A DNA stretch of 64,000 bases from Candidatus Magasanikiibacteriota bacterium (GTDB taxonomy: Bacteria; Patescibacteriota; Patescibacteriia; Magasanikbacterales; UBA922), in NCBI GenBank assembly GCA_018651085.1, contig JABIEQ010000014.1, positions 161,807 through 225,806 of the forward strand. Reading direction: 5' to 3'. This document shows, in pieces, positions 1 to 64,000 of this stretch. The notes beneath the pieces are model-generated. The model was given only the letters and a program-made list of their open reading frames with translations, searched no databases and was not told where the DNA came from. Positions within the stretch are counted from its first letter, which is position 1; each line of letters starts with the position of its first letter. The position numbers and the translations under genes were made by a program.

Positions 1-2
1 TA

Positions 3-1271
3 ATCACACTGTTTTTTATTATATCCCCTATTATCATCCTCTACACAGCAGGATATACCTATGATACAAAAAACCATCAAATAAAGACGAGAGGAACACT
101 CAGTATAACTGTCGTTCCCAAAAAAGCAAGCATTACCCTAAATGGTATCCCCCTTCCAGAAAAAACGCCACTTCGACTAAAACACAGAAGCCCAGGATCA
201 TACCATATTATAATTAAAAAAGATGGATACAAACCATGGGAAACAAACAGTATTATAGAAAGTAATAAAACAACATATCTTCATAATATTCAATTATTCA
301 AAGATCAACCATTTACTTTAAAAATAGACGTTGAGAAAAACCAAATATATCCATCACACAATGGAAGTCATATTATAATTAAAAAAGATAAAGCGGAAAC
401 ACAAGAAGGACTTCTTTTTACACCCCAATCAATAAATCCTGTTACTCTTTTTAGAGTAACAACTAAAAACACACCAATAATAATGTGGTCTCCATTTAAT
501 ACACATACAGCACTTATACACGAAACAAAAAATGGGACAGATGTTCAAATTATTGATCCTAAAAATATTGATAAAAAAAGAACATGGCACACAACAACAA
601 CACCACAAATTCAATGGGCAAAACAATCAGGAAATCCGACTATCTTTATAAAAGAAAAATCACAAATTACAAAATTTTCTGACAATTCGACAATCATACA
701 TACAGAAATTGCCTCTGACATTTGGTATGTTGACGAAAAAGAGCACGTATGGGAATACGACAACCAAAAGAAAACACTTATTAAAACAGATACTGACTCT
801 AACCAAGATGAACAGTATATCTTAAATGAAATCATCACAAATATAATTGATGTATTTGATACACATGTGATTGTACAAACAGCAAATGCAACAAAAAGTA
901 TTCCAAGAAAAAAAGAAAACACAATCCAAACCATAAGTGCAAAAAATACGACCTATAACCCTATTGATGACACCTGGATTATTTGGTCAGAACATGAAAT
1001 ATGGAAAATAAAAAATACGGGAGAGGTTGTATTACTTAATAGAACTGGTGAAAAAATAAAAGAAGTAACTATTATTGATAAATACGAAGGGCTTGTAGTA
1101 CTTACAGACAAAGGCTTATTTGCGTTTGATCCAAGACACAATGTAAAAATAGCACTAACACAAACACCTTTTACAGATATACAAAAAGTGCGTGTAGACA
1201 ACAAAAAAAGAAGAATAATCTTCTTTGGTAAAACAACTGAAAAACAAGGAATATTTGAATTACAATTTTAA
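3..1271 (+). CDS. PEGA-domain membrane protein. 5' partial: the ORF is open to the window start in the same frame as the Met at 483.
   Basis: The frame is continuous from position 3 to the stop at 1271. There is an N-terminal hydrophobic helix (ITLFFIISPIIILYTAGY), followed by a PEGA-like motif (TLSITVVPKKASITLNGIPL...GSYHIIIKKDGYKPWE). Confidence 0.55.
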   Translation: MTLFFIISPIIILYTAGYTYDTKNHQIKTRGTLSITVVPKKASITLNGIPLPEKTPLRLKHRSPGSYHIIIKKDGYKPWETNSIIESNKTTYLHNIQLFKDQPFTLKIDVEKNQIYPSHNGSHIIIKKDKAETQEGLLFTPQSINPVTLFRVTTKNTPIIMWSPFNTHTALIHETKNGTDVQIIDPKNIDKKRTWHTTTTPQIQWAKQSGNPTIFIKEKSQITKFSDNSTIIHTEIASDIWYVDEKEHVWEYDNQKKTLIKTDTDSNQDEQYILNEIITNIIDVFDTHVIVQTANATKSIPRKKENTIQTISAKNTTYNPIDDTWIIWSEHEIWKIKNTGEVVLLNRTGEKIKEVTIIDKYEGLVVLTDKGLFAFDPRHNVKIALTQTPFTDIQKVRVDNKKRRIIFFGKTTEKQGIFELQF

Positions 1272-2368
1272 ACTTCAATAACGGTCTTGTCTCCAATAAT
1301 CATTTGCCTCGCTTGAGCATGAACAGCAGGACGTTGTACCAATCGAACAGCTTTTCCAATAATACTATTTTCAATAGCAATATCCCAATCAATAAATGCA
1401 TTTTCAAGAATAATAGCATCTTGAATACTTGCTCTTCTAATTTCCGTACCACGACCAACAGTTACATTTGGTCCAATCACACAATTTTCAAGTACACAAT
1501 TTTCACCAATAATCACCGGTCCTTTAATTGTAGCATTAGGTCCAATACGTGATCCAATACCAATGTGAACATTTCCTTCTAGGGTCACAGTATCGTCAAC
1601 AATTGAGCCATGATTTGGAAACTCATGGGTTTCCATATTTTCAAGCAAGAGCTTATTCGCAAGAAGAAGATCTTTTGGTTTCCCTGTATCTTTCCACCAA
1701 CCAGTAATTTCTTTATACCCAACCCGATAACCATTCTTAAGAAGGTATGAATAAATACTTGGAATTTCATATTCTCCTCTAGCACTTTTTTCAATGTTAT
1801 CAAAAGCCTGAAAGAAAAACTTTGGTCCAAACAAATAAATACCTGTAACAGCAAAATTATTTGGTGGATTTTGTGGTTTTTCAACCATATCAACAAGATT
1901 TCCATCATCCCCAAAAATAGGAACACCAAACCGTCGAGAATCTTCAACCTCAGATAATGCAACCATAGCATGATGATCTCCTTCTTCAAAAGAAGTGACA
2001 AATTCTTTCAGACCACCTAAAAGCACATTATCTGACAAATAATATAAAAATGGATCATTACCAATAAATCGTTCAGCTTCTTTCACAACATGAGCAATAC
2101 CTTGTGGTCCACCAGTTTGTTCAAAGTATTCAATATTAATACCCCAGTGTCCCCCATCTCCAATATATGTTTGAAGATCAGTTTCTCCTGGATTTACATT
2201 AATAAATATATCAGTAATACCCGCTTCAACAGCCTTTTCAATAGCATGAAAAATCATCGGCTTGTTTGCAAGCGGAAGAAGGTGTTTATTAATAGTAATG
2301 GTAACTGGGTGTAACCGAGTACCACGTCCCCCACCGGTTAAAATTGCTTTACGTATCTTCATAACCAA
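1268..2368 (-). CDS. Sugar-phosphate nucleotidyltransferase, long form (glucose-1-phosphate thymidylyltransferase-like) with a C-terminal left-handed beta-helix.
   Basis: N-terminal motif AILTGGGRGTRLHP and further NTP-transferase motifs. C-terminal hexapeptide repeats (GPNVTVGRGTEI...). Confidence 0.75.
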   Translation of the reverse strand: MVMKIRKAILTGGGRGTRLHPVTITINKHLLPLANKPMIFHAIEKAVEAGITDIFINVNPGETDLQTYIGDGGHWGINIEYFEQTGGPQGIAHVVKEAERFIGNDPFLYYLSDNVLLGGLKEFVTSFEEGDHHAMVALSEVEDSRRFGVPIFGDDGNLVDMVEKPQNPPNNFAVTGIYLFGPKFFFQAFDNIEKSARGEYEIPSIYSYLLKNGYRVGYKEITGWWKDTGKPKDLLLANKLLLENMETHEFPNHGSIVDDTVTLEGNVHIGIGSRIGPNATIKGPVIIGENCVLENCVIGPNVTVGRGTEIRRASIQDAIILENAFIDWDIAIENSIIGKAVRLVQRPAVHAQARQMIIGDKTVIEV

Positions 2369-2389
2369 TGTCTAATACAAAATCGCATT

Positions 2390-3502
2390 CTACCACCAAA
2401 TTAATCCTCGCACAACCACACGATAATACAAACGCATAACGGGGTTCCCAACATAAATAAGTAATGGATTCTTCATTGAAGGATCCTGAAAAAGAATATC
2501 AGCCTTAGCAGCCTTCATAAGCATCCGATCAGTCACCTTATTTTTCTTACGAATGGCTTGAATAAAAGAGCGCTTTTTAAGCCATAGTTTCCAACTTGAA
2601 GGTTTAAGCCAATACGCATAAATATCAAGGCGTTTTTTAAACCAACCACCTTTTAATGCAAAAATAGCAAGTCCTACTTCAAGTGCTAATTCCATTGGAA
2701 TAAGTAAAAGAAGTGTCCGCCACTTAAAAAACATCAACATCACGCCATAGCGATTCCTTTCCATGTAATAAAATTTGGTAATGCTACGGCTAAATTGATA
2801 TTTGTGATAAAACACAGAATCACGGACAAGCACAGTCCGGTACCCAGCACAACGAAGTCGAAAAGAATATTCAAAATCTTCATGATATAAGAAAAAATCT
2901 TCGTCCCAAAGACCATATTCTTGCAAAAGACTCGTTCGCATCATAAGAGCAGCACCACTGGCATATGAAATATCTTTTACAGGAGGAAAATCAAGATCTT
3001 TCATTTTTGTACGATATTCATCACAATAACCAAATCCCATAAAATGAAACGAGTTCCCTGTACTGTTTACAAGATCAGTCTCAGGGTGAAGAAGCATAAG
3101 TGATTGAGAAACACCAATGGTTTTATCTTCCTCCATGACCTTTGCAAGCGGTTCAAGTGCATTTGCAGCTACAAAACCATCATTATTATGAAAATAGACA
3201 TAATCAAAACCTTGGTCAATTGCCCATTTAATCCCTTCATTATTTCCACCAGAAAAACCAAGATTTTCTTTTTGAGCCAAAAGAGTTACATGAGGAATAA
3301 TCCCTTGCTCACTAAGAGGTAATACATGATCTTCAATATATCGAACAGAGGGACCATGCGTTGGATGAGGGTTATCTACAATAATAAACTCTACCTTATC
3401 TCTTGGATACGTCAATTTTTTAAGAGCAGAAACAACATCATCCATGTATGGTTCACAGTGAAAAGATAGATAGACAATAGCTATACGTGGATAATGCTCC
3501 AT
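2390..3502 (-). CDS. Glycosyltransferase family 2.
   Basis: IAIVYLSFHCEPYMDDVVSAL...VEFIIVDN, plus DxD-type GT2 signatures. Confidence 0.7.
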   Translation of the reverse strand: MEHYPRIAIVYLSFHCEPYMDDVVSALKKLTYPRDKVEFIIVDNPHPTHGPSVRYIEDHVLPLSEQGIIPHVTLLAQKENLGFSGGNNEGIKWAIDQGFDYVYFHNNDGFVAANALEPLAKVMEEDKTIGVSQSLMLLHPETDLVNSTGNSFHFMGFGYCDEYRTKMKDLDFPPVKDISYASGAALMMRTSLLQEYGLWDEDFFLYHEDFEYSFRLRCAGYRTVLVRDSVFYHKYQFSRSITKFYYMERNRYGVMLMFFKWRTLLLLIPMELALEVGLAIFALKGGWFKKRLDIYAYWLKPSSWKLWLKKRSFIQAIRKKNKVTDRMLMKAAKADILFQDPSMKNPLLIYVGNPVMRLYYRVVVRGLIWW

Positions 3503-3507
3503 ACAAT

Positions 3508-4350
3508 TTATATTTTATATCGGACAAATTTGTGCTTCCCTCGCCACTTCCAAATATATTTACACCAACTCGCAAGATGTAGTCTTGCTGTTTTATTCTT
3601 AAGCAACGCACGAAATATACCAGGAACCTTAGAAGAAGCTCGAGCATGGACATGCTCAATAACAATATCATGAACATAGTAAACTGGCCAGCCGGCATCC
3701 CACATCATATGACACCAATCACAATCTTCAAGATACAAAAAATATCGTTCATCAAAAAAACCAAGATCATCAACTACTTCTTGTCGTACAATCATAGCAG
3801 CACCAAGCACCCAATCTACAGGGCGAGTATCCATATGATCGAAATCTTTCATCTCTAATCGATCAGCATATTTCTTCGCAATGGCATACTTTTTTTCAAA
3901 ATTGAGATGCTTCAATGGTTTAACTAACATTGAAGAAAGATCAAACCGATAACACGAATATTGGAGTGTCCCATCAGTATTGAGCAACTTAGGACCAATA
4001 CAACCAATATGTGTATGCTCATCCATAAAACGGATAAGTCTTTCAATGGTTTTACTATCTGATGGAATAATTGTATCACGGTTAAGTGCAAAATAATATC
4101 GTGAAGGTGTATGAGTAAAACCTATGGTATTAGCCTTCCCAAAACCAACATTACCACCACAATCAATATAATGGACACCAGGAAATGCTGTAAGCGCTTC
4201 TTTTATATTATCAACATTTTCTGAATTATCACACACAGTTATTTGTATATTAAACGAACAATCCGAAATATCTTCATAAATAGAAGCAATCGCACGAAGG
4301 ATATCATCCTTCATAAATAAATTTACAAATACGATAGTGATGTCTTTCAT
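3508..4350 (-). CDS. Glycosyltransferase family 2.
   Basis: ITIVFVNLFMKDDILRAIASI...VCDNSEN. The likely start is the internal Met (MKDITIV), which avoids overlap with the upstream GT2. Confidence 0.65.
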   Translation of the reverse strand: MKDITIVFVNLFMKDDILRAIASIYEDISDCSFNIQITVCDNSENVDNIKEALTAFPGVHYIDCGGNVGFGKANTIGFTHTPSRYYFALNRDTIIPSDSKTIERLIRFMDEHTHIGCIGPKLLNTDGTLQYSCYRFDLSSMLVKPLKHLNFEKKYAIAKKYADRLEMKDFDHMDTRPVDWVLGAAMIVRQEVVDDLGFFDERYFLYLEDCDWCHMMWDAGWPVYYVHDIVIEHVHARASSKVPGIFRALLKNKTARLHLASWCKYIWKWRGKHKFVRYKI

Positions 4351-4361
4351 ATGTATTTTTA

Positions 4362-5426
4362 TCATTTCCACCAACGACGAATATCTCGCCAAGAACGTGT
4401 CCGTGTTTTTATAATAGCCTTACGTTTCTCCTTAATATCCTTTCTCCCTGAAAAAAGCTCAAAAAAACCTCGGAGAACAGCTCTATCAAACAAAATAAAC
4501 CATATACACTTTTTTATTTCATACCATATAATAAAAGGAAAATCAAGAAGTATATTCTGCCAATACATGTTTTTCCATAACGTACGAAGGTGATTTTTAT
4601 AACTATGATATTTAACCCACGATGATTGTTCTCGTTTATTTTTTGCAGCTCCTCTATCATCAAGCCCTTTTGGACCAGCACCAGACCGATCGTGATGAGA
4701 CACCACATCAAGAAGTACATATGAATGATACCCAGCAGAAAACAGACGATATGCTAAATCGACATCCTCCTTATATGAATGGTACGTTTCATCAAGAAAT
4801 TGATCAGGAGTAAACTGTACTGACTCAATAGCAGATCTACGAAACATAGGAAGAGCACCAGATACACCAAATACAGGCAACACTCTATCAGAAAAAGAAG
4901 AAGAAAGTTCATTCCAATGATATTTGGTATATTGTTCAATCACACGACGACTACGAAATATTTTAAGCCCCAAAGCATCAACAACATTAGTGAGACTTTT
5001 TTCTATTCCATTTGTTTCTACAACAGGAAAATCCCAACGCATTAGCCGAGGAGATACAGCTGCAGCTTTTTGATTTTTATCAAGAAAAGAGACAAGACGT
5101 TCAAAACACAACGGATCAAGATACATATCTTGATTTAAAAGAAGAAAATATTCAGATGATCCAGCATGAAAAAATAAACGATTATGCCCACCAGCAAAGC
5201 CAATATTATCCTTATGAAACGTAGCATGATGTGGTACGGGAAAATCAGCCAAAAGACCTCGAAGAACAAGCGGTGTTTCATCTTGTGAATCATTGTCCCA
5301 CACAAACAATTCCCAGTCTTTATATGTCTGTGCACGAAGAGAATCAAAAAGATATGGAAGATAACGAACTCCATTCCAAGTAACAAGGTGGACTGATAAT
5401 TTTATAGATGATGTTTCAATTGACAT
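4362..5426 (-). CDS. Glycosyltransferase family 2.
   Basis: LSVHLVTWNGVRYLPYLFDSLRAQTYKDWELFVWDNDSQDET. Confidence 0.7.
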   Translation of the reverse strand: MSIETSSIKLSVHLVTWNGVRYLPYLFDSLRAQTYKDWELFVWDNDSQDETPLVLRGLLADFPVPHHATFHKDNIGFAGGHNRLFFHAGSSEYFLLLNQDMYLDPLCFERLVSFLDKNQKAAAVSPRLMRWDFPVVETNGIEKSLTNVVDALGLKIFRSRRVIEQYTKYHWNELSSSFSDRVLPVFGVSGALPMFRRSAIESVQFTPDQFLDETYHSYKEDVDLAYRLFSAGYHSYVLLDVVSHHDRSGAGPKGLDDRGAAKNKREQSSWVKYHSYKNHLRTLWKNMYWQNILLDFPFIIWYEIKKCIWFILFDRAVLRGFFELFSGRKDIKEKRKAIIKTRTRSWRDIRRWWK

Positions 5427-5429
5427 AGA

Positions 5430-6278
5430 TTATGTAACTTTAGTTCTAAGCCATACAAGAAAAATTCCAATCGGTCGACAAACCGCAATCCACATCCATT
5501 TCCACCACGGTTCCCATTTTTGAAAATACTGGAGCATACTTAAACTAAATGCTTTTTGTTTCCATAAACTCGTATGCTGTTTAAAACTCTGCCCTACATA
5601 ATCGACACAAGTAATAATAGGAGTATACACCACACGATATTTCAAACGCTTCACCTCACGACAAATATCGACATCTTCATACCAAATAAAATACCGAGGA
5701 TCAAATGGCCAACCAAGAGCATCAATAACATCTCGACGGACAAGCATAAAAGCACCTCGTACAGAATCAACATCCTGTTCTTGTGTTGGATCAAAATCTT
5801 TCATGTGATACTTATTGAGTAGAGACGGAAATAAGTGATGCACCTTTAAAAGAAGACACACTTGTTCCCATACACGAGGAAATCGTCTTGGTGTAGCATC
5901 CCAATTAAGCATACCATGCTCGTCAACCAACATAGGGCTTACAATACCAACATCTGTATGAGTATCCATCCAAGAGACTATTTTATCAATACTCAAAGGA
6001 GAAACACGCATATCTGGATTTAAAAAAAGCAAATACTTTCCAGATGAACGCTGATACCCTTGTATATTGGCAGCAGAAAAACCTTGATTTTTTGCATTTG
6101 CAATAAGCAAAATATTTGGAAAATGTTGAGTGACTAATGAGACAGTATCATCAGTTGATCCATTATCAATAATAATTTGTTCATACGTCACATGCTCACA
6201 CCCAGCAAAAACAGAAGCAACCTGTTCTTTAACAAGAGCAGCTGAATTCCATGTAACAGTGATAACAGATACATCCAT
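5430..6278 (-). CDS. Glycosyltransferase family 2.
   Basis: VSVITVTWNSAALVKEQVASV...IIIDNGSTDDTV. Confidence 0.7.
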   Translation of the reverse strand: MDVSVITVTWNSAALVKEQVASVFAGCEHVTYEQIIIDNGSTDDTVSLVTQHFPNILLIANAKNQGFSAANIQGYQRSSGKYLLFLNPDMRVSPLSIDKIVSWMDTHTDVGIVSPMLVDEHGMLNWDATPRRFPRVWEQVCLLLKVHHLFPSLLNKYHMKDFDPTQEQDVDSVRGAFMLVRRDVIDALGWPFDPRYFIWYEDVDICREVKRLKYRVVYTPIITCVDYVGQSFKQHTSLWKQKAFSLSMLQYFQKWEPWWKWMWIAVCRPIGIFLVWLRTKVT

Positions 6279-6280
6279 AA

Positions 6281-6691
6281 TTATATTTGTGTTTTTGAAA
6301 GTTCAGCATCAAGGGTGAGATTATTTCCCTTCCCTGACCGACCATAATCGTCAGAAAGTTTAACAACATCATCAAGATGGTTCGTAGACACTTCAAGGAT
6401 TTCCACATCATCAACTCCTTCAGCTCTATGAATAGTTCCAGGATAAATATCTAATTTTTCTCCAGGACCCAAAATAACTTCCTTTAAATTATTTTCATCT
6501 TCCCCAAGATAAAACTTCACCTGCCCTTTCAATACGTATTGTGTTTCTTTTTTATGTTCATGATATTGCAAAGAGTATCTATGCCCTTTTTTAATATACA
6601 AAATTTTTCCAACATATTCATCTTGAAGAGCAAACCACAATTCTTTTCCCCAAGGTTTCATAATAACACGCATTTCTTTTTGTTCATCCAT
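6281..6691 (-). CDS. Cupin-domain protein (mannose-6-phosphate isomerase type II C-terminal-like).
   Basis: KPWGKELWFALQDEYVGKILYIKKGHRYSLQYHEHKKETQYVLKG is a cupin_2-like signature. Confidence 0.5.
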   Translation of the reverse strand: MDEQKEMRVIMKPWGKELWFALQDEYVGKILYIKKGHRYSLQYHEHKKETQYVLKGQVKFYLGEDENNLKEVILGPGEKLDIYPGTIHRAEGVDDVEILEVSTNHLDDVVKLSDDYGRSGKGNNLTLDAELSKTQI

Positions 6692-6700
6692 AAAAAATAA

Positions 6701-7810
6701 TTATGTAATTGGCGATGAAATAACTCCCCCACCAAGGCACACACCATCTTTATATAATACACCAAATTGACCAGGAACGATTGCTCGTTGAACATCTTTT
6801 GTGTGTACTTGAATCAAATCATCACTATATCGTGTTACCACAACATCTTGAAGTGGTTGCCTATGCCTAAACCGTGCCTTACATGCTACAGGATAATGAA
6901 GATCAACACCACTAATCAAATGAAAGAAAGACAAATATACATCATGTGTGAAAAGCTTTTCACAATCATCATATCCAACGACCAACTCATGCGTATGCGC
7001 TCTCTTTTCTACAACATATAAAGAGCGAGAATCTCCACCTTTATTAATAGAAGAAACATTTCCAAAATGACTTTGACCAATAGTATATAAAGATAAACCA
7101 TCATGCCTACCTATGACTTCATCCGTACCATAAAAAACAATATTACCTGGTGTAAGTGAAATATGTTTTTTTAAAAAATCTTTCATAGAAACATTCCCTA
7201 CAAAACAAATTCCCATACTTTCTTTCTTTTTTGCTGTAGGAAGATTAAAAGAAACAGCAAGTTCGCGCACTCTTTGTTTTGTATACGTTCCTACAGGAAA
7301 AAGTACTCGAGATAATTTTTCTTGATTTAATTGATGTAAAAAATATGTTTGGTCTTTATTATCATCAATACCTTGCAATAGAAAATACTCTTCTCCTTGC
7401 TTTTTCACTTGAGCATAATGCCCAGTTGCAAGCATATCAAATCCAAGCTCCCGAGCTTTATCTAACCAAACACCAAATTTAATATACGTATTACACAACA
7501 CATCTGGGTTTGGCGTATTTCCTGAAGAGTACGAGTCAAAAAGATAAGACAATACATGCTCACGATATTCTTTTGTAAAATCAAATTTCACAATAGGTAT
7601 ACCAAGAGAAGCTGCCACACGAACAGCATCACGATATTCTTCTATCCAACAAGATTCTTGAACAGCAGGATCATCATACATAACCATATACGCAGCAGTT
7701 ACATCATATCCTTCTTTTACAAGAAGAGCCGCAGAGACTGAAGAATCTACTCCACCAGAAAGAGCTATAAGAACCTTCTTTTTTTCTATAGATGTATCAA
7801 AAAACTTCAT
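6701..7810 (-). CDS. mnmA: tRNA-specific 2-thiouridylase MnmA.
   Basis: PP-loop motif ALSGGVDSSVSAALL, plus the conserved central and C-terminal MnmA regions. Confidence 0.85.
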   Translation of the reverse strand: MKFFDTSIEKKKVLIALSGGVDSSVSAALLVKEGYDVTAAYMVMYDDPAVQESCWIEEYRDAVRVAASLGIPIVKFDFTKEYREHVLSYLFDSYSSGNTPNPDVLCNTYIKFGVWLDKARELGFDMLATGHYAQVKKQGEEYFLLQGIDDNKDQTYFLHQLNQEKLSRVLFPVGTYTKQRVRELAVSFNLPTAKKKESMGICFVGNVSMKDFLKKHISLTPGNIVFYGTDEVIGRHDGLSLYTIGQSHFGNVSSINKGGDSRSLYVVEKRAHTHELVVGYDDCEKLFTHDVYLSFFHLISGVDLHYPVACKARFRHRQPLQDVVVTRYSDDLIQVHTKDVQRAIVPGQFGVLYKDGVCLGGGVISSPIT

Positions 7811-7884
7811 AGGATAAATAATAGCGCCCCCAAAAGAACGCTATAGAAACCTTACAATAAAAGGAGTTAAAAGACAAGAAATCA

Positions 7885-8304
7885 CTATTTTGCACGACTA
7901 AACGTCTTATCAAACTCAAAACCAGCCCAAAGACAAAGGAGTATAACCTCAACAAATCCAATATAAAGCTTCCAATCACCAAAAAGAAGTAATGCACCAT
8001 CAGCAAATGTTCCCCCTTGTGTTTGTGGTACTAAAAAGAATGGAACAGTAATCAATACATCAAGTAATACACCAATAACGATACTACTAAGCCCTAAAAC
8101 AAGACCTCGACTAATACGAGGCTCTCCTGCTTTGAAATACCATTTTGTAAGCCCAATAACAATAGGAATAAGAAGAATCCAAAATACAACATGAAGCAAT
8201 ACATCTCGACCTCCCAAAAATGGAAGAGAAAGTAAAATAGAATACAATACAAATATACTAATCCAAAGCATTACTCCAAAAGCTAATGTGCGTGATAGTT
8301 TCAT
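7885..8304 (-). CDS. Hypothetical multi-pass membrane protein.
   Basis: Long ORF with four predicted hydrophobic helices and no recognisable motif. Confidence 0.4.
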   Translation of the reverse strand: MKLSRTLAFGVMLWISIFVLYSILLSLPFLGGRDVLLHVVFWILLIPIVIGLTKWYFKAGEPRISRGLVLGLSSIVIGVLLDVLITVPFFLVPQTQGGTFADGALLLFGDWKLYIGFVEVILLCLWAGFEFDKTFSRAK

Positions 8305-8329
8305 AGAAAAATAGATAAAAATAAGTATA

Positions 8330-10093
8330 TTATGAAGACGAAGGAGAAGGAGGAGACGATCCAGAGGCCCCCTTTCTCTTTCTCTTTCTCTTTCTTTTTC
8401 GTTTTCTTTTAGGTTTTGCTATCGATCCTTCTTCCCCTATAACAGGTGATTCAACCACAGAAGGCTGTTCTAAAGAAGATGATTCTTCTTTTTTTTGTAT
8501 CACAGATAAAGGGGTAGAAACGGACTGGACATTTTGTATACTGTCTGGTAATTCATTAGAGGCTTCAAGCTCTTGAAGTGATACGGACAATTCTTCAAGA
8601 GCAGCAAGACTTTCCTTACGAATAACATCTTGAACAACAACCTTTTGTTTAGGCACTTCCTTAGAATCAGATTCTTTTGAAACATTTCCTGACACCTCTT
8701 TTTTCTTTTGTTGAGGTTGAGACGGTTTATTTTGATCTTTAGATAATTTAGTTTCCCCTTCTTGATCTTCTTCTCCGACATCCATACCACTCCAACGCAT
8801 AACTTTCTTTTCAATAAGTTCACGTTCTTTTGCGTATCGTTCACGAGATACACGAACAACTTTTTCTGCACTTCCTGTTGGAGAACCAATGGGAGGCATG
8901 CTTGTTGCACTAAAAGGTAAGGATGCTACCCCATCAATCATTAATTTCAAAAAAATATGAAATTTCGACAAATTTACAATATCTTCTTCAATAAAAGTCG
9001 GCGTAAATTCTTTTACCAACAACTCAGCATCTATCCCACCAACTCGAAAAGTAACCATGGTTCCGACATTTCCAAATACTGCATCAGCCACAACCTCATC
9101 AAGTTGTTTTACGTATTGGTGTGCCAAAATAAGACTTAATCGATATTTTCTCGCTTCTGACAAAATATTAGCAAAACTTGGTGTAGCAAAGTTTTGGAAC
9201 TCATCAACGTATAAAAAAAAGTCCTTTCGTTCTTCTTCTGGCGTATCAACCCGACTCATTGCGGCAAGTTGAATTTTTGTAATAAGCATTCCTCCAAGCA
9301 ATCGACTATTATCTTCACCAATACGTCCTTTTGAAAGATTCATTAATATAATCTTCTGATCATCCATCAATTGACGAATATCAATGGTTGATTTAACTTG
9401 CGCAACCATATTACGAATCACACTCGCAGATAAAAATTGACCAATTTTATTTTGAATCGGCGCAACAGCTTCAGTAGCATATCGTTCAGAATACCCAGCA
9501 AATTCAACCTGCCAAAACGATCGTACAACGGGATCTTTTGTCTGTTTTAAAACTTTTTTTCGATATTTCTTATCAGAAAGCATTCTGTTAATTCCAAGAA
9601 GCGTAGACCCAGGATAATCAAGTAATGCTAAAAGTGTATTATTTAAAATATATTCCATCCGAGAACTCCAGACATCAGGCCAAATCTTTTGAAACACAGC
9701 CATAAGCCCTGATGCAATAAGATGTTTTTCTTCTTCTGACTTTACTTCCAAAATATTAAATCCAATCGGAAATTCAACATCAGATGGATTTATATATACT
9801 ACATCATTAATCCTATGAGATGGGATATAATTAATGACTTTTTCCGCAAAATCTCCATGTGGATCAACCAGACCAAGACCATGTCCATGATAAATGTCAT
9901 GAAGAACCATGTTTTCCATCATGGTTGTTTTTCCCATTCCAGTTTTCCCAATGATGTACATGTGACGACGACGGTCGTCAGTTTTTATACCAAAACGCTG
10001 TGGTTTATTACGAAAATTTGTTTGCGCAAATAAACATATCTCGCCATGAGTATGTTTAGGAGCATTAATTGGTTGAAGATGATGAGTTGGCAT
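8330..10093 (-). CDS. P-loop ATPase of the TraD/VirD4/TraG type IV coupling-protein-like family (T4SS DNA-binding domain-like), with a low-complexity Lys/Arg-rich C-terminal tail.
   Basis: Walker A IIGKTGMGKTT. Walker B-like FLYVDEFQNF. The LILAHQYVKQLDE motif is typical of TraD/VirD4-like ATPases. There is no N-terminal TM segment. The C-terminal tail is ...KPKRKRKRKRKRKRKGASGSSPPSPSSS. Confidence 0.5.
   Translation of the reverse strand: MPTHHLQPINAPKHTHGEICLFAQTNFRNKPQRFGIKTDDRRRHMYIIGKTGMGKTTMMENMVLHDIYHGHGLGLVDPHGDFAEKVINYIPSHRINDVVYINPSDVEFPIGFNILEVKSEEEKHLIASGLMAVFQKIWPDVWSSRMEYILNNTLLALLDYPGSTLLGINRMLSDKKYRKKVLKQTKDPVVRSFWQVEFAGYSERYATEAVAPIQNKIGQFLSASVIRNMVAQVKSTIDIRQLMDDQKIILMNLSKGRIGEDNSRLLGGMLITKIQLAAMSRVDTPEEERKDFFLYVDEFQNFATPSFANILSEARKYRLSLILAHQYVKQLDEVVADAVFGNVGTMVTFRVGGIDAELLVKEFTPTFIEEDIVNLSKFHIFLKLMIDGVASLPFSATSMPPIGSPTGSAEKVVRVSRERYAKERELIEKKVMRWSGMDVGEEDQEGETKLSKDQNKPSQPQQKKKEVSGNVSKESDSKEVPKQKVVVQDVIRKESLAALEELSVSLQELEASNELPDSIQNVQSVSTPLSVIQKKEESSSLEQPSVVESPVIGEEGSIAKPKRKRKRKRKRKRKGASGSSPPSPSSS
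8375..8412. repeat. Simple-sequence repeat (CTTT/CTCTTT)n inside the coding sequence; it encodes the poly-Lys/Arg tail.
   Basis: The string ctttctctttctctttctctttctttttcgttttctttt was read directly. Confidence 0.6.
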
Positions 10094-10143
10094 ACAAAAA
10101 GTATCTACAGTATACCATTAAAGAGTATAAAAAGACATCTCTA

Positions 10144-10689
10144 TTATGAAATTTCACACACCAAAGGCTTTTGAATTTTTTTACCTAAAAGATAAATAGA
10201 AATACCAAGGAGTAACACACCTAACATACTAAATTCTTCACCACCAAAGGGTAAAAAGCGAATCACATAACCACTTGCAGAAACACCTAAAAGACTCGTA
10301 AGAATAACAGATCCACATGATGCACATCCAATACCTAATATCCCACTAAACATACCAATAAGACCAACAGCTCCTCCAGTATAGGCCTTAGATCGTGCAC
10401 GCATATAATAGACTAGCATGGAAATATTCACTCCAATCAAAAAAGAAGTAATCACAACAAATATTGCAGACAACAAGGTAAAATTAGAATACAACGAAGA
10501 AAGAGATAACAACAATAACTTTCCTTTTATAAAAAAAGAATAGGTATCACTAAAAATAATAAAAATAATAAGTTCTCGTATAGGAAGCCAAATAGTAATC
10601 AAGAAAAATATAAACGTAACCAAAACGGCCAGGAAGATATATCCTGGCCGCATAAATACTTGTTTACATGAACGTATTAAGGACTTCAT
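10144..10689 (-). CDS. Small polytopic membrane protein with a single intramembrane CxxC motif (GCASCG). Candidate redox partner of the adjacent DsbA-like protein.
   Basis: About five hydrophobic helices. CASC lies within a predicted TM segment. The gene sits directly upstream, on the same strand, of the DsbA-like gene. Confidence 0.4.
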   Translation of the reverse strand: MKSLIRSCKQVFMRPGYIFLAVLVTFIFFLITIWLPIRELIIFIIFSDTYSFFIKGKLLLLSLSSLYSNFTLLSAIFVVITSFLIGVNISMLVYYMRARSKAYTGGAVGLIGMFSGILGIGCASCGSVILTSLLGVSASGYVIRFLPFGGEEFSMLGVLLLGISIYLLGKKIQKPLVCEIS

Positions 10690-10698
10690 AACAACACC

Positions 10699-11445
10699 TT
10701 ATAAAAGAGGAGCAATAAGCTGAAGTACTGACGCTGTAGGAACAACACCATCAAGTGGAATTGGTGCGTCACCATCTTTTAGAATAAAACTACATGGTGT
10801 TCCACGACAACCAGCAGCAAGTGCCTGATCAGCATGTTTTTGAACCTTTGAATCAAATTCACCTTGTGCTATACAAGAATTAAATGTAGATACATTTAAA
10901 CCAAGTTGTGCAGCAATAGTGTCAGTATTTGCTCCACCAGCAGCATTTGCTACAAATACAGCATCAATAAATTCCCAATATTTCCCTTGATCACCAGCAC
11001 ATTCAGCACCATTTGCTTTTCGTCTTGCATCTGGATGGATACTTTCAAGCGGCCAGTTACGATAGACCCATTTCACATTATTATTTTGAGCAATAACTTC
11101 TTTTGGCGTTTCATGAAAACGACCACAGTATGGACAATCAAGATCACTATATTCAACAATAGTAATTGGAGCATCTTCATTCCCTCGAATATAATCATCA
11201 GCAGCAACAGGAGGCACCACACGTGCAGAAGGTGCTGGTGTAGGTGTTGGAGCAGTATCACGAACAGCAACGACATCATTACCATTAGAACCACTTGAAG
11301 ACACATCTACTCCTCCCTTAAGAACGATTCCAAGAAGAATAAAAAAACCAATTGTACACAAAATCAATACACCTATACCAATCCCCGCAAGAAATGTCTG
11401 TACAGGAGAAAGGGTAAAACCAAAATGTTGAGAGTTTTTTTCCAT
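10699..11445 (-). CDS. DsbA-family thiol:disulfide oxidoreductase with an N-terminal membrane anchor and a Pro/Thr-rich linker.
   Basis: CPYC active site within a thioredoxin-fold context (ITIVEYSDLDCPYCGRFH). N-terminal TM helix and a PTPTPAPS linker. Confidence 0.7.
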   Translation of the reverse strand: MEKNSQHFGFTLSPVQTFLAGIGIGVLILCTIGFFILLGIVLKGGVDVSSSGSNGNDVVAVRDTAPTPTPAPSARVVPPVAADDYIRGNEDAPITIVEYSDLDCPYCGRFHETPKEVIAQNNNVKWVYRNWPLESIHPDARRKANGAECAGDQGKYWEFIDAVFVANAAGGANTDTIAAQLGLNVSTFNSCIAQGEFDSKVQKHADQALAAGCRGTPCSFILKDGDAPIPLDGVVPTASVLQLIAPLL

Positions 11446-11533
11446 AGTGTTCTTTAATTACAATAGAAATAATAAATAATTACGTTGGTAGAGTATATCA
11501 CTTAGTAATTTTCCAAACAATAGTTAAAGAAAA

Positions 11534-14500
11534 TTACGCTTGTTCTCGACGTTTTCTTTTAAGAAAAAGCCCAACAAGAATACCGAGAAGAACAAGAATA
11601 CCAAGTCCTATCCAACCCCAAGGGGCTCCATCACTCACATCTCCAAAACCAAGAAGCTTTTGTTCTAAGTTAAATCGTTTACGGAGTAAATCTGTTTCAT
11701 CTTCATTAAGATCATCAATACGTTTTTGAATACTCTGTGCTTTGTCTTGTAATATTTTCGCCTGTTGTAAAAGATCTTCTCTTGGAATATCACTAATACC
11801 CTCTCCAGAATTAATAATATCTTCTAATTCTTCAAGGATTTGTCGTTGTTCATCTTCAAGATTCTCCCGTTCTTCTTCTAATTCTTCAAGTTCTTCTTCA
11901 ACATCATCAATATCATCTTGAAGTGGGTCATCTCTTTGCCCACCGCGACGAAAAGGATCCTCATTGTTATCATCTTCGTCAACATTATCCTGTCTATTTT
12001 GTTCATCACGCTCTTCTTGACTTATAATACGCACAAGAAGTCTTGTTTGTGTCACTTCGTCTCCTACTTTGGGATATCCACTTGCAATATACTGTGTTTC
12101 CCCTACTTCTTCAGGGACTCCAATAAGCACACCATTAATAGTATCAAAACTAAATCCAGGTAATAAATCTGGTGTAATACCATATTCAAAAATGCCTACA
12201 TTTCCACTTCCATCATTTATAATTTGATTTGGAGTAATCTGTTCTCCAACAACATACGTTACATCGTCACCAGTAGAAAATTTAATAAGCGGAAGCCCTC
12301 CACGATTATTTGGATCACGACCATCTTCACTCACAACCACACGAATAGACGCTTGTCCACGAGGATGATCATCATTCCAAGTTGCAAAAATTTCTGCAAC
12401 ACCTACAGCAAATCCTTTAATTAATCCAGCATCTACTTTAGCAACTTGAGGGGCATCACTCGTCCACACGTCACCAAATTCATTAATATTACCTAATTGG
12501 TCATTTTCAAAATGTAAAATACCTTGTACCTGACGTGTTTCTCCAGGTTGAAGAAATATAGTGTCAGGTGGTTCAATAGACACAAACTGAAATGGGTCAT
12601 TATTTTGGTTCTCAGATTGAAGAATAGTAATCTTCAATCGATACGTAAGCTCCACAAGAAGCCCAGAATCCTGCCGTACCAGCGTATAATACCGAGCAGG
12701 GGTAGCTACAGTAGGAATACCGGAAATTACTCCTGTATCAACATTAAGTGATAATCCAGAAGGTAATGCATCTTGATTAATATATCGGTAAAACGCTTGA
12801 GGGTTACCTACTGGTCTATTAGGAGTAATAGATTCACCAACCCTATACACCGATGGTTGAGTCGTATATACAAATGGAACAAATGCATCTTCATCACCTT
12901 CATCTTCTGAAGCAATAACAGTAATGCTAACGTCTGTCGACACTGTTTCATCTTCTGTTGATGCAAAAATAGCATGTACTTCAACTCCATCAGTTACAGC
13001 AGTTGGTGTACCAAAAATGGTACCAGTTTCTTCATCAAGATCAAGTCCGTCAGGAAGAGGGGCAAGTAGCAAGAAAAAATTATTAAATTCATCATCAGTT
13101 ACAATACGATTCAGTTCAATTTCTTCTCCAACAGTATATGTCACAAGAGGACGAGTATATGTAAAAGAAGGTCGATTGATATCGTTAGGATTAACAACTT
13201 CTACAGCAACAGAAACATGACCTTCTTGATAATATGCACGAATAATTGTTTCCCCAATGCCAATCCCTTCAACTAATCCAGGATCAAGAAAACTATTTAC
13301 ATCAGCAATATTACGATTATCTGAAACCCAGGTAACATCATTTGTAACATCAACAGCAACGTCTTCGTCAACGTAATGCGCCATAACTTGAAACTGCTGC
13401 AATCCACCAACAGCTAAGCGCCAAGGTCCAAGTGGTGTCATTTCTAAACGTTCAAGATCTCGTAATACAGGGCCGTCGTCAACCACTACAACACGGACAC
13501 TATCTTCTTGTTCAAAAAGTGATGCTTGAATCGATGTTTGACCCCGAAAACCAGCAAAGACACTTCCATTTTCGTCTACCTGAGCAATAAATGCATTACC
13601 ACTAGACCAAGTAACTTGATCAGTTACATCAACTAAACGATTCTCAGTTAAAGTTGCTAACACACGAAATTGTTGAGTATCTCCAGAAGAAATAACAACA
13701 GGATCAGGTTGATCAATCTCTATAGAAAGAAGTTCTTCAACAGCCACAACAAATGCCTGATCATCATCAATACCAAACACTTCGACAGGCACAAAAACTT
13801 GTGCACTTACGTGATCATCAACTTCTTCAGTGAAAATAACTTCAACAACAGTTTGTCCAACTCCAATCGTTTCGAGCATACCATCATTTGAGATACGAGC
13901 AATATCATTGTTTTGGGATACAAAAGACAATTCTTCTCGAACCTCTCGAACTTCTCCGTTTGTATAATGTACTGTCCCAAAAAAAGGAATACTATCTCCA
14001 ATAAGAGTACGCACCTGATCAGGATGGACATCAAGCCTATCAAACACTCGTACATCATTTCTAGGATTAAGTAATGGTCGTAATGGCACAAAATTTTCGT
14101 CAAGAACAATATTACGTTCAAGATCAAAAATAAAAATATTGTTTTGTTCATTTGATTCTAACGTAGCATCCTCATAATCGATAGGTATCTGTAAAAAAGC
14201 ATTTTCTTGATTTGCACGGATAGTTCTAAGAAGAAACCGAAAACCTTGCTGTTCCCCACCATTTAAATCAACCGTAGGAAAAATATTCCTCGCATTAAGA
14301 GGATTTCGATTACGATCAAGACGTTCAAATTTAGTTGTTATGTCAAACACCTCCACTTCACCATTGTTTTGTTTAATAACATGAAGCGAATCATCATTCT
14401 CATCGTACCGAATCTCTAACGTCAAATCAGGAAGAGGAATATCATATATTAAAACATTATTATCTTCATTTGTTTCCGAAAAATGATTTTCTGGATCGAT

Positions 14501-15937
14501 TTCTATTCGAGCAGTCGTAATTCGCCGATTTCTAAAAAAGGTTAAACCATATAACCGTGACCTTTCACTGTTTGCATCAATGTCCCCACGAGAGGTAAAC
14601 AACTCAGTTCTTACTAATTCTTGTTGATCATTATATAATTCAAGAGATACATCAGGATGACGAAATGGAAAGTCGGCATCATTATGCACAAAAAGACGAA
14701 GACCATCAGTGATATTAGGGTTATCGTCTGTATGTATATACGATACAGATGGCCAAAAATCTGGAAAAACCTCATCATCAACAAGATCGTCGTCATTAGG
14801 GTCATTAGGACCATCTTCAGCTATCACAACAACAGATGCTTCAGCCTCTCTCCAACCACTTGTATCTTGACCACGTACAGGATCTCCTACCCCATGGTTT
14901 TGGGCAACAATAGTAGCATTTCCAGGAGAAATAGCCCTAACAGTACCTTTCCCTCCAAAAAACAGAAATCTTGATCGATTTGATACCGTGGCTACATCAG
15001 GAGATCTTGAAAACCAAGTTAAATCTTGAGTCATTACTTCTCGTGTTCCATCAAGATAAATACCTGTTGCAAAAAAATCCACTGCTTCTCCGACAGACAG
15101 TTGAGACCTTTCCTGGTCAATAACAATACGATCTAAAATAGGTTCCACCCCAGGCAGAAAAACAATTTTAACATTATCATTTTCGTTTGATTCTCGTACA
15201 ATATTTGAAGAATCTATTGTCGCTTTTATAGCAACCGCATTTTCAGGAATACTATCAATAGAAAAACGTTTTTGGCTTGTTTCATTAGATCGAGATAAAT
15301 CCGCTTCCAATAGCAATTCTCGACGATTAGTCCCATCAATAACAGTTCCTCTTTCATCAATAAAAGCAATATCAACAAATACATCTCGCCTAGTTACCAT
15401 TCTAAAACCAGGTTCAGATGAATAAGTTGTACTTAACACAACATGTGTATTCTCTGCATTTCTATCCCCAGGAAAAGGGAATAAATTAATATCTACTGGA
15501 GTTATATTTACAAAAGAGAAAGTTTTTACATTATTTAACTCATTAGTTTCTTCAACTACGTTATTCGGATCAATAGTTACACCAACAACAGAAATCCCCT
15601 GGGGAACACTATATCCACGTGTCACCAAAGTATTCACGGGCACGTCAAAAATATATTGCTGTCTTCTATAAATATCAAAAGATTGTGCTGGATAGAAATG
15701 TAACTTCACAGTTACAAGATCATTGTAATGTAATCCATTATTTCTTACTAAAATATCAAAATTTCCAGTTCCCCCATTATAATCAAAAGATTCCAAAACC
15801 AAATCTACGGGTAAATCAATCTCTGGATTAAAAGGCCCATCTCCAAAAATAGCTCCTGTTATTGAAGGAATAAATAAAAAAACAAAGACGGCACAAAAAA
15901 ATACGACGAGTAAACGAGTAATTTTCATATATAACAT
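11534..15937 (-). CDS. Giant cell-surface protein (1467 aa) with CARDB-like, Big_2-like and putative Ig (He_PIG-like) domains, an acidic coiled-coil segment and a C-terminal TM anchor.
   Basis: Signal peptide MKITRLLVVFFCAVFVFLFIPSITGA. Repeated Big_2-like segments (VTWSSGNAFIAQVDENG...). Motifs such as LPSGLSLNVDTGVISGIPT. C-terminal GWIGLGILVLLGILVGLFLKRKRR. Confidence 0.75.
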   Translation of the reverse strand: MLYMKITRLLVVFFCAVFVFLFIPSITGAIFGDGPFNPEIDLPVDLVLESFDYNGGTGNFDILVRNNGLHYNDLVTVKLHFYPAQSFDIYRRQQYIFDVPVNTLVTRGYSVPQGISVVGVTIDPNNVVEETNELNNVKTFSFVNITPVDINLFPFPGDRNAENTHVVLSTTYSSEPGFRMVTRRDVFVDIAFIDERGTVIDGTNRRELLLEADLSRSNETSQKRFSIDSIPENAVAIKATIDSSNIVRESNENDNVKIVFLPGVEPILDRIVIDQERSQLSVGEAVDFFATGIYLDGTREVMTQDLTWFSRSPDVATVSNRSRFLFFGGKGTVRAISPGNATIVAQNHGVGDPVRGQDTSGWREAEASVVVIAEDGPNDPNDDDLVDDEVFPDFWPSVSYIHTDDNPNITDGLRLFVHNDADFPFRHPDVSLELYNDQQELVRTELFTSRGDIDANSERSRLYGLTFFRNRRITTARIEIDPENHFSETNEDNNVLIYDIPLPDLTLEIRYDENDDSLHVIKQNNGEVEVFDITTKFERLDRNRNPLNARNIFPTVDLNGGEQQGFRFLLRTIRANQENAFLQIPIDYEDATLESNEQNNIFIFDLERNIVLDENFVPLRPLLNPRNDVRVFDRLDVHPDQVRTLIGDSIPFFGTVHYTNGEVREVREELSFVSQNNDIARISNDGMLETIGVGQTVVEVIFTEEVDDHVSAQVFVPVEVFGIDDDQAFVVAVEELLSIEIDQPDPVVISSGDTQQFRVLATLTENRLVDVTDQVTWSSGNAFIAQVDENGSVFAGFRGQTSIQASLFEQEDSVRVVVVDDGPVLRDLERLEMTPLGPWRLAVGGLQQFQVMAHYVDEDVAVDVTNDVTWVSDNRNIADVNSFLDPGLVEGIGIGETIIRAYYQEGHVSVAVEVVNPNDINRPSFTYTRPLVTYTVGEEIELNRIVTDDEFNNFFLLLAPLPDGLDLDEETGTIFGTPTAVTDGVEVHAIFASTEDETVSTDVSITVIASEDEGDEDAFVPFVYTTQPSVYRVGESITPNRPVGNPQAFYRYINQDALPSGLSLNVDTGVISGIPTVATPARYYTLVRQDSGLLVELTYRLKITILQSENQNNDPFQFVSIEPPDTIFLQPGETRQVQGILHFENDQLGNINEFGDVWTSDAPQVAKVDAGLIKGFAVGVAEIFATWNDDHPRGQASIRVVVSEDGRDPNNRGGLPLIKFSTGDDVTYVVGEQITPNQIINDGSGNVGIFEYGITPDLLPGFSFDTINGVLIGVPEEVGETQYIASGYPKVGDEVTQTRLLVRIISQEERDEQNRQDNVDEDDNNEDPFRRGGQRDDPLQDDIDDVEEELEELEEERENLEDEQRQILEELEDIINSGEGISDIPREDLLQQAKILQDKAQSIQKRIDDLNEDETDLLRKRFNLEQKLLGFGDVSDGAPWGWIGLGILVLLGILVGLFLKRKRREQA

Positions 15938-15949
15938 TGATCAATTATA

Positions 15950-15978
15950 TTGACAAAAAAGTAAAAGAGACTGATAAT
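15950..15978 (+). promoter_or_regulatory. Candidate sigma70-type promoter upstream of the peroxiredoxin gene.
   Basis: TTGACA (15950-15955), a 17-nt spacer, then GATAAT (15973-15978). Confidence 0.4.
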
Positions 15979-16013
15979 ACAGTACCATAACACAACAGGT
16001 AAAACAACAATAT

Positions 16014-16580
16014 ATGAATACACTTATAAATACCCAAATACAAGAACTTTCTTGTGAAATATTTCACAAAAATGCTACAAAAAAAATACACCTTTCAGAC
16101 TACAAAGGAAAATGGCTTATTTTATTTTTCTACCCAGCTGACTTCACCTTTGTCTGTCCAACAGAACTTCTAGACATGGCTACACATTATAAAGCATTCA
16201 CTGAATGTAATGCAGAAGTTCTAAGCGTAAGCACTGACACCGTGTTTGTCCATAAAGCATGGCACGACAACTCCCCTACTATTTCAAAAATAGAATTCCC
16301 AATGGCAGCTGATCCAACAGGAGAAATATGTAAAGCATTTGGCACATATATAAAAGAGGAAGGATTATCTTATCGCGCATCATTTGTTATTGATCCAGAT
16401 GGAATAATAAAAGCATACGAAATGCACGACAACAGTATCGGGCGCTCAGCAAAAGAACTTTTACGAAAACTAAAAGCAGCAATCTACGTTAAAGAAAACG
16501 GTGGCGAAGTATGTCCTGCAAACTGGTCACCAGGAGGAGATACTCTCACACCAGGGCTTGATCTTGTCGGAAAAATTTAA
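16014..16580 (+). CDS. Peroxiredoxin (AhpC/TSA family).
   Basis: FYPADFTFVCPTEL peroxidatic-Cys motif. Confidence 0.85.
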   Translation: MNTLINTQIQELSCEIFHKNATKKIHLSDYKGKWLILFFYPADFTFVCPTELLDMATHYKAFTECNAEVLSVSTDTVFVHKAWHDNSPTISKIEFPMAADPTGEICKAFGTYIKEEGLSYRASFVIDPDGIIKAYEMHDNSIGRSAKELLRKLKAAIYVKENGGEVCPANWSPGGDTLTPGLDLVGKI

Positions 16581-16600
16581 TTTATTATTCTTATCCCTCT

Positions 16601-17179
16601 ATGTACACTCTTCCAGAGCTAGAATACGCCTACGATGCACTTGAACCACATATTGATGCACGCACCATGGAAATCCACCACAGCAAACACCACCAAGGAT
16701 ACACAAACAAACTAAATGCTGTTCTTGAAAAAAACCCAAATCTGCTAGATCAACCAGTAGAAACATTGTTACAACATATAGATACACTTGATATTCCAGA
16801 AGAAGACAAAAAAGCATTACAAAATAATGGTGGCGGATATCTCAACCACAAACTCTTTTGGGAAATAATGAACCCACAAAACACTACCGATACTGACCTT
16901 GTAGAAGAAATAACAAATACATTTGGATCAATTGAATCATTTAAAGAGCAATTTGAAAAAAATGCCCTTACCCAATTTGGAAGTGGTTGGTCATGGCTTG
17001 TACGAAATACTGAAGGAATATTAATGCTCTATAAAACAGCAAACCAGGATTCACCACATCTTCAAGGACATACCCCAATATTAGGTCTAGATGTATGGGA
17101 ACATGCCTATTACCTCAATTATCAAAATAAACGAGGAGAGTACGTAAAAAACTGGTGGAATATAGTGAAAATCATCTAA
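16601..17179 (+). CDS. Fe/Mn superoxide dismutase.
   Basis: LPELEYAYDALEPHIDARTMEIHHSKHHQGY, plus the C-terminal DVWEHAYY metal-ligand motif. Confidence 0.85.
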   Translation: MYTLPELEYAYDALEPHIDARTMEIHHSKHHQGYTNKLNAVLEKNPNLLDQPVETLLQHIDTLDIPEEDKKALQNNGGGYLNHKLFWEIMNPQNTTDTDLVEEITNTFGSIESFKEQFEKNALTQFGSGWSWLVRNTEGILMLYKTANQDSPHLQGHTPILGLDVWEHAYYLNYQNKRGEYVKNWWNIVKII

Positions 17180-17193
17180 ATCACTCATCCTAG

Positions 17194-17223
17194 AAACCCT
17201 ATTGAAAATATAGGGTTTTTTTG
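17194..17223 (+). terminator. Rho-independent terminator after the SOD gene.
   Basis: aaccctat-tgaaaa-tatagggtt followed by a T-run. Confidence 0.6.
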
Positions 17224-17239
17224 TTACGATAGCCATATT

Positions 17240-18370
17240 ATGACTACATTAATCTCTGTTGATTCTCTAGAGACCATTGTTGCCTTTAGCCTCATTTCTT
17301 GTGTGGCTGCTTTTTTATGGGCACCAGCACTCATCAAATTCCTCTACAAATACAACATTACAAGAAGAAATCCCCATGATGTCACCCTCACCATGGAATG
17401 TAGAAAACATAAGAAAGGAGTCCCTATTATGGGCGGGCTTCTTATTATCGTAACCGTAGCAGTCATTACTCTTCTATTTAACTGGGAAAGACGATTTACC
17501 TGGGTTCCTATTGGCGTCATGCTTATTGCCGCAACCCTTGGAGGCGTAGATGATCTTCTAAATATCTTTAACGAAAAAAAACGGCGAAACAGAAAACTTA
17601 AACATCTTCTTCGCTTAATCCGCGTTCATAAATCAATAAAACATCGTTTGTGGTTAATTATGACCTTCCCGTGGGCAGTGTTTAAAAGAACATCTCTTTG
17701 GCTTGGATCTCATCCAGGAAAAGGCCTTCATGTTCATGAAAGACTTATATTACAATTCATCGCAGGCGCACTCGCTGCCTGGTGGATCTATTTTAAACTT
17801 GGAGACTACTGGCACAATATTTATATTCCCTTTGATGGATTTATAGATATTGGCTGGCTTATCATCCCTCTTATTATTCTTTTTGTGATGGGAACAGCAA
17901 ACGCCGTAAACTTTTCTGATGGCATGGATGGGCTTGCTGGAGGATCTCTTGCTATTACTTTTTGTGCACTTGCTTTTTTAAGTTGGATTGAAGGATTTCA
18001 AGAACTTGCCATACTAAATAGTACTGTTGTTGGGGCTCTTATTACCTATACCTACTTTAATATTAAACCAGCCCGTTTCCAGATGGGAGACATTGGCTCC
18101 CTTGGATTAGGGGCACTTCTGGCTATTAATGCCATTGCCATAAACAGAATGCTACTCCTTCCTTTTCTTGGATTTATTTTCTATGTAGAAATAGCAAGTG
18201 TTATTATTCAAATTCTTGGTCGCTATACATTAGGCCGTCGCATATTTAAAATGGCACCAGCCCATCATCATTTTGAACTTCGAGGATGGAGTGAAGAAAA
18301 AACAGTAATGCGTTTTTGGGTTATCCATGCCGCGGTTGTTATTCTTGGCGTATGGATTGGATTAGCATAA
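17240..18370 (+). CDS. mraY: Phospho-N-acetylmuramoyl-pentapeptide transferase MraY (GT4 family).
   Basis: NAVNFSDGMDGLAGG and MGDIGSLGLGALLAI motifs in a polytopic membrane protein. Confidence 0.8.
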   Translation: MTTLISVDSLETIVAFSLISCVAAFLWAPALIKFLYKYNITRRNPHDVTLTMECRKHKKGVPIMGGLLIIVTVAVITLLFNWERRFTWVPIGVMLIAATLGGVDDLLNIFNEKKRRNRKLKHLLRLIRVHKSIKHRLWLIMTFPWAVFKRTSLWLGSHPGKGLHVHERLILQFIAGALAAWWIYFKLGDYWHNIYIPFDGFIDIGWLIIPLIILFVMGTANAVNFSDGMDGLAGGSLAITFCALAFLSWIEGFQELAILNSTVVGALITYTYFNIKPARFQMGDIGSLGLGALLAINAIAINRMLLLPFLGFIFYVEIASVIIQILGRYTLGRRIFKMAPAHHHFELRGWSEEKTVMRFWVIHAAVVILGVWIGLA

Positions 18371-18374
18371 ACAA

Positions 18375-19028
18375 ATGAGTTATTTGCGTTTTGACAATAA
18401 AATAGTGACTGATCTAACAGACACATCTATTACATCCTTGTACAATCAAGGATATGTTTTTATACGAACAACAAAAGGCGCAATGGATCAAACAAGAAGT
18501 GTGCGTATTGATCTTTCCGTATTTGAACCCTCAAGTGAAAACCGTCGTATCATACGAAAAATGACAGAACAACACATTACTCTTCAAGAAATCCCACTCC
18601 CTTACGTTGCATATCATTGGGAAATTGGAAAAATGGGAAAAACCTTTTATGACGAAAAATTTGGTCCAAAAACCTTTAGCGCCAATAAAATAAAAGAAGT
18701 CTTAACTAATAAAGCAAAAAGTAATTTCACAACACTGTTTGTCTACAAACAACATGATATTCCTGTTGGATATTGTATTGTGTATCAAAATGAAGACATG
18801 ATCCACTATTCATACCCTTTTTATAATGAAGAGATACAAAATCTTGGCATAGGTATGATGGGATTAGCAATTGCAAAAGCAAAAGAAGAACAAAAAAAAC
18901 ACATCTACCTCGGATCAGCACAGCGCCCAAAAGACATATATAAACTTCAGTTTAAAGGACTAGAATGGTTTGATGAAAAAAAATGGGATAACGATTTAGA
19001 GACACTTAAACATACTCTGCAAATATAA
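18375..19028 (+). CDS. Short Ate1/Bpt-family (aminoacyl-tRNA--protein transferase-like, GNAT/Fem fold) protein.
   Basis: N-terminal region GYVFIRTT...RSVRIDLSVFEPSSENRRIIRK resembles the Bpt/ATE_N consensus but lacks the Cys residues. C-terminal HIYLGSAQRPKDIYKLQFKGLEWF resembles ATE_C (YLG...KxxYKxxF). Confidence 0.4.
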   Translation: MSYLRFDNKIVTDLTDTSITSLYNQGYVFIRTTKGAMDQTRSVRIDLSVFEPSSENRRIIRKMTEQHITLQEIPLPYVAYHWEIGKMGKTFYDEKFGPKTFSANKIKEVLTNKAKSNFTTLFVYKQHDIPVGYCIVYQNEDMIHYSYPFYNEEIQNLGIGMMGLAIAKAKEEQKKHIYLGSAQRPKDIYKLQFKGLEWFDEKKWDNDLETLKHTLQI

Positions 19029-19029
19029 T

Positions 19030-19722
19030 ATGGCACAAACAGCAGTATGGGAAAAAGAGTATAACGATAAAAAACTTCTTGCGTTTCATCATGAACCACA
19101 AAAAGACACATTACGATTTATAAAATACCTTAAAAAAACACACAAGGTGCAGCTTGATGGAAAAACCATACTTGATCTTGGTTCAGGGACAGGGAGAAAT
19201 GGAAACTACATGGCAAAAAAAGGAGGCACCGTACATGGGATTGAAATATCACAAACAGCAATAAAAATAGCGAATGAACAAGCACATAAATTATGTGTAG
19301 AAAAACAAGCGTCCTACTACTTTCGTAGTTTCGGAGAACCATTGTCTTTTGAAGATAATACTTTTGATATAGTGATTGACGTTACATCATCAAATTCTCT
19401 AAATGAAAAAGAAAGAGAAACCTATATAAAAGAAGTGCAAAGAGTACTTAAGCCTCAAGGGTTTTTCTTCTTAAAAACACTGTGTAAAGACGGGGATAAA
19501 AATGCAAAAAACCTTCTTAAAATGCATCCAGGAAAAGAAGTCAATACCTATATCATGCCTGACATAAATTTAGTAGAACGAGTATTTTCTGAATCAGACA
19601 TTATATCTCTGTATGGAAATCATTTTGAAATATTAAAAAAAGAAAAGAAAACCACTTACTCAAAAATAAACAACCAACCATACAAAAGAAATTTTTGGAT
19701 TGTATACATGCAAAAGAGCTAA
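19030..19722 (+). CDS. Class I SAM-dependent methyltransferase.
   Basis: Motif I ILDLGSGTGRNGNYMAKKG. Confidence 0.6.
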   Translation: MAQTAVWEKEYNDKKLLAFHHEPQKDTLRFIKYLKKTHKVQLDGKTILDLGSGTGRNGNYMAKKGGTVHGIEISQTAIKIANEQAHKLCVEKQASYYFRSFGEPLSFEDNTFDIVIDVTSSNSLNEKERETYIKEVQRVLKPQGFFFLKTLCKDGDKNAKNLLKMHPGKEVNTYIMPDINLVERVFSESDIISLYGNHFEILKKEKKTTYSKINNQPYKRNFWIVYMQKS

Positions 19723-19726
19723 TCTT

Positions 19727-21127
19727 ATGAAAAACAAACATATACATTTTATCGGTATTTGTGGTGTCGCAATGAGCGCTATCGCTATTGCATTTCAAAA
19801 AAAAGGATGGACCGTTACAGGGTCAGATAAAGGATTCTATCCACCGGTATCAACACATCTTAAAAAAACAGACATCACTTTTTACCCAGGATGGCACGTA
19901 GAAAAAATGACCAAACATGGTGATCCTGATATTGTAATTGTTGGGAATGTTGCAAGTTCAAAAAACGAAGAATGGTTGTATGTGCAAGAAAAAAATATTC
20001 CATATAAATCATACCCAGAAATAATCGCATCACATTTCATACAATCAACATCTATTGTCTGTGCTGGAACCTATGGTAAAACAACAAGTTCAGCATTACT
20101 TGCTTGGATATTTGAACAACACGGTAAACAGCCAAGCTATATGTTTGGTGGGCTTACACAAAATGATTTTCCTGCAGCACAAATTGGAGAAGGAAACATA
20201 AGTATTCTCGAAGGAGACGAATATAAAACAGCTCGATGGGATAATAGACCTAAATTTAAATCATACTCCCCTACCCATCTCATGTTAACCGCAGTGTCTT
20301 GGGATCATGCGGATATATACCCTACCGAAGCATCTTACATGAAAGAATTTGAAGATCTCATAGAGATGATTCCAAAAGAAGGAAACATTACCGTGTGTAT
20401 TGATCATAAAAAAGCTCTTGCGTTAGCAAAAAACACAAAAAGTACTGTTACAACATATGGAAAAGATCAAACCGCAGCATATCGATATAGCAATTTAAAT
20501 GAATCTCAGATAGGGATGGATTTTACTATTACACATAAAGACGAAACACATACAATAGAATCCCCCATGATTGGATCATACATTGCAGAAAACATGACGG
20601 GAGTATTTGCTATGGCACATCAATTAGGCATTCCTACAAATGATATCATTACACATATAAAAACATTTCATGGAATGAAACGCCGATTAGAAAAACGCTA
20701 TGAAAAAGATGTTATCGTATTTGATGATATTGCTCATTCGCCAGAAAAAGCAAAAGCAACATTACAGACAATACGGAAAGTATATAATGGAAATATTATC
20801 GCCGTGTTTGAACCAAACACAGGAAACAGAAAAAAAGAATCATTTCCACAATACAAAAATGCATTTACAGATGCAAACGAAGTAATCATTGGAAGACTCA
20901 CAAAAGTAAAAAAAGAAAACAACCCCGAACATCAAGAAGCATGCAACGAACATGGACTAGCCGACATTATTAAAAAAAGCCACACACAAGTCACTGTTAT
21001 TGATGACGATGCAATGCTTGTAGAGCACATCATTAAACAAACAAAGAAAGACGATGTTATCGTCTTTCTTGGAAGCCACGGATTTAGAGGAATGATTGAA
21101 GAAACAATAAAAAAACTAGAACACTAA
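19727..21127 (+). CDS. Mur ligase family protein (Mpl/MurC-like; UDP-N-acetylmuramate ligase family).
   Basis: N-terminal HIHFIGICGVAMSAIAIAF...GSDKGFYPPVS resembles Mpl/MurC. Central GTYGKTTSSALLA P-loop. The start is set at MKNKHIHF. Confidence 0.7.
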   Translation: MKNKHIHFIGICGVAMSAIAIAFQKKGWTVTGSDKGFYPPVSTHLKKTDITFYPGWHVEKMTKHGDPDIVIVGNVASSKNEEWLYVQEKNIPYKSYPEIIASHFIQSTSIVCAGTYGKTTSSALLAWIFEQHGKQPSYMFGGLTQNDFPAAQIGEGNISILEGDEYKTARWDNRPKFKSYSPTHLMLTAVSWDHADIYPTEASYMKEFEDLIEMIPKEGNITVCIDHKKALALAKNTKSTVTTYGKDQTAAYRYSNLNESQIGMDFTITHKDETHTIESPMIGSYIAENMTGVFAMAHQLGIPTNDIITHIKTFHGMKRRLEKRYEKDVIVFDDIAHSPEKAKATLQTIRKVYNGNIIAVFEPNTGNRKKESFPQYKNAFTDANEVIIGRLTKVKKENNPEHQEACNEHGLADIIKKSHTQVTVIDDDAMLVEHIIKQTKKDDVIVFLGSHGFRGMIEETIKKLEH

Positions 21128-21128
21128 T

Positions 21129-21296
21129 TTATTTTCCTTCTTCAACAATTTCAACAACAATTGAACCATCATCTTTCTTCTCCATAACCATAAGAGTGAT
21201 ACCACAAGTCTGACATTCAATAACTTGCTCTTTTGCAAGATCTCCATAGATAGAAAGATCCACTTCATTTTTACATTCTGGACAAACCAACTGCAT
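21129..21296 (-). CDS. 55-aa LysW-like zinc-ribbon protein, absent from the ORF track because it is under 60 aa.
   Basis: My own translation of the minus strand gives MQLVCPECKNEVDLSIYGDLAKEQVIECQTCGITLMVMEKKDDGSIVVEIVEEGK. It has two CxxC pairs and the CxxCGxxL(E/M)V pattern seen in LysW-type carrier proteins. It lacks the C-terminal EDWGE. Confidence 0.4.
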   Translation of the reverse strand: MQLVCPECKNEVDLSIYGDLAKEQVIECQTCGITLMVMEKKDDGSIVVEIVEEGK

Positions 21297-21368
21297 ATGC
21301 TACTATAAAATTATGAATGAATTGAATAAAAGTATAGCAAAAACCCTTACTGAGTTCAAATAATAGCT

Positions 21369-22253
21369 ATGAAAACACCTCAACAAACATACAATACACT
21401 CAATAAAGCAATCGGTATAAAGGACATATACCTTAAAAGAGAAGATCTTCATAAATATGGATCCCATAAAGGGCGATCCATTCCTATGATGATTAAATGG
21501 TATGTGAAAAAAGAAAACAAGAGACACTTCGTTATCTCTTCTTCAGGCAACGCTGCCCTTGCAGCAATTCATGCTGTAGAACAACACAATAAAAACAACC
21601 CTGAAAAACAAATCAATCTTCACATCTATATCGGCCAAAAAATTAATGACAAGAAAAAAAGAAAACTTGAAAAAGCCATTACACAATCAACGACCACACT
21701 TGAACAAGTTGAGCGTCCCAAACAAATGGCTTTTCAAAAAGAAAAAGAAGGTGAAGCAATATACCTAAGACAATCGACAGATGATCTTGCTCTTGAAGGA
21801 TATATGGAGCTAGCCCGTGAATTAAAAAAAATACCCAACCTCCAAGCAGTATTTGTAGCCACTTCATCAGGGACAACAGCTCAAGCACTTGGAGATATCT
21901 ACAAAGAAGACAAGCATCCTATTCAAATTCACATAATACAAACAACAAGTTGCCATCCAATAGCAAGCCTATTTGACACAGAGATTGAATCAAAAGACAC
22001 ATCAACAGCTGGAGCTATTGTCGATCACATTGCTCATAGAAAAGAACATGTAGTAGCTGCCATAAAAAATACCCATGGATTTGGATGGGTTGTAACAAAT
22101 GAAGACATTAAAAATGCTAGAAACATTGTACGCGAACATACAAAAATAGATTTTTCTTCTAATGGGGTACTTAGTATCGCAGGATTACAAAAAGCTATAA
22201 AAAAGGGTTGGTCATGGAAAGGCCCAGTTGCATGCATTATTAGTGGAGAATAA
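21369..22253 (+). CDS. PLP-dependent enzyme, fold type II (threonine synthase/cysteine synthase-like).
   Basis: LKREDLHKYGSHKGRS is analogous to the xSFKDRG lysine motif. A Gly-rich loop SSGTTAQALG is also present. Confidence 0.55.
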   Translation: MKTPQQTYNTLNKAIGIKDIYLKREDLHKYGSHKGRSIPMMIKWYVKKENKRHFVISSSGNAALAAIHAVEQHNKNNPEKQINLHIYIGQKINDKKKRKLEKAITQSTTTLEQVERPKQMAFQKEKEGEAIYLRQSTDDLALEGYMELARELKKIPNLQAVFVATSSGTTAQALGDIYKEDKHPIQIHIIQTTSCHPIASLFDTEIESKDTSTAGAIVDHIAHRKEHVVAAIKNTHGFGWVVTNEDIKNARNIVREHTKIDFSSNGVLSIAGLQKAIKKGWSWKGPVACIISGE

Positions 22254-22285
22254 AAAATACCAATCACGCATTGGTATTTTTTTAT

Positions 22286-22314
22286 TTGACAATACAAAAA
22301 AAAACAGAAATAAT
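22286..22314 (+). promoter_or_regulatory. Candidate promoter reading into inverted-repeat element A.
   Basis: TTGACA (22286-22291), a 17-nt spacer, then AATAAT (22309-22314). The predicted transcription start is at about 22321, the first base of element A. Confidence 0.3.
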
Positions 22315-22320
22315 ACAATA

Positions 22321-22416
22321 GTCATGGCGAGGGTGGTGTGTTGAGATACGTTCATAGATGGAGGTGGTTGTATGATCCATTCTAGAACTGGTGGTTTCCC
22401 ACCCCCTCGCCATGAC
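22321..22416 (+). repeat. Element A: a 96-nt unit closed by an 18-bp near-perfect terminal inverted repeat (GTCATGGCGAGGGTGGTG ... CCACCCCCTCGCCATGAC). Candidate small structured RNA or MITE-like element.
   Basis: The arms were read directly. There is an inner hairpin atgga...tccat. The element is GC-rich against an AT-rich background, and a T-run follows. Confidence 0.5.
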
Positions 22417-22425
22417 ACACCGAGA

Positions 22426-23151
22426 TCATTTTTTCCAAATACTAATAATATTTTCACCAGTATCGATCTCTACTCTTTTCCCTTTTTTTGCATAATATTG
22501 ATCTTCAACAATAAAGCCAACAGATGAAGCAAGATCATTCAACTCTTCAAGACTATAGCCATAATAGTATCGTTTCGCTAAAATTTCCCCTGGTCCATTT
22601 CGCCAAGGCACAATAAAATTTTTCTGATCTTCTGTTGTATACTTCCCCTTTGTCACTTTATCCTGCACCCATCCATTAAATGCATTCCAGTTCGTCATAA
22701 TAAAACATCCCCCCGGACGAAGGACACGAAACATCTCTTTAATAACTTGTTTTTGTAATTGTGGCGGAATATGACAAATAACGGCCACAGCATACAACGC
22801 ATCAAAAGAATTATCTAAAAAGGAAAGTGTACAAATATCTTCTACAACAAATGTCTTATCCTCATATCTAGAACGAGCAAGAGTAATGAGATTTTCACTT
22901 TGGTCCACTCCTGTATACGAAATATCTTTATCGGAAAAAAGCATAGACAATCGTCCATTCCCACATCCTACGTCTAAAATAGTATCTCCATTTTTAATAA
23001 AACGACCCAATTTTTTCAAATCATCCCACAAATAGTCTCGTGTACTTGAAAAAAGATGAGATACAGCATCATAAGCCTCTTTATTTTGCAGAACATAGCG
23101 ATAATCTTGATTTTTTTTCATATATATGCAATACTTATGTCCGTCTGTCAT
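22426..23151 (-). CDS. Class I SAM-dependent methyltransferase (type 11-like). Start alternatives are 23151 (MTDGHK) and 23121 (MKKNQ).
   Basis: ILDVGCGNGRLSMLF motif I. Flanked on both sides by related inverted-repeat elements. Confidence 0.65.
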   Translation of the reverse strand: MTDGHKYCIYMKKNQDYRYVLQNKEAYDAVSHLFSSTRDYLWDDLKKLGRFIKNGDTILDVGCGNGRLSMLFSDKDISYTGVDQSENLITLARSRYEDKTFVVEDICTLSFLDNSFDALYAVAVICHIPPQLQKQVIKEMFRVLRPGGCFIMTNWNAFNGWVQDKVTKGKYTTEDQKNFIVPWRNGPGEILAKRYYYGYSLEELNDLASSVGFIVEDQYYAKKGKRVEIDTGENIISIWKK

Positions 23152-23237
23152 TGCGACACCCTAAACAAGGCTCTTTCGGTTTTGGGTGATATGAGGTGCT
23201 TTACAACTACTCATTTTCCTAGGGTGTCGCAATGACA
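23146..23237. repeat. Element B: a 92-nt unit closed by a perfect 18-bp terminal inverted repeat (TGTCATTGCGACACCCTA ... TAGGGTGTCGCAATGACA). Its outer ends share GTCATnGCGA with element A.
   Basis: Read directly. The arms overlap the annotated ATGs of both divergent genes. There is an inner hairpin atgag...ctcat. Confidence 0.5.
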
Positions 23238-24953
23238 ACACAGATTCTTATGACTGAAGAAATATTAGAACAAATCATGGCATTTATTGTTGAGAAGCAA
23301 CCTGAAAGTAAGGTTGCTTTTGATGATTTACGAAGAAAAAAATGTAGCGCACTCAAAATATCTCAACCAGCCAACAGAAAATTACTCAAAGCCTATCATA
23401 GACTCATCAAAAAAGGAAGTATCACAGCAGACACACAAATAGAACATTTCCTTAGAAAAGCCAATATTAGAAGCATGTCTGGTATTGCAGTAGTAACTTC
23501 CCTTACAAAACCGTACATGTGCCCAGGAAAATGCGTCTATTGCCCAACAGAGGTACGTATGCCAAAAAGTTACCTTGCATCAGAACCAGCAGCCGCTCGT
23601 TCTATGCGTCTTGATTTTGACCCATATGAACTCATGCAAAAACGTATTGAGATGATGGAAGATAATGGGCATCCTTGTGACAAAATAGAATATATTGTAA
23701 AAGGAGGCACATGGAATGCATACCCTTTAAAATATCAATACTGGTACATCCTTGAATCATTCAGAGCATGTAACAATTTAAAAAGTGACACCCCCTCAAA
23801 AAGAACATGTGAAGACGATTGGAAAGAAAAGACAGTAAAGGATCTTCAAAAAGAAATGCTTATTGAACAAGAAAAAAATGAATCTACAAAATATAGAATT
23901 ATTGGTCTTACTTTAGAAACACGTCCTGATGCCATTTCCCCAAAAACCATTTGGCACATGAGAAATATGGGATGTACTCGAATAGAACTTGGTCTTCAAG
24001 CACCCGACGATAAGATCCTTGACCTTATTCAAAGAGGACATAGTGTCGATCAATTTAGACGAGCAATGCACCTTCTAAGAAAAGCCGGATTTAAAGTAGA
24101 CCTTCATTTCATGCCAGATCTTCCAGGGTCAACACCCGATCACGATGTCGAGATGTATAAAAGTCTTTTTACTGATGAATCACTTAAACCAGACATGGTG
24201 AAAATTTATCCGAATACGGTAATCCCTTCAGCTGAGCTATACGAATGGTATAAAGATGGTAGATACACTCCATATAAAGAAGAAGAACTATTTGAAGCAC
24301 TTCTTCAAATGAAAGAAGTGACTCCTCGATACTGCCGAATATCTCGACTTATTAGGGATATTCCAGAAAATGAAATCATGGCCGGAAATAGAATTACAAA
24401 CCTCAGACAACATCTTGAAACTATTCTTCATAAACGTGGAAAAATATGCCAATGTCTTCGATGCCGAGAAATAGGCAGACAAATGAAACATGTTCCAAAA
24501 GATACCACACCAATACTATTTATTGATGAATATCAAACTGTTGGAGGAAAAGAATTTTTTATTACGTTTGAAGACCCTAAAAGAATTGCCGTATTTGGAT
24601 TTTTACGACTACGTCTTCCTGAAGAAGTACATAAGGACATCAATTGGATATCACAAAAAGAAGATACAAATAATGGAAAAGAACTCTTTTCACTTCTTCC
24701 AGAAATAAAAGATTGTGCCTTCATAAGAGAACTCCATACCTACGGCCAGCTTATTGGTATTGGACAAAAAGGAAACAGCGATGCTTCTCAACACAAAGGC
24801 CTCGGGAAAAGACTTATCAAAGCAGCTGAAGATATTGTACAAAAACATGGGTACACAAAATGTGCAGTCATTTCAGGTGTGGGTGTAAAAGGTTATTACG
24901 AAAAGTTAGACTATAAAAAAGAAGGTACCTACGTTGTAAAACATTTCAATTAA
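23232..24953 (+). CDS. Elp3-family radical SAM / GNAT acetyltransferase (tRNA wobble-uridine modification enzyme homolog).
   Basis: Radical-SAM cluster motif MCPGKCVYCP. The C-terminal GNAT region FIRELHTYGQLIGIG...GLGKRLI matches Elp3 architecture. Length 573 aa. Confidence 0.8.
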   Translation: MTTQILMTEEILEQIMAFIVEKQPESKVAFDDLRRKKCSALKISQPANRKLLKAYHRLIKKGSITADTQIEHFLRKANIRSMSGIAVVTSLTKPYMCPGKCVYCPTEVRMPKSYLASEPAAARSMRLDFDPYELMQKRIEMMEDNGHPCDKIEYIVKGGTWNAYPLKYQYWYILESFRACNNLKSDTPSKRTCEDDWKEKTVKDLQKEMLIEQEKNESTKYRIIGLTLETRPDAISPKTIWHMRNMGCTRIELGLQAPDDKILDLIQRGHSVDQFRRAMHLLRKAGFKVDLHFMPDLPGSTPDHDVEMYKSLFTDESLKPDMVKIYPNTVIPSAELYEWYKDGRYTPYKEEELFEALLQMKEVTPRYCRISRLIRDIPENEIMAGNRITNLRQHLETILHKRGKICQCLRCREIGRQMKHVPKDTTPILFIDEYQTVGGKEFFITFEDPKRIAVFGFLRLRLPEEVHKDINWISQKEDTNNGKELFSLLPEIKDCAFIRELHTYGQLIGIGQKGNSDASQHKGLGKRLIKAAEDIVQKHGYTKCAVISGVGVKGYYEKLDYKKEGTYVVKHFN

Positions 24954-24956
24954 AAA

Positions 24957-25105
24957 AACACCCTGTATAGGTGTAGAAGTTGTCTGTAGCCCGAAGCTGA
25001 GAAGTAGCAGAAGCTACAGACAACTCCGGGGGTCCTTGTCCCCCACTCTCGCAACAGTTGATCTAGGACCATCCCCCTCATTAAGACACAAGGGGGTACA
25101 GACAA
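24957..25105 (+). ncRNA. Candidate structured RNA or regulatory element of unknown class in a GC-rich intergenic stretch.
   Basis: Perfect 13-bp stem AGTTGTCTGTAGC/GCTACAGACAACT with a 22-nt loop at 24978-25025. Further GGGGG/CCCCC stems follow. About 220 nt non-coding between Elp3 and the NUDIX gene. Confidence 0.3.
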
Positions 25106-25175
25106 AAAAAATATCACATATAGACTTATTTGTCAATGATTAAAGGGATTGGTACAATAGCAATACAAGAAATCT

Positions 25176-25592
25176 ATGGATCTACCAGCTAATACAATTA
25201 TCGCTTCAGGCCCTGTTATTATAGAAAATAATAAGGTACTTTTGAATAAAGAACAAAAAAAAGACATGGTAACCCCATGGCTCTTTCCTGGTGGCGAAGT
25301 AGAAGATATTGATATTTCATTAGAAGAAGCCTGTAAAAGAGAAGTGTTTGAAGAAATGGGGCTAGAAATAGACATTATTCGTGCAATTAAGCCTATGATG
25401 GTCTATAGACCAGAATCTCCAAAAAAACTAGTTATTTTGATCCACTGGCTATCTTCAAGAAAAGGAGAGATTACTCCCGGAGAAAATGTGGTACAATGGG
25501 GATGGCATGATATCCATAATCTTCCAGATGATTGTGCACCAAATATCTATGCTGTTATAGATAGCTATATTCAAGAACAAAGCAGGCTATGA
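25176..25592 (+). CDS. NUDIX hydrolase.
   Basis: Nudix box GGEVEDIDISLEEACKREVFEEMGLE. Confidence 0.7.
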   Translation: MDLPANTIIASGPVIIENNKVLLNKEQKKDMVTPWLFPGGEVEDIDISLEEACKREVFEEMGLEIDIIRAIKPMMVYRPESPKKLVILIHWLSSRKGEITPGENVVQWGWHDIHNLPDDCAPNIYAVIDSYIQEQSRL

Positions 25593-25620
25593 TCCATAAA
25601 ACATTAGAATTCAACTAAAA

Positions 25621-25660
25621 AACACGAATCATCGTATATATACATTCTTCGTGTTTTTTA
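25621..25660 (+). terminator. Possible rho-independent terminator.
   Basis: acacgaa ... ttcgtgt stem followed by a T-run. The loop is long (about 19 nt), which lowers confidence. Confidence 0.35.
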
Positions 25661-25673
25661 ATACTTACTATTT

Positions 25674-26924
25674 ATGAATAAACAATCCCTTAAAGACTTT
25701 GATCCCGTTATTGCAAATGCCATTAAAAATGAAATCAACCGACAAGAGTCTGGTTTAGAAATGATTCCATCAGAAAATTTTGTATCAATTGCAGCCCTTG
25801 AAGCACTTGGGTCAGTTGTAACAAACAAATATTCAGAAGGATATCCAGGAAAAAGATATTATGGTGGATGCGAGCACATTGATACTATTGAACAAACTGC
25901 CATTGATAGAGCAAAAGAACTCTTTGGGGCAGAACATGTAAACATTCAACCACTGTCAGGAGCTCCAATGAATGTTGCTGTCTATTTTGGTCTTTTAGAA
26001 CCAGGTGACACAATTTTAGGAATGGATTTATCTCACGGAGGCCATTTAACTCATGGACATCCAGTCACTCACATGGCGAAAATATTTAATTTTATTAGAT
26101 ATAAGACAAACCAAGAAGGAAACATTGATCTAGACAATCTTCAAGAAATGGCAAATACCCACAAACCAAAAATGATCCTTGTTGGGTATAGTGCCTATTC
26201 AAGAGATATTGATTACGAAAACATCAAACGCATTGCCGATTCAGTTGGTGCAATCACCATGGCAGATGTATCTCATATTGGAGGGCTCATTGCCGGAGGA
26301 GAAATGAATAATCCTGTTCCTCTTTTTGATGTTGTTACAACGACGACGCACAAAACACTTCGTGGTGCTCGCGGAGGAATGATTATGTGTAAAGAAAAAT
26401 ACGCAAAAAAAATAGATAAAGCAGTATTCCCGGGTCTTCAAGGTGGTCCTCATGAAAACAATATCGCAGCTTCAGCAGTTGCCTTTAAAGAAGCACAAGA
26501 ACCAGCCTTTAAAGAATATTGCAAACAAATCAAAAAAAATGCAAAAGCTCTTGAAATCGTATTCAAAGAAAAAGAATATAAAATCATGTTCGGAGGAACA
26601 AGTAATCACTTACTCCTTATTGATGTAACACCAAAAGGAATTACCGGGAAAGAAGCACAACAAGCATTAGATAAAGCCGGCATTACAATAAACAAAAACA
26701 TGATTCCAGATGATCCTCGTCGACCAATGGATCCATCAGGAATTCGACTTGGAACACCAGCACTTACAACAAGAGGTATGAAAGAAAAAGAAATGGAACA
26801 AATTGCTCATATGATTGATGAAGTGATCATGAACCATCAAAATGATGAAATATTAGAAAAAATTAAACAACAAACTGAGGCACTTGCAAAACAATTCCCT
26901 CTTTATCCAGAACTTCAAGTATAA
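25674..26924 (+). CDS. glyA: Serine hydroxymethyltransferase.
   Basis: Full-length SHMT with PLP-Lys region (VVTTTTHKTLRGARGG) and conserved N-terminal motifs. Confidence 0.9.
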   Translation: MNKQSLKDFDPVIANAIKNEINRQESGLEMIPSENFVSIAALEALGSVVTNKYSEGYPGKRYYGGCEHIDTIEQTAIDRAKELFGAEHVNIQPLSGAPMNVAVYFGLLEPGDTILGMDLSHGGHLTHGHPVTHMAKIFNFIRYKTNQEGNIDLDNLQEMANTHKPKMILVGYSAYSRDIDYENIKRIADSVGAITMADVSHIGGLIAGGEMNNPVPLFDVVTTTTHKTLRGARGGMIMCKEKYAKKIDKAVFPGLQGGPHENNIAASAVAFKEAQEPAFKEYCKQIKKNAKALEIVFKEKEYKIMFGGTSNHLLLIDVTPKGITGKEAQQALDKAGITINKNMIPDDPRRPMDPSGIRLGTPALTTRGMKEKEMEQIAHMIDEVIMNHQNDEILEKIKQQTEALAKQFPLYPELQV

Positions 26925-26925
26925 A

Positions 26926-26950
26926 AAAAGCCGGCCTTGTGCCGGTTTTA
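26926..26950. terminator. Rho-independent terminator, probably bidirectional (between convergent genes).
   Basis: aaaaaGCCGGCcttgtGCCGGttttat. Confidence 0.7.
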
Positions 26951-26962
26951 TACTTAAAAACA

Positions 26963-27385
26963 TTACATCTTCCATCCTAACCAGGACTTTGCTTCTTCTT
27001 CTGAAAAAAAGAATTCTATTTTATCTCTATGTTTTCGAAGAAGTAATTTAAGGGCAAGAATCTTTGTATATCCAAAAGCATTTCCCACACAAGCAATCTT
27101 ATCAAAATATTGTAATGCATTATGTTCAAGATACCATTGATAAAGTTTCTTGAACTTTAATGTTAAAGGAACTTTACTAATATCAGAATGTACATCCAAA
27201 AACATGGTAAACGATAATGGTGAAACTTTTTCACACTTTGGAAGCATAATACCTTGTGACCACTCCATTTCTTCTTGTGCTTCTTCAAAAGAGGTTGCTG
27301 GTTGATGAATATAATGAATTTTGCCTAAATCAAAAAAAATCATTTTGCTCTTTGTTGGTTCAAATGTATATTGTTCAGTAGACAT
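26963..27385 (-). CDS. Hypothetical protein, possibly a STAS-like (DUF4325-like) domain.
   Basis: ORF with a C-terminal ...KIEFFFSEEEAKSWL segment reminiscent of STAS-like domains. The assignment is weak. Confidence 0.3.
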   Translation of the reverse strand: MSTEQYTFEPTKSKMIFFDLGKIHYIHQPATSFEEAQEEMEWSQGIMLPKCEKVSPLSFTMFLDVHSDISKVPLTLKFKKLYQWYLEHNALQYFDKIACVGNAFGYTKILALKLLLRKHRDKIEFFFSEEEAKSWLGWKM

Positions 27386-27429
27386 AAAAAGTTGCAAAAA
27401 AAGAAAAAATACCGTACCCTCCATACTGT

Positions 27430-27870
27430 ATGATGAACTATACCACAACTACAGAAAAAGAAACAAAGTCCCTTGGGGAAAAACTAGGAAAAGACCTTAA
27501 CCTAGGAGAAATTGTTATATTACAAGGAGACCTTGGGAGTGGAAAGACCACCTTTACAAAAGGAATGGCTAAAGGCCTTGGTATTACAGAAATAATTACA
27601 AGTCCGACTTTTTCTCTTATGAATATCTATGAATATGGAGAAAACTCACTTATTCATATAGATACATACCGACTAGAAAATGAAAGAGACCTTCTTGATA
27701 TTGGTATTGAAGATTATCTTGGAAAACCAAATACAATTACTATCATTGAATGGCCAGAAAAAATAAAAAATCTTCTCAACAAAAAAATGGTGACTGAAAT
27801 CACCATTACTCACAAAAATAAAAACGAAAGAGAAATAACTGCATCACGAAAAGTATACACGCTGACCTAG
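27430..27870 (+). CDS. tsaE: tRNA threonylcarbamoyladenosine biosynthesis ATPase TsaE.
   Basis: LQGDLGSGKTTFTKG P-loop. Size about 145 aa. Confidence 0.75.
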   Translation: MMNYTTTTEKETKSLGEKLGKDLNLGEIVILQGDLGSGKTTFTKGMAKGLGITEIITSPTFSLMNIYEYGENSLIHIDTYRLENERDLLDIGIEDYLGKPNTITIIEWPEKIKNLLNKKMVTEITITHKNKNEREITASRKVYTLT

Positions 27871-29067
27871 CTCATCTGGAAAATACGTTTGCGTGACAGA
27901 CCCTTTAAAATCTGGATTATATTTATACCCTTTTCCATATCCAAGATTTTTCATAAGACCTGTTGGGGCATTTCGTAAATGAAGTGGCACACCAATGTGA
28001 GAAGTATCTCGGGCATCGGCAGCAGCCTTCTTATATCCAATGTACAGTGCATTGGATTTTTTTGATTTTGCACAATACACGACAGCTTGTGCCAAAATAA
28101 CATTACATTCAGGCATCCCAATCTTATGACAAGCATCATACGCCGCATTTGCTTGGATTAATGCTTCACCATTTGCCATACCAATGTCTTCACTTGAAAA
28201 ACGCACAAGCCGTCGAGCAATATATAAAGGATCAGCCCCCCCTTCAAGCATACGAGCAAGCCAATACAACGAAGCATCTGCATCTGAGCCACGCATAGAT
28301 TTATGTAATGCAGAAATAGCATTATAAAATTCTTCTCCTCTTTTATCGAACACGACATGTGTTCGTTGCATTGCTTGAAGAATATCATCAGATTGTATAT
28401 GAATACGTTTTTTATTCTTTTTAGAACATGTCTGAAATGCAAGCTCCAGACCATTAAGTGCTTGACGTGCATCTCCACCAGAAAGAGAAGCTAACTGGAT
28501 CAATACGTCGTCTTCAATAACAACAGGCCATTTTCCCAATCCATCATCCTTATCAATCAAAGCTCGACGAAGAACTAACACAATATCATCAGTGGTTAAT
28601 GCCTGAAGTACACAAACTCGGGAACGAGACAAAAGCGCACGAATGATCTCAAAAGAAGGATTTTCTGTCGTTGCCCCTATGAGCGTCACAACACCTTTTT
28701 CTACATATGGTAAAAGGGCGTCTTGTTGTGCTTTTGACCACCGATGAATCTCATCAACAAAAAGAAGGGTCCGTTGATTTTTTTCAGATAAAAGAACTCG
28801 AGCTTCTTCAACAGCTTTACGTAAAGCGGCCTTACCAGTGTTTACCGCTGATAACACCACAAATGCACAATCCATTTTTTGAGAAATAATATGTGCTAGC
28901 GTAGTCTTCCCTGTTCCCGGAGGTCCCCAAAAAAGTAATGAAGACAGTTCATTATTATCAATCAAAGTTCGAATAAGTTTTCCTTTTCCAACTAAATGAG
29001 ACTGCCCCACAAAAGATTCAAGATTTTTTGGACGTATCCGATCGGCGAGAGGAGTTTGGTTTACCAT
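27844..29067 (-). CDS. rarA: Replication-associated recombination protein A (AAA+ ATPase RarA/MgsA).
   Basis: LADRIRPKNLESFVGQSHL, FWGPPGTGKTTLAHIIS and VDEIHRWSKAQQDALL. The start is chosen at MVNQTPL. Confidence 0.8.
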   Translation of the reverse strand: MVNQTPLADRIRPKNLESFVGQSHLVGKGKLIRTLIDNNELSSLLFWGPPGTGKTTLAHIISQKMDCAFVVLSAVNTGKAALRKAVEEARVLLSEKNQRTLLFVDEIHRWSKAQQDALLPYVEKGVVTLIGATTENPSFEIIRALLSRSRVCVLQALTTDDIVLVLRRALIDKDDGLGKWPVVIEDDVLIQLASLSGGDARQALNGLELAFQTCSKKNKKRIHIQSDDILQAMQRTHVVFDKRGEEFYNAISALHKSMRGSDADASLYWLARMLEGGADPLYIARRLVRFSSEDIGMANGEALIQANAAYDACHKIGMPECNVILAQAVVYCAKSKKSNALYIGYKKAAADARDTSHIGVPLHLRNAPTGLMKNLGYGKGYKYNPDFKGSVTQTYFPDELGQRVYFS

Positions 29068-30160
29068 AATATGCTTTATTGTGCCAAATACGATACAAAA
29101 ATACAGATATATATTCTCGCAGACGATGAATCCTTCCTCGACGTGCCCACTGTACATCATCTATGTGTTTTGCACCCTTTATCCAACGAAGTAAAATATT
29201 TTTAAGAGGAGTAACAAAAGCCTTATCTTTTATTTGTACATTTGCTTCATGCAAATCGTAAAAACTTGCTTGTTCTAAATTACTGCTTCCAATCATAGCC
29301 CATTCATCATCCACAATAACACCTTTTCCATGCATCATTTTATCCGTAAGGTGCAAATGAACCCCAAGAGAACGTAATGTTAAAAACCATGCATAGGCAA
29401 CATATGTTGCAATCCGTAAGTCAGTCCGAAAAGGAATAAGTAAATCAATACGGACACCTCTTTTTCTTGCTCGCCATAATGCACGCAAAAATTTACGATC
29501 AGGAAAGTAATATGGTGAAAATAAAATTACCCGTTCACGTGCTTTAAGTAGAGCCTCAACATACTTTTTTCGTACAGGGGAATGACGTTTTCTTGGTCCA
29601 TCATAAACAAAATCAATCAAACTATGATCTGTCCTATATCGATATTTAAGCAAATGATGCACTGCTTTTTTCTTTCCTCCACTTAAAGTATACGATTTAG
29701 CGAAAGAACGTAACAAACTACGAACTACTTTCCCTTGCAAACGAACATGAATATCTAACCAATCTTTCGTTTCTTTAGAGATATTCACTCCCCCAATAAA
29801 TCCAATGGTTTCGTCAATTACCAATACTTTTCTATGTGTTCGAGAACAAAAACGTTTCCACCATCCACGAAATCCTTTAAGTCCTGCTTGAAAAAAATGA
29901 AAATCAACGCCCGCAGCTTTTAATGACTTAATACGTTTTGAAGATAACCAAAAACTGCCAAATGAATCAACAATAAGTTTTACATCTAACCCAGCCTTTG
30001 CTTTTTGTTCTAATACATCAAAAAAAGATTGACCAACCTCGTCGTCAATAAAAATATACAATTCCCAATAAATTGATTTTGTTGCCTTCTGCAAGGCTAA
30101 AAACATTCCATCCCAAGCCTCTTGGGAAGACGAATAAATTGTATATTCAGAAGATTTCAT
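29018..30160 (-). CDS. cls: Cardiolipin synthase / phospholipase D family protein.
   Basis: Two HKD motifs (HRKVLVIDE... and HGKGVIVDDEWAMIGSSNLE). The start is chosen at MKSSEY. Confidence 0.75.
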   Translation of the reverse strand: MKSSEYTIYSSSQEAWDGMFLALQKATKSIYWELYIFIDDEVGQSFFDVLEQKAKAGLDVKLIVDSFGSFWLSSKRIKSLKAAGVDFHFFQAGLKGFRGWWKRFCSRTHRKVLVIDETIGFIGGVNISKETKDWLDIHVRLQGKVVRSLLRSFAKSYTLSGGKKKAVHHLLKYRYRTDHSLIDFVYDGPRKRHSPVRKKYVEALLKARERVILFSPYYFPDRKFLRALWRARKRGVRIDLLIPFRTDLRIATYVAYAWFLTLRSLGVHLHLTDKMMHGKGVIVDDEWAMIGSSNLEQASFYDLHEANVQIKDKAFVTPLKNILLRWIKGAKHIDDVQWARRGRIHRLREYISVFLYRIWHNKAYYGKPNSSRRSDTSKKS

Positions 30161-30264
30161 ATATATGTCAGTGTAGCGAAAAAAGCCACATACGTAAAGG
30201 AGGAGGGTCTTCTCAAAATAGGATCTATAGGCTATACTTAGCCCAAACAATAATATATATTTTT

Positions 30265-30612
30265 ATGAGAACACTCTTTCGTTGGCTTATAAATACCCTT
30301 GTTCTTCTCGCTATTGCCTACTACCTTCCTGGTATTGGGGTTGAAGGATTCTATGCCGCTCTTGTCACAGCATTTTTCCTTGGTCTTATAAATGCCATTA
30401 TTCGTCCCCTTATCATTGTTCTTACCCTTCCAATTACTATTGTGACGCTAGGGTTATTTACTTTTATAATCAATGCTCTTTTATTCTGGTTTGTAAGTAG
30501 CTTTGTAAAAGGATTTGAAGTAGCAGGATTTTGGCCAGCATTTTTCGGCGCATTGATTATGAGTATTACAAGTTGGATCACAAGTACGCTACTTATACAA
30601 AAGACTCGATAA
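30265..30612 (+). CDS. DUF360-like small membrane protein (holin-like 4-TM family).
   Basis: MRTLFRWLINTLVLLAIAYYLPGI... with four hydrophobic helices. Confidence 0.5.
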   Translation: MRTLFRWLINTLVLLAIAYYLPGIGVEGFYAALVTAFFLGLINAIIRPLIIVLTLPITIVTLGLFTFIINALLFWFVSSFVKGFEVAGFWPAFFGALIMSITSWITSTLLIQKTR

Positions 30613-30614
30613 AT

Positions 30615-31313
30615 ATGAAACAACAACGAAAAATTATGTCTGTGGGAGGATCAATCATTATCCCAAAAACAGGCTTTGATATTCCCTTTCTTAAAAAATT
30701 TAGAACTCTCATTCTTCAACAAGTAAAACAAGGAAAAACATTTATCCTTGTTATTGGTGGTGGTGGCACATGTAGAAAGTATCAAGACGCTGCAAAAGGA
30801 GTGACAAAAATGACCGATAATGATCTCCATTGGATTGGTATTCACACCACAATCTTTAATGCACAGTTTGTTCGCATGCTTTTTAAAGAACATGCATATA
30901 AAGACGTTATCACAGATCCTACAAAAAAAATAAAAACAAATAAACCCATCATTATTGCAGCAGGATGGAAACCAGGATGTTCAACTGATACTGATGCAGT
31001 ACTTCTTGCAAAGACCTATAACGTAAAACACATATTAAATCTTTCAAATATCAAATACGCCTACGATAAAGATCCAAACAAATTTAAAAATGCAAAAAAA
31101 ATAGAGCGCATGGATTGGCTCACCTTTAGAAAACAAGTTGTTGGAATGAAAGCAGAATTTGGTCCTGGAGGAAATGCTCCATTTGACCCAGTGGCAAGTA
31201 AAATGGCACACAAGCAAGATATTCAAGTAGACATCCTACAAGGAACAAACTTAAAAGAAGTAAGAAACGCCATTAACTGTAAAAAATTCATAGGGACAAC
31301 CATTCACCCATAA
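30615..31313 (+). CDS. Amino-acid-kinase-fold protein, UMP kinase-like (archaeal-type PyrH-like).
   Basis: MSVGGSIIIP, VIGGGGTCRKY and GWKPGCSTDTDAVLLA motifs. Confidence 0.5.
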   Translation: MKQQRKIMSVGGSIIIPKTGFDIPFLKKFRTLILQQVKQGKTFILVIGGGGTCRKYQDAAKGVTKMTDNDLHWIGIHTTIFNAQFVRMLFKEHAYKDVITDPTKKIKTNKPIIIAAGWKPGCSTDTDAVLLAKTYNVKHILNLSNIKYAYDKDPNKFKNAKKIERMDWLTFRKQVVGMKAEFGPGGNAPFDPVASKMAHKQDIQVDILQGTNLKEVRNAINCKKFIGTTIHP

Positions 31314-31325
31314 ACAAAAAAGGAT

Positions 31326-32042
31326 CTAATAAGATCCTTTTTTTCTTTGTTTTCGAAGTTTCAATATAATAAGAAAAAACTCCACAATATCTTTTTTAGA
31401 CAACTTTGATTTCCCTTCTTTTCTGTCAACAAACGTTACAGGAACTTCTTTTACAAAAAATCCTTTTTGCTCAATGCGAAATAGGACTTCTTCTTGAAAC
31501 GCATAGCCATTACTTTTAATCGACGGAAGATCAATTGCTTCCAACACATGACGCTTAAAACAACGGAAACCAGCAGTAACATCCTTTGTTTTAAAACGAA
31601 GACATAATCGAGAAAAAAACATTGCCCCAGCACTCATACCTTTACGAATACTCCCCCACCCAACAATCTTTCCTCCCATAATTTTTCGTGAACCAATAGC
31701 CACATCAAATCTATCCATGTGAGATACCAGTCGAGAAATGTCATCAGGATCATGAGAAAAATCCGCATCCATCTGAATCACACAATCAGCTCCTAACGAT
31801 AACGCCTTTTGAAACCCTTCAATATACGCTGTTCCTAATCCAAGCTTCCCAGCGCGAGAAATAAGATGCACTGATGCATGTTCCTTCATAACATCTCGGA
31901 CAATAGAAGATGTCCCGTCTGGTGAATTATCATCAACAACAACAATAGACACATTATCTATTGGAAGGCGCACAAGATGGCTCAATAATCGAGCAATATT
32001 GTCTTTTTCATTATAAGTTGGGGTAACAATCACGTTTTTCAT
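31326..32042 (-). CDS. Polyprenol-phosphate mannosyltransferase-like GT2 (DPM1-like).
   Basis: VIVTPTYNEKDNIARLL...IVVVDDNSPDGT...VIQMDADFSHDP. Confidence 0.75.
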   Translation of the reverse strand: MKNVIVTPTYNEKDNIARLLSHLVRLPIDNVSIVVVDDNSPDGTSSIVRDVMKEHASVHLISRAGKLGLGTAYIEGFQKALSLGADCVIQMDADFSHDPDDISRLVSHMDRFDVAIGSRKIMGGKIVGWGSIRKGMSAGAMFFSRLCLRFKTKDVTAGFRCFKRHVLEAIDLPSIKSNGYAFQEEVLFRIEQKGFFVKEVPVTFVDRKEGKSKLSKKDIVEFFLIILKLRKQRKKGSY

Positions 32043-32215
32043 ACGCGCCCATTGTAACATACCTCATAAAAAAACAAAATCCCTAGCATATTACTAGAGA
32101 TGTTTGTCATCGATCACTACCTTCTTACTATAAAAAAGTACTGATCGATGAGCTCCACGGGGGTATTGCTCAATCGACCGCGCGTTTGCGCAGCTCGAGA
32201 GCACCTCCCGGGGAG

Positions 32216-32968
32216 CTAATTCCCCTTTGTTTTGTTCACCAAGAATTCCTTCTTCGAGACCCTGGCCAAGAGGGTCCAACGGTTTCCGCCCTCTTTCCCC
32301 CAAGAGAACTTTCGGTCCCAGAGAGAAAGGTCACCATAAGCGTCTTGCCTCACCTGAAAGTAACGGTAATATCCGCTACCCAACGGAACCAACGCCCCTT
32401 GGCTCGAGAAGATGGCCTTGCTAAGACCATCGCAGACACTCCCCGTTGCACCTTCATAGCGCAACATAGTTGGCGTCTCCATAATCCATGCGTAGCAGCT
32501 CCGAGTGTCAAACACCCAGACCGACTTGTCGCAAGAGTCGTCGAGACCGTCCTTATCGAGGTCCTGATTAAGATTCCTCTCCATAGGGCAGCTGTCTCGG
32601 TTGTTGGCAAGGCCATCACCGTCGATGTCGTCGTCGCAGGCATCTCCAAGACCATCCACGTCGAGATCTTCTTGATCGGGGTTGGCCACCTTGCGGCAGT
32701 TGTCCCAATCATCGGAGATACCGTCCTCGTCGAGGTCCTCGCAGACGTCTCCCAAAGGGAGCCCCCCGGAGTCACGTTGCATCTGATTGCGGATGTTGGG
32801 ACAGTTATCCCACTTGTCAGGGATGGTGTCGCCGTCGGTGTCCTTCTCCACTTGGACAATGAGGCTCTTCGATGCCGACGGCAGGGTCAAAGTGGCCGGC
32901 GTCGTCGGGAGAGTGCACCCGGACAAGACGATAGCACACGAAAAGATCAGAACAGTTGCGGTACGCAT
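32216..32968 (-). CDS. GC-rich lipoprotein with thrombospondin type 3 (Ca-binding) repeats.
   Basis: Lipobox LSGC. DTDGDTIPDKWDNCP and DEDGISDDWDNC repeats. A GGAGG RBS lies 8 nt upstream of the ATG. GC content is far above the surrounding sequence. Confidence 0.6.
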   Translation of the reverse strand: MRTATVLIFSCAIVLSGCTLPTTPATLTLPSASKSLIVQVEKDTDGDTIPDKWDNCPNIRNQMQRDSGGLPLGDVCEDLDEDGISDDWDNCRKVANPDQEDLDVDGLGDACDDDIDGDGLANNRDSCPMERNLNQDLDKDGLDDSCDKSVWVFDTRSCYAWIMETPTMLRYEGATGSVCDGLSKAIFSSQGALVPLGSGYYRYFQVRQDAYGDLSLWDRKFSWGKEGGNRWTLLARVSKKEFLVNKTKGN

Positions 32969-33330
32969 GGCATAAACCTCCAAGGCTTGCCGGTGTGTGA
33001 ACAAATAAGGGCTAATTACTACACAAAGAAAAAATATGTACTATTTATTCTGTACGTAGTAACCAACTGATAGAATGAACATTTCTCACTATCCCCTTTT
33101 ATAAAAAAGAAATACTGGGCAATGGGGCTGCACACATAAAGCGCGCAGCCCAGTTTCCATAAATACGACATGTATCTGGAACCCCTACTAGGCAAGCCGT
33201 TCGGGGTATTTGTTTTTCTGTCATCTCGCTTTTGCGAGGCATCTTCTTTTTATCGCTAGAATTCCGAGGAAGAAGGTCTCCTCATATAGAAATCACTCTC
33301 ACGGACTATCCGCGAGAACATATCGTAAGC

Positions 33331-34374
33331 TCAATGCTTCGCGATACTCGCCTCCCTGTCGGGGAAGTCGTTCGTCACGCCGAGACCGGTTTCGAGAACA
33401 CTCTGACCATCGAGGGCCAAAACATCCTCACCGTTCTCTTGAAGTTCACCACCAGTGCGGTGAACGGCGTAACGATTCTCGTCGGAGACATCAGAATCAT
33501 TACCGAACTTCACCAAGGATACCATCATGGCCTTCTTACCACCCGTAGACACGTTCCACGTGCCAACGGGACGGTTGTCCTGGCAGCGGCCAGAGACAGC
33601 GAATTCGGCATCGAGGTAGCGGACCACCTCGAGAACCTGGCCATTGGCCTGGGCCTTGTCGCACGACACCATGTCCACGACTCGACGCTCAACACTCAAA
33701 GGAAGCTTGGGCGTCGGGAGACTCGCGAGGAGCTCCGCGTCACCCTCTTCCTCGAAGACGTTGAGGTCGTTGAAGTTGAAGGTTTTCTCCGAAGCCTTCT
33801 TGGCCACAGGAGCAACACCTCGAGTGGACGCGTATGCCTGTGCTTCACGCTCGGCATGAACCTCGGCTTTAGCGCTCACACTCGTAAGGGAAGTGATCGG
33901 CGCCTCGATAACCCGCTTACGCTGCTCGCGCTTCGGGGTATTCTTGACGCTAACTTTCCACCAGTTCGTGACGAGCCGATTTTTCTTATCGGTCGTCATC
34001 TGAGCCGGCCGACCTCGACCACGCTGCGTCTTCTTGACAGCAGCAGGACGAGGATCCGAATCGAAAGTATCTCGATGCCCAAGGGCTTCTGCCAAGAACG
34101 TCTCGATTTCTTCAGCAGAGGGCTCTTGGTTAAGCGCCTCATACACATCGAACTTTTTCGCGGCGGGCGGATCAGCGGCCCGGCGGGCACGCTCACGGCG
34201 GAGTCGCGACTCTTCGAGCCACGCCCCCTCGTTGCGCTTCACGCTTCCACCCTGACTGATCAGATCTCCATCGGTCACACTGAAGGAAGGTCCTCCAGCG
34301 ATCGCTGACGAGATAAAGCTCAGGTTCAGGGCGATGACGATGGCCACGAGGAGAGCGATGTTCGGCTTGTTCAT
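33331..34374 (-). CDS. GC-rich secreted hypothetical protein (347 aa) with a signal peptide.
   Basis: Signal peptide MNKPNIALLVAIVIALNLSFISSAIA. Strong RBS AAGGAGGAATTACC immediately upstream of the ATG. No recognisable domain. Confidence 0.55.
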   Translation of the reverse strand: MNKPNIALLVAIVIALNLSFISSAIAGGPSFSVTDGDLISQGGSVKRNEGAWLEESRLRRERARRAADPPAAKKFDVYEALNQEPSAEEIETFLAEALGHRDTFDSDPRPAAVKKTQRGRGRPAQMTTDKKNRLVTNWWKVSVKNTPKREQRKRVIEAPITSLTSVSAKAEVHAEREAQAYASTRGVAPVAKKASEKTFNFNDLNVFEEEGDAELLASLPTPKLPLSVERRVVDMVSCDKAQANGQVLEVVRYLDAEFAVSGRCQDNRPVGTWNVSTGGKKAMMVSLVKFGNDSDVSDENRYAVHRTGGELQENGEDVLALDGQSVLETGLGVTNDFPDREASIAKH

Positions 34375-34454
34375 GGTAATTCCTCCTTAAGGAATCTGTA
34401 GTAGGATGCGCAGCTCAAATGGCGCTACCCTACAAAGGTTTGTTACTCTCACAA

Positions 34455-34503
34455 CTCTAGACTCATATAGAATGAGTACTACTCAACCTATATGAGTCTA
34501 GAG
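34455..34503. repeat. Perfect 16-bp inverted-repeat hairpin (CTCTAGACTCATATAG / CTATATGAGTCTAGAG) with a 17-nt loop, at the right boundary of GC-rich island 1.
   Basis: Read directly. Confidence 0.6.
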
Positions 34504-34764
34504 AGGAATAACAGAAAAACAAAATGTAAAGAGCAAACGCAACTGATAGATTCATCTATCATGGAGAAACAGGGAATATCCATGCTCTTCCATGCGGACG
34601 AATTCGGGAAATATTACTACTTTGTAACAAAAGACTATACCATAAAAAAGCAACGTTGTCAATACACACAACAAAAATAATGGCTTTGTTAAACCATTAT
34701 TTTTAAACTACGCTCAACGTAGCAAAAAACAAAATTACATTTTGTTAAATAAGTTTATACAATT

Positions 34765-35637
34765 TTATTGTGGTAGTTTTATATATTTTCTTCCTTTAAT
34801 AATAAGCCCATCCTTGGCTAATTTAAGCACAATTTCATTAAACCGTATACTATCTATATCAGAAAAACGACTCTGTAAAGAATGAATCAACACCCTTTTT
34901 TCACCCCGAAGTATATCCACTATTTGCCCCCTATAATATCGATCAGTATCTTTAAATCGAACAGATTGTTTTTTCTTCTTCTTTTTAAATACCTTACTAG
35001 TAAGTATCTTTGGATATGCTTTACAATGTTCCTGAAGTGGACAAATTCCACATTTTGGTACTCTTGTAAGACAAATTGTAGACCCAAAATCCATTAATGC
35101 CTGATTCCAATCATATGCCCGACACTTAGAAAATACTTCTTCAGCTGTAATTAATAAATCCTTATCAGACACATCTTTTATTCCATAATACACTCGCGTA
35201 TAAAACCGTCTATGATTTGTATCCATCATTGGTACTTTTTTTTCAAATGCAAAAGACATAACAGCACGAGCAGTATAATCTCCTACCCCAGGGAGTGTTA
35301 TAAGTTCTTTTAAAGTATCAGGAAACACACCAGAAAATTCATCACACACAACTTTCGCTGCGCGTTGTAAAAATAATGCTCGCCTATTATACCCAAGCCC
35401 TTTCCACATACGAATAACATCAGCAGTCTTTGCATTAGCAAGAACCTTCACCGTTGGAAATGCACGTAAAAACGCGTGATACTTTGGTATCACGCGTTCC
35501 ACCTGGGTTTGCTGAAGCATTATTTCACTTACTAAAATAGTATATGGATCTCTTGTATGCCGCCAAGGAAGATCTCGTTGATACTTTTTATACCAACGCA
35601 AAAGTCGTCGTCGTACAACACGTATCACATCATCCAT
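34765..35637 (-). CDS. mutY: A/G-specific adenine DNA glycosylase (MutY family, HhH-GPD with 4Fe-4S loop).
   Basis: HhH-GPD region LPGVGDYTARAV. Cluster motif CLTRVPKCGICPLQEHC. Confidence 0.8.
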   Translation of the reverse strand: MDDVIRVVRRRLLRWYKKYQRDLPWRHTRDPYTILVSEIMLQQTQVERVIPKYHAFLRAFPTVKVLANAKTADVIRMWKGLGYNRRALFLQRAAKVVCDEFSGVFPDTLKELITLPGVGDYTARAVMSFAFEKKVPMMDTNHRRFYTRVYYGIKDVSDKDLLITAEEVFSKCRAYDWNQALMDFGSTICLTRVPKCGICPLQEHCKAYPKILTSKVFKKKKKKQSVRFKDTDRYYRGQIVDILRGEKRVLIHSLQSRFSDIDSIRFNEIVLKLAKDGLIIKGRKYIKLPQ

Positions 35638-35639
35638 AA

Positions 35640-37050
35640 CTACGCTGTTTCTCGTTTATAATAATACACACTATAAAACAACACAAATAAGACAAACGAG
35701 CCAATCGCCCCAAACTGCACAATCCGCTTTAGCATGTTTGAATCAGCCTGAAGTGGATTTTCATCTTCACCATCAATTCGCCCATCGTCGTCAGTGTCAG
35801 CTCTATTAGGATCAGTACCGCTATCCACTTCTTCCTTATCATTTAATCCATCAGCGTCAGTATCAGCCAATAATGGATCAGTACCAATTTCTTCTTCTTC
35901 AATGTCACTTAGTCCATCTCCATCGTCATCAGTGTCAACATTATTTCCTTCCCCATCTAAATCAAAATCAGCAGATTCCGTTGCATCCATTGGAAATAAA
36001 TCAAGTAAATCGTTTACTCCATCACCATCAGTATCTACTAACAAAGGATCAGTACCCTTATCCTTTTCTTCTTTATCACTCAATCCATCTTCATCTGTAT
36101 CAGCTTTCTTAGGATCCGTCCCATCTTTAATTTCAACATTATCGTCAAGTCCATCGCCATCAGTGTCAGACGTCGTAGGATCTAACCCTTGATCAAACTC
36201 ATCTTTATCAGAAATACCATCACCATCAGAGTCAACTTTTGTTGGATCAGTTCCCCTATCACGCTCTTTTCCGTCAGTAATGCCATCCCCATCTGTATCA
36301 CTGTTTAATGGATCACTCCCAAGACCTTTTTCATCAATATCACTAAGCCCATCGTTATCGTCATCAGGATCAGCATTATCACCAATGTCGTCTCCATCAG
36401 CATCTGCCCACTCTCCTCCATTTGTTGGAAATACATCAACATTGTCTTTATACCCATCTCCATCCGTATCTTCTTTTACGGGGTCCGTTCCACGATCTAC
36501 TTCTTCTTTATCACTAAGTCCATCACCATCTGTATCAGACACTAATGAATTTGTCCCTAAATCTTTTTCTCTTGAATCTAAAAGTCCATCATTATCGTCA
36601 TCAGGATCATGTATATCTCCAACGTCATCTCCATCAGTATCTAGATCAATAGTATATGTCCTTTCAGATTCAAATCCAGCAACTTCTTCACTAGAAATAG
36701 ACACAACACTTCCATCCCCATTTTTTGCAATAAAATTTGTAAGCCGTGCAGTAAAAGATCCTTCGCCAGAAGGTAATGTATATTCTATCCAAACTTGCTT
36801 TGCTCCTTCTAAAGGAAGATCAACAACACGAGTAGTCCCAATTAAAGATCCATTATTTAAAAATTCAACATCAGCAGAAAAAAAAGCAAAGTCATTATTT
36901 ACAACGACTGTATAAATTTTCACTATGTCTCCAGCAAAGGCATCATTATCAGAAAACCATACGCCTTGACTTACAAAACTAAACGTTGCAAATACTGGAG
37001 TAACAAGAAAAAAAAGAAAAAAACAAGAAACAAGGAAAGAAATCTTTTTC
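35640..37050 (-). CDS. Surface protein with about 14 thrombospondin type 3 repeats, a signal peptide and a C-terminal TM anchor.
   Basis: MKKISFLVSCFFLFFLVTPVFA. Iterated D(T/S)DGDG(L/I)SD...GTDP units. C-terminal FGAIGSFVLFVLFYSVYYY. Confidence 0.7.
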
Positions 37051-37171
37051 ATAATATAAAAAACTACACCTATAGTGTAGCAAATTGGCGTAAAAAAGAA
37101 AACAATGTGGTAATCCAAGTCGTCGGGGTGCACAAAGGCACCCTGACGATAATGGAAGTGAACACCCTCGC

Positions 37172-37465
37172 CTACTTCCCCACACAAGCGAGGGATCGGC
37201 CCTTACGCTCCAGAGTGTCGGGGCATTCAGTCTTACCGCCATCCTGATAAAAGAAACTTTCGTATCCTTTCACCGAGATGCCTTCAGCACAGTGGTACCA
37301 CCGGGTGGTATCATTTTTGTTCATCGTCACTTGCGGATAACTGTCATCCGCACACCTGACAACGATGTGCCCTTGAACAAATCCCATGAAGACTTGCGCC
37401 CCAATGAATAGCGCAAATGCCCCGAGAAAAAAAGCCGTTACCCTCTGAAATAGTGTCACTTCCAA
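37172..37465 (-). CDS. Small GC-rich secreted/membrane-anchored Cys-containing hypothetical protein. Possible TTG start.
   Basis: 97-aa ORF in a roughly 50% GC patch. Hydrophobic N-terminus and five Cys. An AAGGGGG RBS-like sequence lies upstream. Confidence 0.3.
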   Translation of the reverse strand: MEVTLFQRVTAFFLGAFALFIGAQVFMGFVQGHIVVRCADDSYPQVTMNKNDTTRWYHCAEGISVKGYESFFYQDGGKTECPDTLERKGRSLACVGK

Positions 37466-37566
37466 GTCCCCCTTCGTTGTTTCTTAAACCGATCACATGC
37501 TACCAAAAAATGATAGAATGATATCAATTTAGGAATACAGTACCTTAACAAAAAAAAATGATATTG

Positions 37567-38382
37567 TCAATATAAAGATAGGATATCCCCTATTTCAGAT
37601 GTTTCAAATACTGCTATACCAAGCTGACTCAAGCGCCATAGCACACGAGAAGATGGATGCCCATAACTATTTTTTTTTCCTACAGAGATAACCCCTATAT
37701 GGGGAGAGACCGCTTTTAAAAAAGAAACAATAGAAGATGTTTGACTACCATGATGGCCAATATGCAAAATATCTGATGCAAGCTCACTACCGTACTGAAA
37801 TGCGAGATACTCTTCTAATTCTTCTTCCGCATCCCCTGTTATAAGAATATTTGTTCCTGACACAAAGAATTTCATAACAATAGATTCATTATTTTTTCCT
37901 TCAAAAAGAGAAGCATCTTGCCTCAAGGAATAATTTGGATACAAAAAAATAATTGACTCTTCTAAAAAAGACCATGTTTGATATTCTTCAATGATATACA
38001 TTTCAACATCTTTTTCTTCTAACGTATGAAGTAACACTTGCCACATAGCAGAATCACTTTGTGTTCCATTATACACAAAGGTTCCTACATCAAATCGATG
38101 AAGCACATCAATACACCCTCCATAATGATCAAGATCAAGATGCGTGACAATCACATAATCAATATATTTATCATAAAAAGGCATATGCCTCCCAAGTCCT
38201 TCAAGAACCGTAGCATCAATACCACAATCAACAAGAGCTTGTGTTCCATCCTCAAATGTAAACAAACTTGCATCCCCTTGCCCCACATCTAAAAAAACAA
38301 ACGGAGGGACAATACCATCAATAAAAAACACATACAACAATAAAACACAGATACATGAGAAAACAACATACCACTTTTTCAT
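37567..38382 (-). CDS. ComEC C-terminal metallo-beta-lactamase-domain protein.
   Basis: FLDVGQGDASLF and VIVTHLDLDHYGG motifs. Its start ATG overlaps the stop of the upstream ComEC gene (ATGA). Confidence 0.7.
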   Translation of the reverse strand: MKKWYVVFSCICVLLLYVFFIDGIVPPFVFLDVGQGDASLFTFEDGTQALVDCGIDATVLEGLGRHMPFYDKYIDYVIVTHLDLDHYGGCIDVLHRFDVGTFVYNGTQSDSAMWQVLLHTLEEKDVEMYIIEEYQTWSFLEESIIFLYPNYSLRQDASLFEGKNNESIVMKFFVSGTNILITGDAEEELEEYLAFQYGSELASDILHIGHHGSQTSSIVSFLKAVSPHIGVISVGKKNSYGHPSSRVLWRLSQLGIAVFETSEIGDILSLY

Positions 38383-39854
38383 ACTTTCATACACTTTTTC
38401 ATATATAAAAATAATGCACCATAACTTATAGGCACTATCCACCAAGGGACAAATATTTCAATTGAAGCAAATGGAACTGAGGCAAACCATTCAACGACAA
38501 AGACAATATACCGTAACCCAAACCAAGCAATGTATGAAATAACTTCAGCTAAAGGAAAAAATAAAAACGAAAGTACGGTTGATAAAAATCCAATCCCCAT
38601 GATAAAAGGGATAATCCATAACACTAATACATTCACAACGACAGACACAATAGATACTCTTCCAAACTGATACATAATAAGTGGCAGCGTAATAATGGTT
38701 GCCCCAATAGTAGATGTAATACTTTCTCGAATAGTGAACTTTTCAGAAAAAGACAAAAAATACGGTTCAATAAGTGGCACAAGATAAATGAGACCAACCG
38801 TTGCAAGAAAAGACAATTGAAACCCAGCATCCCACACTAAAATAAAGGGATTATGTACTGCCATGATAGTGGCAGTTAAGAGCATCACAAGCATTATCGG
38901 CACTTCCCTACGGTATTGTTTCCCAATAAGGGTAAGCACTCCCATAATTCCAGCTCGGACAACAGAAGCACTTGCTCCTGCAAACACCACAAACAGAAAA
39001 ATAGAAACAATAATAATAGAAAATGAGTGCTTTCGTAAAAAAGACACACGAGAACATGCTTGCAAACAAATTGCCGCAATAAGACTAATGTTATACCCAC
39101 TAATAGCGACAATGTGCGTTACTCCCGTAATACTAAACAACTCCTGCAAAGACCCCAATCCTCCTCTATACCCATAAAGTAATCCTGCCATGAAGCTTGC
39201 ATAGGGCTCATGCCACAAACGATTTACTTGATACGCAATATGATCTTTTACAAAAAAAATAGTTCGAAACAGAAAAAAGCCTTCACGACCATCATGACTA
39301 GATATTGTTGGAAACTCACATATACTAAACACACCAAAACGAGCAAGATACATATCATAACGAAACGTTTCAATTGGTTCAGGTGTTTTTAAATGACACG
39401 ATAGAGTAAGTTTTTCACCATACTCATATCTTGGATATAATCGCGTTTTAAAATACACCCGTCCGTATACAGCTTTATCATTAATTGATGTTACACGTAC
39501 AATATATCGGACACCATTAATTCGCACATCAGGTTCACTTACGACGTACCCATTAATTTCTTGTGTTGAATTGTTATATGAAAAAACATGAGAAAAAGAA
39601 GATAAAGGAAAAGCCACGATGTAACGAACACTCCCCAACAGAAAAAACAATACACATAGACACAAAAATCTCACCTGCTGACATCGCCAGAAAAAAACAA
39701 TCCATAGGGTAGTTGCAATGATGCCAACAAAAAGATATATAACAAATGGCTGCAGTTCAACAAGTGACGCAATAAATACCCCAAAAAGAAAGCAAAAACA
39801 AAACGCAAGAAGCGTTTTGTTTTTGGAATTGACCATGGACGTCAATGCATACAT
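38379..39854 (-). CDS. comEC: ComEC/Rec2 competence-domain membrane protein (DUF4131 plus competence domain).
   Basis: Polytopic protein. LLYGYRGGLGSLQELFSITGVTHIVAISGYNISLIAAI is the competence-domain signature. Confidence 0.75.
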   Translation of the reverse strand: MYALTSMVNSKNKTLLAFCFCFLFGVFIASLVELQPFVIYLFVGIIATTLWIVFFWRCQQVRFLCLCVLFFLLGSVRYIVAFPLSSFSHVFSYNNSTQEINGYVVSEPDVRINGVRYIVRVTSINDKAVYGRVYFKTRLYPRYEYGEKLTLSCHLKTPEPIETFRYDMYLARFGVFSICEFPTISSHDGREGFFLFRTIFFVKDHIAYQVNRLWHEPYASFMAGLLYGYRGGLGSLQELFSITGVTHIVAISGYNISLIAAICLQACSRVSFLRKHSFSIIIVSIFLFVVFAGASASVVRAGIMGVLTLIGKQYRREVPIMLVMLLTATIMAVHNPFILVWDAGFQLSFLATVGLIYLVPLIEPYFLSFSEKFTIRESITSTIGATIITLPLIMYQFGRVSIVSVVVNVLVLWIIPFIMGIGFLSTVLSFLFFPLAEVISYIAWFGLRYIVFVVEWFASVPFASIEIFVPWWIVPISYGALFLYMKKCMKV

Positions 39855-39943
39855 AGGAGGAAGATATCCTCACTGTATCAAAGACCTATCCACAGCACGA
39901 GAAAACAAGCAAAAAAGTATTGTTTTTAAATAAACACGTTAAT

Positions 39944-42334
39944 TTAAACAACAATACTCACAAGTTTTCCAGTAATATAAATAACTTTTTTAGGTTCATT
40001 TCCATCTAACCATTCAATAATTTTTTGACTACCAAGCGCTTGTACTTTTACTTCTTCTTCAGATAATGAAGAAGACAGATCAATCGTATCACGTACTTTT
40101 CCATTTACCTGAACAACAATGGTCATAGTATCGGTAACAAGCTTAGCCTCATCATATACAGGCCAATCAGCATGATGAATACTTCCTTCTCCATTAAACA
40201 CAGTATGATACAACTCTTCAGAAAGATACACAGCAAATGGGGCAAGAATTCTATTTAATCGTTCAAGCACAGAGTGTTGAATTTTTGGAGCTTTTGTTAA
40301 CGTATTTACCACAATCATCATTTCAGATACAGCCGTATTAAACCGAAACGCATCAATGTCTTCACCTACTTTTTTAATCGCCTTATGAATCAATACTTCT
40401 TGTTCTTCAATTACATCATTAACAAGCTCTTTTTTATAGAGTCGAGTATATCGTTGTAAAAATTTATATACTCCCTCAACACCTTGCGTATTCCACGCTG
40501 CTGACTGAGTAAATGGTCCAATAAACATTTCATACATGCGAAAACTATCAGCACCATATTTGACAATAACATCATCAGGATTAACGACATTGTTCCATCG
40601 TTTACTCATCTTTCGCCCATCTTCTGCCATGATGAGCCCTACATTAATAAGCTTATGAAATGGTTCTTTTGTTGAAACAACACCTTGATCAAATAAAAAC
40701 TTATGCCAAAAACGTGCATAGATTAAGTGCCGTGTTGCATGTTCTGTTCCACCTACATACAAATCCACGCCCTTATCCCCCATCCAATATTGTTCTTTTT
40801 TCTTATCAACAAGCGCTTCCTTATTTTTAGGATCAATGTACCGTAAATAATACCAACTACTCCCTGCCCATTGTGGCATAGTATTTGTTTCTCGTTTTCC
40901 ACCAGGAACAGTAACCCAATCAGTAATGCCCGCTAATGGTGACTCTCCTGTTCCAGTAGGTTCATATTGTTCGACGTCAGGAAGCATTACAGGAAGTTGA
41001 TCAATATCAACAACCTTTACGTTCCCATCATCAGTATGAACAAATGGAAACGGTTCGCCCCAATACCGTTGTCTTGCAAAAACCCAATCACGAAGTTTAT
41101 ATTGTACTTTTCTTACTCCTTTATCATTAGTTTCTAACCATTCAATGGCTTTTGAAATAGCGTCTTCTTTTGTAAGCCCATCAAGGAAATCAGAATGAAC
41201 CACAATCCCAGATCCAACGAATGGTCCTTCGTCTATATTACCACCAGAAACCACTTCTTTTATTGGTAAGTTAAACTTTTTAGCAAATACAAAATCACGT
41301 TCATCATGCGCTGGCACAGCCATAATAGCTCCTGTTCCATATCCCATCATCACGTAATCAGCAACCCAGACAGGAATTTCTTCTCCATTAATTGGATTAA
41401 TGGCAATAATTCCTTGAAGGGGTACTCCAGTTTTTTCTTTACCAACTTGACGATCAAGATCTGTTTTAGAACTTGATGCCTGCACATAAGCCTTCACGTC
41501 ATCAATATTTTCTATCCTCTCTTCAAGTGCATGAATCATCGGATGTTCTGGTGCCACAACCATGTATGTCGCTCCAAATAAGGTATCTGGTCGCGTAGTA
41601 AACACTGTTAATGGCTCAGGAACATCAATAATCCCAAATTGCACTTCAGCACCTTCACTTCGACCGATCCAATGTCGTTGCATATCCTTAATAGAATCTT
41701 CCCAATCTAACTCTTCAAGTCCTTCAAGAAGTCTATCAGCATATTTCGTAATTTTAATAACCCATTGTCGAAGGGGTTTCTTTTCAACAGTACTTCCACA
41801 TCGTTCACACACACCATCATCAAGATCTTCTAAAGCAAGCCCTGTCTTACATGTTGGGCACCAAATAATTGGTTCATGAACTTCTTCCATTAACCCAGCT
41901 TCAAACATTTTAGAAACACACCACTGTGTCCATTTATAATATTCTGGATCAGTGGTATTAATTTCTCGAGACCAATCAAAATTTAATCCAATATGTTGTA
42001 ACTGTGTTTTAAACACCTCTACATTTTTTTCTACAGCAACACGTGGGTGCACCTTATGTTTAATCGCATAATTTTCTGCAGGTAACCCAAAAGCATCCCA
42101 CCCCATTGGGTGAAGGACATTAAACCCTTTCATGCGTTTAAATCGAGAATAGATATCAGTCGCAATATACCCTTTTGGATGCCCTACATGAAGCCCAGCA
42201 CCACTTGGATACGGAAACATATCAAGGACGTATGACTTTGGTTTATCACTTGTGTCAGATACTGCATATACCCCATGTTCTTCCCAATATGCTTGCCAAC
42301 GAGATTCAATAGTTTTCGGATCGTACATGTCCAT
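39944..42334 (-). CDS. leuS: Leucyl-tRNA synthetase.
   Basis: HVGHPKGY (HIGH-like) and KMSKR motifs. Length 796 aa. Confidence 0.9.
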   Translation of the reverse strand: MDMYDPKTIESRWQAYWEEHGVYAVSDTSDKPKSYVLDMFPYPSGAGLHVGHPKGYIATDIYSRFKRMKGFNVLHPMGWDAFGLPAENYAIKHKVHPRVAVEKNVEVFKTQLQHIGLNFDWSREINTTDPEYYKWTQWCVSKMFEAGLMEEVHEPIIWCPTCKTGLALEDLDDGVCERCGSTVEKKPLRQWVIKITKYADRLLEGLEELDWEDSIKDMQRHWIGRSEGAEVQFGIIDVPEPLTVFTTRPDTLFGATYMVVAPEHPMIHALEERIENIDDVKAYVQASSSKTDLDRQVGKEKTGVPLQGIIAINPINGEEIPVWVADYVMMGYGTGAIMAVPAHDERDFVFAKKFNLPIKEVVSGGNIDEGPFVGSGIVVHSDFLDGLTKEDAISKAIEWLETNDKGVRKVQYKLRDWVFARQRYWGEPFPFVHTDDGNVKVVDIDQLPVMLPDVEQYEPTGTGESPLAGITDWVTVPGGKRETNTMPQWAGSSWYYLRYIDPKNKEALVDKKKEQYWMGDKGVDLYVGGTEHATRHLIYARFWHKFLFDQGVVSTKEPFHKLINVGLIMAEDGRKMSKRWNNVVNPDDVIVKYGADSFRMYEMFIGPFTQSAAWNTQGVEGVYKFLQRYTRLYKKELVNDVIEEQEVLIHKAIKKVGEDIDAFRFNTAVSEMMIVVNTLTKAPKIQHSVLERLNRILAPFAVYLSEELYHTVFNGEGSIHHADWPVYDEAKLVTDTMTIVVQVNGKVRDTIDLSSSLSEEEVKVQALGSQKIIEWLDGNEPKKVIYITGKLVSIVV

Positions 42335-42426
42335 AAAAGAATAATATAAATATAGGTTATCTTAGCCAATATTTGTAAATATTGCAAGAAAAAACAGCCC
42401 CATAAAAGGCTGTTTTTTTATATATC

Positions 42427-43671
42427 CTATACAACACTATGCCGATGCTCCATTGCGCTAGAAACTCGCTCTACAGCTAAAATAAATGCTGCAGTGCGCA
42501 TATCTACCTCATATGTCTCTTTTCTCTCCCATACAGCAGAGAACGCATTAACCATGATAGGACGAAGCTTCTCAAGTACTGCTTTTTCGCTCCAATAATA
42601 ATTCATAGCATTTTGTACCTGTTCAAAATAACTTACGGTAACTCCACCAGCATTAGATAAAATATCTGGACAAACAACAACGCCATTAGCATATAATATC
42701 TCATCTGCTTCAGGGGTTGTTGGACCATTAGCAAGCTCTACAATAATTTTTGCTTTCACCTCTTGAGCATTTTCTTTTGTTAACACATTTTCTAATGCCG
42801 CAGGAACCAAGACATCAACATCAAGAGTCAATATTTCTTCGTTTGTAATGCCTGTTGAATCAGGAAAATCAGATACACTTTTAGTATTTGCTTTATGTGC
42901 TTCAACAGCGGCAACATCCAACCCTTCCATATTTAAAATACCACCACGAGAATCACTAACAGCAATAACTTTATATCCTTGAGAAGATAATAGTTTTGCC
43001 ATAAAACTTCCTGCATTTCCAAATCCTTGAATAGCAACCGTCGTGTCATGTGGATGAAGTCCAAGTTTATTTGCAGCTTCGTTTAAGACATACACACCAC
43101 CTTGTGCTGTTGCAAAACCACGACCAGCAGAACCACCAATAGCTAATGGCTTCCCCGTAATAACACCAGGGACATGTTCCCCAACTAATGTTTCATATTC
43201 ATCCATCATCCATGCCATAATTTTTGGATTGGTATACACATCTGGTGCAGGCACATCTTGTGTTGGACCAATATATTTATACAGCCCTCTAATATACCCT
43301 CGACTTAATTGTTCTAATTCTCCTTCAGACAATTCTTTCGGGTTCACAATGACTCCTCCTTTTCCTCCTCCAAGAGGAATACCCACAGTTGCACATTTCA
43401 TAGTCATCCAAAAAGACAATGCCTTTACTTCATCAAGCGAGACATCAAAATGATATCGAATGCCCCCTTTGAAGGGACCTCGGGCATTATTATGTTGTGC
43501 ACGAAAACCCGTAAACACCTTTGTCGATCCATCATCCATTCTTACAGGGATAGAAATAGTCAAAATACGTTTGGGATGTTTTAGCACTTCATGAATAGAA
43601 GGATGAAGTTTCATAACAGACGCTGCCTTATCTAATTGAGAAAGCGCGTTAACAAATGGATTAGAAGACAT
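42427..43671 (-). CDS. gdhA: Glutamate dehydrogenase (Glu/Leu/Phe/Val dehydrogenase family).
   Basis: KGGIRYH...GIPLGGGKGG active-site region, plus Rossmann GFGNAG. Confidence 0.85.
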   Translation of the reverse strand: MSSNPFVNALSQLDKAASVMKLHPSIHEVLKHPKRILTISIPVRMDDGSTKVFTGFRAQHNNARGPFKGGIRYHFDVSLDEVKALSFWMTMKCATVGIPLGGGKGGVIVNPKELSEGELEQLSRGYIRGLYKYIGPTQDVPAPDVYTNPKIMAWMMDEYETLVGEHVPGVITGKPLAIGGSAGRGFATAQGGVYVLNEAANKLGLHPHDTTVAIQGFGNAGSFMAKLLSSQGYKVIAVSDSRGGILNMEGLDVAAVEAHKANTKSVSDFPDSTGITNEEILTLDVDVLVPAALENVLTKENAQEVKAKIIVELANGPTTPEADEILYANGVVVCPDILSNAGGVTVSYFEQVQNAMNYYWSEKAVLEKLRPIMVNAFSAVWERKETYEVDMRTAAFILAVERVSSAMEHRHSVV

Positions 43672-43759
43672 AATATATATAATTAAAGATAAATGTACCT
43701 TTTAGTGTACACACCTTTACAGATCCGTCAATATCCCCATAAAAAAAAGTATATATTAA

Positions 43760-43790
43760 AACAACCCCTGCTAGCATAGGGGTTGTTTTC
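43760..43790. terminator. Rho-independent terminator (symmetric; serves the trxA 3' end).
   Basis: aacaACCCCTgctagcatAGGGGTtgtttt. Confidence 0.6.
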
Positions 43791-43804
43791 ACGCGTGTGT
43801 GTAT

Positions 43805-43870
43805 TTATTTTTCAATTTTTTTTGACAATATTTATTTTTTGTTGTCTTTTTTCAATTTTTTTTGACAATA
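43805..43870. repeat. Tandem direct repeat: two copies of a roughly 24-nt unit, TTTTTCAATTTTTTTTGACAATAT.
   Basis: Read directly. Each copy contains TTGACAATAT. Confidence 0.5.
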
Positions 43871-43873
43871 TAA

Positions 43874-44200
43874 TTACGCAGTGTGTTTTTCAATAAACTC
43901 TTTCATCTTTTCTTTAGAAACCCCACCGACAAGTTGATCCACTTTCTTTCCGCCCTTAAACATTAAAAATGCAGGAATACTCAATACTTCATACTTCCCT
44001 GCTGCCATTTTATTTTCGTCAACATTAAGTTTTCCAATTTTTATTGTTCCTGCATCAAATTCAGTTGCAAGCTCATCAATCACTGGCCCCATCATCTGAC
44101 AAGGTCCACACCAAGGTGCCCAGAAATCAACAAGAACAGGTGCATCTGATTGCAATACTTCTCCTTCAAAATTTTGATCAGTTAATGTTACGTGTGCCAT
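43874..44200 (-). CDS. trxA: Thioredoxin.
   Basis: WAPWCGPCQ active site. The start is chosen at MAHVTLTDQNF. Confidence 0.85.
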   Translation of the reverse strand: MAHVTLTDQNFEGEVLQSDAPVLVDFWAPWCGPCQMMGPVIDELATEFDAGTIKIGKLNVDENKMAAGKYEVLSIPAFLMFKGGKKVDQLVGGVSKEKMKEFIEKHTA

Positions 44201-44210
44201 AATATAATAA

Positions 44211-46238
44211 TTATTCAAATACAATTTCTCGTACTTTTGATTCTTCAGTATAAATTTCAAGGACATCACCTTCTTCTACTTTTACAGCTCCTTCAAAACG
44301 CATACCACATTCTGTTCCACCTGGAACCTCTTTTACTTCTGATTTTCCACGCTGACAAGATATAATCTTACCAACACCAAGGATTTCACCATCACGCTTT
44401 ACTCGAGCAAAGGCACCTTTTTTCACCTTTCCTTCTTCAACGCGACCACCAATAATCATCACTTTTTTATCGGTTCTAAATATACCAAGAATTTTCACAT
44501 TTCCAACTTCTGTAACGATCTTTTCATCTTCTAGAAGTTTTCCTAATTCTTCTTTTGACCAGTTAATAATATCATAAATCACAGAGTGCCGCAAAAATGG
44601 AACATTTTTGTCTCGCATAGACTCTTCTGCAACTGACGTAGCATTCACATTAAACCCAATAACAGTGGCACCGGACGATTCGGCTTTTGCCACATCATTT
44701 TCATTAATATTTCCAAGTCCTTTTCCAACAATCTTTATTCCCACTTCATCATGTTTAATTCGTTGAAGTGATCCAATAACAGCTTCTAAAGACCCAAGCA
44801 CATCAGCCTTGATCACAATATTTAAAGTTTTCTTTCCTTCTTCATTTTCTCCCTCAGTTGATGTTTGTAAGACTGTTTGTTTTACCGCTCCAGTTTGTTG
44901 TGTTCGTTTTTGTTTCACGTCAATCTTAACAGCGCTACTAGCCTTTGATACATCTAAAATATCTCCAATATCTGGCGCAACTTTAAATCCAATAATTTGC
45001 ACCGGTGTTGATGGACCAACATTTTTCAATTCTTCTCCACGATCATTTCTCATTGCTCGAACATTTCCATATATTTCTCCATTTACAACAAGAGGATCCT
45101 TCTTACGAAGTGTTCCAGCTTGCACAAGAATAGTTGCAACAGGCCCCATATTTTTATCTACATGAGATTCAATGACTGTTCCAACAGCAGAAATAGTTTC
45201 ATCCGCTTGAATATGTTCTTCATTAATGTCAGCGACAAGAAGCAACGTATCAAGAAGTGTATCAATATGTAATTTTTCTTTTGCAGAAATCTCTACCATC
45301 GGAGCATCTCCACCCCATTCTTCTGGTTGCACTCCATGATTAGATAATTCTGTCTTTGTTTTCATGACATCAGCTGTTTCCTTATCAATCTTATTAATAG
45401 CAACAACAAACGGAAGCTTTGCCGCTTTCATAATTTGAATGGCTTCAATCGTTTGTGGTTTTACTCCGTCGTCAGCAGCAACAATCAAAATAGCAATATC
45501 AGCAACCTTTGCACCACGACTTCTCATCACAGTAAACGCTTCATGCCCCGGCGTATCAATAAATGTAATTGGTCGTTCTACTTTTGTTTTAGGATCTTTC
45601 CAAATCGTTTGGTACGCACCAATATGCTGCGTAATTCCTCCAGCTTCAGTATCAATAATATTTGCTTCACGAACAGTATCAAGCAACTTTGTTTTTCCGT
45701 GATCAACATGCCCCATAATAACAACGACAGGAGGGCGTGGTTTCATATGATCTCCTTGAGACAATGCTTCTTCAAGAGCACCAGAAAGCGCATTTTCACG
45801 TAAATCATCCACCGGACTTCCTTCGTCTTTTGATACAGTAAATCCAAGCTCTTCAGCCAAAATTGCAGCCGTCTCATAATCAACATTTTGATTTTGATTT
45901 GCAAGAACACCATTTTTCATGAATTCTGTAATCACTTGAACAACCGGAAGTTCTAACTTCTCTGCTAAATCACGAACCGTAAGAAGTGAAGGAAGCATTA
46001 CAGCATGTCCTTCTTCTCGACGAAGTTCTCGTTCTTTTAATTTACGCTCTTCAGCTTCTTTTCGACGTTTGACATCAAGGTCTCTTTTAATCCTTTTCCA
46101 TGCTTTCATGACCTGGGTAGCTGTCCGATCATCGATCTTAATAGCTTTTTTTCCAATATCAAAACCGTACTCAGGGAGTACGTCAAGGAGTTCTTTCGTA
46201 TTTATACGAAGCCTACGGGCTAATTCTGTGACGTTCAT
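44211..46238 (-). CDS. infB: Translation initiation factor IF-2.
   Basis: GTP-binding domain [14 protein letters not shown] and DTPGHEAF, plus conserved C-terminal domains. Confidence 0.9.
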
Positions 46239-46305
46239 GGTAAATAATCGTATTTATAACTCGCTTATTATACTAAAATAAGCGAAAAATGTCAATTAAG
46301 AGCTA

Positions 46306-46950
46306 TCATTGTGATAAAAAGGACAAAAGGGCTGATACAGTCCTTCCTTCACCAATCTTTCCTGACTCACACATTCCTTTAATCTCATTAAATGGAACAA
46401 ATCGATATTCTTCTATTTCTTCCCCTTCGTCGTGGTCATGTACACCATGATGATCTATAACATTATTTGCCACAATATAATACAAATCCCACTTAACCGT
46501 TGCCCCACAGCCTTTTTTCATAAAAATACGCATGTCAGAAGATTCAAGCTGTGCTTCTTCTTGTAATTCCTTTGCTGCAGCAGCAAGAATAATATCTTTA
46601 TAAACTTCTGTAACAATATATGGCTTATACTCTTCAAATCGATCAAAAACCTTTCCTCCAGGAAGACGCCAATCAAATCCCTCAGTTTCAATTCGAAGTT
46701 CCTTTTGCAAATAAATAGCATTATCTTTTATTGCAATAATTCTTGTTCCTGGTGGACGAACAAATTTCTCAAATGTCATTGACACATACCCACTTCCTTT
46801 ATCTACCAAAACAGGATAATGCACAATGGCCCCAATCTTTCCTTCAGAGAATATATGATGATCCCCATTAGAAATGATTTTAGGTTCTCCCTCTTTTCTT
46901 TGTCGAATAATATCTAGCATACAATAAAAATACGCCCGTGATCCGGGCAT
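46306..46950 (-). CDS. NUDIX hydrolase (ADP-ribose pyrophosphatase-like).
   Basis: LPGGKV...AAAKELQEEAQL Nudix box. Confidence 0.6.
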   Translation of the reverse strand: MPGSRAYFYCMLDIIRQRKEGEPKIISNGDHHIFSEGKIGAIVHYPVLVDKGSGYVSMTFEKFVRPPGTRIIAIKDNAIYLQKELRIETEGFDWRLPGGKVFDRFEEYKPYIVTEVYKDIILAAAAKELQEEAQLESSDMRIFMKKGCGATVKWDLYYIVANNVIDHHGVHDHDEGEEIEEYRFVPFNEIKGMCESGKIGEGRTVSALLSFLSQ

Positions 46951-46955
46951 ATTTA

Positions 46956-47486
46956 CTATGAACTAAATTTTTTGTTATACAAATCTATTGATCGATTCAC
47001 CGCAAAAATAGCAGCATCACGCCCTTCAAACCCACTAATTGAAACCTCTACATTTTGTAACTGCTTATACGTTTCAAAGTAATGACGAAGGGTTTTTAAT
47101 TGATGCTGATTAAGATCAGAGATATCTTTAATATGAGTACACCGTGGATCATTAGCAGGAACACCAATGACTTTATCATCAGACTCTCCATCATCAATCA
47201 TATGCATAATAGCAACAGGTCTCACAGGAACAACAATACCAGGGTGAAGTGGCTCAGTTGTAATCACCATAACATCTAGTGCATCTCCATCATCCCAGAG
47301 TGTCTTTGGAGCAAATCCATAGTCAACAGGATAGGTCTGTGCGCTATACATGACACGATCAAGCATAATCAGCCCGGTATCTTTATCAATCTCATATTTA
47401 TTAAGTGACCCTCGTGGAATTTCTATAATACAGTTAAACTCATCTGGAACATTATCTCCAAGTGGTACATCATGCCAAAGGTTCAT
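46956..47486 (-). CDS. ppa: Inorganic pyrophosphatase.
   Basis: NCIIEIPRGSLNKYEID and DGDALDVMV motifs. Confidence 0.85.
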   Translation of the reverse strand: MNLWHDVPLGDNVPDEFNCIIEIPRGSLNKYEIDKDTGLIMLDRVMYSAQTYPVDYGFAPKTLWDDGDALDVMVITTEPLHPGIVVPVRPVAIMHMIDDGESDDKVIGVPANDPRCTHIKDISDLNQHQLKTLRHYFETYKQLQNVEVSISGFEGRDAAIFAVNRSIDLYNKKFSS

Positions 47487-47639
47487 ATAGTAATAATAAA
47501 ATAAATGACTGATTCCACCGTACTATGTTTTTAGGTAAAAATCAAGACCTCCATTAGATTGCCATAAAGAAATATTTTTGTTACCATCGGCAAGTAACTT
47601 TTTAGTTAAAGGAGGACATACAGCTGAATTTCCATATAT

Positions 47640-47692
47640 TCTGAGAGACAATGTATTTTATCATTACATGGTGCATTACATTGTCTCTCAGA
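47640..47692. repeat. Perfect 16-bp inverted-repeat hairpin (TCTGAGAGACAATGTA / TACATTGTCTCTCAGA) with a 21-nt loop, at the left boundary of GC-rich island 2.
   Basis: Read directly. Confidence 0.6.
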
Positions 47693-47767
47693 AAAATAGA
47701 CGGAACTGATCATTGAAGGGTAATAGCACCCTAAGAAAATCAAATTCCAAAAATTACGGAGGAAGCG

Positions 47768-49006
47768 GTGTCGCACGGAAAAGAACATCACGGTTGGCGG
47801 GGGTTCGTCGTCCAAAGCGACGACAAGGTCCCCTGGATCCTCTGGGGCGTACTCATAGGAATGTTTCTCTTCACAACGGGAGAACTGCTGGGAATGCATT
47901 TCCAGCATTACTTCCACCACGAGATCCCCCATTTCCTCACGAACCACATGGGGATGCTCTACTTCTTCGCCTTTTTGGGTCTTGAGGTCACCATCAAAAA
48001 ACTCAAGGCCGCGGGGAGGTTCGTCATATTTGCCACGATTGGCGGTATGATCATCCCGCCACTCTGCGCCTACGCACTGACCCAGAACTTCTACATCGCT
48101 CTTGGGGCTTGTGCCACAGACGTGGCCTTCAGCCTCGGCGCGTGGAAGATGGCAAAGGGTACGCGAGAAGACGGCCTCAAGTTTGTCTACACGGCCCTTT
48201 TGATCCTCGCTGTTGGCGACGATCTTGGCGGCGTGATGATGCTCGCGGCCTTCTACGCCACGGCAGTGACGGGAGGATGGTTGATCTTCGGACTCATGAA
48301 CATGATCTTCTCCTACGCCTGCGGGGAAAAAGGAGAGTTCACCGTCAAGTGGGTTCCCATGAACCTCTCAGGAGAAGAACTCACTGAGTGGAAGGCAACG
48401 AAGTTCAACGTGCTTATTGAGAAGAAGTGGTTCTGGATCCTGTTTGCAGCCGCGAACTGTGGAATCATGTGGGCTGCTGGCGTCGAATGGATTCTCGGCG
48501 CTTGCCTCATCTTCATCTTGGCCCCTGACAAGGTCAAGGAGGAGTTGATCCACATGATGAAACCCTTCATTCCGATCATCCTGTTCTTCTTTGGTGGCGT
48601 GAACGGCGCTATCAACGTGTTCGACCTCAACAACTGGGGATGGATCACTGCGGGTTCCGCTATCGGTGGCTTTGGCGGAAAAATCATCGGCATCTTTGGA
48701 GGAGGGATGCTTGGAAGATGGCAAACCAAGAAAAAGGACCCCAACAACGACTACGCGAACATCCCGACAAGAAGAATCGCGGCCTTGGCCCTGTTTGGCG
48801 CAGCCAACGGGACCGTTGCCATCTTCTTTGTCAGCATGGGAGCCGCCCGTGGTTTCATCGAGGCTGGAGACGCCAAGCAAGCAATTCTCGGCTACTTCCT
48901 AACCGTGGGGATTGTCTACGGGCTAACCTTCATCGGGAATCTCGTTGATTTTTTCGGTGTGAAAGCCGAAGAGATCGAACTCAACAGTCAACCAGCCACG
49001 ACGTAA
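47768..49006 (+). CDS. nhaA: Na+/H+ antiporter NhaA (GC-rich, probably foreign). GTG start.
   Basis: GACATDVAFSLGAWKMAKG and LLILAVGDDLGGVMMLAAFY match NhaA signature regions. A GGAGG RBS lies 6 nt upstream. High GC. Confidence 0.8.
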   Translation: MSHGKEHHGWRGFVVQSDDKVPWILWGVLIGMFLFTTGELLGMHFQHYFHHEIPHFLTNHMGMLYFFAFLGLEVTIKKLKAAGRFVIFATIGGMIIPPLCAYALTQNFYIALGACATDVAFSLGAWKMAKGTREDGLKFVYTALLILAVGDDLGGVMMLAAFYATAVTGGWLIFGLMNMIFSYACGEKGEFTVKWVPMNLSGEELTEWKATKFNVLIEKKWFWILFAAANCGIMWAAGVEWILGACLIFILAPDKVKEELIHMMKPFIPIILFFFGGVNGAINVFDLNNWGWITAGSAIGGFGGKIIGIFGGGMLGRWQTKKKDPNNDYANIPTRRIAALALFGAANGTVAIFFVSMGAARGFIEAGDAKQAILGYFLTVGIVYGLTFIGNLVDFFGVKAEEIELNSQPATT

Positions 49007-49112
49007 ACGAAGCAAGGGAGGGAGCAAGATGCTCCACTTCTAAAAAAAGTCTGATATGGAAATTCAGCCCCTTGCCTTGATACCAAAAACTCTTTGATAT
49101 CAAGGTAAGTAA

Positions 49113-49138
49113 AAAGACAGCTTTATGCTGTCTTTTTT
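49113..49138. terminator. Rho-independent terminator.
   Basis: aaaaaGACAGCtttatGCTGTCtttttt. Confidence 0.65.
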
Positions 49139-49151
49139 GGTATACATTTTT

Positions 49152-50075
49152 TTATTCCTTCTTCGCTCGAATAATATATCCTTGACTCTCAATCCATCGC
49201 CCAATAGTAAGCATTTCAATTAATCCATAGAGTTCTACCACTGCAGTAGAAAATGGATGTAACTTTTTTTTGATAAACAATAATACTTTACTCACTATAC
49301 GAAGGACAAAAAATCTTTTTTCTTTAGAAAAAGCATCTTGAAATTCATCCGGGTGTGCAAAAAACTTTGCCCAAAAAATACTATACATGTGAGTTATCGT
49401 AAACCCAGCATGAGAAAAAAGTTGTTTCAATTTTTTCTTTGAATACAAAGAAATATGAAATTCTTTATGCGGATCAATGTTACAATCTCGATTAAAAAGA
49501 TATCGACGAATAAACGCATGCTTTCCAAGTTTTGATTCACTAAACATTAAAGATAAACCACCTGGAATAAGTACTCGATGAATTTCAGCTAACCATGAAG
49601 AAACATCCTCTACATGCCCTAATACATCTGAAGCATACACAACATCAAAATATTCTTTTTGGTACGGCATATTCACTCCGTCATACCATTTCACTTGTGG
49701 CCACACCCCGTATTGTTTTATTTTTTTCTTCGCAATATCAAGTTGAAGTCGCACCACATCAAGACCATGTACTTCAACACCACGCCCAAAAAGTTTTTTC
49801 AAATCAACAATCGTTGCCCCTGTACCACATCCAACATCAAGAATACGAAATGGTTCTTGAAGCCGCACTCGTTTACTTACACCTCGATTCTTCTTTTTAA
49901 AGGCACGATAAATAAACCAATACAACACACATTTTTTGGGATAAAAAACCAATTTCAAAAGCTCAGTAAATTTTATGGTTGCATGAGGGAATAAAGGGTT
50001 CGTATCCCAAATTTCAGCCCCACCTTCACTGTGCACTCCCCAACCAAGCGTTGATTGTATCTCTTTTTTCTTCAT
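49152..50075 (-). CDS. Class I SAM-dependent methyltransferase.
   Basis: ILDVGCGTGATIVDLKK motif I. Confidence 0.6.
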   Translation of the reverse strand: MKKKEIQSTLGWGVHSEGGAEIWDTNPLFPHATIKFTELLKLVFYPKKCVLYWFIYRAFKKKNRGVSKRVRLQEPFRILDVGCGTGATIVDLKKLFGRGVEVHGLDVVRLQLDIAKKKIKQYGVWPQVKWYDGVNMPYQKEYFDVVYASDVLGHVEDVSSWLAEIHRVLIPGGLSLMFSESKLGKHAFIRRYLFNRDCNIDPHKEFHISLYSKKKLKQLFSHAGFTITHMYSIFWAKFFAHPDEFQDAFSKEKRFFVLRIVSKVLLFIKKKLHPFSTAVVELYGLIEMLTIGRWIESQGYIIRAKKE

Positions 50076-50146
50076 AGTAAACCTATTGTATCATACCTAT
50101 ACATCATATATTATTAAAAAAAGAAGGCAAGTAAATATATATCTAT

Positions 50147-50854
50147 ATGGAACTTAATACGAAGACAACCATACCAGCAGGATTTCTACTTATTGATAAA
50201 CCAAAAGAATGGACAAGCCACGATGTTGTGGGTTATCTGCGAGGGGCATTACGTATCAAAAAAATAGGCCACGCAGGGACCCTTGATCCTTTTGCAACAG
50301 GATTACTTATCGTAGGAGTGGGTCGAGAAGCCACAAAAAGAATAGACACCTTCAGAGATCTTCAAAAAACGTATGAAGCAATCATAATGCTAGGCGCATC
50401 TTCTGACACACAAGATAAAACTGGATCTATTACAAAAAAAGAACAAGCACCTACCCCAACAAAAAAAGAGATAGAAACGGTGCTACACACATATATAGGA
50501 GAACAAACACAAATTCCTCCAATGTACTCAGCAAAAAAAATCAAAGGCAAAAAGCTCTATGAATTAGCAAGAGAAGGAAAAGAAATAGAAAGAGCACCAC
50601 ATGACATCACTATTCATAGCATTACTCTTATTTCTTATAATCACCCACATCTAGAAATACGGGTCACTTGTTCTAAAGGGACATACATACGAACCCTTGC
50701 CCATGATATTGGGAAAACCCTTAAAACAGATGCTTATTGCGAAGAACTAAGAAGAACCGCCATTGGGACACACAATATAAAAGAGGCCTCTTCGCCAAAG
50801 GAAATTACCCTAGAAAACTACCTAAAAATGAAAAAAGATATAAATTTCGCTTAA
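50147..50854 (+). CDS. truB: tRNA pseudouridine(55) synthase.
   Basis: GHAGTLDPFATGLLIVGVG catalytic-Asp motif. Confidence 0.85.
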   Translation: MELNTKTTIPAGFLLIDKPKEWTSHDVVGYLRGALRIKKIGHAGTLDPFATGLLIVGVGREATKRIDTFRDLQKTYEAIIMLGASSDTQDKTGSITKKEQAPTPTKKEIETVLHTYIGEQTQIPPMYSAKKIKGKKLYELAREGKEIERAPHDITIHSITLISYNHPHLEIRVTCSKGTYIRTLAHDIGKTLKTDAYCEELRRTAIGTHNIKEASSPKEITLENYLKMKKDINFA

Positions 50855-50866
50855 ATAAGCCAAAGA

Positions 50867-50896
50867 TTGACAAAACAGGCTGAAATGTGCTAAGGT
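50867..50896 (+). promoter_or_regulatory. Candidate promoter TTGACA-N18-(TGc)TAAGGT, feeding a roughly 235-nt leader ahead of rny.
   Basis: TTGACA at 50867-50872. TAAGGT at 50891-50896, preceded by TGc (extended -10 like). Confidence 0.35.
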
Positions 50897-51132
50897 AAGC
50901 CCAGTCATTTACATAAACAGACGCGAGAATAGAGCTGGATTTTAGAGAAAGAGATGACCCAAAGACTGATATTGTGCCTTTCATGAATACTTTTATTGTC
51001 AGTGTTGACAATACCCTACTGAAAACACACATACACACCTCATAGCTCCTATGAGAGTCATCCTCATTTCTTTGTTACACAAAGGATATCTTGGTGTAAC
51101 CAAACTCTTCTCGTGGTAACAGCACATATTAT

Positions 51133-52653
51133 ATGCTTACCATCCTTATTGTTGCACTCATTGCAGCAGGAATTGGTGCCCTTATTGGATATATTGCAAG
51201 AAAAACAATTGCCCAATCAAAGGCCAACTCTGCAGAATCTTTAGCAGAGAAACGATTAATTGAAGCCAAAAACAAAGAACAAGAAATCATCCTTAAAGCA
51301 AAAGAACAAGCTATTAAATCGCTTGAAGATGCTAAAAAGGAAGAAGAAGAACGACGAAAAGAAATTCGTCGACTTCAAGATAGAATAGAACAACGAGAAT
51401 CAGTCTTTGAAGAAAAGATGGTTCAGTTTGAAGGACGAAAAGTAAAACTTCAAGAAAAAGCAGATGAGATTAAACTCATCAAAACAAGAATTGAAGAAAA
51501 ACATGAAGAAGCTACTAAAGAAGTAGAAAAATCAGCAGGGCTTTCTCGTGAAGATGCAAAAGAAGTACTCTTTGAAAAAATCAAAGAAACAGCACATGAA
51601 GATCTTCTTGCTTTAAGCTTAAAGTTTGATAATGACAACCATGAACAAATCGAAGAAAAGGCACAAGAAATCATGGTAAACACTATTCAACGAACAGCCG
51701 CTAACCACGCAGCTGAAACAACATCAACTGCCGTTCCACTTCCAAGCGACGAAATGAAAGGACGAATCATTGGAAAAGATGGAAGAAACATTAAAACAAT
51801 TGAAAAACTCACTGGATGTGAGCTTATTATTGACGAAACACCAGGACTTATCCTTATCTCTGGTTTTTCTCCAATCCGTAGACGAGTATGTTCACTTGCC
51901 CTTAAAAAACTTATTAAGGATGGGCGTATTCAACCAGCAAAAATTGAAGAATACATCCTTGAAGCAAAAAGAGAACTTGCAGTAGACATTAAAAAAGCTG
52001 GTGATAATGCTCTTCAAGGGCTTGGTATCATCGGTATTGATCCAAAACTTATTTCTATTGTTGGAAGACTCCAATATAGAACAAGTTACGGACAAAATAT
52101 TTTAAACCATTCTATTGAGGTAGCACATTTATGTGCCCTTATGGCAGAAGAACTTGGACTCGATGTAGCAAAAGCAAAACGAGCAGGATTCTTCCATGAC
52201 ATTGGAAAATCTGTTGATCACGATACACAAGGAACACATACAGAAATTGGATATACTATTTTGAAAAAATTTAAAATTGATGAAGATGTTGCACAAGCAG
52301 CACTTACTCATCATGATACAAACCCCCCACTTCTTCTTACAAAGATTGTAATGGCAGCTGATGCAATTTCAGCGTCACGTGTAGGAGCAAGACGAGATAC
52401 ATACGAACAATTCGTTACTCGTTTAGAAGAACTAGAAGATACAGCAAAAAGCTTCCCTGGCGTAAGTAAAGTATACGCTATCCAAGCAGGACGAGAAATT
52501 CGTGTCTTTGTTGATGCAAAACAAACTGACGACTATGCATCATACAATCTGGCAAAAGACATTGCTAGAAAAATTGAGACAGAACTTACCTATCCTGGAG
52601 AAATTAAAATTAACGTAATCCGCGAAACACGAGTCATTGAATACGCGCGGTAA
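51133..52653 (+). CDS. rny: Ribonuclease Y.
   Basis: N-terminal TM helix plus coiled coil. KH domain (GKDGRNIKTIEKLTG). HD domain (GFFHDIGK). Confidence 0.85.
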   Translation: MLTILIVALIAAGIGALIGYIARKTIAQSKANSAESLAEKRLIEAKNKEQEIILKAKEQAIKSLEDAKKEEEERRKEIRRLQDRIEQRESVFEEKMVQFEGRKVKLQEKADEIKLIKTRIEEKHEEATKEVEKSAGLSREDAKEVLFEKIKETAHEDLLALSLKFDNDNHEQIEEKAQEIMVNTIQRTAANHAAETTSTAVPLPSDEMKGRIIGKDGRNIKTIEKLTGCELIIDETPGLILISGFSPIRRRVCSLALKKLIKDGRIQPAKIEEYILEAKRELAVDIKKAGDNALQGLGIIGIDPKLISIVGRLQYRTSYGQNILNHSIEVAHLCALMAEELGLDVAKAKRAGFFHDIGKSVDHDTQGTHTEIGYTILKKFKIDEDVAQAALTHHDTNPPLLLTKIVMAADAISASRVGARRDTYEQFVTRLEELEDTAKSFPGVSKVYAIQAGREIRVFVDAKQTDDYASYNLAKDIARKIETELTYPGEIKINVIRETRVIEYAR

Positions 52654-52672
52654 AACATTTTTTTGATCAGTA

Positions 52673-52706
52673 AAAACCACCAATATATCTTTGGTGGTTT
52701 TTTATA
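52673..52706 (+). terminator. Rho-independent terminator after rny.
   Basis: aaaaACCACCAatatatctTTGGTGGTttttt. Confidence 0.6.
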
Positions 52707-52727
52707 TACAAAACAAATTGCGCTCTA

Positions 52728-52756
52728 TTGACAGGAATTTATAAATATCGTACACT
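52728..52756 (+). promoter_or_regulatory. Candidate promoter for the HU gene.
   Basis: TTGACA (52728-52733), a 17-nt spacer, then TACACT. Confidence 0.3.
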
Positions 52757-52798
52757 ATATCTAATTAAATATAATCTTCAATATCCTAATTAGTGCCT

Positions 52799-53134
52799 AT
52801 GGAAAAAGTTAACAAAGCAAAGCTTGCCCTTTTGATCGCTGACAAAGTTGGTGTATCAAAAAAAGAGGCAGAAGACATGCTTGCGGCTTTTGTAAACATT
52901 GTCATGAACACGATTAAAGACGGAGCAACGGTTACTATTGCAGGCTTTGGAGCCTTTAGTGCCAAAACACGTAAAGGGAGACTCGGAGTGAATCCACAAA
53001 ACCCAAGTCAAAAAATCCAAATTCCAGCAGTAACTGTACCAAAGTTCAAAGCAGGAAAAGCATTGAAAGATGCATTAAAGAAAAAAGACCGACCCATGCC
53101 AGAAGCTCCATCACCAGAAGGAATGGGCATGTAA
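52799..53134 (+). CDS. hup: HU-family DNA-binding protein with a short basic/proline-rich C-terminal extension.
   Basis: MEKVNKAKLALLIADKVG...GFGAFSAKTRKGRLGVNPQNP is the HU/IHF fold signature. Confidence 0.8.
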   Translation: MEKVNKAKLALLIADKVGVSKKEAEDMLAAFVNIVMNTIKDGATVTIAGFGAFSAKTRKGRLGVNPQNPSQKIQIPAVTVPKFKAGKALKDALKKKDRPMPEAPSPEGMGM

Positions 53135-53147
53135 AAAAGAAGTACAT

Positions 53148-53174
53148 TCACCCTCCATTTGGAGGGTGTTTTTA
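53148..53174 (+). terminator. Rho-independent terminator after the HU gene.
   Basis: CACCCTCCAtttGGAGGGTGttttt. Confidence 0.6.
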
Positions 53175-53203
53175 TTGACAAAAATACCAAAAAAAATTAT
53201 ACT
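53175..53203 (+). promoter_or_regulatory. Candidate promoter for the tRNA pair.
   Basis: TTGACA (53175-53180), a 17-nt spacer, then TATACT (53198-53203). An additional TATAAT lies at 53213-53218. Confidence 0.45.
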
Positions 53204-53220
53204 AATCGCTGTATAATAAT

Positions 53221-53292
53221 GTCGCCATCGTCTAGTGGCTAGGACACCGGGTTCTCATCCCGGCAACAGGAGTTCGATTCTCCTTGGCGATA
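53221..53292 (+). tRNA. tRNA-Glu (anticodon CUC).
   Basis: Manual fold. 7-bp acceptor stem (1-72 is a G-U wobble). D-arm GUCU/GGAC. Anticodon stem CCGGG/CCCGG with loop UUCUCAU. 4-nt variable loop. T-arm AGGAG-UUCGAUU-CUCCU. Discriminator A. CCA is not encoded. Confidence 0.8.
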
Positions 53293-53311
53293 CATAGACA
53301 AATTTACAAAT

Positions 53312-53385
53312 GTCAGAGTAGCTCAGTTGGTAAGAGCGTAGGATTCATAACCCTAAGGTCGGCGGTTCAATTCCGCCCTCTGACA
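53312..53385 (+). tRNA. tRNA with anticodon CAU: elongator Met or lysidine-type Ile2. It is not an initiator, since it lacks the 3xGC anticodon stem.
   Basis: Manual fold. Perfect 7-bp acceptor GUCAGAG/CUCUGAC. D-arm GCUC/GAGC. Anticodon loop UUCAUAA. T-arm GGCGG-UUCAAUU-CCGCC. Discriminator A. Confidence 0.8.
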
Positions 53386-53390
53386 CAAAA

Positions 53391-53418
53391 ACAACCTTTT
53401 TAAAAGGTTGTTTTTTTA
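53391..53418. terminator. Rho-independent terminator, bidirectional (tRNA operon end and PBP gene end).
   Basis: AACCTTTTtaaaAAGGTTGttttttt. Confidence 0.65.
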
Positions 53419-55206
53419 TCGTTCAGGTTCAATATGATAATACTCGAGTAAAAATTGAGCAATCTTTCCAAATGTAGGAGCGGCAGTTACAGAAGAAAAT
53501 CGACCACTCTTAGGTTTTTCTAATTTAATAAGCATAACAAATGCTGGGTTATCAACCGGACCAAAACCAATAAACGAATGATTAGTGTCTTCTGTATACC
53601 CACCAGGCCCAGGAATTTGCGCTGTACCAGTCTTTCCAGCAATATAATACCCAGGAGCTCTAGCAAGCTTTGCTTGCCCACTATCAATGACATTCACAAG
53701 CATCCCTTTTAAAAATGTTGACGTTCGTGGAGTTAAGACTCGTCTAATTGCTGTCCGTTTTGTCTTATCTACCTTTCCATCACTATGACGCACCTCGTCA
53801 ACGATATACGGCTTAATAAGCTCTCCTCCGGTTGCAATGGCACTATACGCTGAAACCATCTGAAGTGGTGTAGCTGTAATTCCCTGACCAAATGAAGCCG
53901 TAGCAGCATAACAATCTATGTTGTCCCCTCTGTTTTCGGATAACGAATCAATTGTTCCAGACGCTTCTGTATCAATTTGAATCCCCTCTTTAATACCAAA
54001 TCCAAATTGCTCAACATATTCACGAAAAACTTTTTTACCAATTTGTTCAACAACATACACCATGCCAGTATTGATCGAATTTTCAAGTACCCCAGTCATG
54101 GTAGTATCTCCATAAATTTTCCCATCAGCATTCGTAATAGGATGCTGACAGATGTCTTGCTTAGATCCTGAATCATGAAACACCGTCTTTGGGGTAACAG
54201 CTCCTTCATTTAAAGCAGCACCCATAGCAATTGGTTTAAAGATAGATCCAATTTCATAAGGAGCAAATACCGCCTTATTATTATATACATTTCCTGAAAC
54301 TACCTGAGAATAATCATTTACATCAAAGTCAGGCAAACTACACATTGCTCGAATCGCCCCGTTTCGTGGATCCATAATAATAAGTGACGCTCCTTCTGCT
54401 TCATATAATTCCATCGCTTCTCGAAGCATCTCGCATGATTGAAACTGTAATGTCCTATCAATCGTTAAAAGAAGATCTACCCCATCTTCTGCAGGACGAA
54501 ACAATCTTCCGGCAATAGAAATCCACCGTCCACCAGCTGTTTTGGCACCTTCAAATACCCCTGCATTCCCTGCAAGTTCTTGTTGCCAATACCCTTCAAT
54601 CCCATACCGACCAAGGTCTCCACCATCTTCTGTTTTACCAACAAACCCTACAACATGTGACGCAATATGCTTTTCTGGATACAGTCGCCGTGGAACACGC
54701 ACGTAAGAAATACCAGGAAGATCAAGCTCACGTAATACTTCAACTACAGATTCTTCAATATTCTTTTCAAGTGGTTCATACGGATCAGTACGTTTATTTA
54801 CTTGCAAGTACACACTAAATTTCTTCTCGTCATCATACGAAAACACCTCAGCAAGGCCTTCAGCAACATCTTCAGCCATCTCGTCGTCAAGAATAGCGCG
54901 TGTATCAGCAAACACAATAAACTGATCTTTATTAATCGCAAGCGGAAATTCATCTCCTGTTCTCGTATCTTGAATAAAGATTTCTCCTCGTTCAGGAATA
55001 AGTCGTTGTGTTATGCCATGGGATCCTGTTGCAATATCCGTATACACATCATGTTCAACAATCATCAAGACAAAAAGCCGTACTCCTACTAGTACGGCAA
55101 ATAATCCACATATAATTCCAACAAGACGCAACCGAGAATCGACGTTAGATGAACGTCTCACTCTTTGCGCACTTCGAACACGGCGACGTGACACAAAAAA
55201 TATCAT
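53416..55206 (-). CDS. Penicillin-binding protein 2 / peptidoglycan D,D-transpeptidase (class B PBP).
   Basis: N-terminal TM helix. The SIFK (SxxK) active-site region, SxN and KTGTA motifs are present. Confidence 0.8.
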   Translation of the reverse strand: MIFFVSRRRVRSAQRVRRSSNVDSRLRLVGIICGLFAVLVGVRLFVLMIVEHDVYTDIATGSHGITQRLIPERGEIFIQDTRTGDEFPLAINKDQFIVFADTRAILDDEMAEDVAEGLAEVFSYDDEKKFSVYLQVNKRTDPYEPLEKNIEESVVEVLRELDLPGISYVRVPRRLYPEKHIASHVVGFVGKTEDGGDLGRYGIEGYWQQELAGNAGVFEGAKTAGGRWISIAGRLFRPAEDGVDLLLTIDRTLQFQSCEMLREAMELYEAEGASLIIMDPRNGAIRAMCSLPDFDVNDYSQVVSGNVYNNKAVFAPYEIGSIFKPIAMGAALNEGAVTPKTVFHDSGSKQDICQHPITNADGKIYGDTTMTGVLENSINTGMVYVVEQIGKKVFREYVEQFGFGIKEGIQIDTEASGTIDSLSENRGDNIDCYAATASFGQGITATPLQMVSAYSAIATGGELIKPYIVDEVRHSDGKVDKTKRTAIRRVLTPRTSTFLKGMLVNVIDSGQAKLARAPGYYIAGKTGTAQIPGPGGYTEDTNHSFIGFGPVDNPAFVMLIKLEKPKSGRFSSVTAAPTFGKIAQFLLEYYHIEPER

Positions 55207-55212
55207 TAAAAA

Positions 55213-55536
55213 CTAAACACGATCTTTAAGATCTTTAATCATACTTCCCCACTGTGTATTTAATACCTTTGTCACCATTTTCACCATTGGAGTCGGTAAA
55301 TTATGCTTTTTTGCATAAGAAGCCACAGTTGATTTCACAACTTTTGTATAATCTCCTTTTTTCATTTTCTGCCATTGCTTTGTTTTTTGAATTTTAGAAA
55401 AAAGATCTGCATAAATAGTTGATGCATGATCAAGCATTTCTTCACGAACAGCTTTTCCTTTTTTTGTTGTGTTAAGCCACATAAGCCCAGCACCGAGAAG
55501 TCCTCCAAAAAAGACTCCCTTATTAAATTTTCCCAT
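55213..55536 (-). CDS. YtxH-like small membrane-associated protein.
   Basis: N-terminal KGVFFGGLLGAGLMWL...KKGKAVREE is typical of the YtxH domain. Confidence 0.45.
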   Translation of the reverse strand: MGKFNKGVFFGGLLGAGLMWLNTTKKGKAVREEMLDHASTIYADLFSKIQKTKQWQKMKKGDYTKVVKSTVASYAKKHNLPTPMVKMVTKVLNTQWGSMIKDLKDRV

Positions 55537-55591
55537 ACAAAAGATGGATTAAAAGTAAATACTATACTACTATAAAGTATACCATAAACGC

Positions 55592-56740
55592 CTACACCCC
55601 TGAAACAAGTCGCGTATATAACGCATCAAGAGCATTTCCTACACGATCCCAACTATATACATCTTCAGCAACACGACGAACTTCTTTTGCCAACGTTTCT
55701 TTATCTGAAGGGTGAAGTGCTAAAAATGAAGCACATGCACGAACAAGAGAAGAAACATCATTAGGACGGACAACCACACCTCCTTTGTTTGCCACTGTTC
55801 GTACTCCAGGAAGATCACTTGCAAGAACAGATACCCCACTAGCCATTGATTCAAGAAGAACCATACCAAACGCTTCCCCCTGATTAATAGAGGGTAATAC
55901 TAATAAATCCGCCATATTATAATAATACGGTAACATCTCGTCAGATATCCTTCCAACAAAACGTACATGTGATGCTAATCCATACCCTTTTGCTTGAATA
56001 ATAAAGTCTTCTTTAAGATTTCCATCCCCAACAAAAACAACTTGAGGAGATAACCCTTGTCTTTTTAATATCTTTAATGCCTTCAAAAACACTCCTACTC
56101 CTTTAAAATAATGAGCCGAATCCATGCCTCCAACAAATAAAAAGGTAGGGGCATTAATATCGAGATCATGCTCTAAAAAAAGAGATGATGGTTTCTCTCG
56201 TGGACTAAATCGTTCAAGATCAACGCCAAAGGGCATCTCAGACCATTTGTCTTTATGCGTTATAGCTAAAGAGGAAGCCTGACTTGAAGATAAAAAATCA
56301 AATGAATTTACTAAAAGAACATCAGCCGATCCTAAAATCTTCCCCATCCAAAACTTATTGTAATATGCAAAATATAACCCTTTCCATCCTGTTCCTCTTG
56401 TATCCATATGATACGTCACAACAAGTGGTTTGTTTGGGTGGTTCTTTTTCCACTTTCTTACTAAATTTGCCGTACCAAAAAATGGATAATGCAAATGCAC
56501 TATATCAAATCGATCAAGTTCTTTCGTGATTTGGGGAAGGTTTGCTGCATTTCCATACTGAAAACGAGGGCGAAGACGATTTGCATAAGACACTGTTTCC
56601 TCTTCTGGTTCACCTTTTTGGGGAGTAATCACCTCAACAGTATGTCCACGTTTTGTAAGTTCACTTGCCATGTGAAAAGCCAACTGCCCCATTCCTCCAA
56701 AATACGGTAGATAGGAACAAACAACATGAGCAATCTTCAT
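55592..56740 (-). CDS. Glycosyltransferase family 4 (GT-B).
   Basis: MKIAHVVCSYLPYFGGMGQLAFHMASELTKRGHTV. C-terminal E-x7-E-like region (EAFGMVLLESMASG). Confidence 0.75.
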   Translation of the reverse strand: MKIAHVVCSYLPYFGGMGQLAFHMASELTKRGHTVEVITPQKGEPEEETVSYANRLRPRFQYGNAANLPQITKELDRFDIVHLHYPFFGTANLVRKWKKNHPNKPLVVTYHMDTRGTGWKGLYFAYYNKFWMGKILGSADVLLVNSFDFLSSSQASSLAITHKDKWSEMPFGVDLERFSPREKPSSLFLEHDLDINAPTFLFVGGMDSAHYFKGVGVFLKALKILKRQGLSPQVVFVGDGNLKEDFIIQAKGYGLASHVRFVGRISDEMLPYYYNMADLLVLPSINQGEAFGMVLLESMASGVSVLASDLPGVRTVANKGGVVVRPNDVSSLVRACASFLALHPSDKETLAKEVRRVAEDVYSWDRVGNALDALYTRLVSGV

Positions 56741-56750
56741 AAAAAAATTA

Positions 56751-57095
56751 TTATTCTTTTAATGACTTTTTCGCATCGTCAATAGCCATTTTACGTATCA
56801 ATGTCGTTACATCTCTTCCCACTTGTTCAATTTTAATATGAAGTCGAAACAATAAATAAAAAAGTGTGGCAATGGAAATATAGAGCACTAAATCAACACC
56901 ACGACCAATAGAAAATATATGAGCAATCTTTGCGGTACTTTCTGGCCAGACCACCGCAACACCTACTCCTATCCAAAATAATACCCAAAATAAAGCACCC
57001 TTAGGACCAAGATCTCCTGAACGCCGTTTTTGGACAACACCAAAAATAGCAAAGAGAATAAAACAAACAAACAATATTTGAAAAATAGATAACAT
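56751..57095 (-). CDS. DUF2304-family small membrane protein (GT2-associated).
   Basis: 114 aa with three helices. It sits immediately upstream of a GT2 in the arrangement typical of the polyprenyl-phosphate GT2 plus DUF2304 pair. Confidence 0.5.
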   Translation of the reverse strand: MLSIFQILFVCFILFAIFGVVQKRRSGDLGPKGALFWVLFWIGVGVAVVWPESTAKIAHIFSIGRGVDLVLYISIATLFYLLFRLHIKIEQVGRDVTTLIRKMAIDDAKKSLKE

Positions 57096-57097
57096 AT

Positions 57098-57754
57098 TTA
57101 TCGTATAAATCGATCCATAAATAAATCTCGTACAATGGTAACACCTCCTCGTAACCCTTGACCAAACTCATGGTACGTTACTAACACAGGATGTTCAATA
57201 TATTGAAGCTTATAACGTTGTACCAATGCTGGTATTTGTGTAGCGTGAGCCATACCATCTTGTGTAATAACAACGTGCAATAATGCTTTTCGATTTAATA
57301 TGCGAAATCCATTATGCACATCACGAAGACGTACTCGAGCAAACAAACGATTGATAAGGCGACCAATAGGAAAAAATAAATATCGCTTTAAAAAAGGAAT
57401 ATTTGAATCTTTACCTAAAAAACGTGAACCAAATAATACATCCACACCTGATTCTTTCAATTTTGTGTATGCAGGCAAGATATCAGATACATCAAATTGT
57501 CCATCTCCATCAAAGTGAAGTACATGAGTTGCACCGAGATCAAGTGCACACACATGACCAGTCTGAAGTGATGCCCCTTGTCCACGATTCACACCATGAG
57601 AAATAACAAAAGCGCCAGCTTCTTTTGCAAGAAACGCTGTATTATCAGTTGAACAATCATCAACAACAATCACCCTATCAACATGAGGATGCAATCTTGT
57701 TACGACATTAAAAATGTGTTTTGCCTCATTAAAGGCAGGGACAATAGCAATAAA
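57098..57754 (-). CDS. Glycosyltransferase family 2 (polyprenyl-phosphate sugar transferase-like).
   Basis: IAIVPAFNEAKHIFNVVTRL...VIVVDDCSTDNT. The start is chosen at MFIAIV. Confidence 0.7.
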   Translation of the reverse strand, partial: FIAIVPAFNEAKHIFNVVTRLHPHVDRVIVVDDCSTDNTAFLAKEAGAFVISHGVNRGQGASLQTGHVCALDLGATHVLHFDGDGQFDVSDILPAYTKLKESGVDVLFGSRFLGKDSNIPFLKRYLFFPIGRLINRLFARVRLRDVHNGFRILNRKALLHVVITQDGMAHATQIPALVQRYKLQYIEHPVLVTYHEFGQGLRGGVTIVRDLFMDRFIR

Positions 57755-57802
57755 CATAGTGCATTCTTTGAGAAACCATAACACACCAAAGAAAAAAAGC
57801 AA

Positions 57803-58834
57803 CTATGGCAAGTAATTATGCAGTTCCACCACTTCTTTATTAGCAATCGTATAATCAATAGTCTTTTTAAGACCAGTTTTCACATCAACTATTGGAATCC
57901 AATCAAGATGTTCTTTTGCAACACGAAGATCAGGAATACCTTTATTAGTGAGGAAAAGAAGCGGATCTTCAAATACGACTTTAGAGCTAGAATTAGTCAT
58001 TTGAATAATCATATTTGCAATGTCACCCATTCTAAACACTCTATCAGAACCAAGATTGACAATAGACACATCTCGAGGGGCATGCATAAGGCGCACTAAT
58101 CCATCAATCATATCAGACACATAACAAAGTGATTGATTCAATTCTTCCGTCCCATATACCACAAGTGGTTTTCCTTCTAAGGCCTGAATAATAAAATCAG
58201 GAATAAGCAACCCATCATGCAGACGCATTCTTGGCCCATAAGTCGTAAACACTCGTGCCATTTTAGCATCAAGTCCATAAACATCTCGATACGTTTGTAC
58301 ACATGTTTCAGCAAACCGCTTTCCTTCATCATAACATCCTCTTGGAGATAAATGTTGCACAATACCTTCATCTGTTTCAGTAAAGACATAGTGATCTTCA
58401 CTTGGGGCTCCATACACGACAGAACTCGAAGCAAACACATAGCGCGCATGATATTTTGTGGCAAGTTCAAGGGTCGCAATCATGGCATTTGAATTTGCTT
58501 GAAGAGAATGAATCTTTTTTTCTTCAAAATTCTTTGGACTCGTAGGACAAGCAAGATGATAAATTTCTTGAATACCTTGAAATCGTACTTTAAACTTATC
58601 AAGTTCTTCAAAATCTTCAAGATGAATTGGATTTGTCACATCAAACTTAATAAACTCAAAATCCGGATACTGTAACAAATGATCAATATTTTGTATTGAT
58701 GAATTTGATAAGTCATCAATACAAATAACTTTTGCTTCTCGAAGTAGCCGTTCACATAAGTGAGATCCTAAAAAACCTGCACCACCGGTGACAAGGACAT
58801 TCTTTTTTTCAAAAATGGGAGTATCTTGTTGCAT
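57803..58834 (-). CDS. NAD-dependent epimerase/dehydratase (UDP-glucuronate decarboxylase/UXS-like SDR).
   Basis: VLVTGGAGFLGSHLCERLL Rossmann motif. YxxxK region (YDEGKR). Confidence 0.75.
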   Translation of the reverse strand: MQQDTPIFEKKNVLVTGGAGFLGSHLCERLLREAKVICIDDLSNSSIQNIDHLLQYPDFEFIKFDVTNPIHLEDFEELDKFKVRFQGIQEIYHLACPTSPKNFEEKKIHSLQANSNAMIATLELATKYHARYVFASSSVVYGAPSEDHYVFTETDEGIVQHLSPRGCYDEGKRFAETCVQTYRDVYGLDAKMARVFTTYGPRMRLHDGLLIPDFIIQALEGKPLVVYGTEELNQSLCYVSDMIDGLVRLMHAPRDVSIVNLGSDRVFRMGDIANMIIQMTNSSSKVVFEDPLLFLTNKGIPDLRVAKEHLDWIPIVDVKTGLKKTIDYTIANKEVVELHNYLP

Positions 58835-58843
58835 AAAACATTA

Positions 58844-60811
58844 TTATTCGATAAACGGAACAACCCGAATAGGAAGAAGTGGACTTCGTCCAAATGGATA
58901 CCATGAACGAACACGTTTCCCTTCAGGGCTCCAAACACGCATACGACGATTTTTTGTTCGCTGAGATACTTGTATTTCAGAAATACCATCTCGATCGTGA
59001 TCAGTCACAAACACACTTAATCCTCCTTTATAGTTATTGCTCGCAACATAAAAACGATGAATTTCATTTCTATTTTTTTCAAATAACATCACATAGGCAG
59101 ATTCTCCAACACCACCAGCGCCAAGATATTCAATTTCACCATCACCATCAAAATCTCCTGCTCCAACAACAGCTCGTTTATTAAAAGGTAGTGGTATTCT
59201 ACGACGAATTTTTAAACGTCGATTAAAATGATATAACTGCACACCATCATCCGTTAAAAATGAAGCTAAGAGCTCATGTCTATCAAGTGATCCATACCGA
59301 ACAGAAGAAACAGACACACCCTTATGGGGAGTATCTATGCGGTATGTTTCAACAGACTCTCCAGATAATGAAAATACCCGAAATGCTGTCTTTGTTGCAT
59401 ACGTTGGAGAAAGAATAATTTCAAAGCCCTTATCTCCTGTAACATCAGCAACATAAATATCTTCTTTCCCAGATGAAGGAACAACCCAGGCATGTTCTTC
59501 TCGCCAAGTATTGTCATATACACGAACAGTAACAGCATCATTCTTGTAATCAACACTCACAGCATACCGCTTACTTCGTTTTACAAACATAGTCAAAGCA
59601 TCCACATCAATAAGTTCTTCACGAACCTCTCGAGTTATTTTTCTTGTATGTGTATCTCGTGTACTTACCGTTCCGGTATCAGGTTCAAAACCGAATAACA
59701 CATCATACTGTGAGGTAAACATATTTTGTTCGGCAAATCGTACAGCATTATCAATTTGAAGTAATCCTGCTCCAAATAAATCTTCATAAACGTCAGGATC
59801 TTCTGGTGGAGTTTTATGCACTGTTGAAAATAAAATATCAGCAACTTGATCTGGCGTAAGTTCAGGATGAATACTTAAAATAAGTGCAGCAGTAGCACTC
59901 ACAAATGGAGTTGCAAATGAAGTGCCATTAAACCCATCCCCAAATAAAGAAGAAGAATCTGCTAAATCACTAGAAATATCTACACCAGGAGCAGTTATGT
60001 CAACACAAGATGCTCCAACATTAGAAAAACTCGCATTATGTCTTGTTTGATTCACAGCACTAACTCCAATAACCCATTCACCATCAATATCGGCGTCAGC
60101 ACAAATAGGAAACCGTGGGCTCTTTTCAAGATGTAAACTACTATTCCCAGCGGCAGCTACAACCACTACCCCTTGCAAATGAGCATATTCAAGAGCATCA
60201 ATCAGTGATTCAGATCGCTCTGGAGTTACTAAACTCATATTAATCACATGAGCACCGTTATCAACAGCATATCGAATGGCATCCGCTACAGGTTGAGATG
60301 AGCCGGTGCCACTTTTACCAATCACAACAAGATTCATAAGTGACGATTGGCTAATTCCAGCTCCAGCAATACTATTATCAATAACCCCACCAATAATTCC
60401 AGCAACAGCAGTCGCATGATGAAAAACATCACGAGGTTTACCAACACGGATATTTTTGTCAGAGACAACTTCTAAGTCATGAGTATTTGTCAGAAAATTC
60501 CACCCATGCACATCATCAATGAATCCATTATTGTCATCATCCTTACCATTATCAGCAATTTCACCCGGGTTTACCCAAACATTTGGTTTTAAATCAGGAT
60601 GATCAATATCAAACCCATTATCAATAACCGCAACAACAATAGAGGAATCTCCTTTTGTGTAATCCCAAGCTTCATATACATTGGTCGTATCATATGACCA
60701 TTGTTGAACCTCTGGATCATTTGGAACAAACGCATGTGCTGGCACAGAAAAAAAGGCCACAGAAGTAATAAGACAAATAATCAATAAAAGAGAACGAAAA
60801 AAAGCATGCAT
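58844..60811 (-). CDS. S8-family subtilisin-like serine peptidase with a C-terminal FG-GAP/beta-propeller-like region.
   Basis: Signal peptide. Catalytic Asp/His/Ser context (VAVIDNGFD, HGTAVAGIIGG, GTSFATPFVSATAALI). C-terminal GDFDGDG repeats. Confidence 0.8.
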   Translation of the reverse strand: MHAFFRSLLLIICLITSVAFFSVPAHAFVPNDPEVQQWSYDTTNVYEAWDYTKGDSSIVVAVIDNGFDIDHPDLKPNVWVNPGEIADNGKDDDNNGFIDDVHGWNFLTNTHDLEVVSDKNIRVGKPRDVFHHATAVAGIIGGVIDNSIAGAGISQSSLMNLVVIGKSGTGSSQPVADAIRYAVDNGAHVINMSLVTPERSESLIDALEYAHLQGVVVVAAAGNSSLHLEKSPRFPICADADIDGEWVIGVSAVNQTRHNASFSNVGASCVDITAPGVDISSDLADSSSLFGDGFNGTSFATPFVSATAALILSIHPELTPDQVADILFSTVHKTPPEDPDVYEDLFGAGLLQIDNAVRFAEQNMFTSQYDVLFGFEPDTGTVSTRDTHTRKITREVREELIDVDALTMFVKRSKRYAVSVDYKNDAVTVRVYDNTWREEHAWVVPSSGKEDIYVADVTGDKGFEIILSPTYATKTAFRVFSLSGESVETYRIDTPHKGVSVSSVRYGSLDRHELLASFLTDDGVQLYHFNRRLKIRRRIPLPFNKRAVVGAGDFDGDGEIEYLGAGGVGESAYVMLFEKNRNEIHRFYVASNNYKGGLSVFVTDHDRDGISEIQVSQRTKNRRMRVWSPEGKRVRSWYPFGRSPLLPIRVVPFIE

Positions 60812-60815
60812 ACAG

Positions 60816-62330
60816 TTACAATGGGGTTACAACACCATTAAGTAAAATAGTTGGATATAAAACGTCTTCTGCAACCCGACGAATTCGAGAACGTACAGAT
60901 GATACCGGTACTGGTATCGAGGGTGTACTTATAAACCGTGAAAAAATATTGTTAGTAATAAACCCCTTATCAGAAAGACTATCACCTAAAGAATACCTAC
61001 GCCCATTAAAACGATGATATGAAAATATTTCTTCTCCAGGATATCGAACAACACTTCCTTGTGGGTACCTATATGTAAACGATGGAAGTTCAGTAAATGT
61101 TCCAGACCCAACAGGACTTGTAAACGCAAGCACTTCTTCTCCATCAGAAACACCATCTTCATCAGTATCAGAAATAATAGGGTCACTAAACCAATAAACA
61201 ATTTCTTCGTAATCACTAAGACCATCGTTATCACTATCACTATCAGTGTCAGAAGATCCCCACGTTTCTTCATCTTCCTTTTCAATACCATCTCCATCAG
61301 TATCAACAACGCCATCGTCATCTTCTCCTTTCACATGTCGAATAGTATAAAACTGTCTTTCAGGATCAGACAATACTAAAATACGACGAGCCCAATCTTC
61401 TCCAAAAAGAAGCATAGCTTCAACTTCAGATAAGATAGGACGAATATAATTTCCTGGTTCTACTGAATAAATATGAGGGCTTGAAGAAAATTTAATAAGC
61501 CATGTCCCAGGACGAATCCCAACAGGCTGTCCAATCTGATATTCTTGTAACTTTGCATTACTTACCACATGAACATTAGAAAAATCTGTATACCAAGAAT
61601 GATACACTGACGAACGTAAAAATGGATGCAATCTTCCATCAAATCCAAAGTAATACAACTGCCCTCGCTGCCCTTTAATAAGACTTCCTTCAGGAATAAA
61701 TCGATCAGGTTGAATATAGGTTATTCTCTCAGAAATAACTTTCTTTTTATCATTCCCATCAATAAACTCAACATACACCTTCTTTTTGCCACTTTCGGCC
61801 GTTAAAATCCATCGCACATCATGCTGTAACGTAGTAAGTGGTTCAACATCATCAAAATCCCTTGTATTATTAATACGGATTTCTTCAACGCCATCAGCAA
61901 AAATAAGATCAAGAGATACATATCGTGAATCCGTCACTTCATCTTCATCATTTATTGTCATATCAACCTCAAGAACTTTAGGGACTTTCAGTTCAACATC
62001 ATCTTTTACGGCACTAATAAGAACCCTTCGTTTATCACGAAACTGTACGTAAACTTCTTTTGTCCCACTCCCTGCAGTAAGCTTCCAACGCTTACTTTTT
62101 CGCACACTTTTCCACAAAATACCATCAAATCCATCAACATGCGATATACGCATCTGACGAGCATTGGTTGGTGGTGTTATACGAAGAGTCACCGTACGAT
62201 TTTTGGTAATACCATCTCCTACAATAAGCACACGGGGGGTAAGGGCAAAGACACTGACAGATACCACAAAAATCCCAACGAGGCAGAGAACAGTATAAAA
62301 CCAATACGGAAAATATTGATTTTTTATCAT
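60816..62330 (-). CDS. Membrane-anchored hypothetical protein with thrombospondin type 3-like Asp-rich repeats.
   Basis: N-terminal TM helix (YTVLCLVGIFVVSVSVFA). DTDGDGIEKEDEE...DTDEDGVSDGEEV segments. Confidence 0.5.
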   Translation of the reverse strand: MIKNQYFPYWFYTVLCLVGIFVVSVSVFALTPRVLIVGDGITKNRTVTLRITPPTNARQMRISHVDGFDGILWKSVRKSKRWKLTAGSGTKEVYVQFRDKRRVLISAVKDDVELKVPKVLEVDMTINDEDEVTDSRYVSLDLIFADGVEEIRINNTRDFDDVEPLTTLQHDVRWILTAESGKKKVYVEFIDGNDKKKVISERITYIQPDRFIPEGSLIKGQRGQLYYFGFDGRLHPFLRSSVYHSWYTDFSNVHVVSNAKLQEYQIGQPVGIRPGTWLIKFSSSPHIYSVEPGNYIRPILSEVEAMLLFGEDWARRILVLSDPERQFYTIRHVKGEDDDGVVDTDGDGIEKEDEETWGSSDTDSDSDNDGLSDYEEIVYWFSDPIISDTDEDGVSDGEEVLAFTSPVGSGTFTELPSFTYRYPQGSVVRYPGEEIFSYHRFNGRRYSLGDSLSDKGFITNNIFSRFISTPSIPVPVSSVRSRIRRVAEDVLYPTILLNGVVTPL

Positions 62331-62388
62331 AATTATGCTATAAATAGAGCAATTACAGTATATCAAATAATACGCACAAAGGACAATT

Positions 62389-63783
62389 ATGCTGTCATTT
62401 AATTACCGAACCAAACAATGCATTCTTCTTGTAGGAGATATTGTGACATTTTTCACAGGATTATGGGTTGCTGTCCTTATAAGACAGTTCCAAATTCCAG
62501 ATATTACCTATATAAAGAGCCTTCTTCCACTCTTTGGTGTGGTATTTTTTTGTTGGATAGTTATTAACTACATTAGTAGCCTCTACGATATAGAACAAGT
62601 CACCTATACCAAACAATACTACAAACGATTCACTGAAACAGCTGTTATTTCATTTGTTGTTGGAATCATTTTTTTCTATTTATCTCCAAATAAAGACATT
62701 GCACCAAAAACAATTCTCCTATTAACCGCAGCAATCGGATACAGTGGAAGTGCCATATGGAGACGAAGCTACAAAAATATTTTTCGTGCAAAAAGACTTA
62801 CAACAAACGTCATGTTTGTTGGCTATAACAATGAAATAAAAGAACTTATAACCCTCCTTCAACACCAACCAGAAAAAGGGTTTAAAATAAACACCATTAT
62901 TGATCCAGAAAAATCGATAGATAAAGAAGAAATGAAAGATATTGAAATCTATCATGGATTACATACCATTAGACCAGCAATTACTAGTCATCACATTAAT
63001 CTCGTAGTCATTGCACCACATCTACGTAAAAATGTAGAAGCACTTCGAGAACTCTATGAACTCCTTTTTTGGTCTGTAGAAATTACTGACCTTACTTCAT
63101 TTTATGAACAAATCACTGGACGTATTCCACCGTCAACATTTTCTGAAGGATGGTTTTTAGATCACATCAAAAATACGACACACCCCGTATATAACCGTAT
63201 TCGTACTATCCTTGATTATGGAGCTGGATTTCTTCTTGGTCTCATATTTATAATTCTTCTACCGTTTATTGCCATAGCTATCAAGGCAAGTTCAAAAGGG
63301 GCAATATTTTTTACACAAACACGAGTAGGCAAAAATGGAAGACAGTTCAAACTCTATAAATTCCGATCAATGTATACACTTGCTCCTGACGGAAGTGCTG
63401 AAATAGATGGAGTCCAGTTTGCAAAAAAAGAAGATGTTCGTATAACATGGATTGGAAAAATATTACGAAAAGTACGACTTGATGAACTACCGCAAGCCCT
63501 AAATCTTTTAAAACGAGACGTCACCCTTATTGGCCCAAGACCAGAAAGACCAGAAATAGTCCAACAACTCGAAGAACGCATGCCTTATTATCCACTTCGT
63601 CACGTCATGAGACCAGGAATTACAGGATGGGCAGTTATAAATCAAAACTATACAGACACATTAGAATCATCACTTGAAAAACTACAATACGATCTTTATT
63701 ACATCAAAAACAAATCCCTTCTCATGGACATGTCAATTCTCTTACGAACAGTAAATGTCATTGCACGATTCATGGGACAATAA
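62389..63783 (+). CDS. Polyprenyl-phosphate hexose-1-phosphate transferase (bacterial sugar transferase, WbaP/CpsE-like).
   Basis: C-terminal catalytic domain KLYKFRSM...DELPQALNLLKRDVTLIGPRPE...RPGITGWAVI. N-terminal TM helices. Confidence 0.8.
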   Translation: MLSFNYRTKQCILLVGDIVTFFTGLWVAVLIRQFQIPDITYIKSLLPLFGVVFFCWIVINYISSLYDIEQVTYTKQYYKRFTETAVISFVVGIIFFYLSPNKDIAPKTILLLTAAIGYSGSAIWRRSYKNIFRAKRLTTNVMFVGYNNEIKELITLLQHQPEKGFKINTIIDPEKSIDKEEMKDIEIYHGLHTIRPAITSHHINLVVIAPHLRKNVEALRELYELLFWSVEITDLTSFYEQITGRIPPSTFSEGWFLDHIKNTTHPVYNRIRTILDYGAGFLLGLIFIILLPFIAIAIKASSKGAIFFTQTRVGKNGRQFKLYKFRSMYTLAPDGSAEIDGVQFAKKEDVRITWIGKILRKVRLDELPQALNLLKRDVTLIGPRPERPEIVQQLEERMPYYPLRHVMRPGITGWAVINQNYTDTLESSLEKLQYDLYYIKNKSLLMDMSILLRTVNVIARFMGQ

Positions 63784-63811
63784 AAACACCACAGTATATG
63801 TGGTGTTTTTT
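63784..63811. terminator. Rho-independent terminator, bidirectional.
   Basis: aaACACCACagtatatGTGGTGTtttttt. Confidence 0.6.
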
Positions 63812-63826
63812 AAATGAAAAAATATA

Positions 63827-64000
63827 TTACTCCCCTAACCATTCTTGTTTTAATGAAGCTAACCCTTCAAGAAAAGGCATAGTGGGTTCCCAAGACAAAA
63901 GATCTTTTGCTCGAGTAGAATCGGATTCAATGAAACGCATTTCCCCTTGTCGCTCAGGAATATGTACAGATTCTCCTGAAATAAATTGAGATATAGCATT
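63827..64000 (-). CDS. C-terminal end of an NAD-dependent sugar epimerase/dehydratase (SDR). 5' partial: the gene continues beyond the window.
   Basis: Minus-strand translation ...ISGESVHIPERQGEMRFIESDSTRAKDLLSWEPTMPFLEGLASLKQEWLGE* resembles SDR epimerase C-termini. Confidence 0.45.
   Translation of the reverse strand, partial: NAISQFISGESVHIPERQGEMRFIESDSTRAKDLLSWEPTMPFLEGLASLKQEWLGE

Follow-up and report, generated by a model that had tools for sequence, protein, structure and literature searches.

The 217-residue protein encoded at 18375..19028 (+ strand) of the window, the 64,000-nucleotide stretch of Candidatus Magasanikbacteria bacterium DNA analyzed here, is a real but distant homolog of Bpt, the bacterial aspartate/glutamate leucyltransferase, and ATE1, the eukaryotic arginyltransferase. 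It has a Bpt/ATE-like GNAT fold without the Cys cluster and RRSG motif and is a putative aminoacyl-tRNA-dependent transferase. Together with its relatives, referred to here as ATE-like proteins, it forms a complete, distinct, and uncharacterized Bpt/ATE1 subfamily; our literature search found no paper that describes it. From homology and gene context, which support a cell-wall transferase function, we infer that this branch of the Bpt/ATE1 family was probably recruited to peptidoglycan-precursor synthesis. Our preferred reading, which we favor only tentatively, is that the ATE-like protein is a transferase that uses aminoacyl-tRNA to modify a peptidoglycan precursor, performing a Fem-like role with Bpt descent. 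Its tRNA dependence, donor amino acid, acceptor, and effect on the wall are all predictions of this kind.

In the window, the ATE-like gene, a methyltransferase gene, and a MurC-like Mur ligase gene form one tightly packed unit with mraY, all on the + strand and all located where the first-pass annotation had placed them. The first gene of the unit, mraY (17240..18370), encodes a 376-residue phospho-MurNAc-pentapeptide transferase that matches TIGR00445 (E=1e-56, 192.7 bits, cut-off 192.05) and Pfam Glycos_transf_4 (E=6.5e-27). A gap of 4 nt separates it from the ATE-like gene, which is followed after 1 nt by the gene for a class I SAM-dependent methyltransferase of 230 residues (19030..19722; Methyltransf_25, E=5e-18) and then, after 4 nt, by the ligase gene (19727..21127). 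The ligase contains Mur_ligase, Mur_ligase_M, and Mur_ligase_C domains and scores below threshold with both the murC (265.5 bits, cut-off 335.1) and mpl (245.2 bits, cut-off 388.7) models of NCBIfam. Its open reading frame begins with TTG at 19700, and the ATG at 19727, 4 nt past the methyltransferase stop codon, fits the start of the murC model and is likely the true start. Directly 3′ of the stop codon of the upstream sod gene, the sequence can be read as a hairpin and T-run (17194..17222, + strand; AAACCCTAT-N7-ATAGGGTTT then TTTT) that probably terminates a prx-sod unit, and mraY would therefore begin a new transcription unit. A promoter-like TTGAAA-17-TACGAT element with a TG (17202-17230), which is a consensus match only, overlaps the hairpin.

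Downstream of the ligase are a gene on the − strand for a 55-residue LysW-type zinc-ribbon protein (21129..21296; CPEC...CQTC; Zn_ribbon_LysW, E=7.8e-7, 29.1 bits, cut-off 27) and, oriented divergently from it, a gene on the + strand for a divergent, threonine-synthase-like PLP-dependent beta-family enzyme (21369..22253; Pfam PALP, E=5.7e-31). The same small LysW-like gene lies beside the ligase or PALP gene in loci L001 and L003 and in Microgenomates locus L173. The PALP family occurs in 65 of 85 window-clade loci and in clusters of the sister clade, and the ortholog in L095 falls under every threonine synthase cut-off. Both genes are possible accessory members of the cluster. The earlier description of a peptidoglycan-precursor cluster stands for the flanking mraY and ligase genes, but the cluster here is small: besides the ATE-like gene it comprises mraY and the ligase gene, and perhaps the LysW-like and PALP genes, with unrelated genes on either side.

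Bpt/ATE1 (Pfam ATE_N and ATE_C; NCBIfam PRK01305 models) is the family closest to the ATE-like protein by both profile and fold. Seven NCBIfam arginyltransferase (Bpt) models match the window protein over model positions of about 37-241, with E-values from 2e-9 to 5e-3 (best match, E=1.9e-9). Alignment of family profiles with hhalign against seven genuine Bpt proteins gave a probability of 97.6% (E=4.6e-12) for the ATE-like family and 99.3% (E=1.8e-20) for its sister clade. The alignment to Bpt/ATE1 spans ~185 columns and includes the N-terminal part that is not GNAT; in both hhalign and a joint alignment, RSVRIDLSVFEPSSENRRIIRK of the ATE-like protein pairs with QSLRIHSERFTPSRGQKRIRQL of Bpt, and HIYLGSAQRPKDIYKLQFKGLEWF with WLYLGYLVEECRKMNYKRQYLPHELL. 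The likeness of both termini to ATE signatures proposed from the first reading was therefore borne out in that both segments align with Bpt and 37 of the 38 family members have a Pfam ATE_C match, but the window protein itself reaches 21 bits with ATE_C, short of the gathering score of 25, and Pfam ATE_N, like FemAB and Leu_Phe_trans, gave no match to it at E<=1. The description of the protein as truncated is misleading, because the protein is full-length for its conserved family, with >1000 homologs of the window protein at 55-60% identity, and it folds confidently in the structure model. It begins at the Tyr-Leu of the Bpt C-x-Y-L motif and carries an internal deletion of five residues. As noted previously, the N-terminal cysteines of Bpt are absent; the only cysteine, C134, is at an unrelated position.

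An AF2 model of the window protein (pLDDT 95.5, pTM 0.91) points to the same relatives. In a Foldseek search of the PDB, the best match was ATE1 (8tzv_A, E=2e-9, TMq 0.75), and the top 47 matches were all aminoacyl-tRNA transferases: ATE1, A-PGS/L-PGS/MprF, and FemX. FemX (1xe4 and 4ii9, E about 5e-7, TMq about 0.5) is a structural neighbor only. The first acetyl-CoA GNAT was at rank 48 of the 50 matches listed, among which Aat did not appear. Aat, the leucyl/phenylalanyl-tRNA-protein transferase (Leu_Phe_trans), is likewise a small (about 230 residues) single-GNAT aminoacyl-tRNA transferase, but it has no profile match to the ATE-like protein and differs in its catalytic residues and N-degron context.

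These comparisons bear on whether the protein could instead be an acyl-CoA-dependent GNAT N-acyltransferase that acetylates or acylates an amine of the envelope, in a cell-wall precursor or elsewhere, without using tRNA, an explanation that we regard as doubtful. NCBI names an identical protein "GNAT family N-acetyltransferase", Pfam Acetyltransf_6, Acetyltransf_10, and Acetyltransf_1 match weakly, and profiles match ordinary GNATs in the PDB, with 8osp at E=0.0027 and, for the sister-clade profile, 3d8p (E=1.5e-5) ahead of ATE1 (E about 1). The motif-A loop Q-N-L-G-I-G (Q155-G160), with its conserved glycines G158 and G160, is also compatible with a pyrophosphate loop for acyl-CoA, and the CCA-binding histidine and zinc finger of the tRNA-dependent enzymes are lost. 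However, Bpt/ATE1 is nearest by every sensitive method, over columns that extend beyond the GNAT core, the leading fold matches are all tRNA-dependent enzymes, and the protein retains a Tyr-Lys pair and a basic helix, both hallmark features of the tRNA-dependent enzymes (PMC9351520, PMC10115844).

The Tyr-Lys pair (codons 189-190; 18939..18944, + strand) is the counterpart of Y303-K304 in klAte1, F304-K305 in FemX, and Y215-K216 in Bpt. It is invariant in 38 of 38 ATE-like members, as well as throughout the 18-sequence joint alignment that includes Bpt, and is aligned to Bpt by hhalign and to the ATE1 motif KMKYKGQY by HMMER. A K304A mutant of klAte1 is inactive, and the catalytic lysine is common to aminoacyl-phosphatidylglycerol (aa-PG) synthases (PMC9351520). 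The basic segment (codons 54-65, SENRRIIRKMTE; 18534..18569, + strand) is a predicted helix in the model, with conserved basic residues R57, R58, K/R61, and K62, and aligns with SRGQKRIRQL of Bpt and SKSHKKVLKKM of human ATE1. Such a helix is reportedly common to aminoacyl-tRNA transferases and absent in other GNATs (PMC9351520, PMC10115844). Y3 of the ATE-like protein aligns with the tyrosine of the Bpt C-x-Y-L motif and, judged by its position in the C-x-Y-C motif, would be equivalent to klAte1 Y25, the residue of that motif for which a Y25F substitution is reported to almost abolish activity. Altogether, Bpt and the ATE-like protein have in common the invariant residues Y3, G26, R44, F50, F149, G158, L179-G180, Y189-K190, E197, and W204. 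The donor side-chain pocket, as mapped (Y145/S146, M161, A165, and I177), contains no acidic residue, which argues against arginine and favors a small or hydrophobic donor amino acid.

The acceptor side is altered. Relative to Bpt, the ATE-like protein lacks ~16 residues before C-x-Y-L, the metal-binding cysteines, all four positions of which are replaced in the family, and the five-residue RRSGx block. The GFRRS block, which in ATE1 contains the arginine that reads acidic N-termini, is missing from each of the three ATE-like clades. By its place in the motif, this block would hold the arginine equivalent to klAte1 R80, and an R80E mutant is inactive; Bpt/ATE1 use the GFRRS block and Cys cluster on the acceptor side (PMC9351520). 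The histidine that binds the CCA phosphate (H206 in FemX, H178 in klAte1) is an invariant phenylalanine in ATE-like proteins, and the ATE1 zinc finger, which contributes to tRNA binding (PMC10115844), is missing; tRNA binding could thus be weakened or lost. Loss of the zinc finger, GFRRS block, and histidine might suggest a protein that retains only the fold and, without catalytic activity, serves the Mur/MraY machinery as a scaffold or regulator. This possibility is highly improbable: 38 diverse members with 55-60% identity overall show no variation in the catalytic Tyr-Lys pair, in the basic helix, or at 39 other positions, a pattern typical of an active enzyme.

The gene order is conserved in relatives. 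Across species-level genomes, mraY is upstream of the ATE-like gene in 82 of 84 loci and a Mur ligase is downstream in 78 of 84, with all exceptions at contig ends. In 60 of 72 related loci mraY is the immediate upstream neighbor, typically 1-16 nt away, and the ligase directly adjoins the ATE-like gene in 35 of 67. Inserts between the ATE-like gene and the ligase are heterogeneous. The methyltransferase, correctly described before as inserted in the cluster, is one of these variable inserts rather than a conserved partner; its family occupies this position in 4 of 67 loci, the window included, and tblastn placed it between the two genes in about five loci only (L024, L058, L068, L074, and the window). 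In the Microgenomates sister clade, where the protein is ~33% identical to that of the window, the gene (X) is part of a full dcw cluster, mraZ-rsmH-ftsL-PBP-murE-X-murC-murB-murA-ddl-murF-mraY, and overlaps murE by 4 nt. The adjacent MurE appears to be of the DAP type, with NF001126 above its cut-off and EDPR at the DNPR position in 20 of 22 loci. This counts against the preferred reading, since a tRNA-dependent branch is typically a feature of Lys-type walls, although walls with LL-DAP-Gly are known. Among Verrucomicrobial loci, 6 of 14 have an alanine racemase gene directly upstream, a context in line with the preferred reading.

The conserved gene order is difficult to reconcile with a patescibacterial Bpt that adds an amino acid to protein N-termini in an N-degron pathway and merely hitch-hikes in the operon between mraY and murC, which we consider improbable. 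The protein is a Bpt homolog with its catalytic core intact, JGI pipelines label relatives arginyl-tRNA--protein arginylyltransferase, and in Verrucomicrobiae the neighborhood is mostly unrelated to the cell wall, which also tells against the preferred reading. Yet the window protein scores 37 bits where the Bpt equivalog cut-offs are 170-358, the acceptor-side motifs are gone, and adjacency to wall genes persists in two Patescibacteria classes despite rearrangement of the cluster. Canonical bpt adjoins aat, whereas the ATE-like gene partners mraY, murE, and murC, and no homolog of aat, clpS, or clpA is among its conserved neighbor families. From these losses and genomic partners the acceptor is predicted not to be an acidic protein N-terminus, which strengthens the earlier suggestion that the protein is not an N-end-rule enzyme.

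A tRNA-dependent enzyme could also transfer its amino acid to a hydroxyl of a lipid or glycopolymer (phosphatidylglycerol, the undecaprenyl carrier, or a teichoic-acid-like polymer), as MprF does, instead of to the stem peptide. The A-PGS/L-PGS domain of MprF (DUF2156) is a fold neighbor (E about 3e-7; 4v35, E=2.8e-7) that uses an aminoacyl-tRNA donor and has the catalytic lysine and basic helix in common with the ATE-like protein (PMC9351520), and the gene is translationally coupled to that of the membrane enzyme MraY. We nevertheless judge this alternative unlikely: the TMq to aa-PG synthases is about 0.48, below that to ATE1; MprF combines tandem GNATs with a fused membrane flippase domain and a lipid hydroxyl acceptor, but the ATE-like protein is a single GNAT domain without a membrane domain; and in Microgenomates the gene lies between those of the soluble enzymes MurE and MurC, not beside mraY.

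In the preferred reading of a peptidoglycan-precursor transferase, the GNAT core, which like that of Bpt and ATE1 is single and accompanied by an N-terminal beta-subdomain, would bind a charged tRNA at its acceptor stem and CCA end through the basic helix and an aromatic patch. The aminoacyl ester would then be attacked by a cell-wall precursor, through a free amine or, with lower probability, a hydroxyl, and Tyr189-Lys190 would stabilize the tetrahedral intermediate. The position-3 diamino acid of UDP-MurNAc-pentapeptide, lipid I, or lipid II would offer the most plausible acceptor, its side-chain amine, and the product would be a branched or modified stem peptide. This proposed role, aminoacyl-tRNA-dependent addition to a peptidoglycan precursor, is that of FemX/FemABX/MurM (Pfam FemAB), which also belong to the GNAT superfamily and have an equivalent catalytic lysine (K305 in FemX; PMC9351520). 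Fem proteins, however, have about 330-420 residues and two GNAT domains, and the ATE-like protein descends from the Bpt/ATE branch and not the Fem branch, so that the same role would imply independent recruitment. Also counting against this reading, femX annotations are reported for some Patescibacteria MAGs (PMC12992704), so that a canonical Fem enzyme may already exist in part of the phylum. The presence of an ATE-like gene in the wall operon of two deep lineages of the ultra-small Patescibacteria suggests that their wall synthesis includes a tRNA-dependent step not yet described.

In the window, an mraY gene (17240-18370, + strand; TIGR00445, E=1e-56) is followed by the gene for a 217-residue ATE-like protein with Bpt/ATE homology (18375-19028, +), a class I SAM methyltransferase gene identified in a Pfam domain scan (19030-19722, +), and an open reading frame for a three-domain Mur ligase (19700-21127, +), with coordinates and identities that agree with the first-pass annotation. 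The Mur ligase scores slightly nearer to murC (265.5 bits) than to mpl (245.2 bits), and under the curated cut-offs of both. With the ligase start taken as the ATG at 19727, the successive intergenic gaps are 4, 1, and 4 nt. Directly after the stop codon of the preceding sod gene, a hairpin followed by a T-run (17194-17222, +) can be read in the sequence, and this element probably ends the transcription unit upstream of mraY. The short gaps and the upstream hairpin suggest that the four genes are very probably co-transcribed as one unit. The flanks are unrelated, with glycosyltransferases, mnmA, a 1467-residue surface protein, prx, and sod upstream, and an Elp3-like gene, NUDIX, and SHMT downstream.

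Several other features of this region are recorded here as separate observations. The 376-residue MraY matches its model in two stretches, apparently with a basic insertion of ~60 residues around residues 100-160, and is only just over the equivalog cut-off (192.7 versus 192.05 bits); the long form is common to related loci, where tblastn alignments extend over ~370 residues. The Elp3-like gene (23232-24953, +) encodes a 573-residue radical-SAM and GNAT protein of a type uncommon in bacteria and is divergent from a second SAM methyltransferase gene (22426-23151, -). Large predicted surface proteins are encoded at 11534-15937 (-), 35640-37187 (-), and 60816-62366 (-). One is the 1467-residue repeat protein, which has a C-terminal membrane anchor, and two carry bacterial TSP3 repeats; with the subtilase that carries FG-GAP repeats nearby (58844-60811), these genes look like typical CPR cell-surface machinery. 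A GC-rich island of 2.2 kb (~32200-34400; 48-61% GC against roughly 36% for the genome) contains long overlapping ORFs on both strands, for which searches found no Pfam match, no Rfam match save a chance miRNA, and no phage match by blastn.

The homology of the ATE-like protein to Ate1 and Bpt, proposed initially from inspection of the sequence, was borne out by profile comparisons, which show it to be distant. Seven NCBIfam equivalog models for arginyltransferase (Bpt) match the protein with E-values of 1.9e-9 to 5e-3 over model positions ~37-241. The best is NF002344 (E=1.9e-9, query residues 20-195 against model positions 37-220), and the scores of 16.6-37.6 bits fall far below all of the cut-offs (170-358 bits). 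Pfam ATE_C scores 21 bits on the window protein, just under its gathering score of 25, and across the family it detects 37 of the 38 members (best E=3.8e-7). For comparison by hhalign, seven genuine Bpt genes were taken from PLSDB megaplasmid and chromid records, fished with a Bpt-like bait, with real matches alone used. The window family aligned with these at 97.6% probability (E=4.6e-12, 181 columns) and its Microgenomates sister clade at 99.3% (E=1.8e-20). Neither the protein nor its family profile picked up an ATE1 in sequence searches of the PDB, where only the more diverse sister-clade profile reached one, marginally, at E about 1; the Bpt homology was therefore established through NCBIfam and hhalign.

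A highly confident AlphaFold2 model calculated with 38 homologues (pLDDT 95.5, pTM 0.91) contains one GNAT core, and its predicted fold is of the ATE1 type. When the model was compared with the PDB using Foldseek, the top match was human ATE1 (8tzv_A, E=2e-9, TMq 0.75), followed by yeast ATE1s and then by aminoacyl-phosphatidylglycerol synthases (MprF) and Weissella FemX. In contrast with this single domain in 217 residues, FemABX and MurM proteins have two GNAT domains in about 330-420 residues. The window protein gave no match at E≤1 to Pfam ATE_N, to FemAB, or to Leu_Phe_trans, the last of which sets it apart from Aat. It is a distant Bpt/ATE homologue that forms a separate subfamily, and its sequence places it by descent on a divergent branch of the ATE/Bpt superfamily and not within FemABX.

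This subfamily is compact, with three recognizable clades. The first, to which the window protein belongs, occurs in Magasanikbacteria, Paceibacteria, and Parcubacteria; the second, ~33% identical, occurs in Microgenomates such as Shapirobacteria and carries 12 extra residues at the N terminus and a tail at the C terminus; the third comes from soil Verrucomicrobiae MAGs. A word-indexed search found 1028 relatives, of which the best 120 are 54-61% identical, save two near-identical entries. An exhaustive HMMER search over 1.84 billion cluster representatives matched just 575 of them at E≤1e-3, with 90 passing E≤1e-30, and the gene turned up in >544 species when one genome per species was scanned. 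Nearly all relatives are 210-240 residues long, and the protein, initially described as truncated, is instead the complete form of its subfamily. Among the longer forms, P0100 (343 residues) has a C-terminal extension with a DGLHR motif that is uninformative on function, while the single sequence P0251 (809 residues) joins an ATE-like domain (residues 30-218) to a PPDK_N ATP-binding domain and a PEP-utilizers swivel domain, a fusion that may be real or an assembly artefact and was given no weight here. No account of the family turned up in our literature searches. Its members are labelled in databases as 'hypothetical protein', 'GNAT family N-acetyltransferase' (the label of an identical NCBI protein from a Candidatus Magasanikbacteria MAG), or, by pipelines, 'arginyl-tRNA--protein arginylyltransferase'. 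The identical NCBI protein places the window in a Patescibacteria (CPR) genome. The gene and its synteny occur, at 50-58% identity, in many TPA_asm MAG records (L005-L084 in our set of related loci) with the title 'uncultured Gammaproteobacteria bacterium' or 'Candidatus Saccharibacteria', and these organism names look like placeholders or mislabels.

Residues were mapped from the hhalign alignment and from one in which Bpt and all the clades were aligned jointly, with conservation counted in 38 family members. Twelve positions do not vary in Bpt or in any of the three ATE-like clades: Y3, G26, R44, F50, F149, G158, L179, G180, Y189, K190, E197, and W204. The Y189-K190 pair, present in 38 of 38 members, aligns with Bpt Y215-K216 and the 'YK' of ATE1, and is the counterpart of Y303-K304 in klAte1, the ATE1 used for residue numbering, and of F304-K305 in FemX. 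The lysine of this pair steadies the tetrahedral intermediate, and the K304A variant of klAte1 is inactive (PMC9351520). That the protein is an inactive scaffold, in a family that has lost other residues of its relatives, is highly improbable alongside this invariant catalytic pair. A helix at residues 54-65 of the model is also basic, with R57 (R in 31 members, K in 7), R58 (38/38), K/R61 (37/38), and K62 (38/38). A basic helix that contacts the tRNA acceptor stem is reported to be common to aminoacyl-tRNA transferases, with no counterpart in other GNATs (PMC9351520, PMC10115844).

Several of the features that are lost lie on the acceptor side. In the G-F/W-R-R-S-G motif of Bpt, G26 and Y/F27 are kept, and RRSGx is replaced by a five-residue gap in all three ATE-like clades. 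In klAte1, R80 reads the acidic N-terminal residue of the substrate and its replacement in R80E abolishes activity (PMC9351520); from the spacing, we infer that R80 belongs to the G-F-R-R-S motif. The N-terminal cysteines, which form a metal-binding cluster of the pattern CxxC...CC in ATE1 and C...CxxCxxC in Bpt, are absent, as the first-pass annotation had noted, with all four Bpt positions gone: K34, M37, and T40 stand in place of C61, C64, and C67, and C17 is unmatched, with the ATE-like protein starting at this point of the alignment. Across the family the number of cysteines ranges from 0 to 4, and none occupies a conserved position. In the donor pocket, klAte1 S255, S273, E277, and Y289 and Bpt A168, A185, Q189, and L201 map to Y145/S146, M161, A165, and I177, and Arg is an unlikely donor because no acidic residue occurs at these mapped positions. 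Across the superfamily, donor recognition is common while the parts that sense the acceptor diverge (PMC10115844), and the pattern of residues kept and lost in the aligned sequences fits this view.

Transfer from tRNA is nonetheless made less secure by three features. Bpt H117 is replaced by an invariant F96, with the preceding basic residue kept as K95; this site is equivalent to klAte1 H178 and FemX H206, the histidine that contacts the phosphates of tRNA C75 and A76, so that the CCA-binding histidine is lost. Also missing is the zinc finger, which contributes to tRNA binding in ATE1. Finally, the Q155-N-L-G158-I-G160 loop, with its conserved glycines, has a Q-x-x-G-x-G form also suited to acyl-CoA. 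An acyl-CoA-dependent GNAT that acts on the cell wall could use such a loop, and Acetyltransf_6, Acetyltransf_10, and Acetyltransf_8 score 12-18 bits on the window protein, all under their cut-offs; the same loop is found in tRNA-dependent relatives, and the first acetyl-CoA GNAT in the Foldseek list is at rank 48, and we regard this explanation as unlikely.

The genomic neighbourhood is conserved in relatives. Across 84 loci of the window clade examined by tblastn, 82 have mraY upstream in the same orientation and 78 have the Mur ligase downstream, and the exceptions are all contigs whose end comes within 2 kb. By ORF clustering, mraY directly precedes the ATE-like gene in 60 of 72 loci, typically at a gap of 1-16 nt and sometimes with an overlap, and in 10 more a single small gene separates the two. 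The ligase directly adjoins the ATE-like gene in 35 of 67 loci, with one gene between them in 25, two in six, and three in one. These intervening genes are heterogeneous, with no family in more than six loci. The methyltransferase had been pointed out as part of the cluster, and it is present in the window, but its family occupies this position in three other loci by ORF clustering and four by tblastn; we therefore rejected it as a conserved partner and treat it as a rare, variable insert and incidental cargo.

In Microgenomates the gene is found in a different arrangement, mraZ-rsmH-ftsL-PBP-murE-[ATE-like]-murC-like-murB-murA-ddl-murF-mraY, seen in about 23 loci. This order was named with NCBIfam models in one locus (L095) and confirmed by the assembly's own gene calls in another (L173), where the ATE-like gene overlaps murE by 4 nt. 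The pairing of ATE-like and MurC-like genes, being the same in both orders, has survived cluster rearrangement between two deep lineages. The context in Verrucomicrobiae is variable: alanine racemase directly precedes the ATE-like gene in 6 of 14 long loci and the neighbours in the others are unrelated, and we gave this sub-lineage link little weight. In Acinetobacter baumannii (L166), in comparison, canonical bpt ('arginyltransferase') is directly downstream of aat, the gene for the L/F-transferase. A bona fide N-degron Bpt, which would move Leu or Arg from tRNA onto N-terminal Asp/Glu of proteins in partnership with ClpS/ClpAP, would account for the profile similarity, fold, basic helix, and catalytic Tyr-Lys that the ATE-like protein shares with Bpt and ATE1. 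However, the protein scores below the Bpt thresholds, lacks ATE_N, the Cys cluster, and the GFRRS motif, and is encoded beside mraY, murE, and murC and not aat or clpS. With several defining features of Bpt and ATE1 failing, it should not be filed as Bpt, and we consider an N-degron role quite improbable.

Our preferred reading, held tentatively, is that the protein is an aminoacyl-tRNA-dependent transferase of Bpt descent that would act on a peptidoglycan precursor as an analogue of FemX and MurM. The first-pass annotation made a similar suggestion, and homology, fold, motifs kept and lost, and synteny support it as far as computation goes, with the role itself, including tRNA use, donor, acceptor, and product, put forward conditionally. 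A function shared with FemX and MurM is possible given the operon context, the likeness to the FemX fold, and the shared catalytic lysine. In this proposal, the enzyme would move an amino acid from tRNA to a precursor and not to a protein N terminus. The acceptor would have to be an amine or hydroxyl, and the obvious candidate is the free amine on the side chain of the diamino acid at position 3, in UDP-MurNAc-pentapeptide, lipid I, or lipid II. The MurE encoded next to the ATE-like gene in Microgenomates looks DAP-type, with NF001126 above its cut-off in L095 and 'EDPR' at the DNPR position in 20 of 22 loci, which weakens the case for a tRNA-dependent branch; such branches are commoner on Lys-type stems. 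An aminoacyl transferase that modifies a lipid or glycopolymer would be in keeping with the MprF matches to the model, but in Microgenomates the gene lies between those for the soluble enzymes MurE and MurC; this too we judge improbable.

Two other placements in the pathway were rejected. Replacement of MurC or MurD by the enzyme was set aside on chemical grounds, because these transferases need an amine or hydroxyl acceptor and UDP-MurNAc and UDP-MurNAc-L-Ala offer carboxylates only, and also because the sister-clade cluster has its own murE, murC, and murF. An Mpl-type salvage route, in which L-Ala would be added to gamma-D-Glu-DAP and the ligase would then attach the peptide, is unsupported, with the acidic-recognition motif deleted and murE adjacent.

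Other genes accompany the ligase. A divergent PLP-dependent beta-family enzyme is encoded 3' of it (the PALP gene; 21369-22253, +), a position conserved in 65 of 85 window-clade loci and also in Microgenomates dcw clusters; the orthologue in L095 looks threonine-synthase-like, under every cut-off, with a weak SbnA-family match. The pair formed by the Elp3-like gene and second methyltransferase gene recurs downstream of PALP in about 15 related loci. Beside the ligase/PALP pair in both Patescibacteria clades is a gene for a LysW-type zinc ribbon of 52-55 residues, of the amino-group carrier-protein family (PF21344, 29.1 bits against a cut-off of 27). It is found at 21129-21296 (-) in the window, 11734-11898 (-) and 10091-10255 (-) in the related loci L001 and L003, and 17414-17572 (-) in L173, and is divergent from PALP in the window and L173. 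An ATP-grasp gene follows PALP in L173, and the LysW-like, PALP, and ATP-grasp genes may form a small pathway that makes an unusual wall amino acid.

A large part of bacterial diversity belongs to the Patescibacteria, which are mostly uncultured and whose envelopes are nearly uncharacterized biochemically. The ATE-like gene, at 55-60% identity, is fixed in the mraY/mur operon of two deep classes, and this conservation and operon fixation make it a concrete, clonable candidate for a lineage-specific wall step. Hundreds of database entries named 'arginyltransferase' or 'GNAT N-acetyltransferase' are probably mis-annotated. The broader proposal, that a second, independent aminoacyl-tRNA transferase lineage of Bpt/ATE descent carries out a core peptidoglycan-precursor step in Patescibacteria, is possible and still somewhat doubtful. 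If it is true, a non-canonical stem peptide modified in a tRNA-dependent way would be built by most Paceibacteria/Magasanikbacteria and Microgenomates, perhaps with an amino acid from the LysW-like carrier and PLP enzyme. Transfer of an amino acid from tRNA to a peptidoglycan precursor by this enzyme, if real, would extend the Bpt/ATE1 family beyond modification of protein N termini, would amount to a recruitment convergent with that of the Fem enzymes, and would predict an unusual muropeptide, a potential chemical marker or host-interaction determinant of these epibiotic bacteria.

Follow-up and report, generated by a model that had tools for sequence, protein, structure and literature searches.

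We describe two hairpin-forming DNA elements, A and B, that lie on either side of a methyltransferase gene in a 64-kb stretch of DNA from a CPR bacterium (the window, by which we mean the whole stretch analysed). On balance they are probably two old, independently diverged copies of a palindromic repeat with the REP-dimer head [T/A]GTC-AT[T/G]GCGA[G/C], that is, spacer insertions flanking a methyltransferase that has not itself moved; we hold this reading with moderate confidence. The repeat class is already known and very widespread, and the finding is best described as adding a head-only form in a CPR genome. The observation of the two elements in the initial annotation of this region is partly confirmed, both being real with the corrections given below, and the interpretation offered there is partly supported.

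The elements and the genes next to them are located in the window as follows.

22321..22416, no strand assigned: element A, a 96-nt foldback with arms GTCATGGCGAGGG and CCCTCGCCATGAC
23146..23237, no strand assigned: element B, a 92-nt foldback with arms TGTCATTGCGACACCCTA and TAGGGTGTCGCAATGACA
22426..23121, minus strand: class I SAM-dependent methyltransferase gene, 231 aa from MKKNQ, as given by the public call and by homology
23250..24953, plus strand: ELP3-like radical SAM / acetyltransferase gene, with the ATG at 23250 (MTEEILEQ) assigned by homology

Element B has arms of 18 bp that are 100% complementary and separated by 56 nt, in agreement with the 18-bp perfect terminal repeats that the initial annotation gave for both elements. 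The arms of A are perfect over 13 bp and reach 17 bp in folding by way of a 1-nt bulge, so that for A the description had to be amended. A search of the 64 kb for perfect long-range hairpins with a stem of at least 13 bp and a spacer of 56–70 nt returned A and B only, and the sequence GTCATnGCGA is found without mismatch in the window at the four arm positions of A and B and nowhere else, which upholds the proposal that the two elements are related. These two copies are less than 1 kb apart. The same-species contigs L121 and L129 are 100% identical to the window, with no population variation.

Whether folded as RNA or as DNA, and on both strands, A and B give z scores of -5.4 to -8.2 relative to shuffled sequences, and to that extent they fold as the initial annotation supposed. 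The interiors folded alone are like shuffles (z of -0.5, -2.0, -0.2 and -0.6, or -0.2 to -2.0), and the inner hairpins that had been placed in them are consequently not borne out. Because the interiors alone are shuffle-like, the whole folding signal of A and B comes from their terminal stems. The two interiors show no similarity to each other, their alignment in both orientations being no better than that of shuffles, and no other match to them was found among all sequences compared. With ends in common and interiors unrelated, the kinship of A and B therefore runs through the 10-nt ends only. The presence of perfect stems of 13–18 bp beside fully diverged interiors suggests selection on pairing, which a functional RNA and a relic would fit equally.

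The initial annotation had called for a search for further copies, and the termini were indeed found elsewhere in large numbers. Scanning one genome per bacterial species for the pattern GTCATNGCGA-N50-80-TCGCNATGAC yielded at least 120 loci, and the taxa among the matches listed include Bradyrhizobium, sphingomonads, Micavibrio, Rickettsiales, Pedobacter/Mucilaginibacter, Chloroflexi, cyanobacteria, Planctomycetes, and Patescibacteria (loci L022 and L074). The pattern is also abundant in viral contigs, with at least 144 matches. The genome matches listed are built alike: GTCATTGCGAG is followed by a short segment of variable sequence, then by GAAGCAATCC(A) and a variable centre, after which the same parts return in mirror image; in these matches the inner GCAAT is most often followed by the tail CCA. 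Of 260 arms from the matches listed, 63% have C and 30% have T immediately before GTCAT, 91% have T at the free position 6, and 93% have G at position 11. The inner GCAAT-CC box is present at least once in 128 of the 130 genome-scan elements listed, the other two having decayed versions of it, and at least once in 132 of the 144 viral matches listed. The remaining 12 viral matches are mostly chance-like, and several of them are identical sequences that recur on different contigs. In the viral-contig locus L245 this head is attached to another REP-type palindrome, and the exact 11-mer heads of the A type and the B type are absent from the viral contigs.

This architecture can be set beside the CGTC-tagged REP superfamily of Di Nocera, De Gregorio and Rocco (2013, BMC Genomics 14:522, PMC3733652). 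As the text of that survey describes it, the unit is a short palindrome with an unpaired tag CGTC (often TGTC or CCTC), a stem that starts with AT, and a CCA tail, and the units are mostly arranged as head-to-head inverted dimers able to form one long hairpin. According to the same text, the main hosts are alpha-proteobacteria and Bacteroidetes, copies number 20 to thousands per genome, there is no linked transposase, intragenic copies occur, and the superfamily takes in Neisseria dRS3 as well as Rickettsia RPE-4 and RPE-6 (PMC3733652). No CPR host figures in the 2013 survey (PMC3733652). We infer that the scan matches belong to this superfamily, the two being equated by the published text description and not by the consensus figures.

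CGTC-tagged inverted REP dimers, together with REPIN-like doublets, are the closest known system to A and B. Like these dimers, A and B have an unpaired tag (TGTC on the left and right of B and on the right of A, AGTC on the left of A), stems that start with AT (all four arms read GTC-AT...), and outward heads in inverted orientation that pair with each other; likewise, they have a total length of 70–100 nt, a variable centre, a location in gene-end spacers, and no adjacent transposase. In its first 10–11 nt each element departs from the consensus GTCATTGCGAG by one rare base: A has G at position 6, B has C at position 11. Unlike the dimers, A and B have neither the inner box (GAAGCAATCC / GGATTGCTTC) nor the CCA tail, their centres are long (56–70 nt), neither arm alone forms a REP-like unit, they number two in the 64-kb window, and their host is a CPR bacterium. 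We call A and B head-only because the tag and the first 10–11 nt are kept and the inner box is missing; on their sequence, they are treated here as a head-only variant related to the superfamily rather than as canonical members. Rfam searches of 18 loci with canonical elements returned no family, a full-text literature search for GTCATTGCGAG returned unrelated primer sequences only, and a literature search for palindromic repeats or MITEs in Patescibacteria returned no relevant paper.

Copies with the inner box do exist in Patescibacteria and in a relative of the source genome, and they speak for movement of such elements in this lineage. At 9603–9704 of the relative locus L127, a 102-nt sibling element with the head GTCATCCTGAGCG and the inner box CGAAGGATCC is inserted in frame inside a conserved gene, where it contributes 34 residues (the gene has 248 aa, versus 224–225 aa in L122, L125 and L133). 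In the Patescibacteria locus L022, the tail at the C-terminus of a membrane-protein ORF (...SLRGSLATKQSP...ARNDRQF) consists of one canonical copy, and a second copy fills a 110-nt intergenic gap. In-frame insertion of this kind, which resembles that of Rickettsia palindromic elements, does not apply to A and B, since B lies outside both genes and A follows a stop codon.

As judged from gene order, the methyltransferase is a resident syntenic gene and not cargo. The protein is 100% identical to a public 231-aa protein of a Candidatus Magasanikbacteria MAG; in relatives its identity ranges from 44 to 62%, the nearest relative being 62% identical at the protein level. A block comprising SHMT, NUDIX, ELP3-like, divergent methyltransferase, convergent PLP enzyme, LysW-like protein and Mur ligase is conserved in L122, L124–L127, L133 and L134, and in all of these the PLP-enzyme gene adjoins. 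In L131 and L132 at least the ELP3-like/methyltransferase pair is kept, and the pair is present in every relative locus examined. A metagenome scan with the ELP3-like protein gave three loci, of which one (L128) was useful. No element ending in GTCATnGCGA was found at either of the two junctions in the relative loci L122, L124–L127 and L131–L134. The ELP3-like and methyltransferase starts are separated by 0–3 nt in L128 and L131–L134 and by 29, 77 and 88 nt in L124, L125 and L127, respectively; in the window the spacer measures 128 nt. At its two edges (CATAAGA... and ...GACGTAAAAAGTATAC), the L125 spacer can be aligned with the sequences that border B. On the other side of the gene, the distance from the methyltransferase to the PLP-enzyme gene is 20 nt in L125, and in L133 the two overlap. 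Because synteny is kept and several relatives have compact spacers, A and B give the impression of insertions specific to this lineage, placed beside a gene that has long been resident.

The boundaries of B relative to its neighbours depend on where the two divergent genes start. The initial annotation placed the ATGs of both genes in the arms of B, and the ATGs there (23151 on the minus strand and 23232 on the plus strand) do open the longest ORFs; the public call of the ELP3-like gene likewise starts at 23232, inside the right arm. Aligned N-termini of eight relatives put both starts outside B, that of the ELP3-like gene at 23250 and that of the methyltransferase at 23121, and the extensions that would begin at the ATGs in the arms are present in no relative. 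With these starts B is therefore wholly intergenic. It is separated by 12 nt from the ELP3-like start and by 24 nt from the methyltransferase start, and it fills most of the 128-nt spacer between them. The suggestion that a folded B would hide both start codons is accordingly withdrawn, the supported starts being 12 and 24 nt outside the element.

The position of the elements relative to transcription is defined by three further features.

22286..22314, plus strand: sigma-70-type promoter TTGACA-N17-AATAAT, matching at 11 of 12 positions, with a predicted start at about 22321, the first base of A
23107..23135, plus strand: promoter of the ELP3-like gene, TTGATT-N17-AATACT, with a predicted start at about 23142, 3–5 nt before B
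22252..22282, no strand assigned: AT-rich hairpin with a 13-bp stem (AAAAAATACCAAT / ATTGGTATTTTTT), lying between an A-run and a T-run

The promoter at A had been proposed in the initial annotation and stands. It is one of five sigma-70 sites in the window that match at 11 or more of 12 positions, against 2.7 expected, and all five combine TTGACA with a 17-nt spacer; of the other four, three immediately precede a gene or tRNA and one is located about 260 nt upstream of a gene start, before a long structured leader. Element A itself is found 9 nt past the stop codon of the methyltransferase. The T-run that had been annotated 3' of A exists, but its first T lies 13 nt past the stem, and a terminator scan of the window called none at A or B. 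With no terminator after A, a transcript from the promoter at 22286–22314 would therefore run on antisense into the methyltransferase. The AT-rich hairpin at 22252–22282 is likely a bidirectional terminator that serves the PLP-enzyme gene and those methyltransferase transcripts that read through A; the terminator scan missed it because it contains only two G-C pairs. The ELP3-like promoter is embedded in the beginning of the oppositely oriented methyltransferase gene (codons K-N-Q), its -35 element being the reverse complement of N-Q. It matches at 8 of 12 positions in the window, which is below the threshold of the generic scan, and it is kept at the same place in L122, L124, L125 and L127 as TTGATT-N16/17-TATACT/TATAAT. 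No promoter with acceptable spacing was found inside B or directed outward from its ATGACA ends. As a separate observation, a promoter-to-terminator RNA candidate closed by a terminal stem is present at 24955–25136 on the minus strand.

Some relatives have hairpins of other sequence at the corresponding places. In L122 a rod-like hairpin of 75 nt, unrelated to B, begins at about +3 of the ELP3-like leader (z of -6.1), and in L127 the leader contains a small hairpin; none was found in the ELP3-like leaders of L124 and L125. At the position of A, L124 has an unrelated rod-like hairpin of 89 nt (z of -6.9) that follows a 9/12 promoter and precedes a terminator. The unrelated hairpins of L122 and L124, found at the same transcript positions as B and A, could mean that the hairpin itself is the selected feature.

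If A and B are diverged repeat copies, they would have arisen by the same trans-acting process that spreads the CGTC-type repeats, and elements of this type would spread as single-stranded DNA hairpins by means of an enzyme acting in trans. Once the copies were fixed, any effect they have would be exerted through RNA hairpins at the 5' ends of transcripts. From the predicted starts, B would take up the ELP3-like leader from approximately +4 to +95, which leaves 12 nt between it and the start codon, and the first base of A would be the +1 position of a transcript that a strong promoter directs antisense into the 3' end of the methyltransferase. In the opposite direction, on the minus strand, A would form a hairpin in the 3' UTR of the methyltransferase mRNA and precede the putative AT-rich terminator at 22252–22282. 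A 5'-terminal stem of 13–18 bp would be expected to shield RNA from 5'-end-dependent RNases, and the source genome encodes RNase Y. The stem of B could also damp initiation of translation of the ELP3-like protein by way of ribosome access 12 nt upstream of the start codon.

Stem-loops that act as 5'-terminal stabilisers are known from the E. coli ompA leader and from the B. subtilis aprE and ermC leaders. A and B are like them in placing a long stem 0–5 nt from a predicted transcript 5' end; the known stabilisers are gene-specific leaders, whereas A and B would be copies of a dispersed repeat with a putative stabilising role. A more speculative version, to which we give little weight, is that the head of 10–11 nt alone is the functional unit, either as a site for the enzyme that spreads CGTC repeats or as a site for an RNA-binding or processing protein, in which case A and B would be minimal, head-only elements selected as 5'-terminal RNA hairpins in the streamlined genome of a CPR bacterium.

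A comparison with bacterial MITEs is also instructive. Those that affect nearby genes include the Neisseria Correia elements, the pneumococcal BOX, RUP and SPRITE elements, and the Coxiella QMITEs, and MITEs located near promoters or in UTRs can alter mRNA stability or translation (PMC10969869). A and B resemble MITEs in that they are short and non-coding, have terminal inverted repeats (13 bp in A and 18 bp in B), would form stable RNA hairpins if transcribed, and are situated near promoters or UTRs. They differ in having no target-site duplication, no common interior and no known parent insertion sequence; moreover, the promoter at A lies outside the element, unlike MITEs in which the promoter is within.

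The main rival explanation, which we take seriously while considering it doubtful, is a dedicated small structured RNA made from A and perhaps from B. Its conserved closing stem, GUCAUnGCGA / UCGCnAUGAC, would serve for protein recognition or processing, and the sequence inside could vary freely; in that case ancestry (exaptation) or convergence would explain why the ends look like the REP head. This explanation agrees well with the 11/12 promoter whose predicted start is the first base of A, all the more as three of the other four such sites directly precede a gene or tRNA, and with stems that are perfect despite unrelated interiors; the 89-nt hairpin that L124 has between a 9/12 promoter and a terminator at the corresponding site and the second promoter-to-terminator candidate in the window (24955–25136, minus strand) point the same way. 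It is harder to reconcile with the lack of a terminator at A, where the T-run is 13 nt off, with the position of B in the ELP3-like mRNA leader without a promoter of its own, and with interiors that hold no structure above chance. Several relatives, furthermore, have no element of any kind at these positions, and there is no Rfam match: at the gathering threshold, two tRNAs and nothing else pass in the whole window, with E up to 10 no credible family appears in the region 22200–23350, and the hairpins of L122 and other relatives match no family.

The notion that the methyltransferase was mobilised in a MITE-flanked composite unit, with A and B as its terminal repeats, which the initial annotation raised on seeing a gene bracketed by two elements with identical 10-nt termini, now deserves practically no credence. 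The same neighbours are found in the same orientation across 44–62% identity and most loci are element-free; the initial annotation had itself pointed to relatives with the gene in a conserved position and without the elements as evidence against mobilisation, and relatives do keep the syntenic gene without them. The conserved ELP3-like promoter inside the first codons of the methyltransferase argues in the same direction, since the sharing of promoter and codons marks the two genes as an old, interlocked pair. There is no sign of a target-site duplication, the flanks (ACAATA and ACACCG for A, CCGTCT and ACACAG for B bounded as GTCAT..ATGACA) containing no direct repeat, the interiors of A and B are unrelated, and no transposase was found within 5 kb of either. 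We also consider it very unlikely that B is a DNA-level bidirectional operator or cruciform under a regulator of both divergent genes, or, in a variant of this idea, a short invertible promoter segment. B does fill the control region between the divergent genes with perfect 18-bp arms, each of which reads outward TAGGGT-N6-ATG in frame with the adjoining gene, but its half-sites are 56 nt apart, unlike known operator geometry, and A presents this head between convergent gene ends, in a 3' spacer that offers an operator nothing to control. A regulator or recombinase gene is absent within 5 kb, no credible promoter is contained in B, and known invertons are far longer than a 56-nt segment. Independent, coincidental palindromes would account for the unrelated interiors and for the two copies seen in the window, and are nevertheless very improbable: the window's only two hairpins of this kind agree in nine specified terminal bases, these bases recur in the head of a family with at least 120 genome loci, and the estimated probability of chance agreement is approximately 1e-5 or less. 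Our preferred reading thus remains that of two old, diverged repeat copies inserted in the spacers around an unmoved gene.

A number of more specific candidates were considered and dropped. Integron attC sites have core sites R''/R' of the form RYYYAAC ... GTTRRRY. The ends of A and B read GTCAT...ATGAC, and no integron integrase is present among the neighbours (SHMT, NUDIX, ELP3-like, PLP enzyme and Mur ligase), so that an attC site was rejected. SRP, 6S and Y RNAs as well as riboswitches were dropped on sequence grounds or for lack of a match. An intrinsic terminator, which has a G+C-rich hairpin with a directly following T-run, was rejected because none was called at A or B and the T-run after A is 13 nt off, and a type I toxin at A was rejected because the 51-aa ORF at 22372–22527 is antisense to the methyltransferase. 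Also dropped were the possibility that A is a remnant of the pterin-4a dehydratase gene, which L122 has at the position of A, and the sequence GAGAGACAA as a motif common to 47639–47693 of the window and the L124 element.

The main value of these results is corrective: a gene located between two inverted-repeat elements resembled a mobilised cassette and was not one. Public gene calls are affected as well, the ELP3-like gene being called from an ATG within the repeat. In addition, the results extend the CGTC/TGTC-tagged palindromic repeats to Patescibacteria, including an in-frame insertion in a conserved protein of a relative, and show a head-only form in which the terminal 10–11 nt alone are kept. 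Should the head alone turn out to be the functional unit, A and B would offer a simple system for finding what recognises this widespread repeat. Unrelated long hairpins recur in this lineage just after two promoters, which makes them candidates for 5'-end RNA stabilisation in tiny genomes with few known regulators.

The divergent ELP3-like radical SAM/acetyltransferase gene (23250-24953, plus strand) and class I SAM-dependent methyltransferase gene (22426-23121, minus strand) of the window are interlocked: the ELP3-like promoter (window 23107-23135) overlaps the opening codons of the methyltransferase and occupies the equivalent place in four loci of relatives (L122, L124, L125 and L127). Read on the opposite strand, its -35 hexamer, TTGATT, spells the methyltransferase N-Q codons. 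The -10 region of the relatives, AGTATACT, comes close to a perfect palindrome and may permit promoter use in both directions. The MGKNQ/MQKNQ codons are retained in L122, L124 and L125 even though the called methyltransferase start there lies downstream or out of frame, which suggests that these codons are kept for their promoter role.

The junction between the two genes also carries unrelated G+C-rich hairpin insertions in two of these relatives, located as follows.
L122, 4700-4790: hairpin insertion
L122, 4850-4965: hairpin insertion
L124, 5036-5100: hairpin insertion
Two of these hairpins, from two different genomes, share a position directly after the methyltransferase's ancestral MGKNQ codons, and the junction may be an insertion hotspot. 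A separate 89-nt element in L124 (5875-5963) is closed by a terminal stem of 14 bp (AGAGACAACCTATG), with TTGAAA-N17-TATTGT ahead of it and a bidirectional terminator 9 nt beyond it; its position is syntenic with that of element A, one of the two foldback elements flanking the methyltransferase gene in the window, and its sequence is unrelated to A.

In L127, a 102-nt element (9603-9704; head GTCATCCTGAGCG, inner box CGAAGGATCC) forms an in-frame insertion that adds 34 residues (VILSERNEERVTEVEGSHEKQGDPSTPLRSAQDD) to a conserved protein of 248 aa, the counterparts of which in L122, L125 and L133 measure 224-225 aa; in this respect it resembles the Rickettsia palindromic elements. Two canonical GTCATTGCGAG elements, composed of a mirrored head and inner box, occur 2.2 kb apart (3703-3793 and 5977-6067) in L022, a locus from a Patescibacteria MAG, where one makes up the C-terminal end of a membrane-protein ORF of 524 aa and the other fills the gap separating two glycosyltransferase genes. 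Among the matches listed, the GTCATNGCGA...TCGCNATGAC repeat family is abundant also in viral-classed IMG/VR contigs (including loci L135-L254), some of which carry 2-3 copies.

Three further structured segments were noted in the window.
24955-25136, minus strand: putative structured RNA, ~150 nt, unannotated
34374-34662, minus strand: 11/12 promoter (34662-34634), ~250-nt leader and gene start
47639-47693: near-perfect hairpin with 26-nt arms and a 17-bp perfect core (TTCTGAGAGACAATGTA) in the spacer of divergent genes
The candidate RNA lies between a NUDIX gene and the 3' end of the ELP3-like gene, at a spot occupied in relatives by a ThiD2 gene. It has a 10/12 promoter (TTGACA-N17-TATTTT, with TG preceding the -10) and, at 24974-24958, an intrinsic terminator; its predicted fold places three hairpins inside a closing stem (MFE -63.3, z -4.1). 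It matched no Rfam family. The second segment contains a hairpin with 24-nt arms (34455-34503), precedes a gene with a strong AAGGAGG ribosome-binding site and could be a regulatory leader; Rfam at the gathering threshold returned nothing for it.

The divergent ELP3-like/methyltransferase pair itself recurs across distant Patescibacteria (the window, L128 and L131-L134), often with the two start codons touching or overlapping. This arrangement suggests that the two proteins may be functionally coupled, for example, as we infer, by catalyzing successive steps of tRNA wobble-uridine modification.

Follow-up and report, generated by a model that had tools for sequence, protein, structure and literature searches.

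A probably horizontally acquired two-gene islet without mobility genes in a Candidatus Magasanikbacteria chromosome

Genes and signals of the GC-rich islet

The window (the whole 64,000-nucleotide stretch that was analysed) contains a GC-rich islet, island 1, located between a mutY-like gene and a holin/amino-acid-kinase gene pair. The islet carries two genes on the minus strand, here called geneA and geneB, with the following features in and around them:

31326-32060, minus strand: GT2 glycosyltransferase gene (Pfam PF00535, E 2e-29; GC3 0.27, native-like)
32079-32101, minus strand: terminator-like hairpin, then UUUUGUUUUUUU (terminator scan; fold -14.7 kcal/mol, z -5.3)
32107-32151, minus strand: left-edge imperfect palindrome, 3' of geneA (inverted repeat I2; fold -26 kcal/mol, z -5.5)
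32216-32968, minus strand: geneA, 250-aa lipoprotein (predicted lipidation) with three thrombospondin type-3 Ca-binding repeats (aa 41-150) and a beta-rich C-terminal domain of ~100 aa
32977-32981, minus strand: Shine-Dalgarno (SD) sequence GGAGG of geneA, 8 nt before the ATG (anti-SD duplex -10.5 kcal/mol)
32982-33122, minus strand: AT-rich leader/promoter region of geneA (GC down to 0.17; CTTTTTTATAAAA at 33097-33109; imperfect leader hairpin)
33123-33150, minus strand: GC-rich hairpin, then after a gap a U-rich run (fold -24.7 kcal/mol, z -4.2)
33209-33224, minus strand: 3' arm of the inverted repeat bracketing geneB (inverted repeat I3, 15/16 complementary; sense RNA reads AUGACAGAAAAACAAA)
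33294-33320, minus strand: terminator-like hairpin directly after the geneB stop codon (terminator scan; fold -14.4 kcal/mol, z -2.9)
33331-34374, minus strand: geneB, SD-led ORF for a 347-aa orphan with an N-terminal signal peptide or anchor
34382-34386, minus strand: SD sequence GGAGG of geneB, 7 nt before the ATG (anti-SD duplex -10.8 kcal/mol)
34455-34503, minus strand: leader hairpin of geneB, 16-bp perfect stem plus inner stem (inverted repeat I1; fold -38.6 kcal/mol, z -8.9)
34508-34523, minus strand: 5' arm of the geneB bracket, -149 to -134 from the ATG, abutting the leader hairpin
34634-34662, minus strand: sigma-70-like promoter match, the best for geneB (TTGACA-17-TATAGT plus upstream TG, 11/12), in AT-rich DNA

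An earlier note on this DNA had described an abrupt jump to above 55% GC. The jump is real for both genes (GC 0.555 in geneA and 0.578 in geneB, background 0.366), but the islet is not one continuous block: the 362-bp spacer between the genes (32969-33330) has a GC of 0.42 and includes a 30-bp trough at 0.17. The switch in composition is abrupt and coincides with the gene boundaries, GC-rich DNA being nearly coextensive with each ORF and its SD, and the promoter regions are AT-rich and native-looking. The islet was an outlier in all three compositional profiles that the note had proposed: GC, GC3 (0.685 in geneA and 0.649 in geneB, the 45 AT-rich genes of the window all lying at 0.13-0.31) and tetranucleotide usage (correlation with the whole window 0.05-0.11 at 32-34 kb, median 0.87). 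Relative synonymous codon usage (RSCU) is anticorrelated with that of native genes (r ~ -0.3), and geneA and geneB are each other's closest match (r 0.65). The proteins also deviate: the mean GARP/FYMINK ratio of native genes is 0.72, whereas geneB reaches 1.49, more than any other of the 48 genes, and geneA 1.14. Composition-normalised tetranucleotide correlation among the GC-rich genes did not discriminate a common source. The long antisense ORFs mentioned in the note are there as well (294 and 358 aa).

GeneA matched PF02412 in three stretches with 72 bits (Pfam gathering threshold 25). AF2 modelled the repeats with a pLDDT of 80-96, and Foldseek matched them in the PDB to 1yo8, 3fby and 1ux6 (E 1e-6 to 1e-8), the type-3 repeats of thrombospondin-2 and COMP. 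The signal peptide, as read in the translation, ends in the lipobox MRTATVLIFSCAIVLSGC (L-S-G-C), fitting the pattern [LVI][ASTVI][GAS]C. The annotation as a TSP3-repeat lipoprotein is thus borne out: the identity of the Ca2+-binding thrombospondin type-3 repeats is established, and membrane anchoring by lipidation is predicted. Like the bacterial TSP3 surface proteins (Myxococcus MtsC, OmpA-TSP3), geneA combines three DxDxDGxxDxxDNCP-type repeats with an envelope-targeting signal, and the repeats match those of eukaryotic thrombospondin-2 and COMP structurally. Unlike MtsC and OmpA-TSP3, it has neither a MYXO-CTERM nor an OmpA domain and instead carries the lipobox and a unique C-terminal domain of ~100 aa, which found no match in Pfam (E up to 10), PHROGs, PDB sequences or plasmid/phage tblastn. 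An assignment as MtsC equivalog (NF047638) was rejected, the score being 99.4 bits against an NCBIfam cutoff of 350 and confined to the repeat region.

GeneB begins with a well-formed signal peptide and an A-I-A signal-peptidase site (AxA type) in the translation, in agreement with its earlier description as a 347-aa signal-peptide protein. The predicted layout comprises helices at about aa 46-98, a charged middle of low confidence and beta-strands at aa 259-322; the AF2 model made without an alignment had a mean pLDDT of 43, unusable for fold search. Searches of 5.8 billion and 1.84 billion proteins or representatives returned only geneB itself, and Pfam (E up to 10), PHROGs, PDB sequences and plasmid/phage tblastn gave no match. 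Is geneB a gene at all? Its reading frame could be open by chance in DNA of high GC, or it could be a pseudogene in decay, leaving geneA as the only real acquired gene. The missing homologs, the low AF2 confidence, an antisense ORF of equal length and a frameshift near codon 70 in one population all point that way. Yet the ATG follows a canonical SD at optimal spacing, the signal peptide and its AxA site are well formed, and promoter-like and terminator-like sites of its own are present. In addition, a codon model preferred the geneB frame over all five others (log-likelihood ratio +27; antisense ORF -5), and 15 contigs carry identical, unbroken copies of the ORF. We consider a non-functional geneB very unlikely.

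Both GGAGG sequences are present as the earlier note had reported, with spacers of 8 and 7 nt, and its view that native genes lack an SD was upheld. Among 48 window genes, GGAGG precedes only geneA, geneB and a third GC-rich gene at 47768, which is NhaA-like and bears the same signature; it precedes none of the 45 AT-rich genes, where GAGG and AGGA each occur once. SD-independent translation initiation is known in Bacteroidota. The anti-SD motif of 16S rRNA was undetected in about half of Parcubacteria (PMC9297842), and such a subgroup fits the SD-less native genes found here; the difference from SD-independent lineages is that a handful of genes in this genome have perfect SDs. The host ribosome may use them if its 16S rRNA retains CCUCC; otherwise they would be relics of the donor.

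The hairpins described at the two edges were also recovered. On the left, the 10-bp inverted repeat lies at 32107-32151 (-26 kcal/mol), with a perfect outer stem CATCGATCA.../...TGATCGATG and a loop that holds the motif CTTTTTTATAGTA (32126-32138). On the right, the 16-bp hairpin at 34455-34503 (-38.6 kcal/mol) has no other copy in the window; an Rfam search of 31900-37700 gave nothing above threshold, and sub-threshold matches of this hairpin to plant miRNA precursors were taken as chance. The hairpin at 32079-32101, 18 nt upstream of the GT2 start, is probably the terminator of geneA, and that at 33123-33150 is probably the final terminator of the geneB transcript. Since promoter-like and terminator-like sites bracket each gene, geneA and geneB are predicted to be two separate transcription units rather than one block.

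Junctions, relatives and the insertion site

Could the islet be an artefact of assembly or binning, with GC-rich DNA of another organism stitched into an AT-rich contig? The earlier note had allowed for such a chimera. The composition indeed switches abruptly where genes begin and end, and two low-coverage assemblies yield contigs with geneB alone. Against this, the junctions are 100% identical in GCA_018653445.1, GCA_018672955.1, JGI 3300072015, Logan SRR3725354 and several ENA assemblies, in all at least six assemblies obtained from different samples and with different assemblers (SPAdes NODE_ contigs, MEGAHIT k141 contigs, JGI, Logan), and both are the same in contigs of 227, 298, 453, 60, 20 and 4 kb. 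Among 23 contigs with the exact mutY-like protein, the islet is present in each that reaches far enough, and an island-free context was found in none. Two strain variants with private indels also keep the islet and its junctions: L096 has a 4-nt frameshift in geneB at about codon 70, and L006 has a 27-nt deletion that removes the geneA lipobox (SGCTLPTTP), plus one SNP in the flank. These indels are the sole differences within the islet, and the surrounding DNA is otherwise identical. An artefact is thus effectively refuted, and the island genes are dispensable or variable among strains.

In L007-L011, L013 and L022, seven relatives with conserved synteny, the orthologous site lacks the islet: mutY is followed directly by holin, amino-acid-kinase and PLD genes with a mutY-to-holin gap of 15-90 nt (about 690 nt in one). 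In a scan of 20-kb loci from the relatives, no gene stood out in GC3 to a comparable degree. Together with the foreign composition, codon usage and amino-acid composition, the empty site supports horizontal acquisition, as the earlier note had proposed. The holin/amino-acid-kinase pair is inverted here and the GT2 gene is also new, being undetected within +/-10 kb of mutY in the seven relatives; the gene either belongs to the rearranged or inserted segment or arrived earlier. Because even the nearest available relatives are distant (mutY identity 46-58%), the insertion can be dated only loosely.

The +/-10 kb around the islet contain no integrase or transposase Pfam family, as had been noted before, and the only tRNA genes of the window lie at 53221-53385. 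A ComEC gene is located 4 kb away. An A-rich direct repeat of 11-12 nt, (A/G)AAAAACAAAAT, is found at either edge (32069-32080 and 34514-34525), with a third copy at 34724-34735; it is of low complexity and overlaps terminator U-runs.

Where did the DNA come from? No donor or close homolog of geneB, or of the non-repeat half of geneA, appeared in about 15 billion proteins, so that transfer is deduced rather than traced. A protein search for hits in high-GC phyla had been suggested. For geneA it listed Myxococcota and 'Deltaproteobacteria' among the named matches, all of which cover the repeats only; for geneB it gave no match. The proposed high-GC donor or host is conjectural: geneB has no homolog, geneA matches in its repeats only, and the named relatives of the third GC-rich gene are other candidate-phyla-radiation (CPR) lineages, one genome having a GC of 0.59. 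The label 'recent', which drew only on the lack of amelioration, is conjectural as well. That argument is weakened by the NhaA-like gene, whose GC3 is still an outlier in two Peribacter-like genomes that are syntenic but deeply diverged, so that a gene of high GC may have arrived long ago.

Inverted repeats around geneB and the NhaA-like gene

GeneB is flanked by complementary arms with a 13-nt exact core (P = 6/3000 dinucleotide shuffles), extending to 16 nt when the only mismatch, which the sense strand reads as a U.G wobble, is included. The NhaA-like gene is bracketed by a perfect 15-nt repeat (P = 0/3000), and these two brackets rank highest among 50 window genes; geneA has no significant one. 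We relied on this exact-match shuffle test because duplexfold z-scores of upstream versus downstream flanks were uninformative, long gapped duplexes dominating the energies. The 5' arms of geneB and the NhaA-like gene are equally far from the start codon, and a long hairpin comes next in each. Bracket and leader hairpin form an architecture that the two genes share.

Known mRNAs with paired 5' and 3' ends include hok (tac/fbi), H. pylori aapA1 and S. aureus icaR, and RNase III processing stems bracket rRNAs. As in the hok, icaR and rRNA-stem systems, the complementary arms here flank the coding sequence, one ahead of the SD and the other past the stop codon, and could close a panhandle. Unlike in hok, aapA1, icaR and the rRNA stems, the loop would be 1.3-1.5 kb and enclose a full-size protein gene, and the arms are clear of the SD.

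Several types of element were considered for the repeats and rejected: (i) an invertible segment, since the short contigs pass the arms by 18-26 nt in chromosomal orientation; (ii) an integron gene cassette, as there is no integrase and the hairpins, inspected by eye, lack GTTRRRY / RYYYAAC cores and are mutually unrelated; and (iii) an IS- or MITE-like element, for which the 15/16 inverted repeat is present but a target-site duplication, a transposase or a second copy in the window is not.

Alternatively, geneB and perhaps each GC-rich gene may be the cargo of a non-autonomous mobile cassette. Short terminal inverted repeats, with hairpins in subterminal position, would mark its ends, and the enzyme acting on it in trans would come from another locus or from the donor. 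The repeats around geneB and the NhaA-like gene, the hairpins just inside the 5' arm and the A-rich direct repeat at either islet edge would suit such ends, and the extent of two short contigs (33183-34541 and 33183-34515) is almost that of the geneB unit. However, the 18-26 nt by which both contigs overshoot the arms are chromosomal in sequence and orientation and thus give no evidence of a second context or circle. Moreover, no transposase or integrase is present, the DNA beside the arms shows no target-site duplication, and neither arm (allowing up to one mismatch for those of geneB) nor hairpin has a second copy in the window. Finally, arms and hairpins differ wholly between the units, and a shared transposase is not expected to recognise such ends. 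A mobile cassette is therefore unlikely, though slightly less so than a non-functional geneB.

The bracket recurs at homologous NhaA-like loci in three other CPR genomes, where arm sequences differ between genomes and are complementary within each. Another explanation is that some CPR envelope genes form a special class of long standing, kept GC-rich and SD-led and with mRNA ends able to pair as a panhandle. Their composition would reflect selection on the gene or mRNA rather than recent arrival, and the class would amount to a distinct expression/stability regime in genomes whose ordinary genes start without SD. Several features of the NhaA-like gene speak for it: (i) the homologs are GC3 outliers in five of seven other contigs, the exceptions being L093, which matches its own GC-rich genome, and L094; (ii) most homologs keep an SD-like motif and their neighbours have none; (iii) the protein is 49% identical in the syntenic L087 and L089, inside the range of flanking orthologs (30-82%); and (iv) in the window, its amino-acid composition is native-like, and hence its excess GC is mostly synonymous. 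Brackets are also enriched among GC3 outliers (6/11 versus 1/124 other genes, Fisher 4e-7), with a threshold chosen post hoc and homologous loci that are non-independent, and the 5' arms and hairpins of geneB and the NhaA-like gene are similarly placed. A metagenome scan with the NhaA-like alignment added a single locus, a duplicate of that in L089, and RNAalifold on an alignment of seven leaders found no consensus structure, as the leaders are too diverged. The islet itself speaks against such a class, as geneA and geneB are missing from all seven relatives and have a foreign amino-acid composition, and geneA has no significant bracket. Three of the seven NhaA-like loci tested also show none by the strict score, and other envelope genes of the window (TSP3_bac, holin, ComEC) are AT-rich without SD. 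We regard a special gene class as improbable for island 1, though less so than a mobile cassette.

Origin and significance of the islet

The genes of island 1 are real, inserted and foreign in composition. In our reading, to which we assign a probability of about 0.7, two foreign genes have truly been inserted and become fixed in the chromosome of one Candidatus Magasanikbacteria species, as an islet of accessory surface genes that were probably taken up as DNA. Each gene would act as its own unit, with an AT-rich promoter region, a long hairpin leader, a GGAGG that arrived with the gene and a terminator. Because no mobility gene is present and a ComEC gene lies nearby, entry was probably by DNA uptake, which illegitimate recombination would have followed. 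GeneA and the predicted secreted or anchored orphan geneB most likely serve an episymbiotic CPR cell as accessory proteins of its surface and may function in adhesion or host contact.

Further observations count against this reading. A raw donor fragment is not obviously expected to be trimmed to SD and ORF with AT-rich promoters. Moreover, geneB is frameshifted in one strain, and expression and function of the island genes are predicted.

Islets and single-gene transfers are reported to be common in Patescibacteria, mostly between members of the group (PMC12455944), which fits the CPR relatives of the third GC-rich gene. Island 1 likewise adds accessory genes of atypical composition to a streamlined CPR chromosome, and the published islets are similarly sporadic among relatives, many of them with no identifiable donor. 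It differs from them in having no integrase, tRNA site or prophage, and in that the foreign DNA is trimmed to single SD-led genes in an SD-free context, with geneB bracketed. Our verdict is a horizontally acquired islet without mobility genes, a fairly ordinary gene transfer with one structural quirk.

Beyond island 1, we tentatively propose, as a conjecture with the odds against it, that SD-less CPR genomes harbour exchangeable single-gene cassettes for envelope and transport proteins that persist for long as compositional outliers. Candidates may be the NhaA-like gene, an NhaB gene and geneB, possibly with geneA and a 97-aa ORF; the hallmarks may be codons GC-rich relative to the host, a canonical SD, a leader hairpin at about -130 to -70 and a bracketing inverted repeat of 12-16 nt. 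Because the repeat varies between loci yet stays complementary within each locus, selection for pairing would explain it better than the relic of one transposase, and this points to an mRNA panhandle or processing stem, or to a single-stranded-DNA recombination intermediate. If true, the recurring combination of GC-rich gene, SD, leader hairpin and bracket would be a previously undescribed type of CPR cassette or mRNA regulatory design, and it would warn against taking high GC as proof of recent transfer.

Island 1 provides a clean, assembly-independent case of gene gain in a candidate-phyla-radiation bacterium, and the acquired functions are cell-surface proteins, a class expected to matter in host attachment. 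Its SD-led foreign genes among SD-less native ones constitute a natural test of whether these ribosomes still use SD.

Composition of the island and its two genes

The island consists of geneA, which encodes a TSP3-repeat lipoprotein, and geneB, which encodes a 347-aa signal-peptide protein annotated at NCBI as HN726_02560 in a metagenome-assembled genome of Candidatus Magasanikbacteria (CPR/Patescibacteria). Both are far richer in GC than the window background (0.555 for geneA and 0.578 for geneB versus 0.366), and their GC3 values of 0.685 and 0.649 compare with 0.13–0.31 across the full set of 45 AT-rich genes in the window. In 1-kb tetranucleotide profiles, the island correlated with the window average at r = 0.05–0.11 (median elsewhere, 0.87), and relative synonymous codon usage was anticorrelated between island and native genes (r ~ −0.3). 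The GC-rich stretches match almost exactly the extent of each Shine-Dalgarno (SD) sequence plus its ORF; between the two genes, GC drops to 0.42 over a spacer of 362 bp and to 0.17 in a 30-bp trough within it. Thus, the earlier note was right about the GC-richness of the two genes but not about a single block. The amino-acid composition of both proteins is also of the GC type: among 48 genes, geneB has the highest GARP/FYMINK (1.49) and geneA the third highest (1.14), against a native mean of 0.72, which points to prolonged evolution in a genome richer in GC.

A scan for SD sequences in the 25 nt preceding each of 48 ORFs in the window found GGAGG before exactly three: geneA, geneB and a third GC-rich gene, which encodes an NhaA-like protein. 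Predicted anti-SD duplex energies of these three sites were −9.5 to −10.8 kcal/mol, and the AT-rich genes offered just one GAGG and one AGGA. The proposed contrast between island genes with an SD and native genes without one therefore stands, and it extends to the surroundings of the NhaA-like gene (island 2), since that gene also carries GGAGG. According to published work, roughly half of Parcubacteria show no detected anti-SD motif in their 16S rRNA (PMC9297842).

Features of the island locus in order of transcription (minus strand), and the SD of the NhaA-like gene
34765, minus: stop of mutY, followed by an AT-rich hairpin (34673-34704)
34662-34634, minus: strong promoter match upstream of geneB, TTGACA-17-(TG)TATAGT
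34523-34508, minus: 5' arm of the geneB inverted repeat
34503-34455, minus: 49-nt hairpin, −38.6 kcal/mol, z −8.9, ~68 nt before the geneB SD
34382-34386, minus: geneB SD, GGAGG, 7-nt spacer
33331-34374, minus: geneB
33320-33294, minus: terminator-like hairpin after geneB
33224-33209, minus: 3' arm of the geneB inverted repeat
33150-33123, minus: GC hairpin, followed by the AT-rich geneA promoter region
32977-32981, minus: geneA SD, GGAGG, 8-nt spacer
32216-32968, minus: geneA
32151-32107, minus: palindrome 3' of geneA
32101-32079, minus: terminator with U-run
32060, minus: start of the GT2 glycosyltransferase gene
47758-47762, plus: SD of the NhaA-like gene, GGAGG

Both structures that had been noticed at the edges, the palindrome-like repeat on the left and the hairpin on the right, were recovered at these positions. 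The window has nine copies of the motif CTTTTTTAT(R)(R)TA (1.4 expected), three of which precede GT2 (32126-32138), geneA (33097-33109) and geneB (34638-34650) on the coding strand. It is probably a T-rich promoter spacer together with a −10 box.

The lipobox L-S-G-C closes the signal peptide of the 250-aa geneA protein, which also contains three thrombospondin type-3 repeats (PF02412, 72 bits; cutoff, 25). Its AlphaFold model reaches a pLDDT of 80–96 over the repeats and matches the type-3 repeats of thrombospondin-2, thrombospondin-1 and COMP (E 1e-6 to 1e-8). Similarity to its 148 database relatives is confined to the repeats; the best named matches are from Myxococcota and 'Deltaproteobacteria', but they give no donor because repeat similarity cannot identify one. 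No homolog was found for the beta-rich C-terminal domain (~100 aa), and an assignment of geneA as MtsC equivalog was rejected (99 versus 350 bits). Two genes from geneA lies a native AT-rich gene for a TSP3_bac repeat protein (PF18884; 35640-37052, minus strand), whose repeats are weakly similar to those of the lipoprotein (E 0.001).

The geneB protein is a strict orphan by sequence: it retrieved itself alone, both from a set of 5.8 billion clustered proteins and when phmmer was run exhaustively against 1.84 billion representatives, and Pfam, PHROG, PDB, plasmid and phage searches gave zero matches. Its AlphaFold model is poor (mean pLDDT 43). We take geneB to be a gene because it has an optimally spaced SD and ATG, an N-terminal signal peptide with an A-I-A site, promoter-like and terminator-like sites of its own, and a score of +27 (−5 for the antisense ORF) in a codon model for which the two Pfam-verified GC-rich genes served as training set.

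Insertion site and reality of the assembly

Scanning species-representative genomes with the mutY-like protein yielded seven relatives (46–58% identity) with conserved synteny, in the order ComEC-MBL-(TSP3_bac)-MutY-holin-AAK-PLD-MgsA. The gap from MutY to holin is 15–90 nt in these relatives, except for ~690 nt in one of them (L011); in the window, geneB, geneA and the GT2 gene lie between MutY and the holin-AAK pair. The island is an insertion. Comparable GC3 outliers were absent from the 20-kb loci of the relatives. In composition the GT2 gene resembles native genes (GC3 0.27), and so it either arrived earlier or is native and was relocated. The holin_4_2/amino-acid-kinase pair (30265-31313) runs in the opposite orientation to that in all seven syntenic relatives and joins its surroundings very tightly, with 12 nt between it and the GT2 stop. 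As had been noted, there is no integrase or transposase at the island: none of these families, nor any phage family, occurs within ±10 kb. The competence gene ComEC lies 4 kb away.

An unannotated 97-aa ORF (37172-37465, minus strand) shows a weaker composition signal than the island genes (GC 0.50, GC3 0.55), and has a hydrophobic N-terminus, six Cys and an SD-like GAAGGGGGA upstream. It is probably another small insertion, because the gap that holds it, between the MBL and TSP3_bac genes, measures 514 nt in the window and 95–157 nt in the relatives.

Could the island be an assembly chimera? The window is 100% identical to contig JABIAE010000012.1 of GCA_018653445.1 over the 20 kb compared. 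Among contigs read from NCBI (two MAGs), JGI 3300072015 (453 kb), ENA (one of them 298 kb long, with 15x coverage) and Logan SRR3725354, 15 carry the exact geneB protein and 23 the exact mutY-like protein of the flank. Both junctions were identical in every contig that reaches them, whatever the source, and none of the geneB-bearing or mutY-like-bearing contigs offered an island-free context. Two indel variants, L006 and L096, also share the junctions of the window. The chimera raised in the earlier note is thus refuted, and the GC-rich island is real.

The differences seen inside the island in these two strains fall only in geneA and geneB. In L006, whose DNA is otherwise identical except for a single SNP in the flank, a 27-nt in-frame deletion (window 32898-32924) removes SGCTLPTTP, including the lipobox cysteine of geneA. 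L096 is identical over 12.9 kb apart from one lost copy of a tandem CGCC (34161-34164), a 4-nt loss that shifts the geneB frame at about codon 70. The two genes may be dispensable and beginning to decay, or else be variable surface genes.

Two short ENA contigs, L004 (33183-34541) and L005 (33183-34515), carry geneB only and have a common left end. Three of their four ends run 18–26 nt past the repeat bracketing geneB, and the right end of L005 falls short of this, stopping within the 34508-34523 arm by 8 nt. These contigs are likely due to a shared read set or to GC bias combined with low coverage.

The NhaA-like gene and the age of the transfer

Was the acquisition recent? The second GC-rich island of the window (47623-49109) holds a single gene (47768-49006, plus strand; GC 0.54, GC3 0.71) for a divergent NhaA-like antiporter (PF06965) of native-like amino-acid composition. 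Its 27 relatives are 26–51% identical, and those with names belong to the CPR lineages Ca. Altimarinota and Ca. Peribacter. In five other CPR-like contigs (L087-L091), the homologs are among the top-GC3 genes of their neighbourhood.

GC3 of NhaA-like homologs and of their neighbours
L087, 10001-11248: 0.68; neighbours 0.36-0.51
L088, 5683-6924: 0.65; neighbours 0.31-0.48
L089, 10001-11275: 0.61; neighbours 0.25-0.53
L090, 6851-8056: 0.68; neighbours 0.53-0.66
L091, 3101-4327: 0.73; neighbours 0.18-0.35

In most contigs the homologs keep an SD-like motif and their neighbours have none. In L093 (8001-9287), the homolog has the composition of its genome (GC 0.59) and carries GAAGGAGGTGG, with no SD on neighbouring genes; the most distant homolog examined (L094, 37% identity, genome GC 0.42) is no GC3 outlier. 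Two other outliers stand near homologs: an NhaB gene in L090 (5002-6453, GC3 0.83) and a Peptidase_M23 gene in L091 (5979-7037, GC3 0.71 versus 0.18–0.35).

Around the gene, synteny is conserved between L087 and L089, whose NhaA-like proteins are 49% identical, inside the 30–82% range of the flanking orthologs, which suggests vertical co-inheritance with long-persisting GC-richness. The window protein is roughly equidistant (37–49%) from all other homologs, and so the gene has no close donor. Because the homologs remain GC-rich across CPR contigs, high GC3 and an SD are by themselves no proof of recent arrival. Of the recent acquisition from a high-GC donor or host proposed in the earlier note, acquisition holds, but "recent" and "high-GC host" are unproven, given the lasting GC-richness and CPR relatives of the NhaA-like family. 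GC-richer CPR lineages are a plausible source of the GC-rich genes; HGT islets and single-gene transfers are reported to be abundant in Patescibacteria, chiefly among Patescibacteria themselves (PMC12455944).

Bracketing repeats and shared architecture

The geneB and NhaA-like units are each bracketed by an inverted repeat with one arm upstream and the other downstream of the gene. The geneB repeat is 16 nt long and complementary at 15 of 16 positions, the sole mismatch being a U.G wobble on the sense strand; that of the NhaA-like gene is a perfect 15-nt repeat (47623-47637 / 49054-49068), with a 55-nt hairpin (47639-47693) just inside its 5' arm, the same layout as in the geneB unit. In both, the long hairpin directly adjoins the 5' arm, which occupies about −131 to −149 relative to the start codon; after the hairpin come ~65 nt of leader and the SD. 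Elsewhere in the window, the divergent genes 22426-23151 (minus) and 23232-24953 (plus) have an identical 18-nt sequence over their start codons, TAGGGTGTCGCA-ATGACA, whose two copies form an inverted repeat spanning the 80-nt intergenic region.

Upstream/downstream complementarity among 50 window genes scored 15 for the NhaA-like gene, 13 for geneB and at most 10 for all remaining genes. In 3000 dinucleotide shuffles per gene, such brackets arose in 6 for geneB and in 0 for the window NhaA-like gene. Homologs gave 0/3000 (L088), 2/3000 (L090) and 12/3000 (L091), and the L090 NhaB gene, with a 13-nt repeat, 1/3000. Brackets were not significant for geneA and the 97-aa ORF, for the L091 Peptidase_M23 gene or, by the strict score, for the NhaA-like loci of L087, L089 and L093. 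Among 135 genes, scores of at least 12 were found in 6 of 11 GC3 outliers versus 1 of 124 others (Fisher 4e-7; the threshold is post hoc and the homologs are non-independent). Since the arms differ between loci yet remain complementary within each, selection for pairing, for example in a putative mRNA panhandle or processing stem, would fit better than a shared transposase end.

Taken together, the islet is best explained as horizontally acquired DNA without mobility genes that has brought two genes for surface proteins, each transcribed on its own, into a CPR genome. The recurrent combination of GC-richness, SD, leader hairpin and bracket, common to the geneB and NhaA-like units, and the long-term GC-richness of the NhaA-like family are the parts of the finding that deserve attention.
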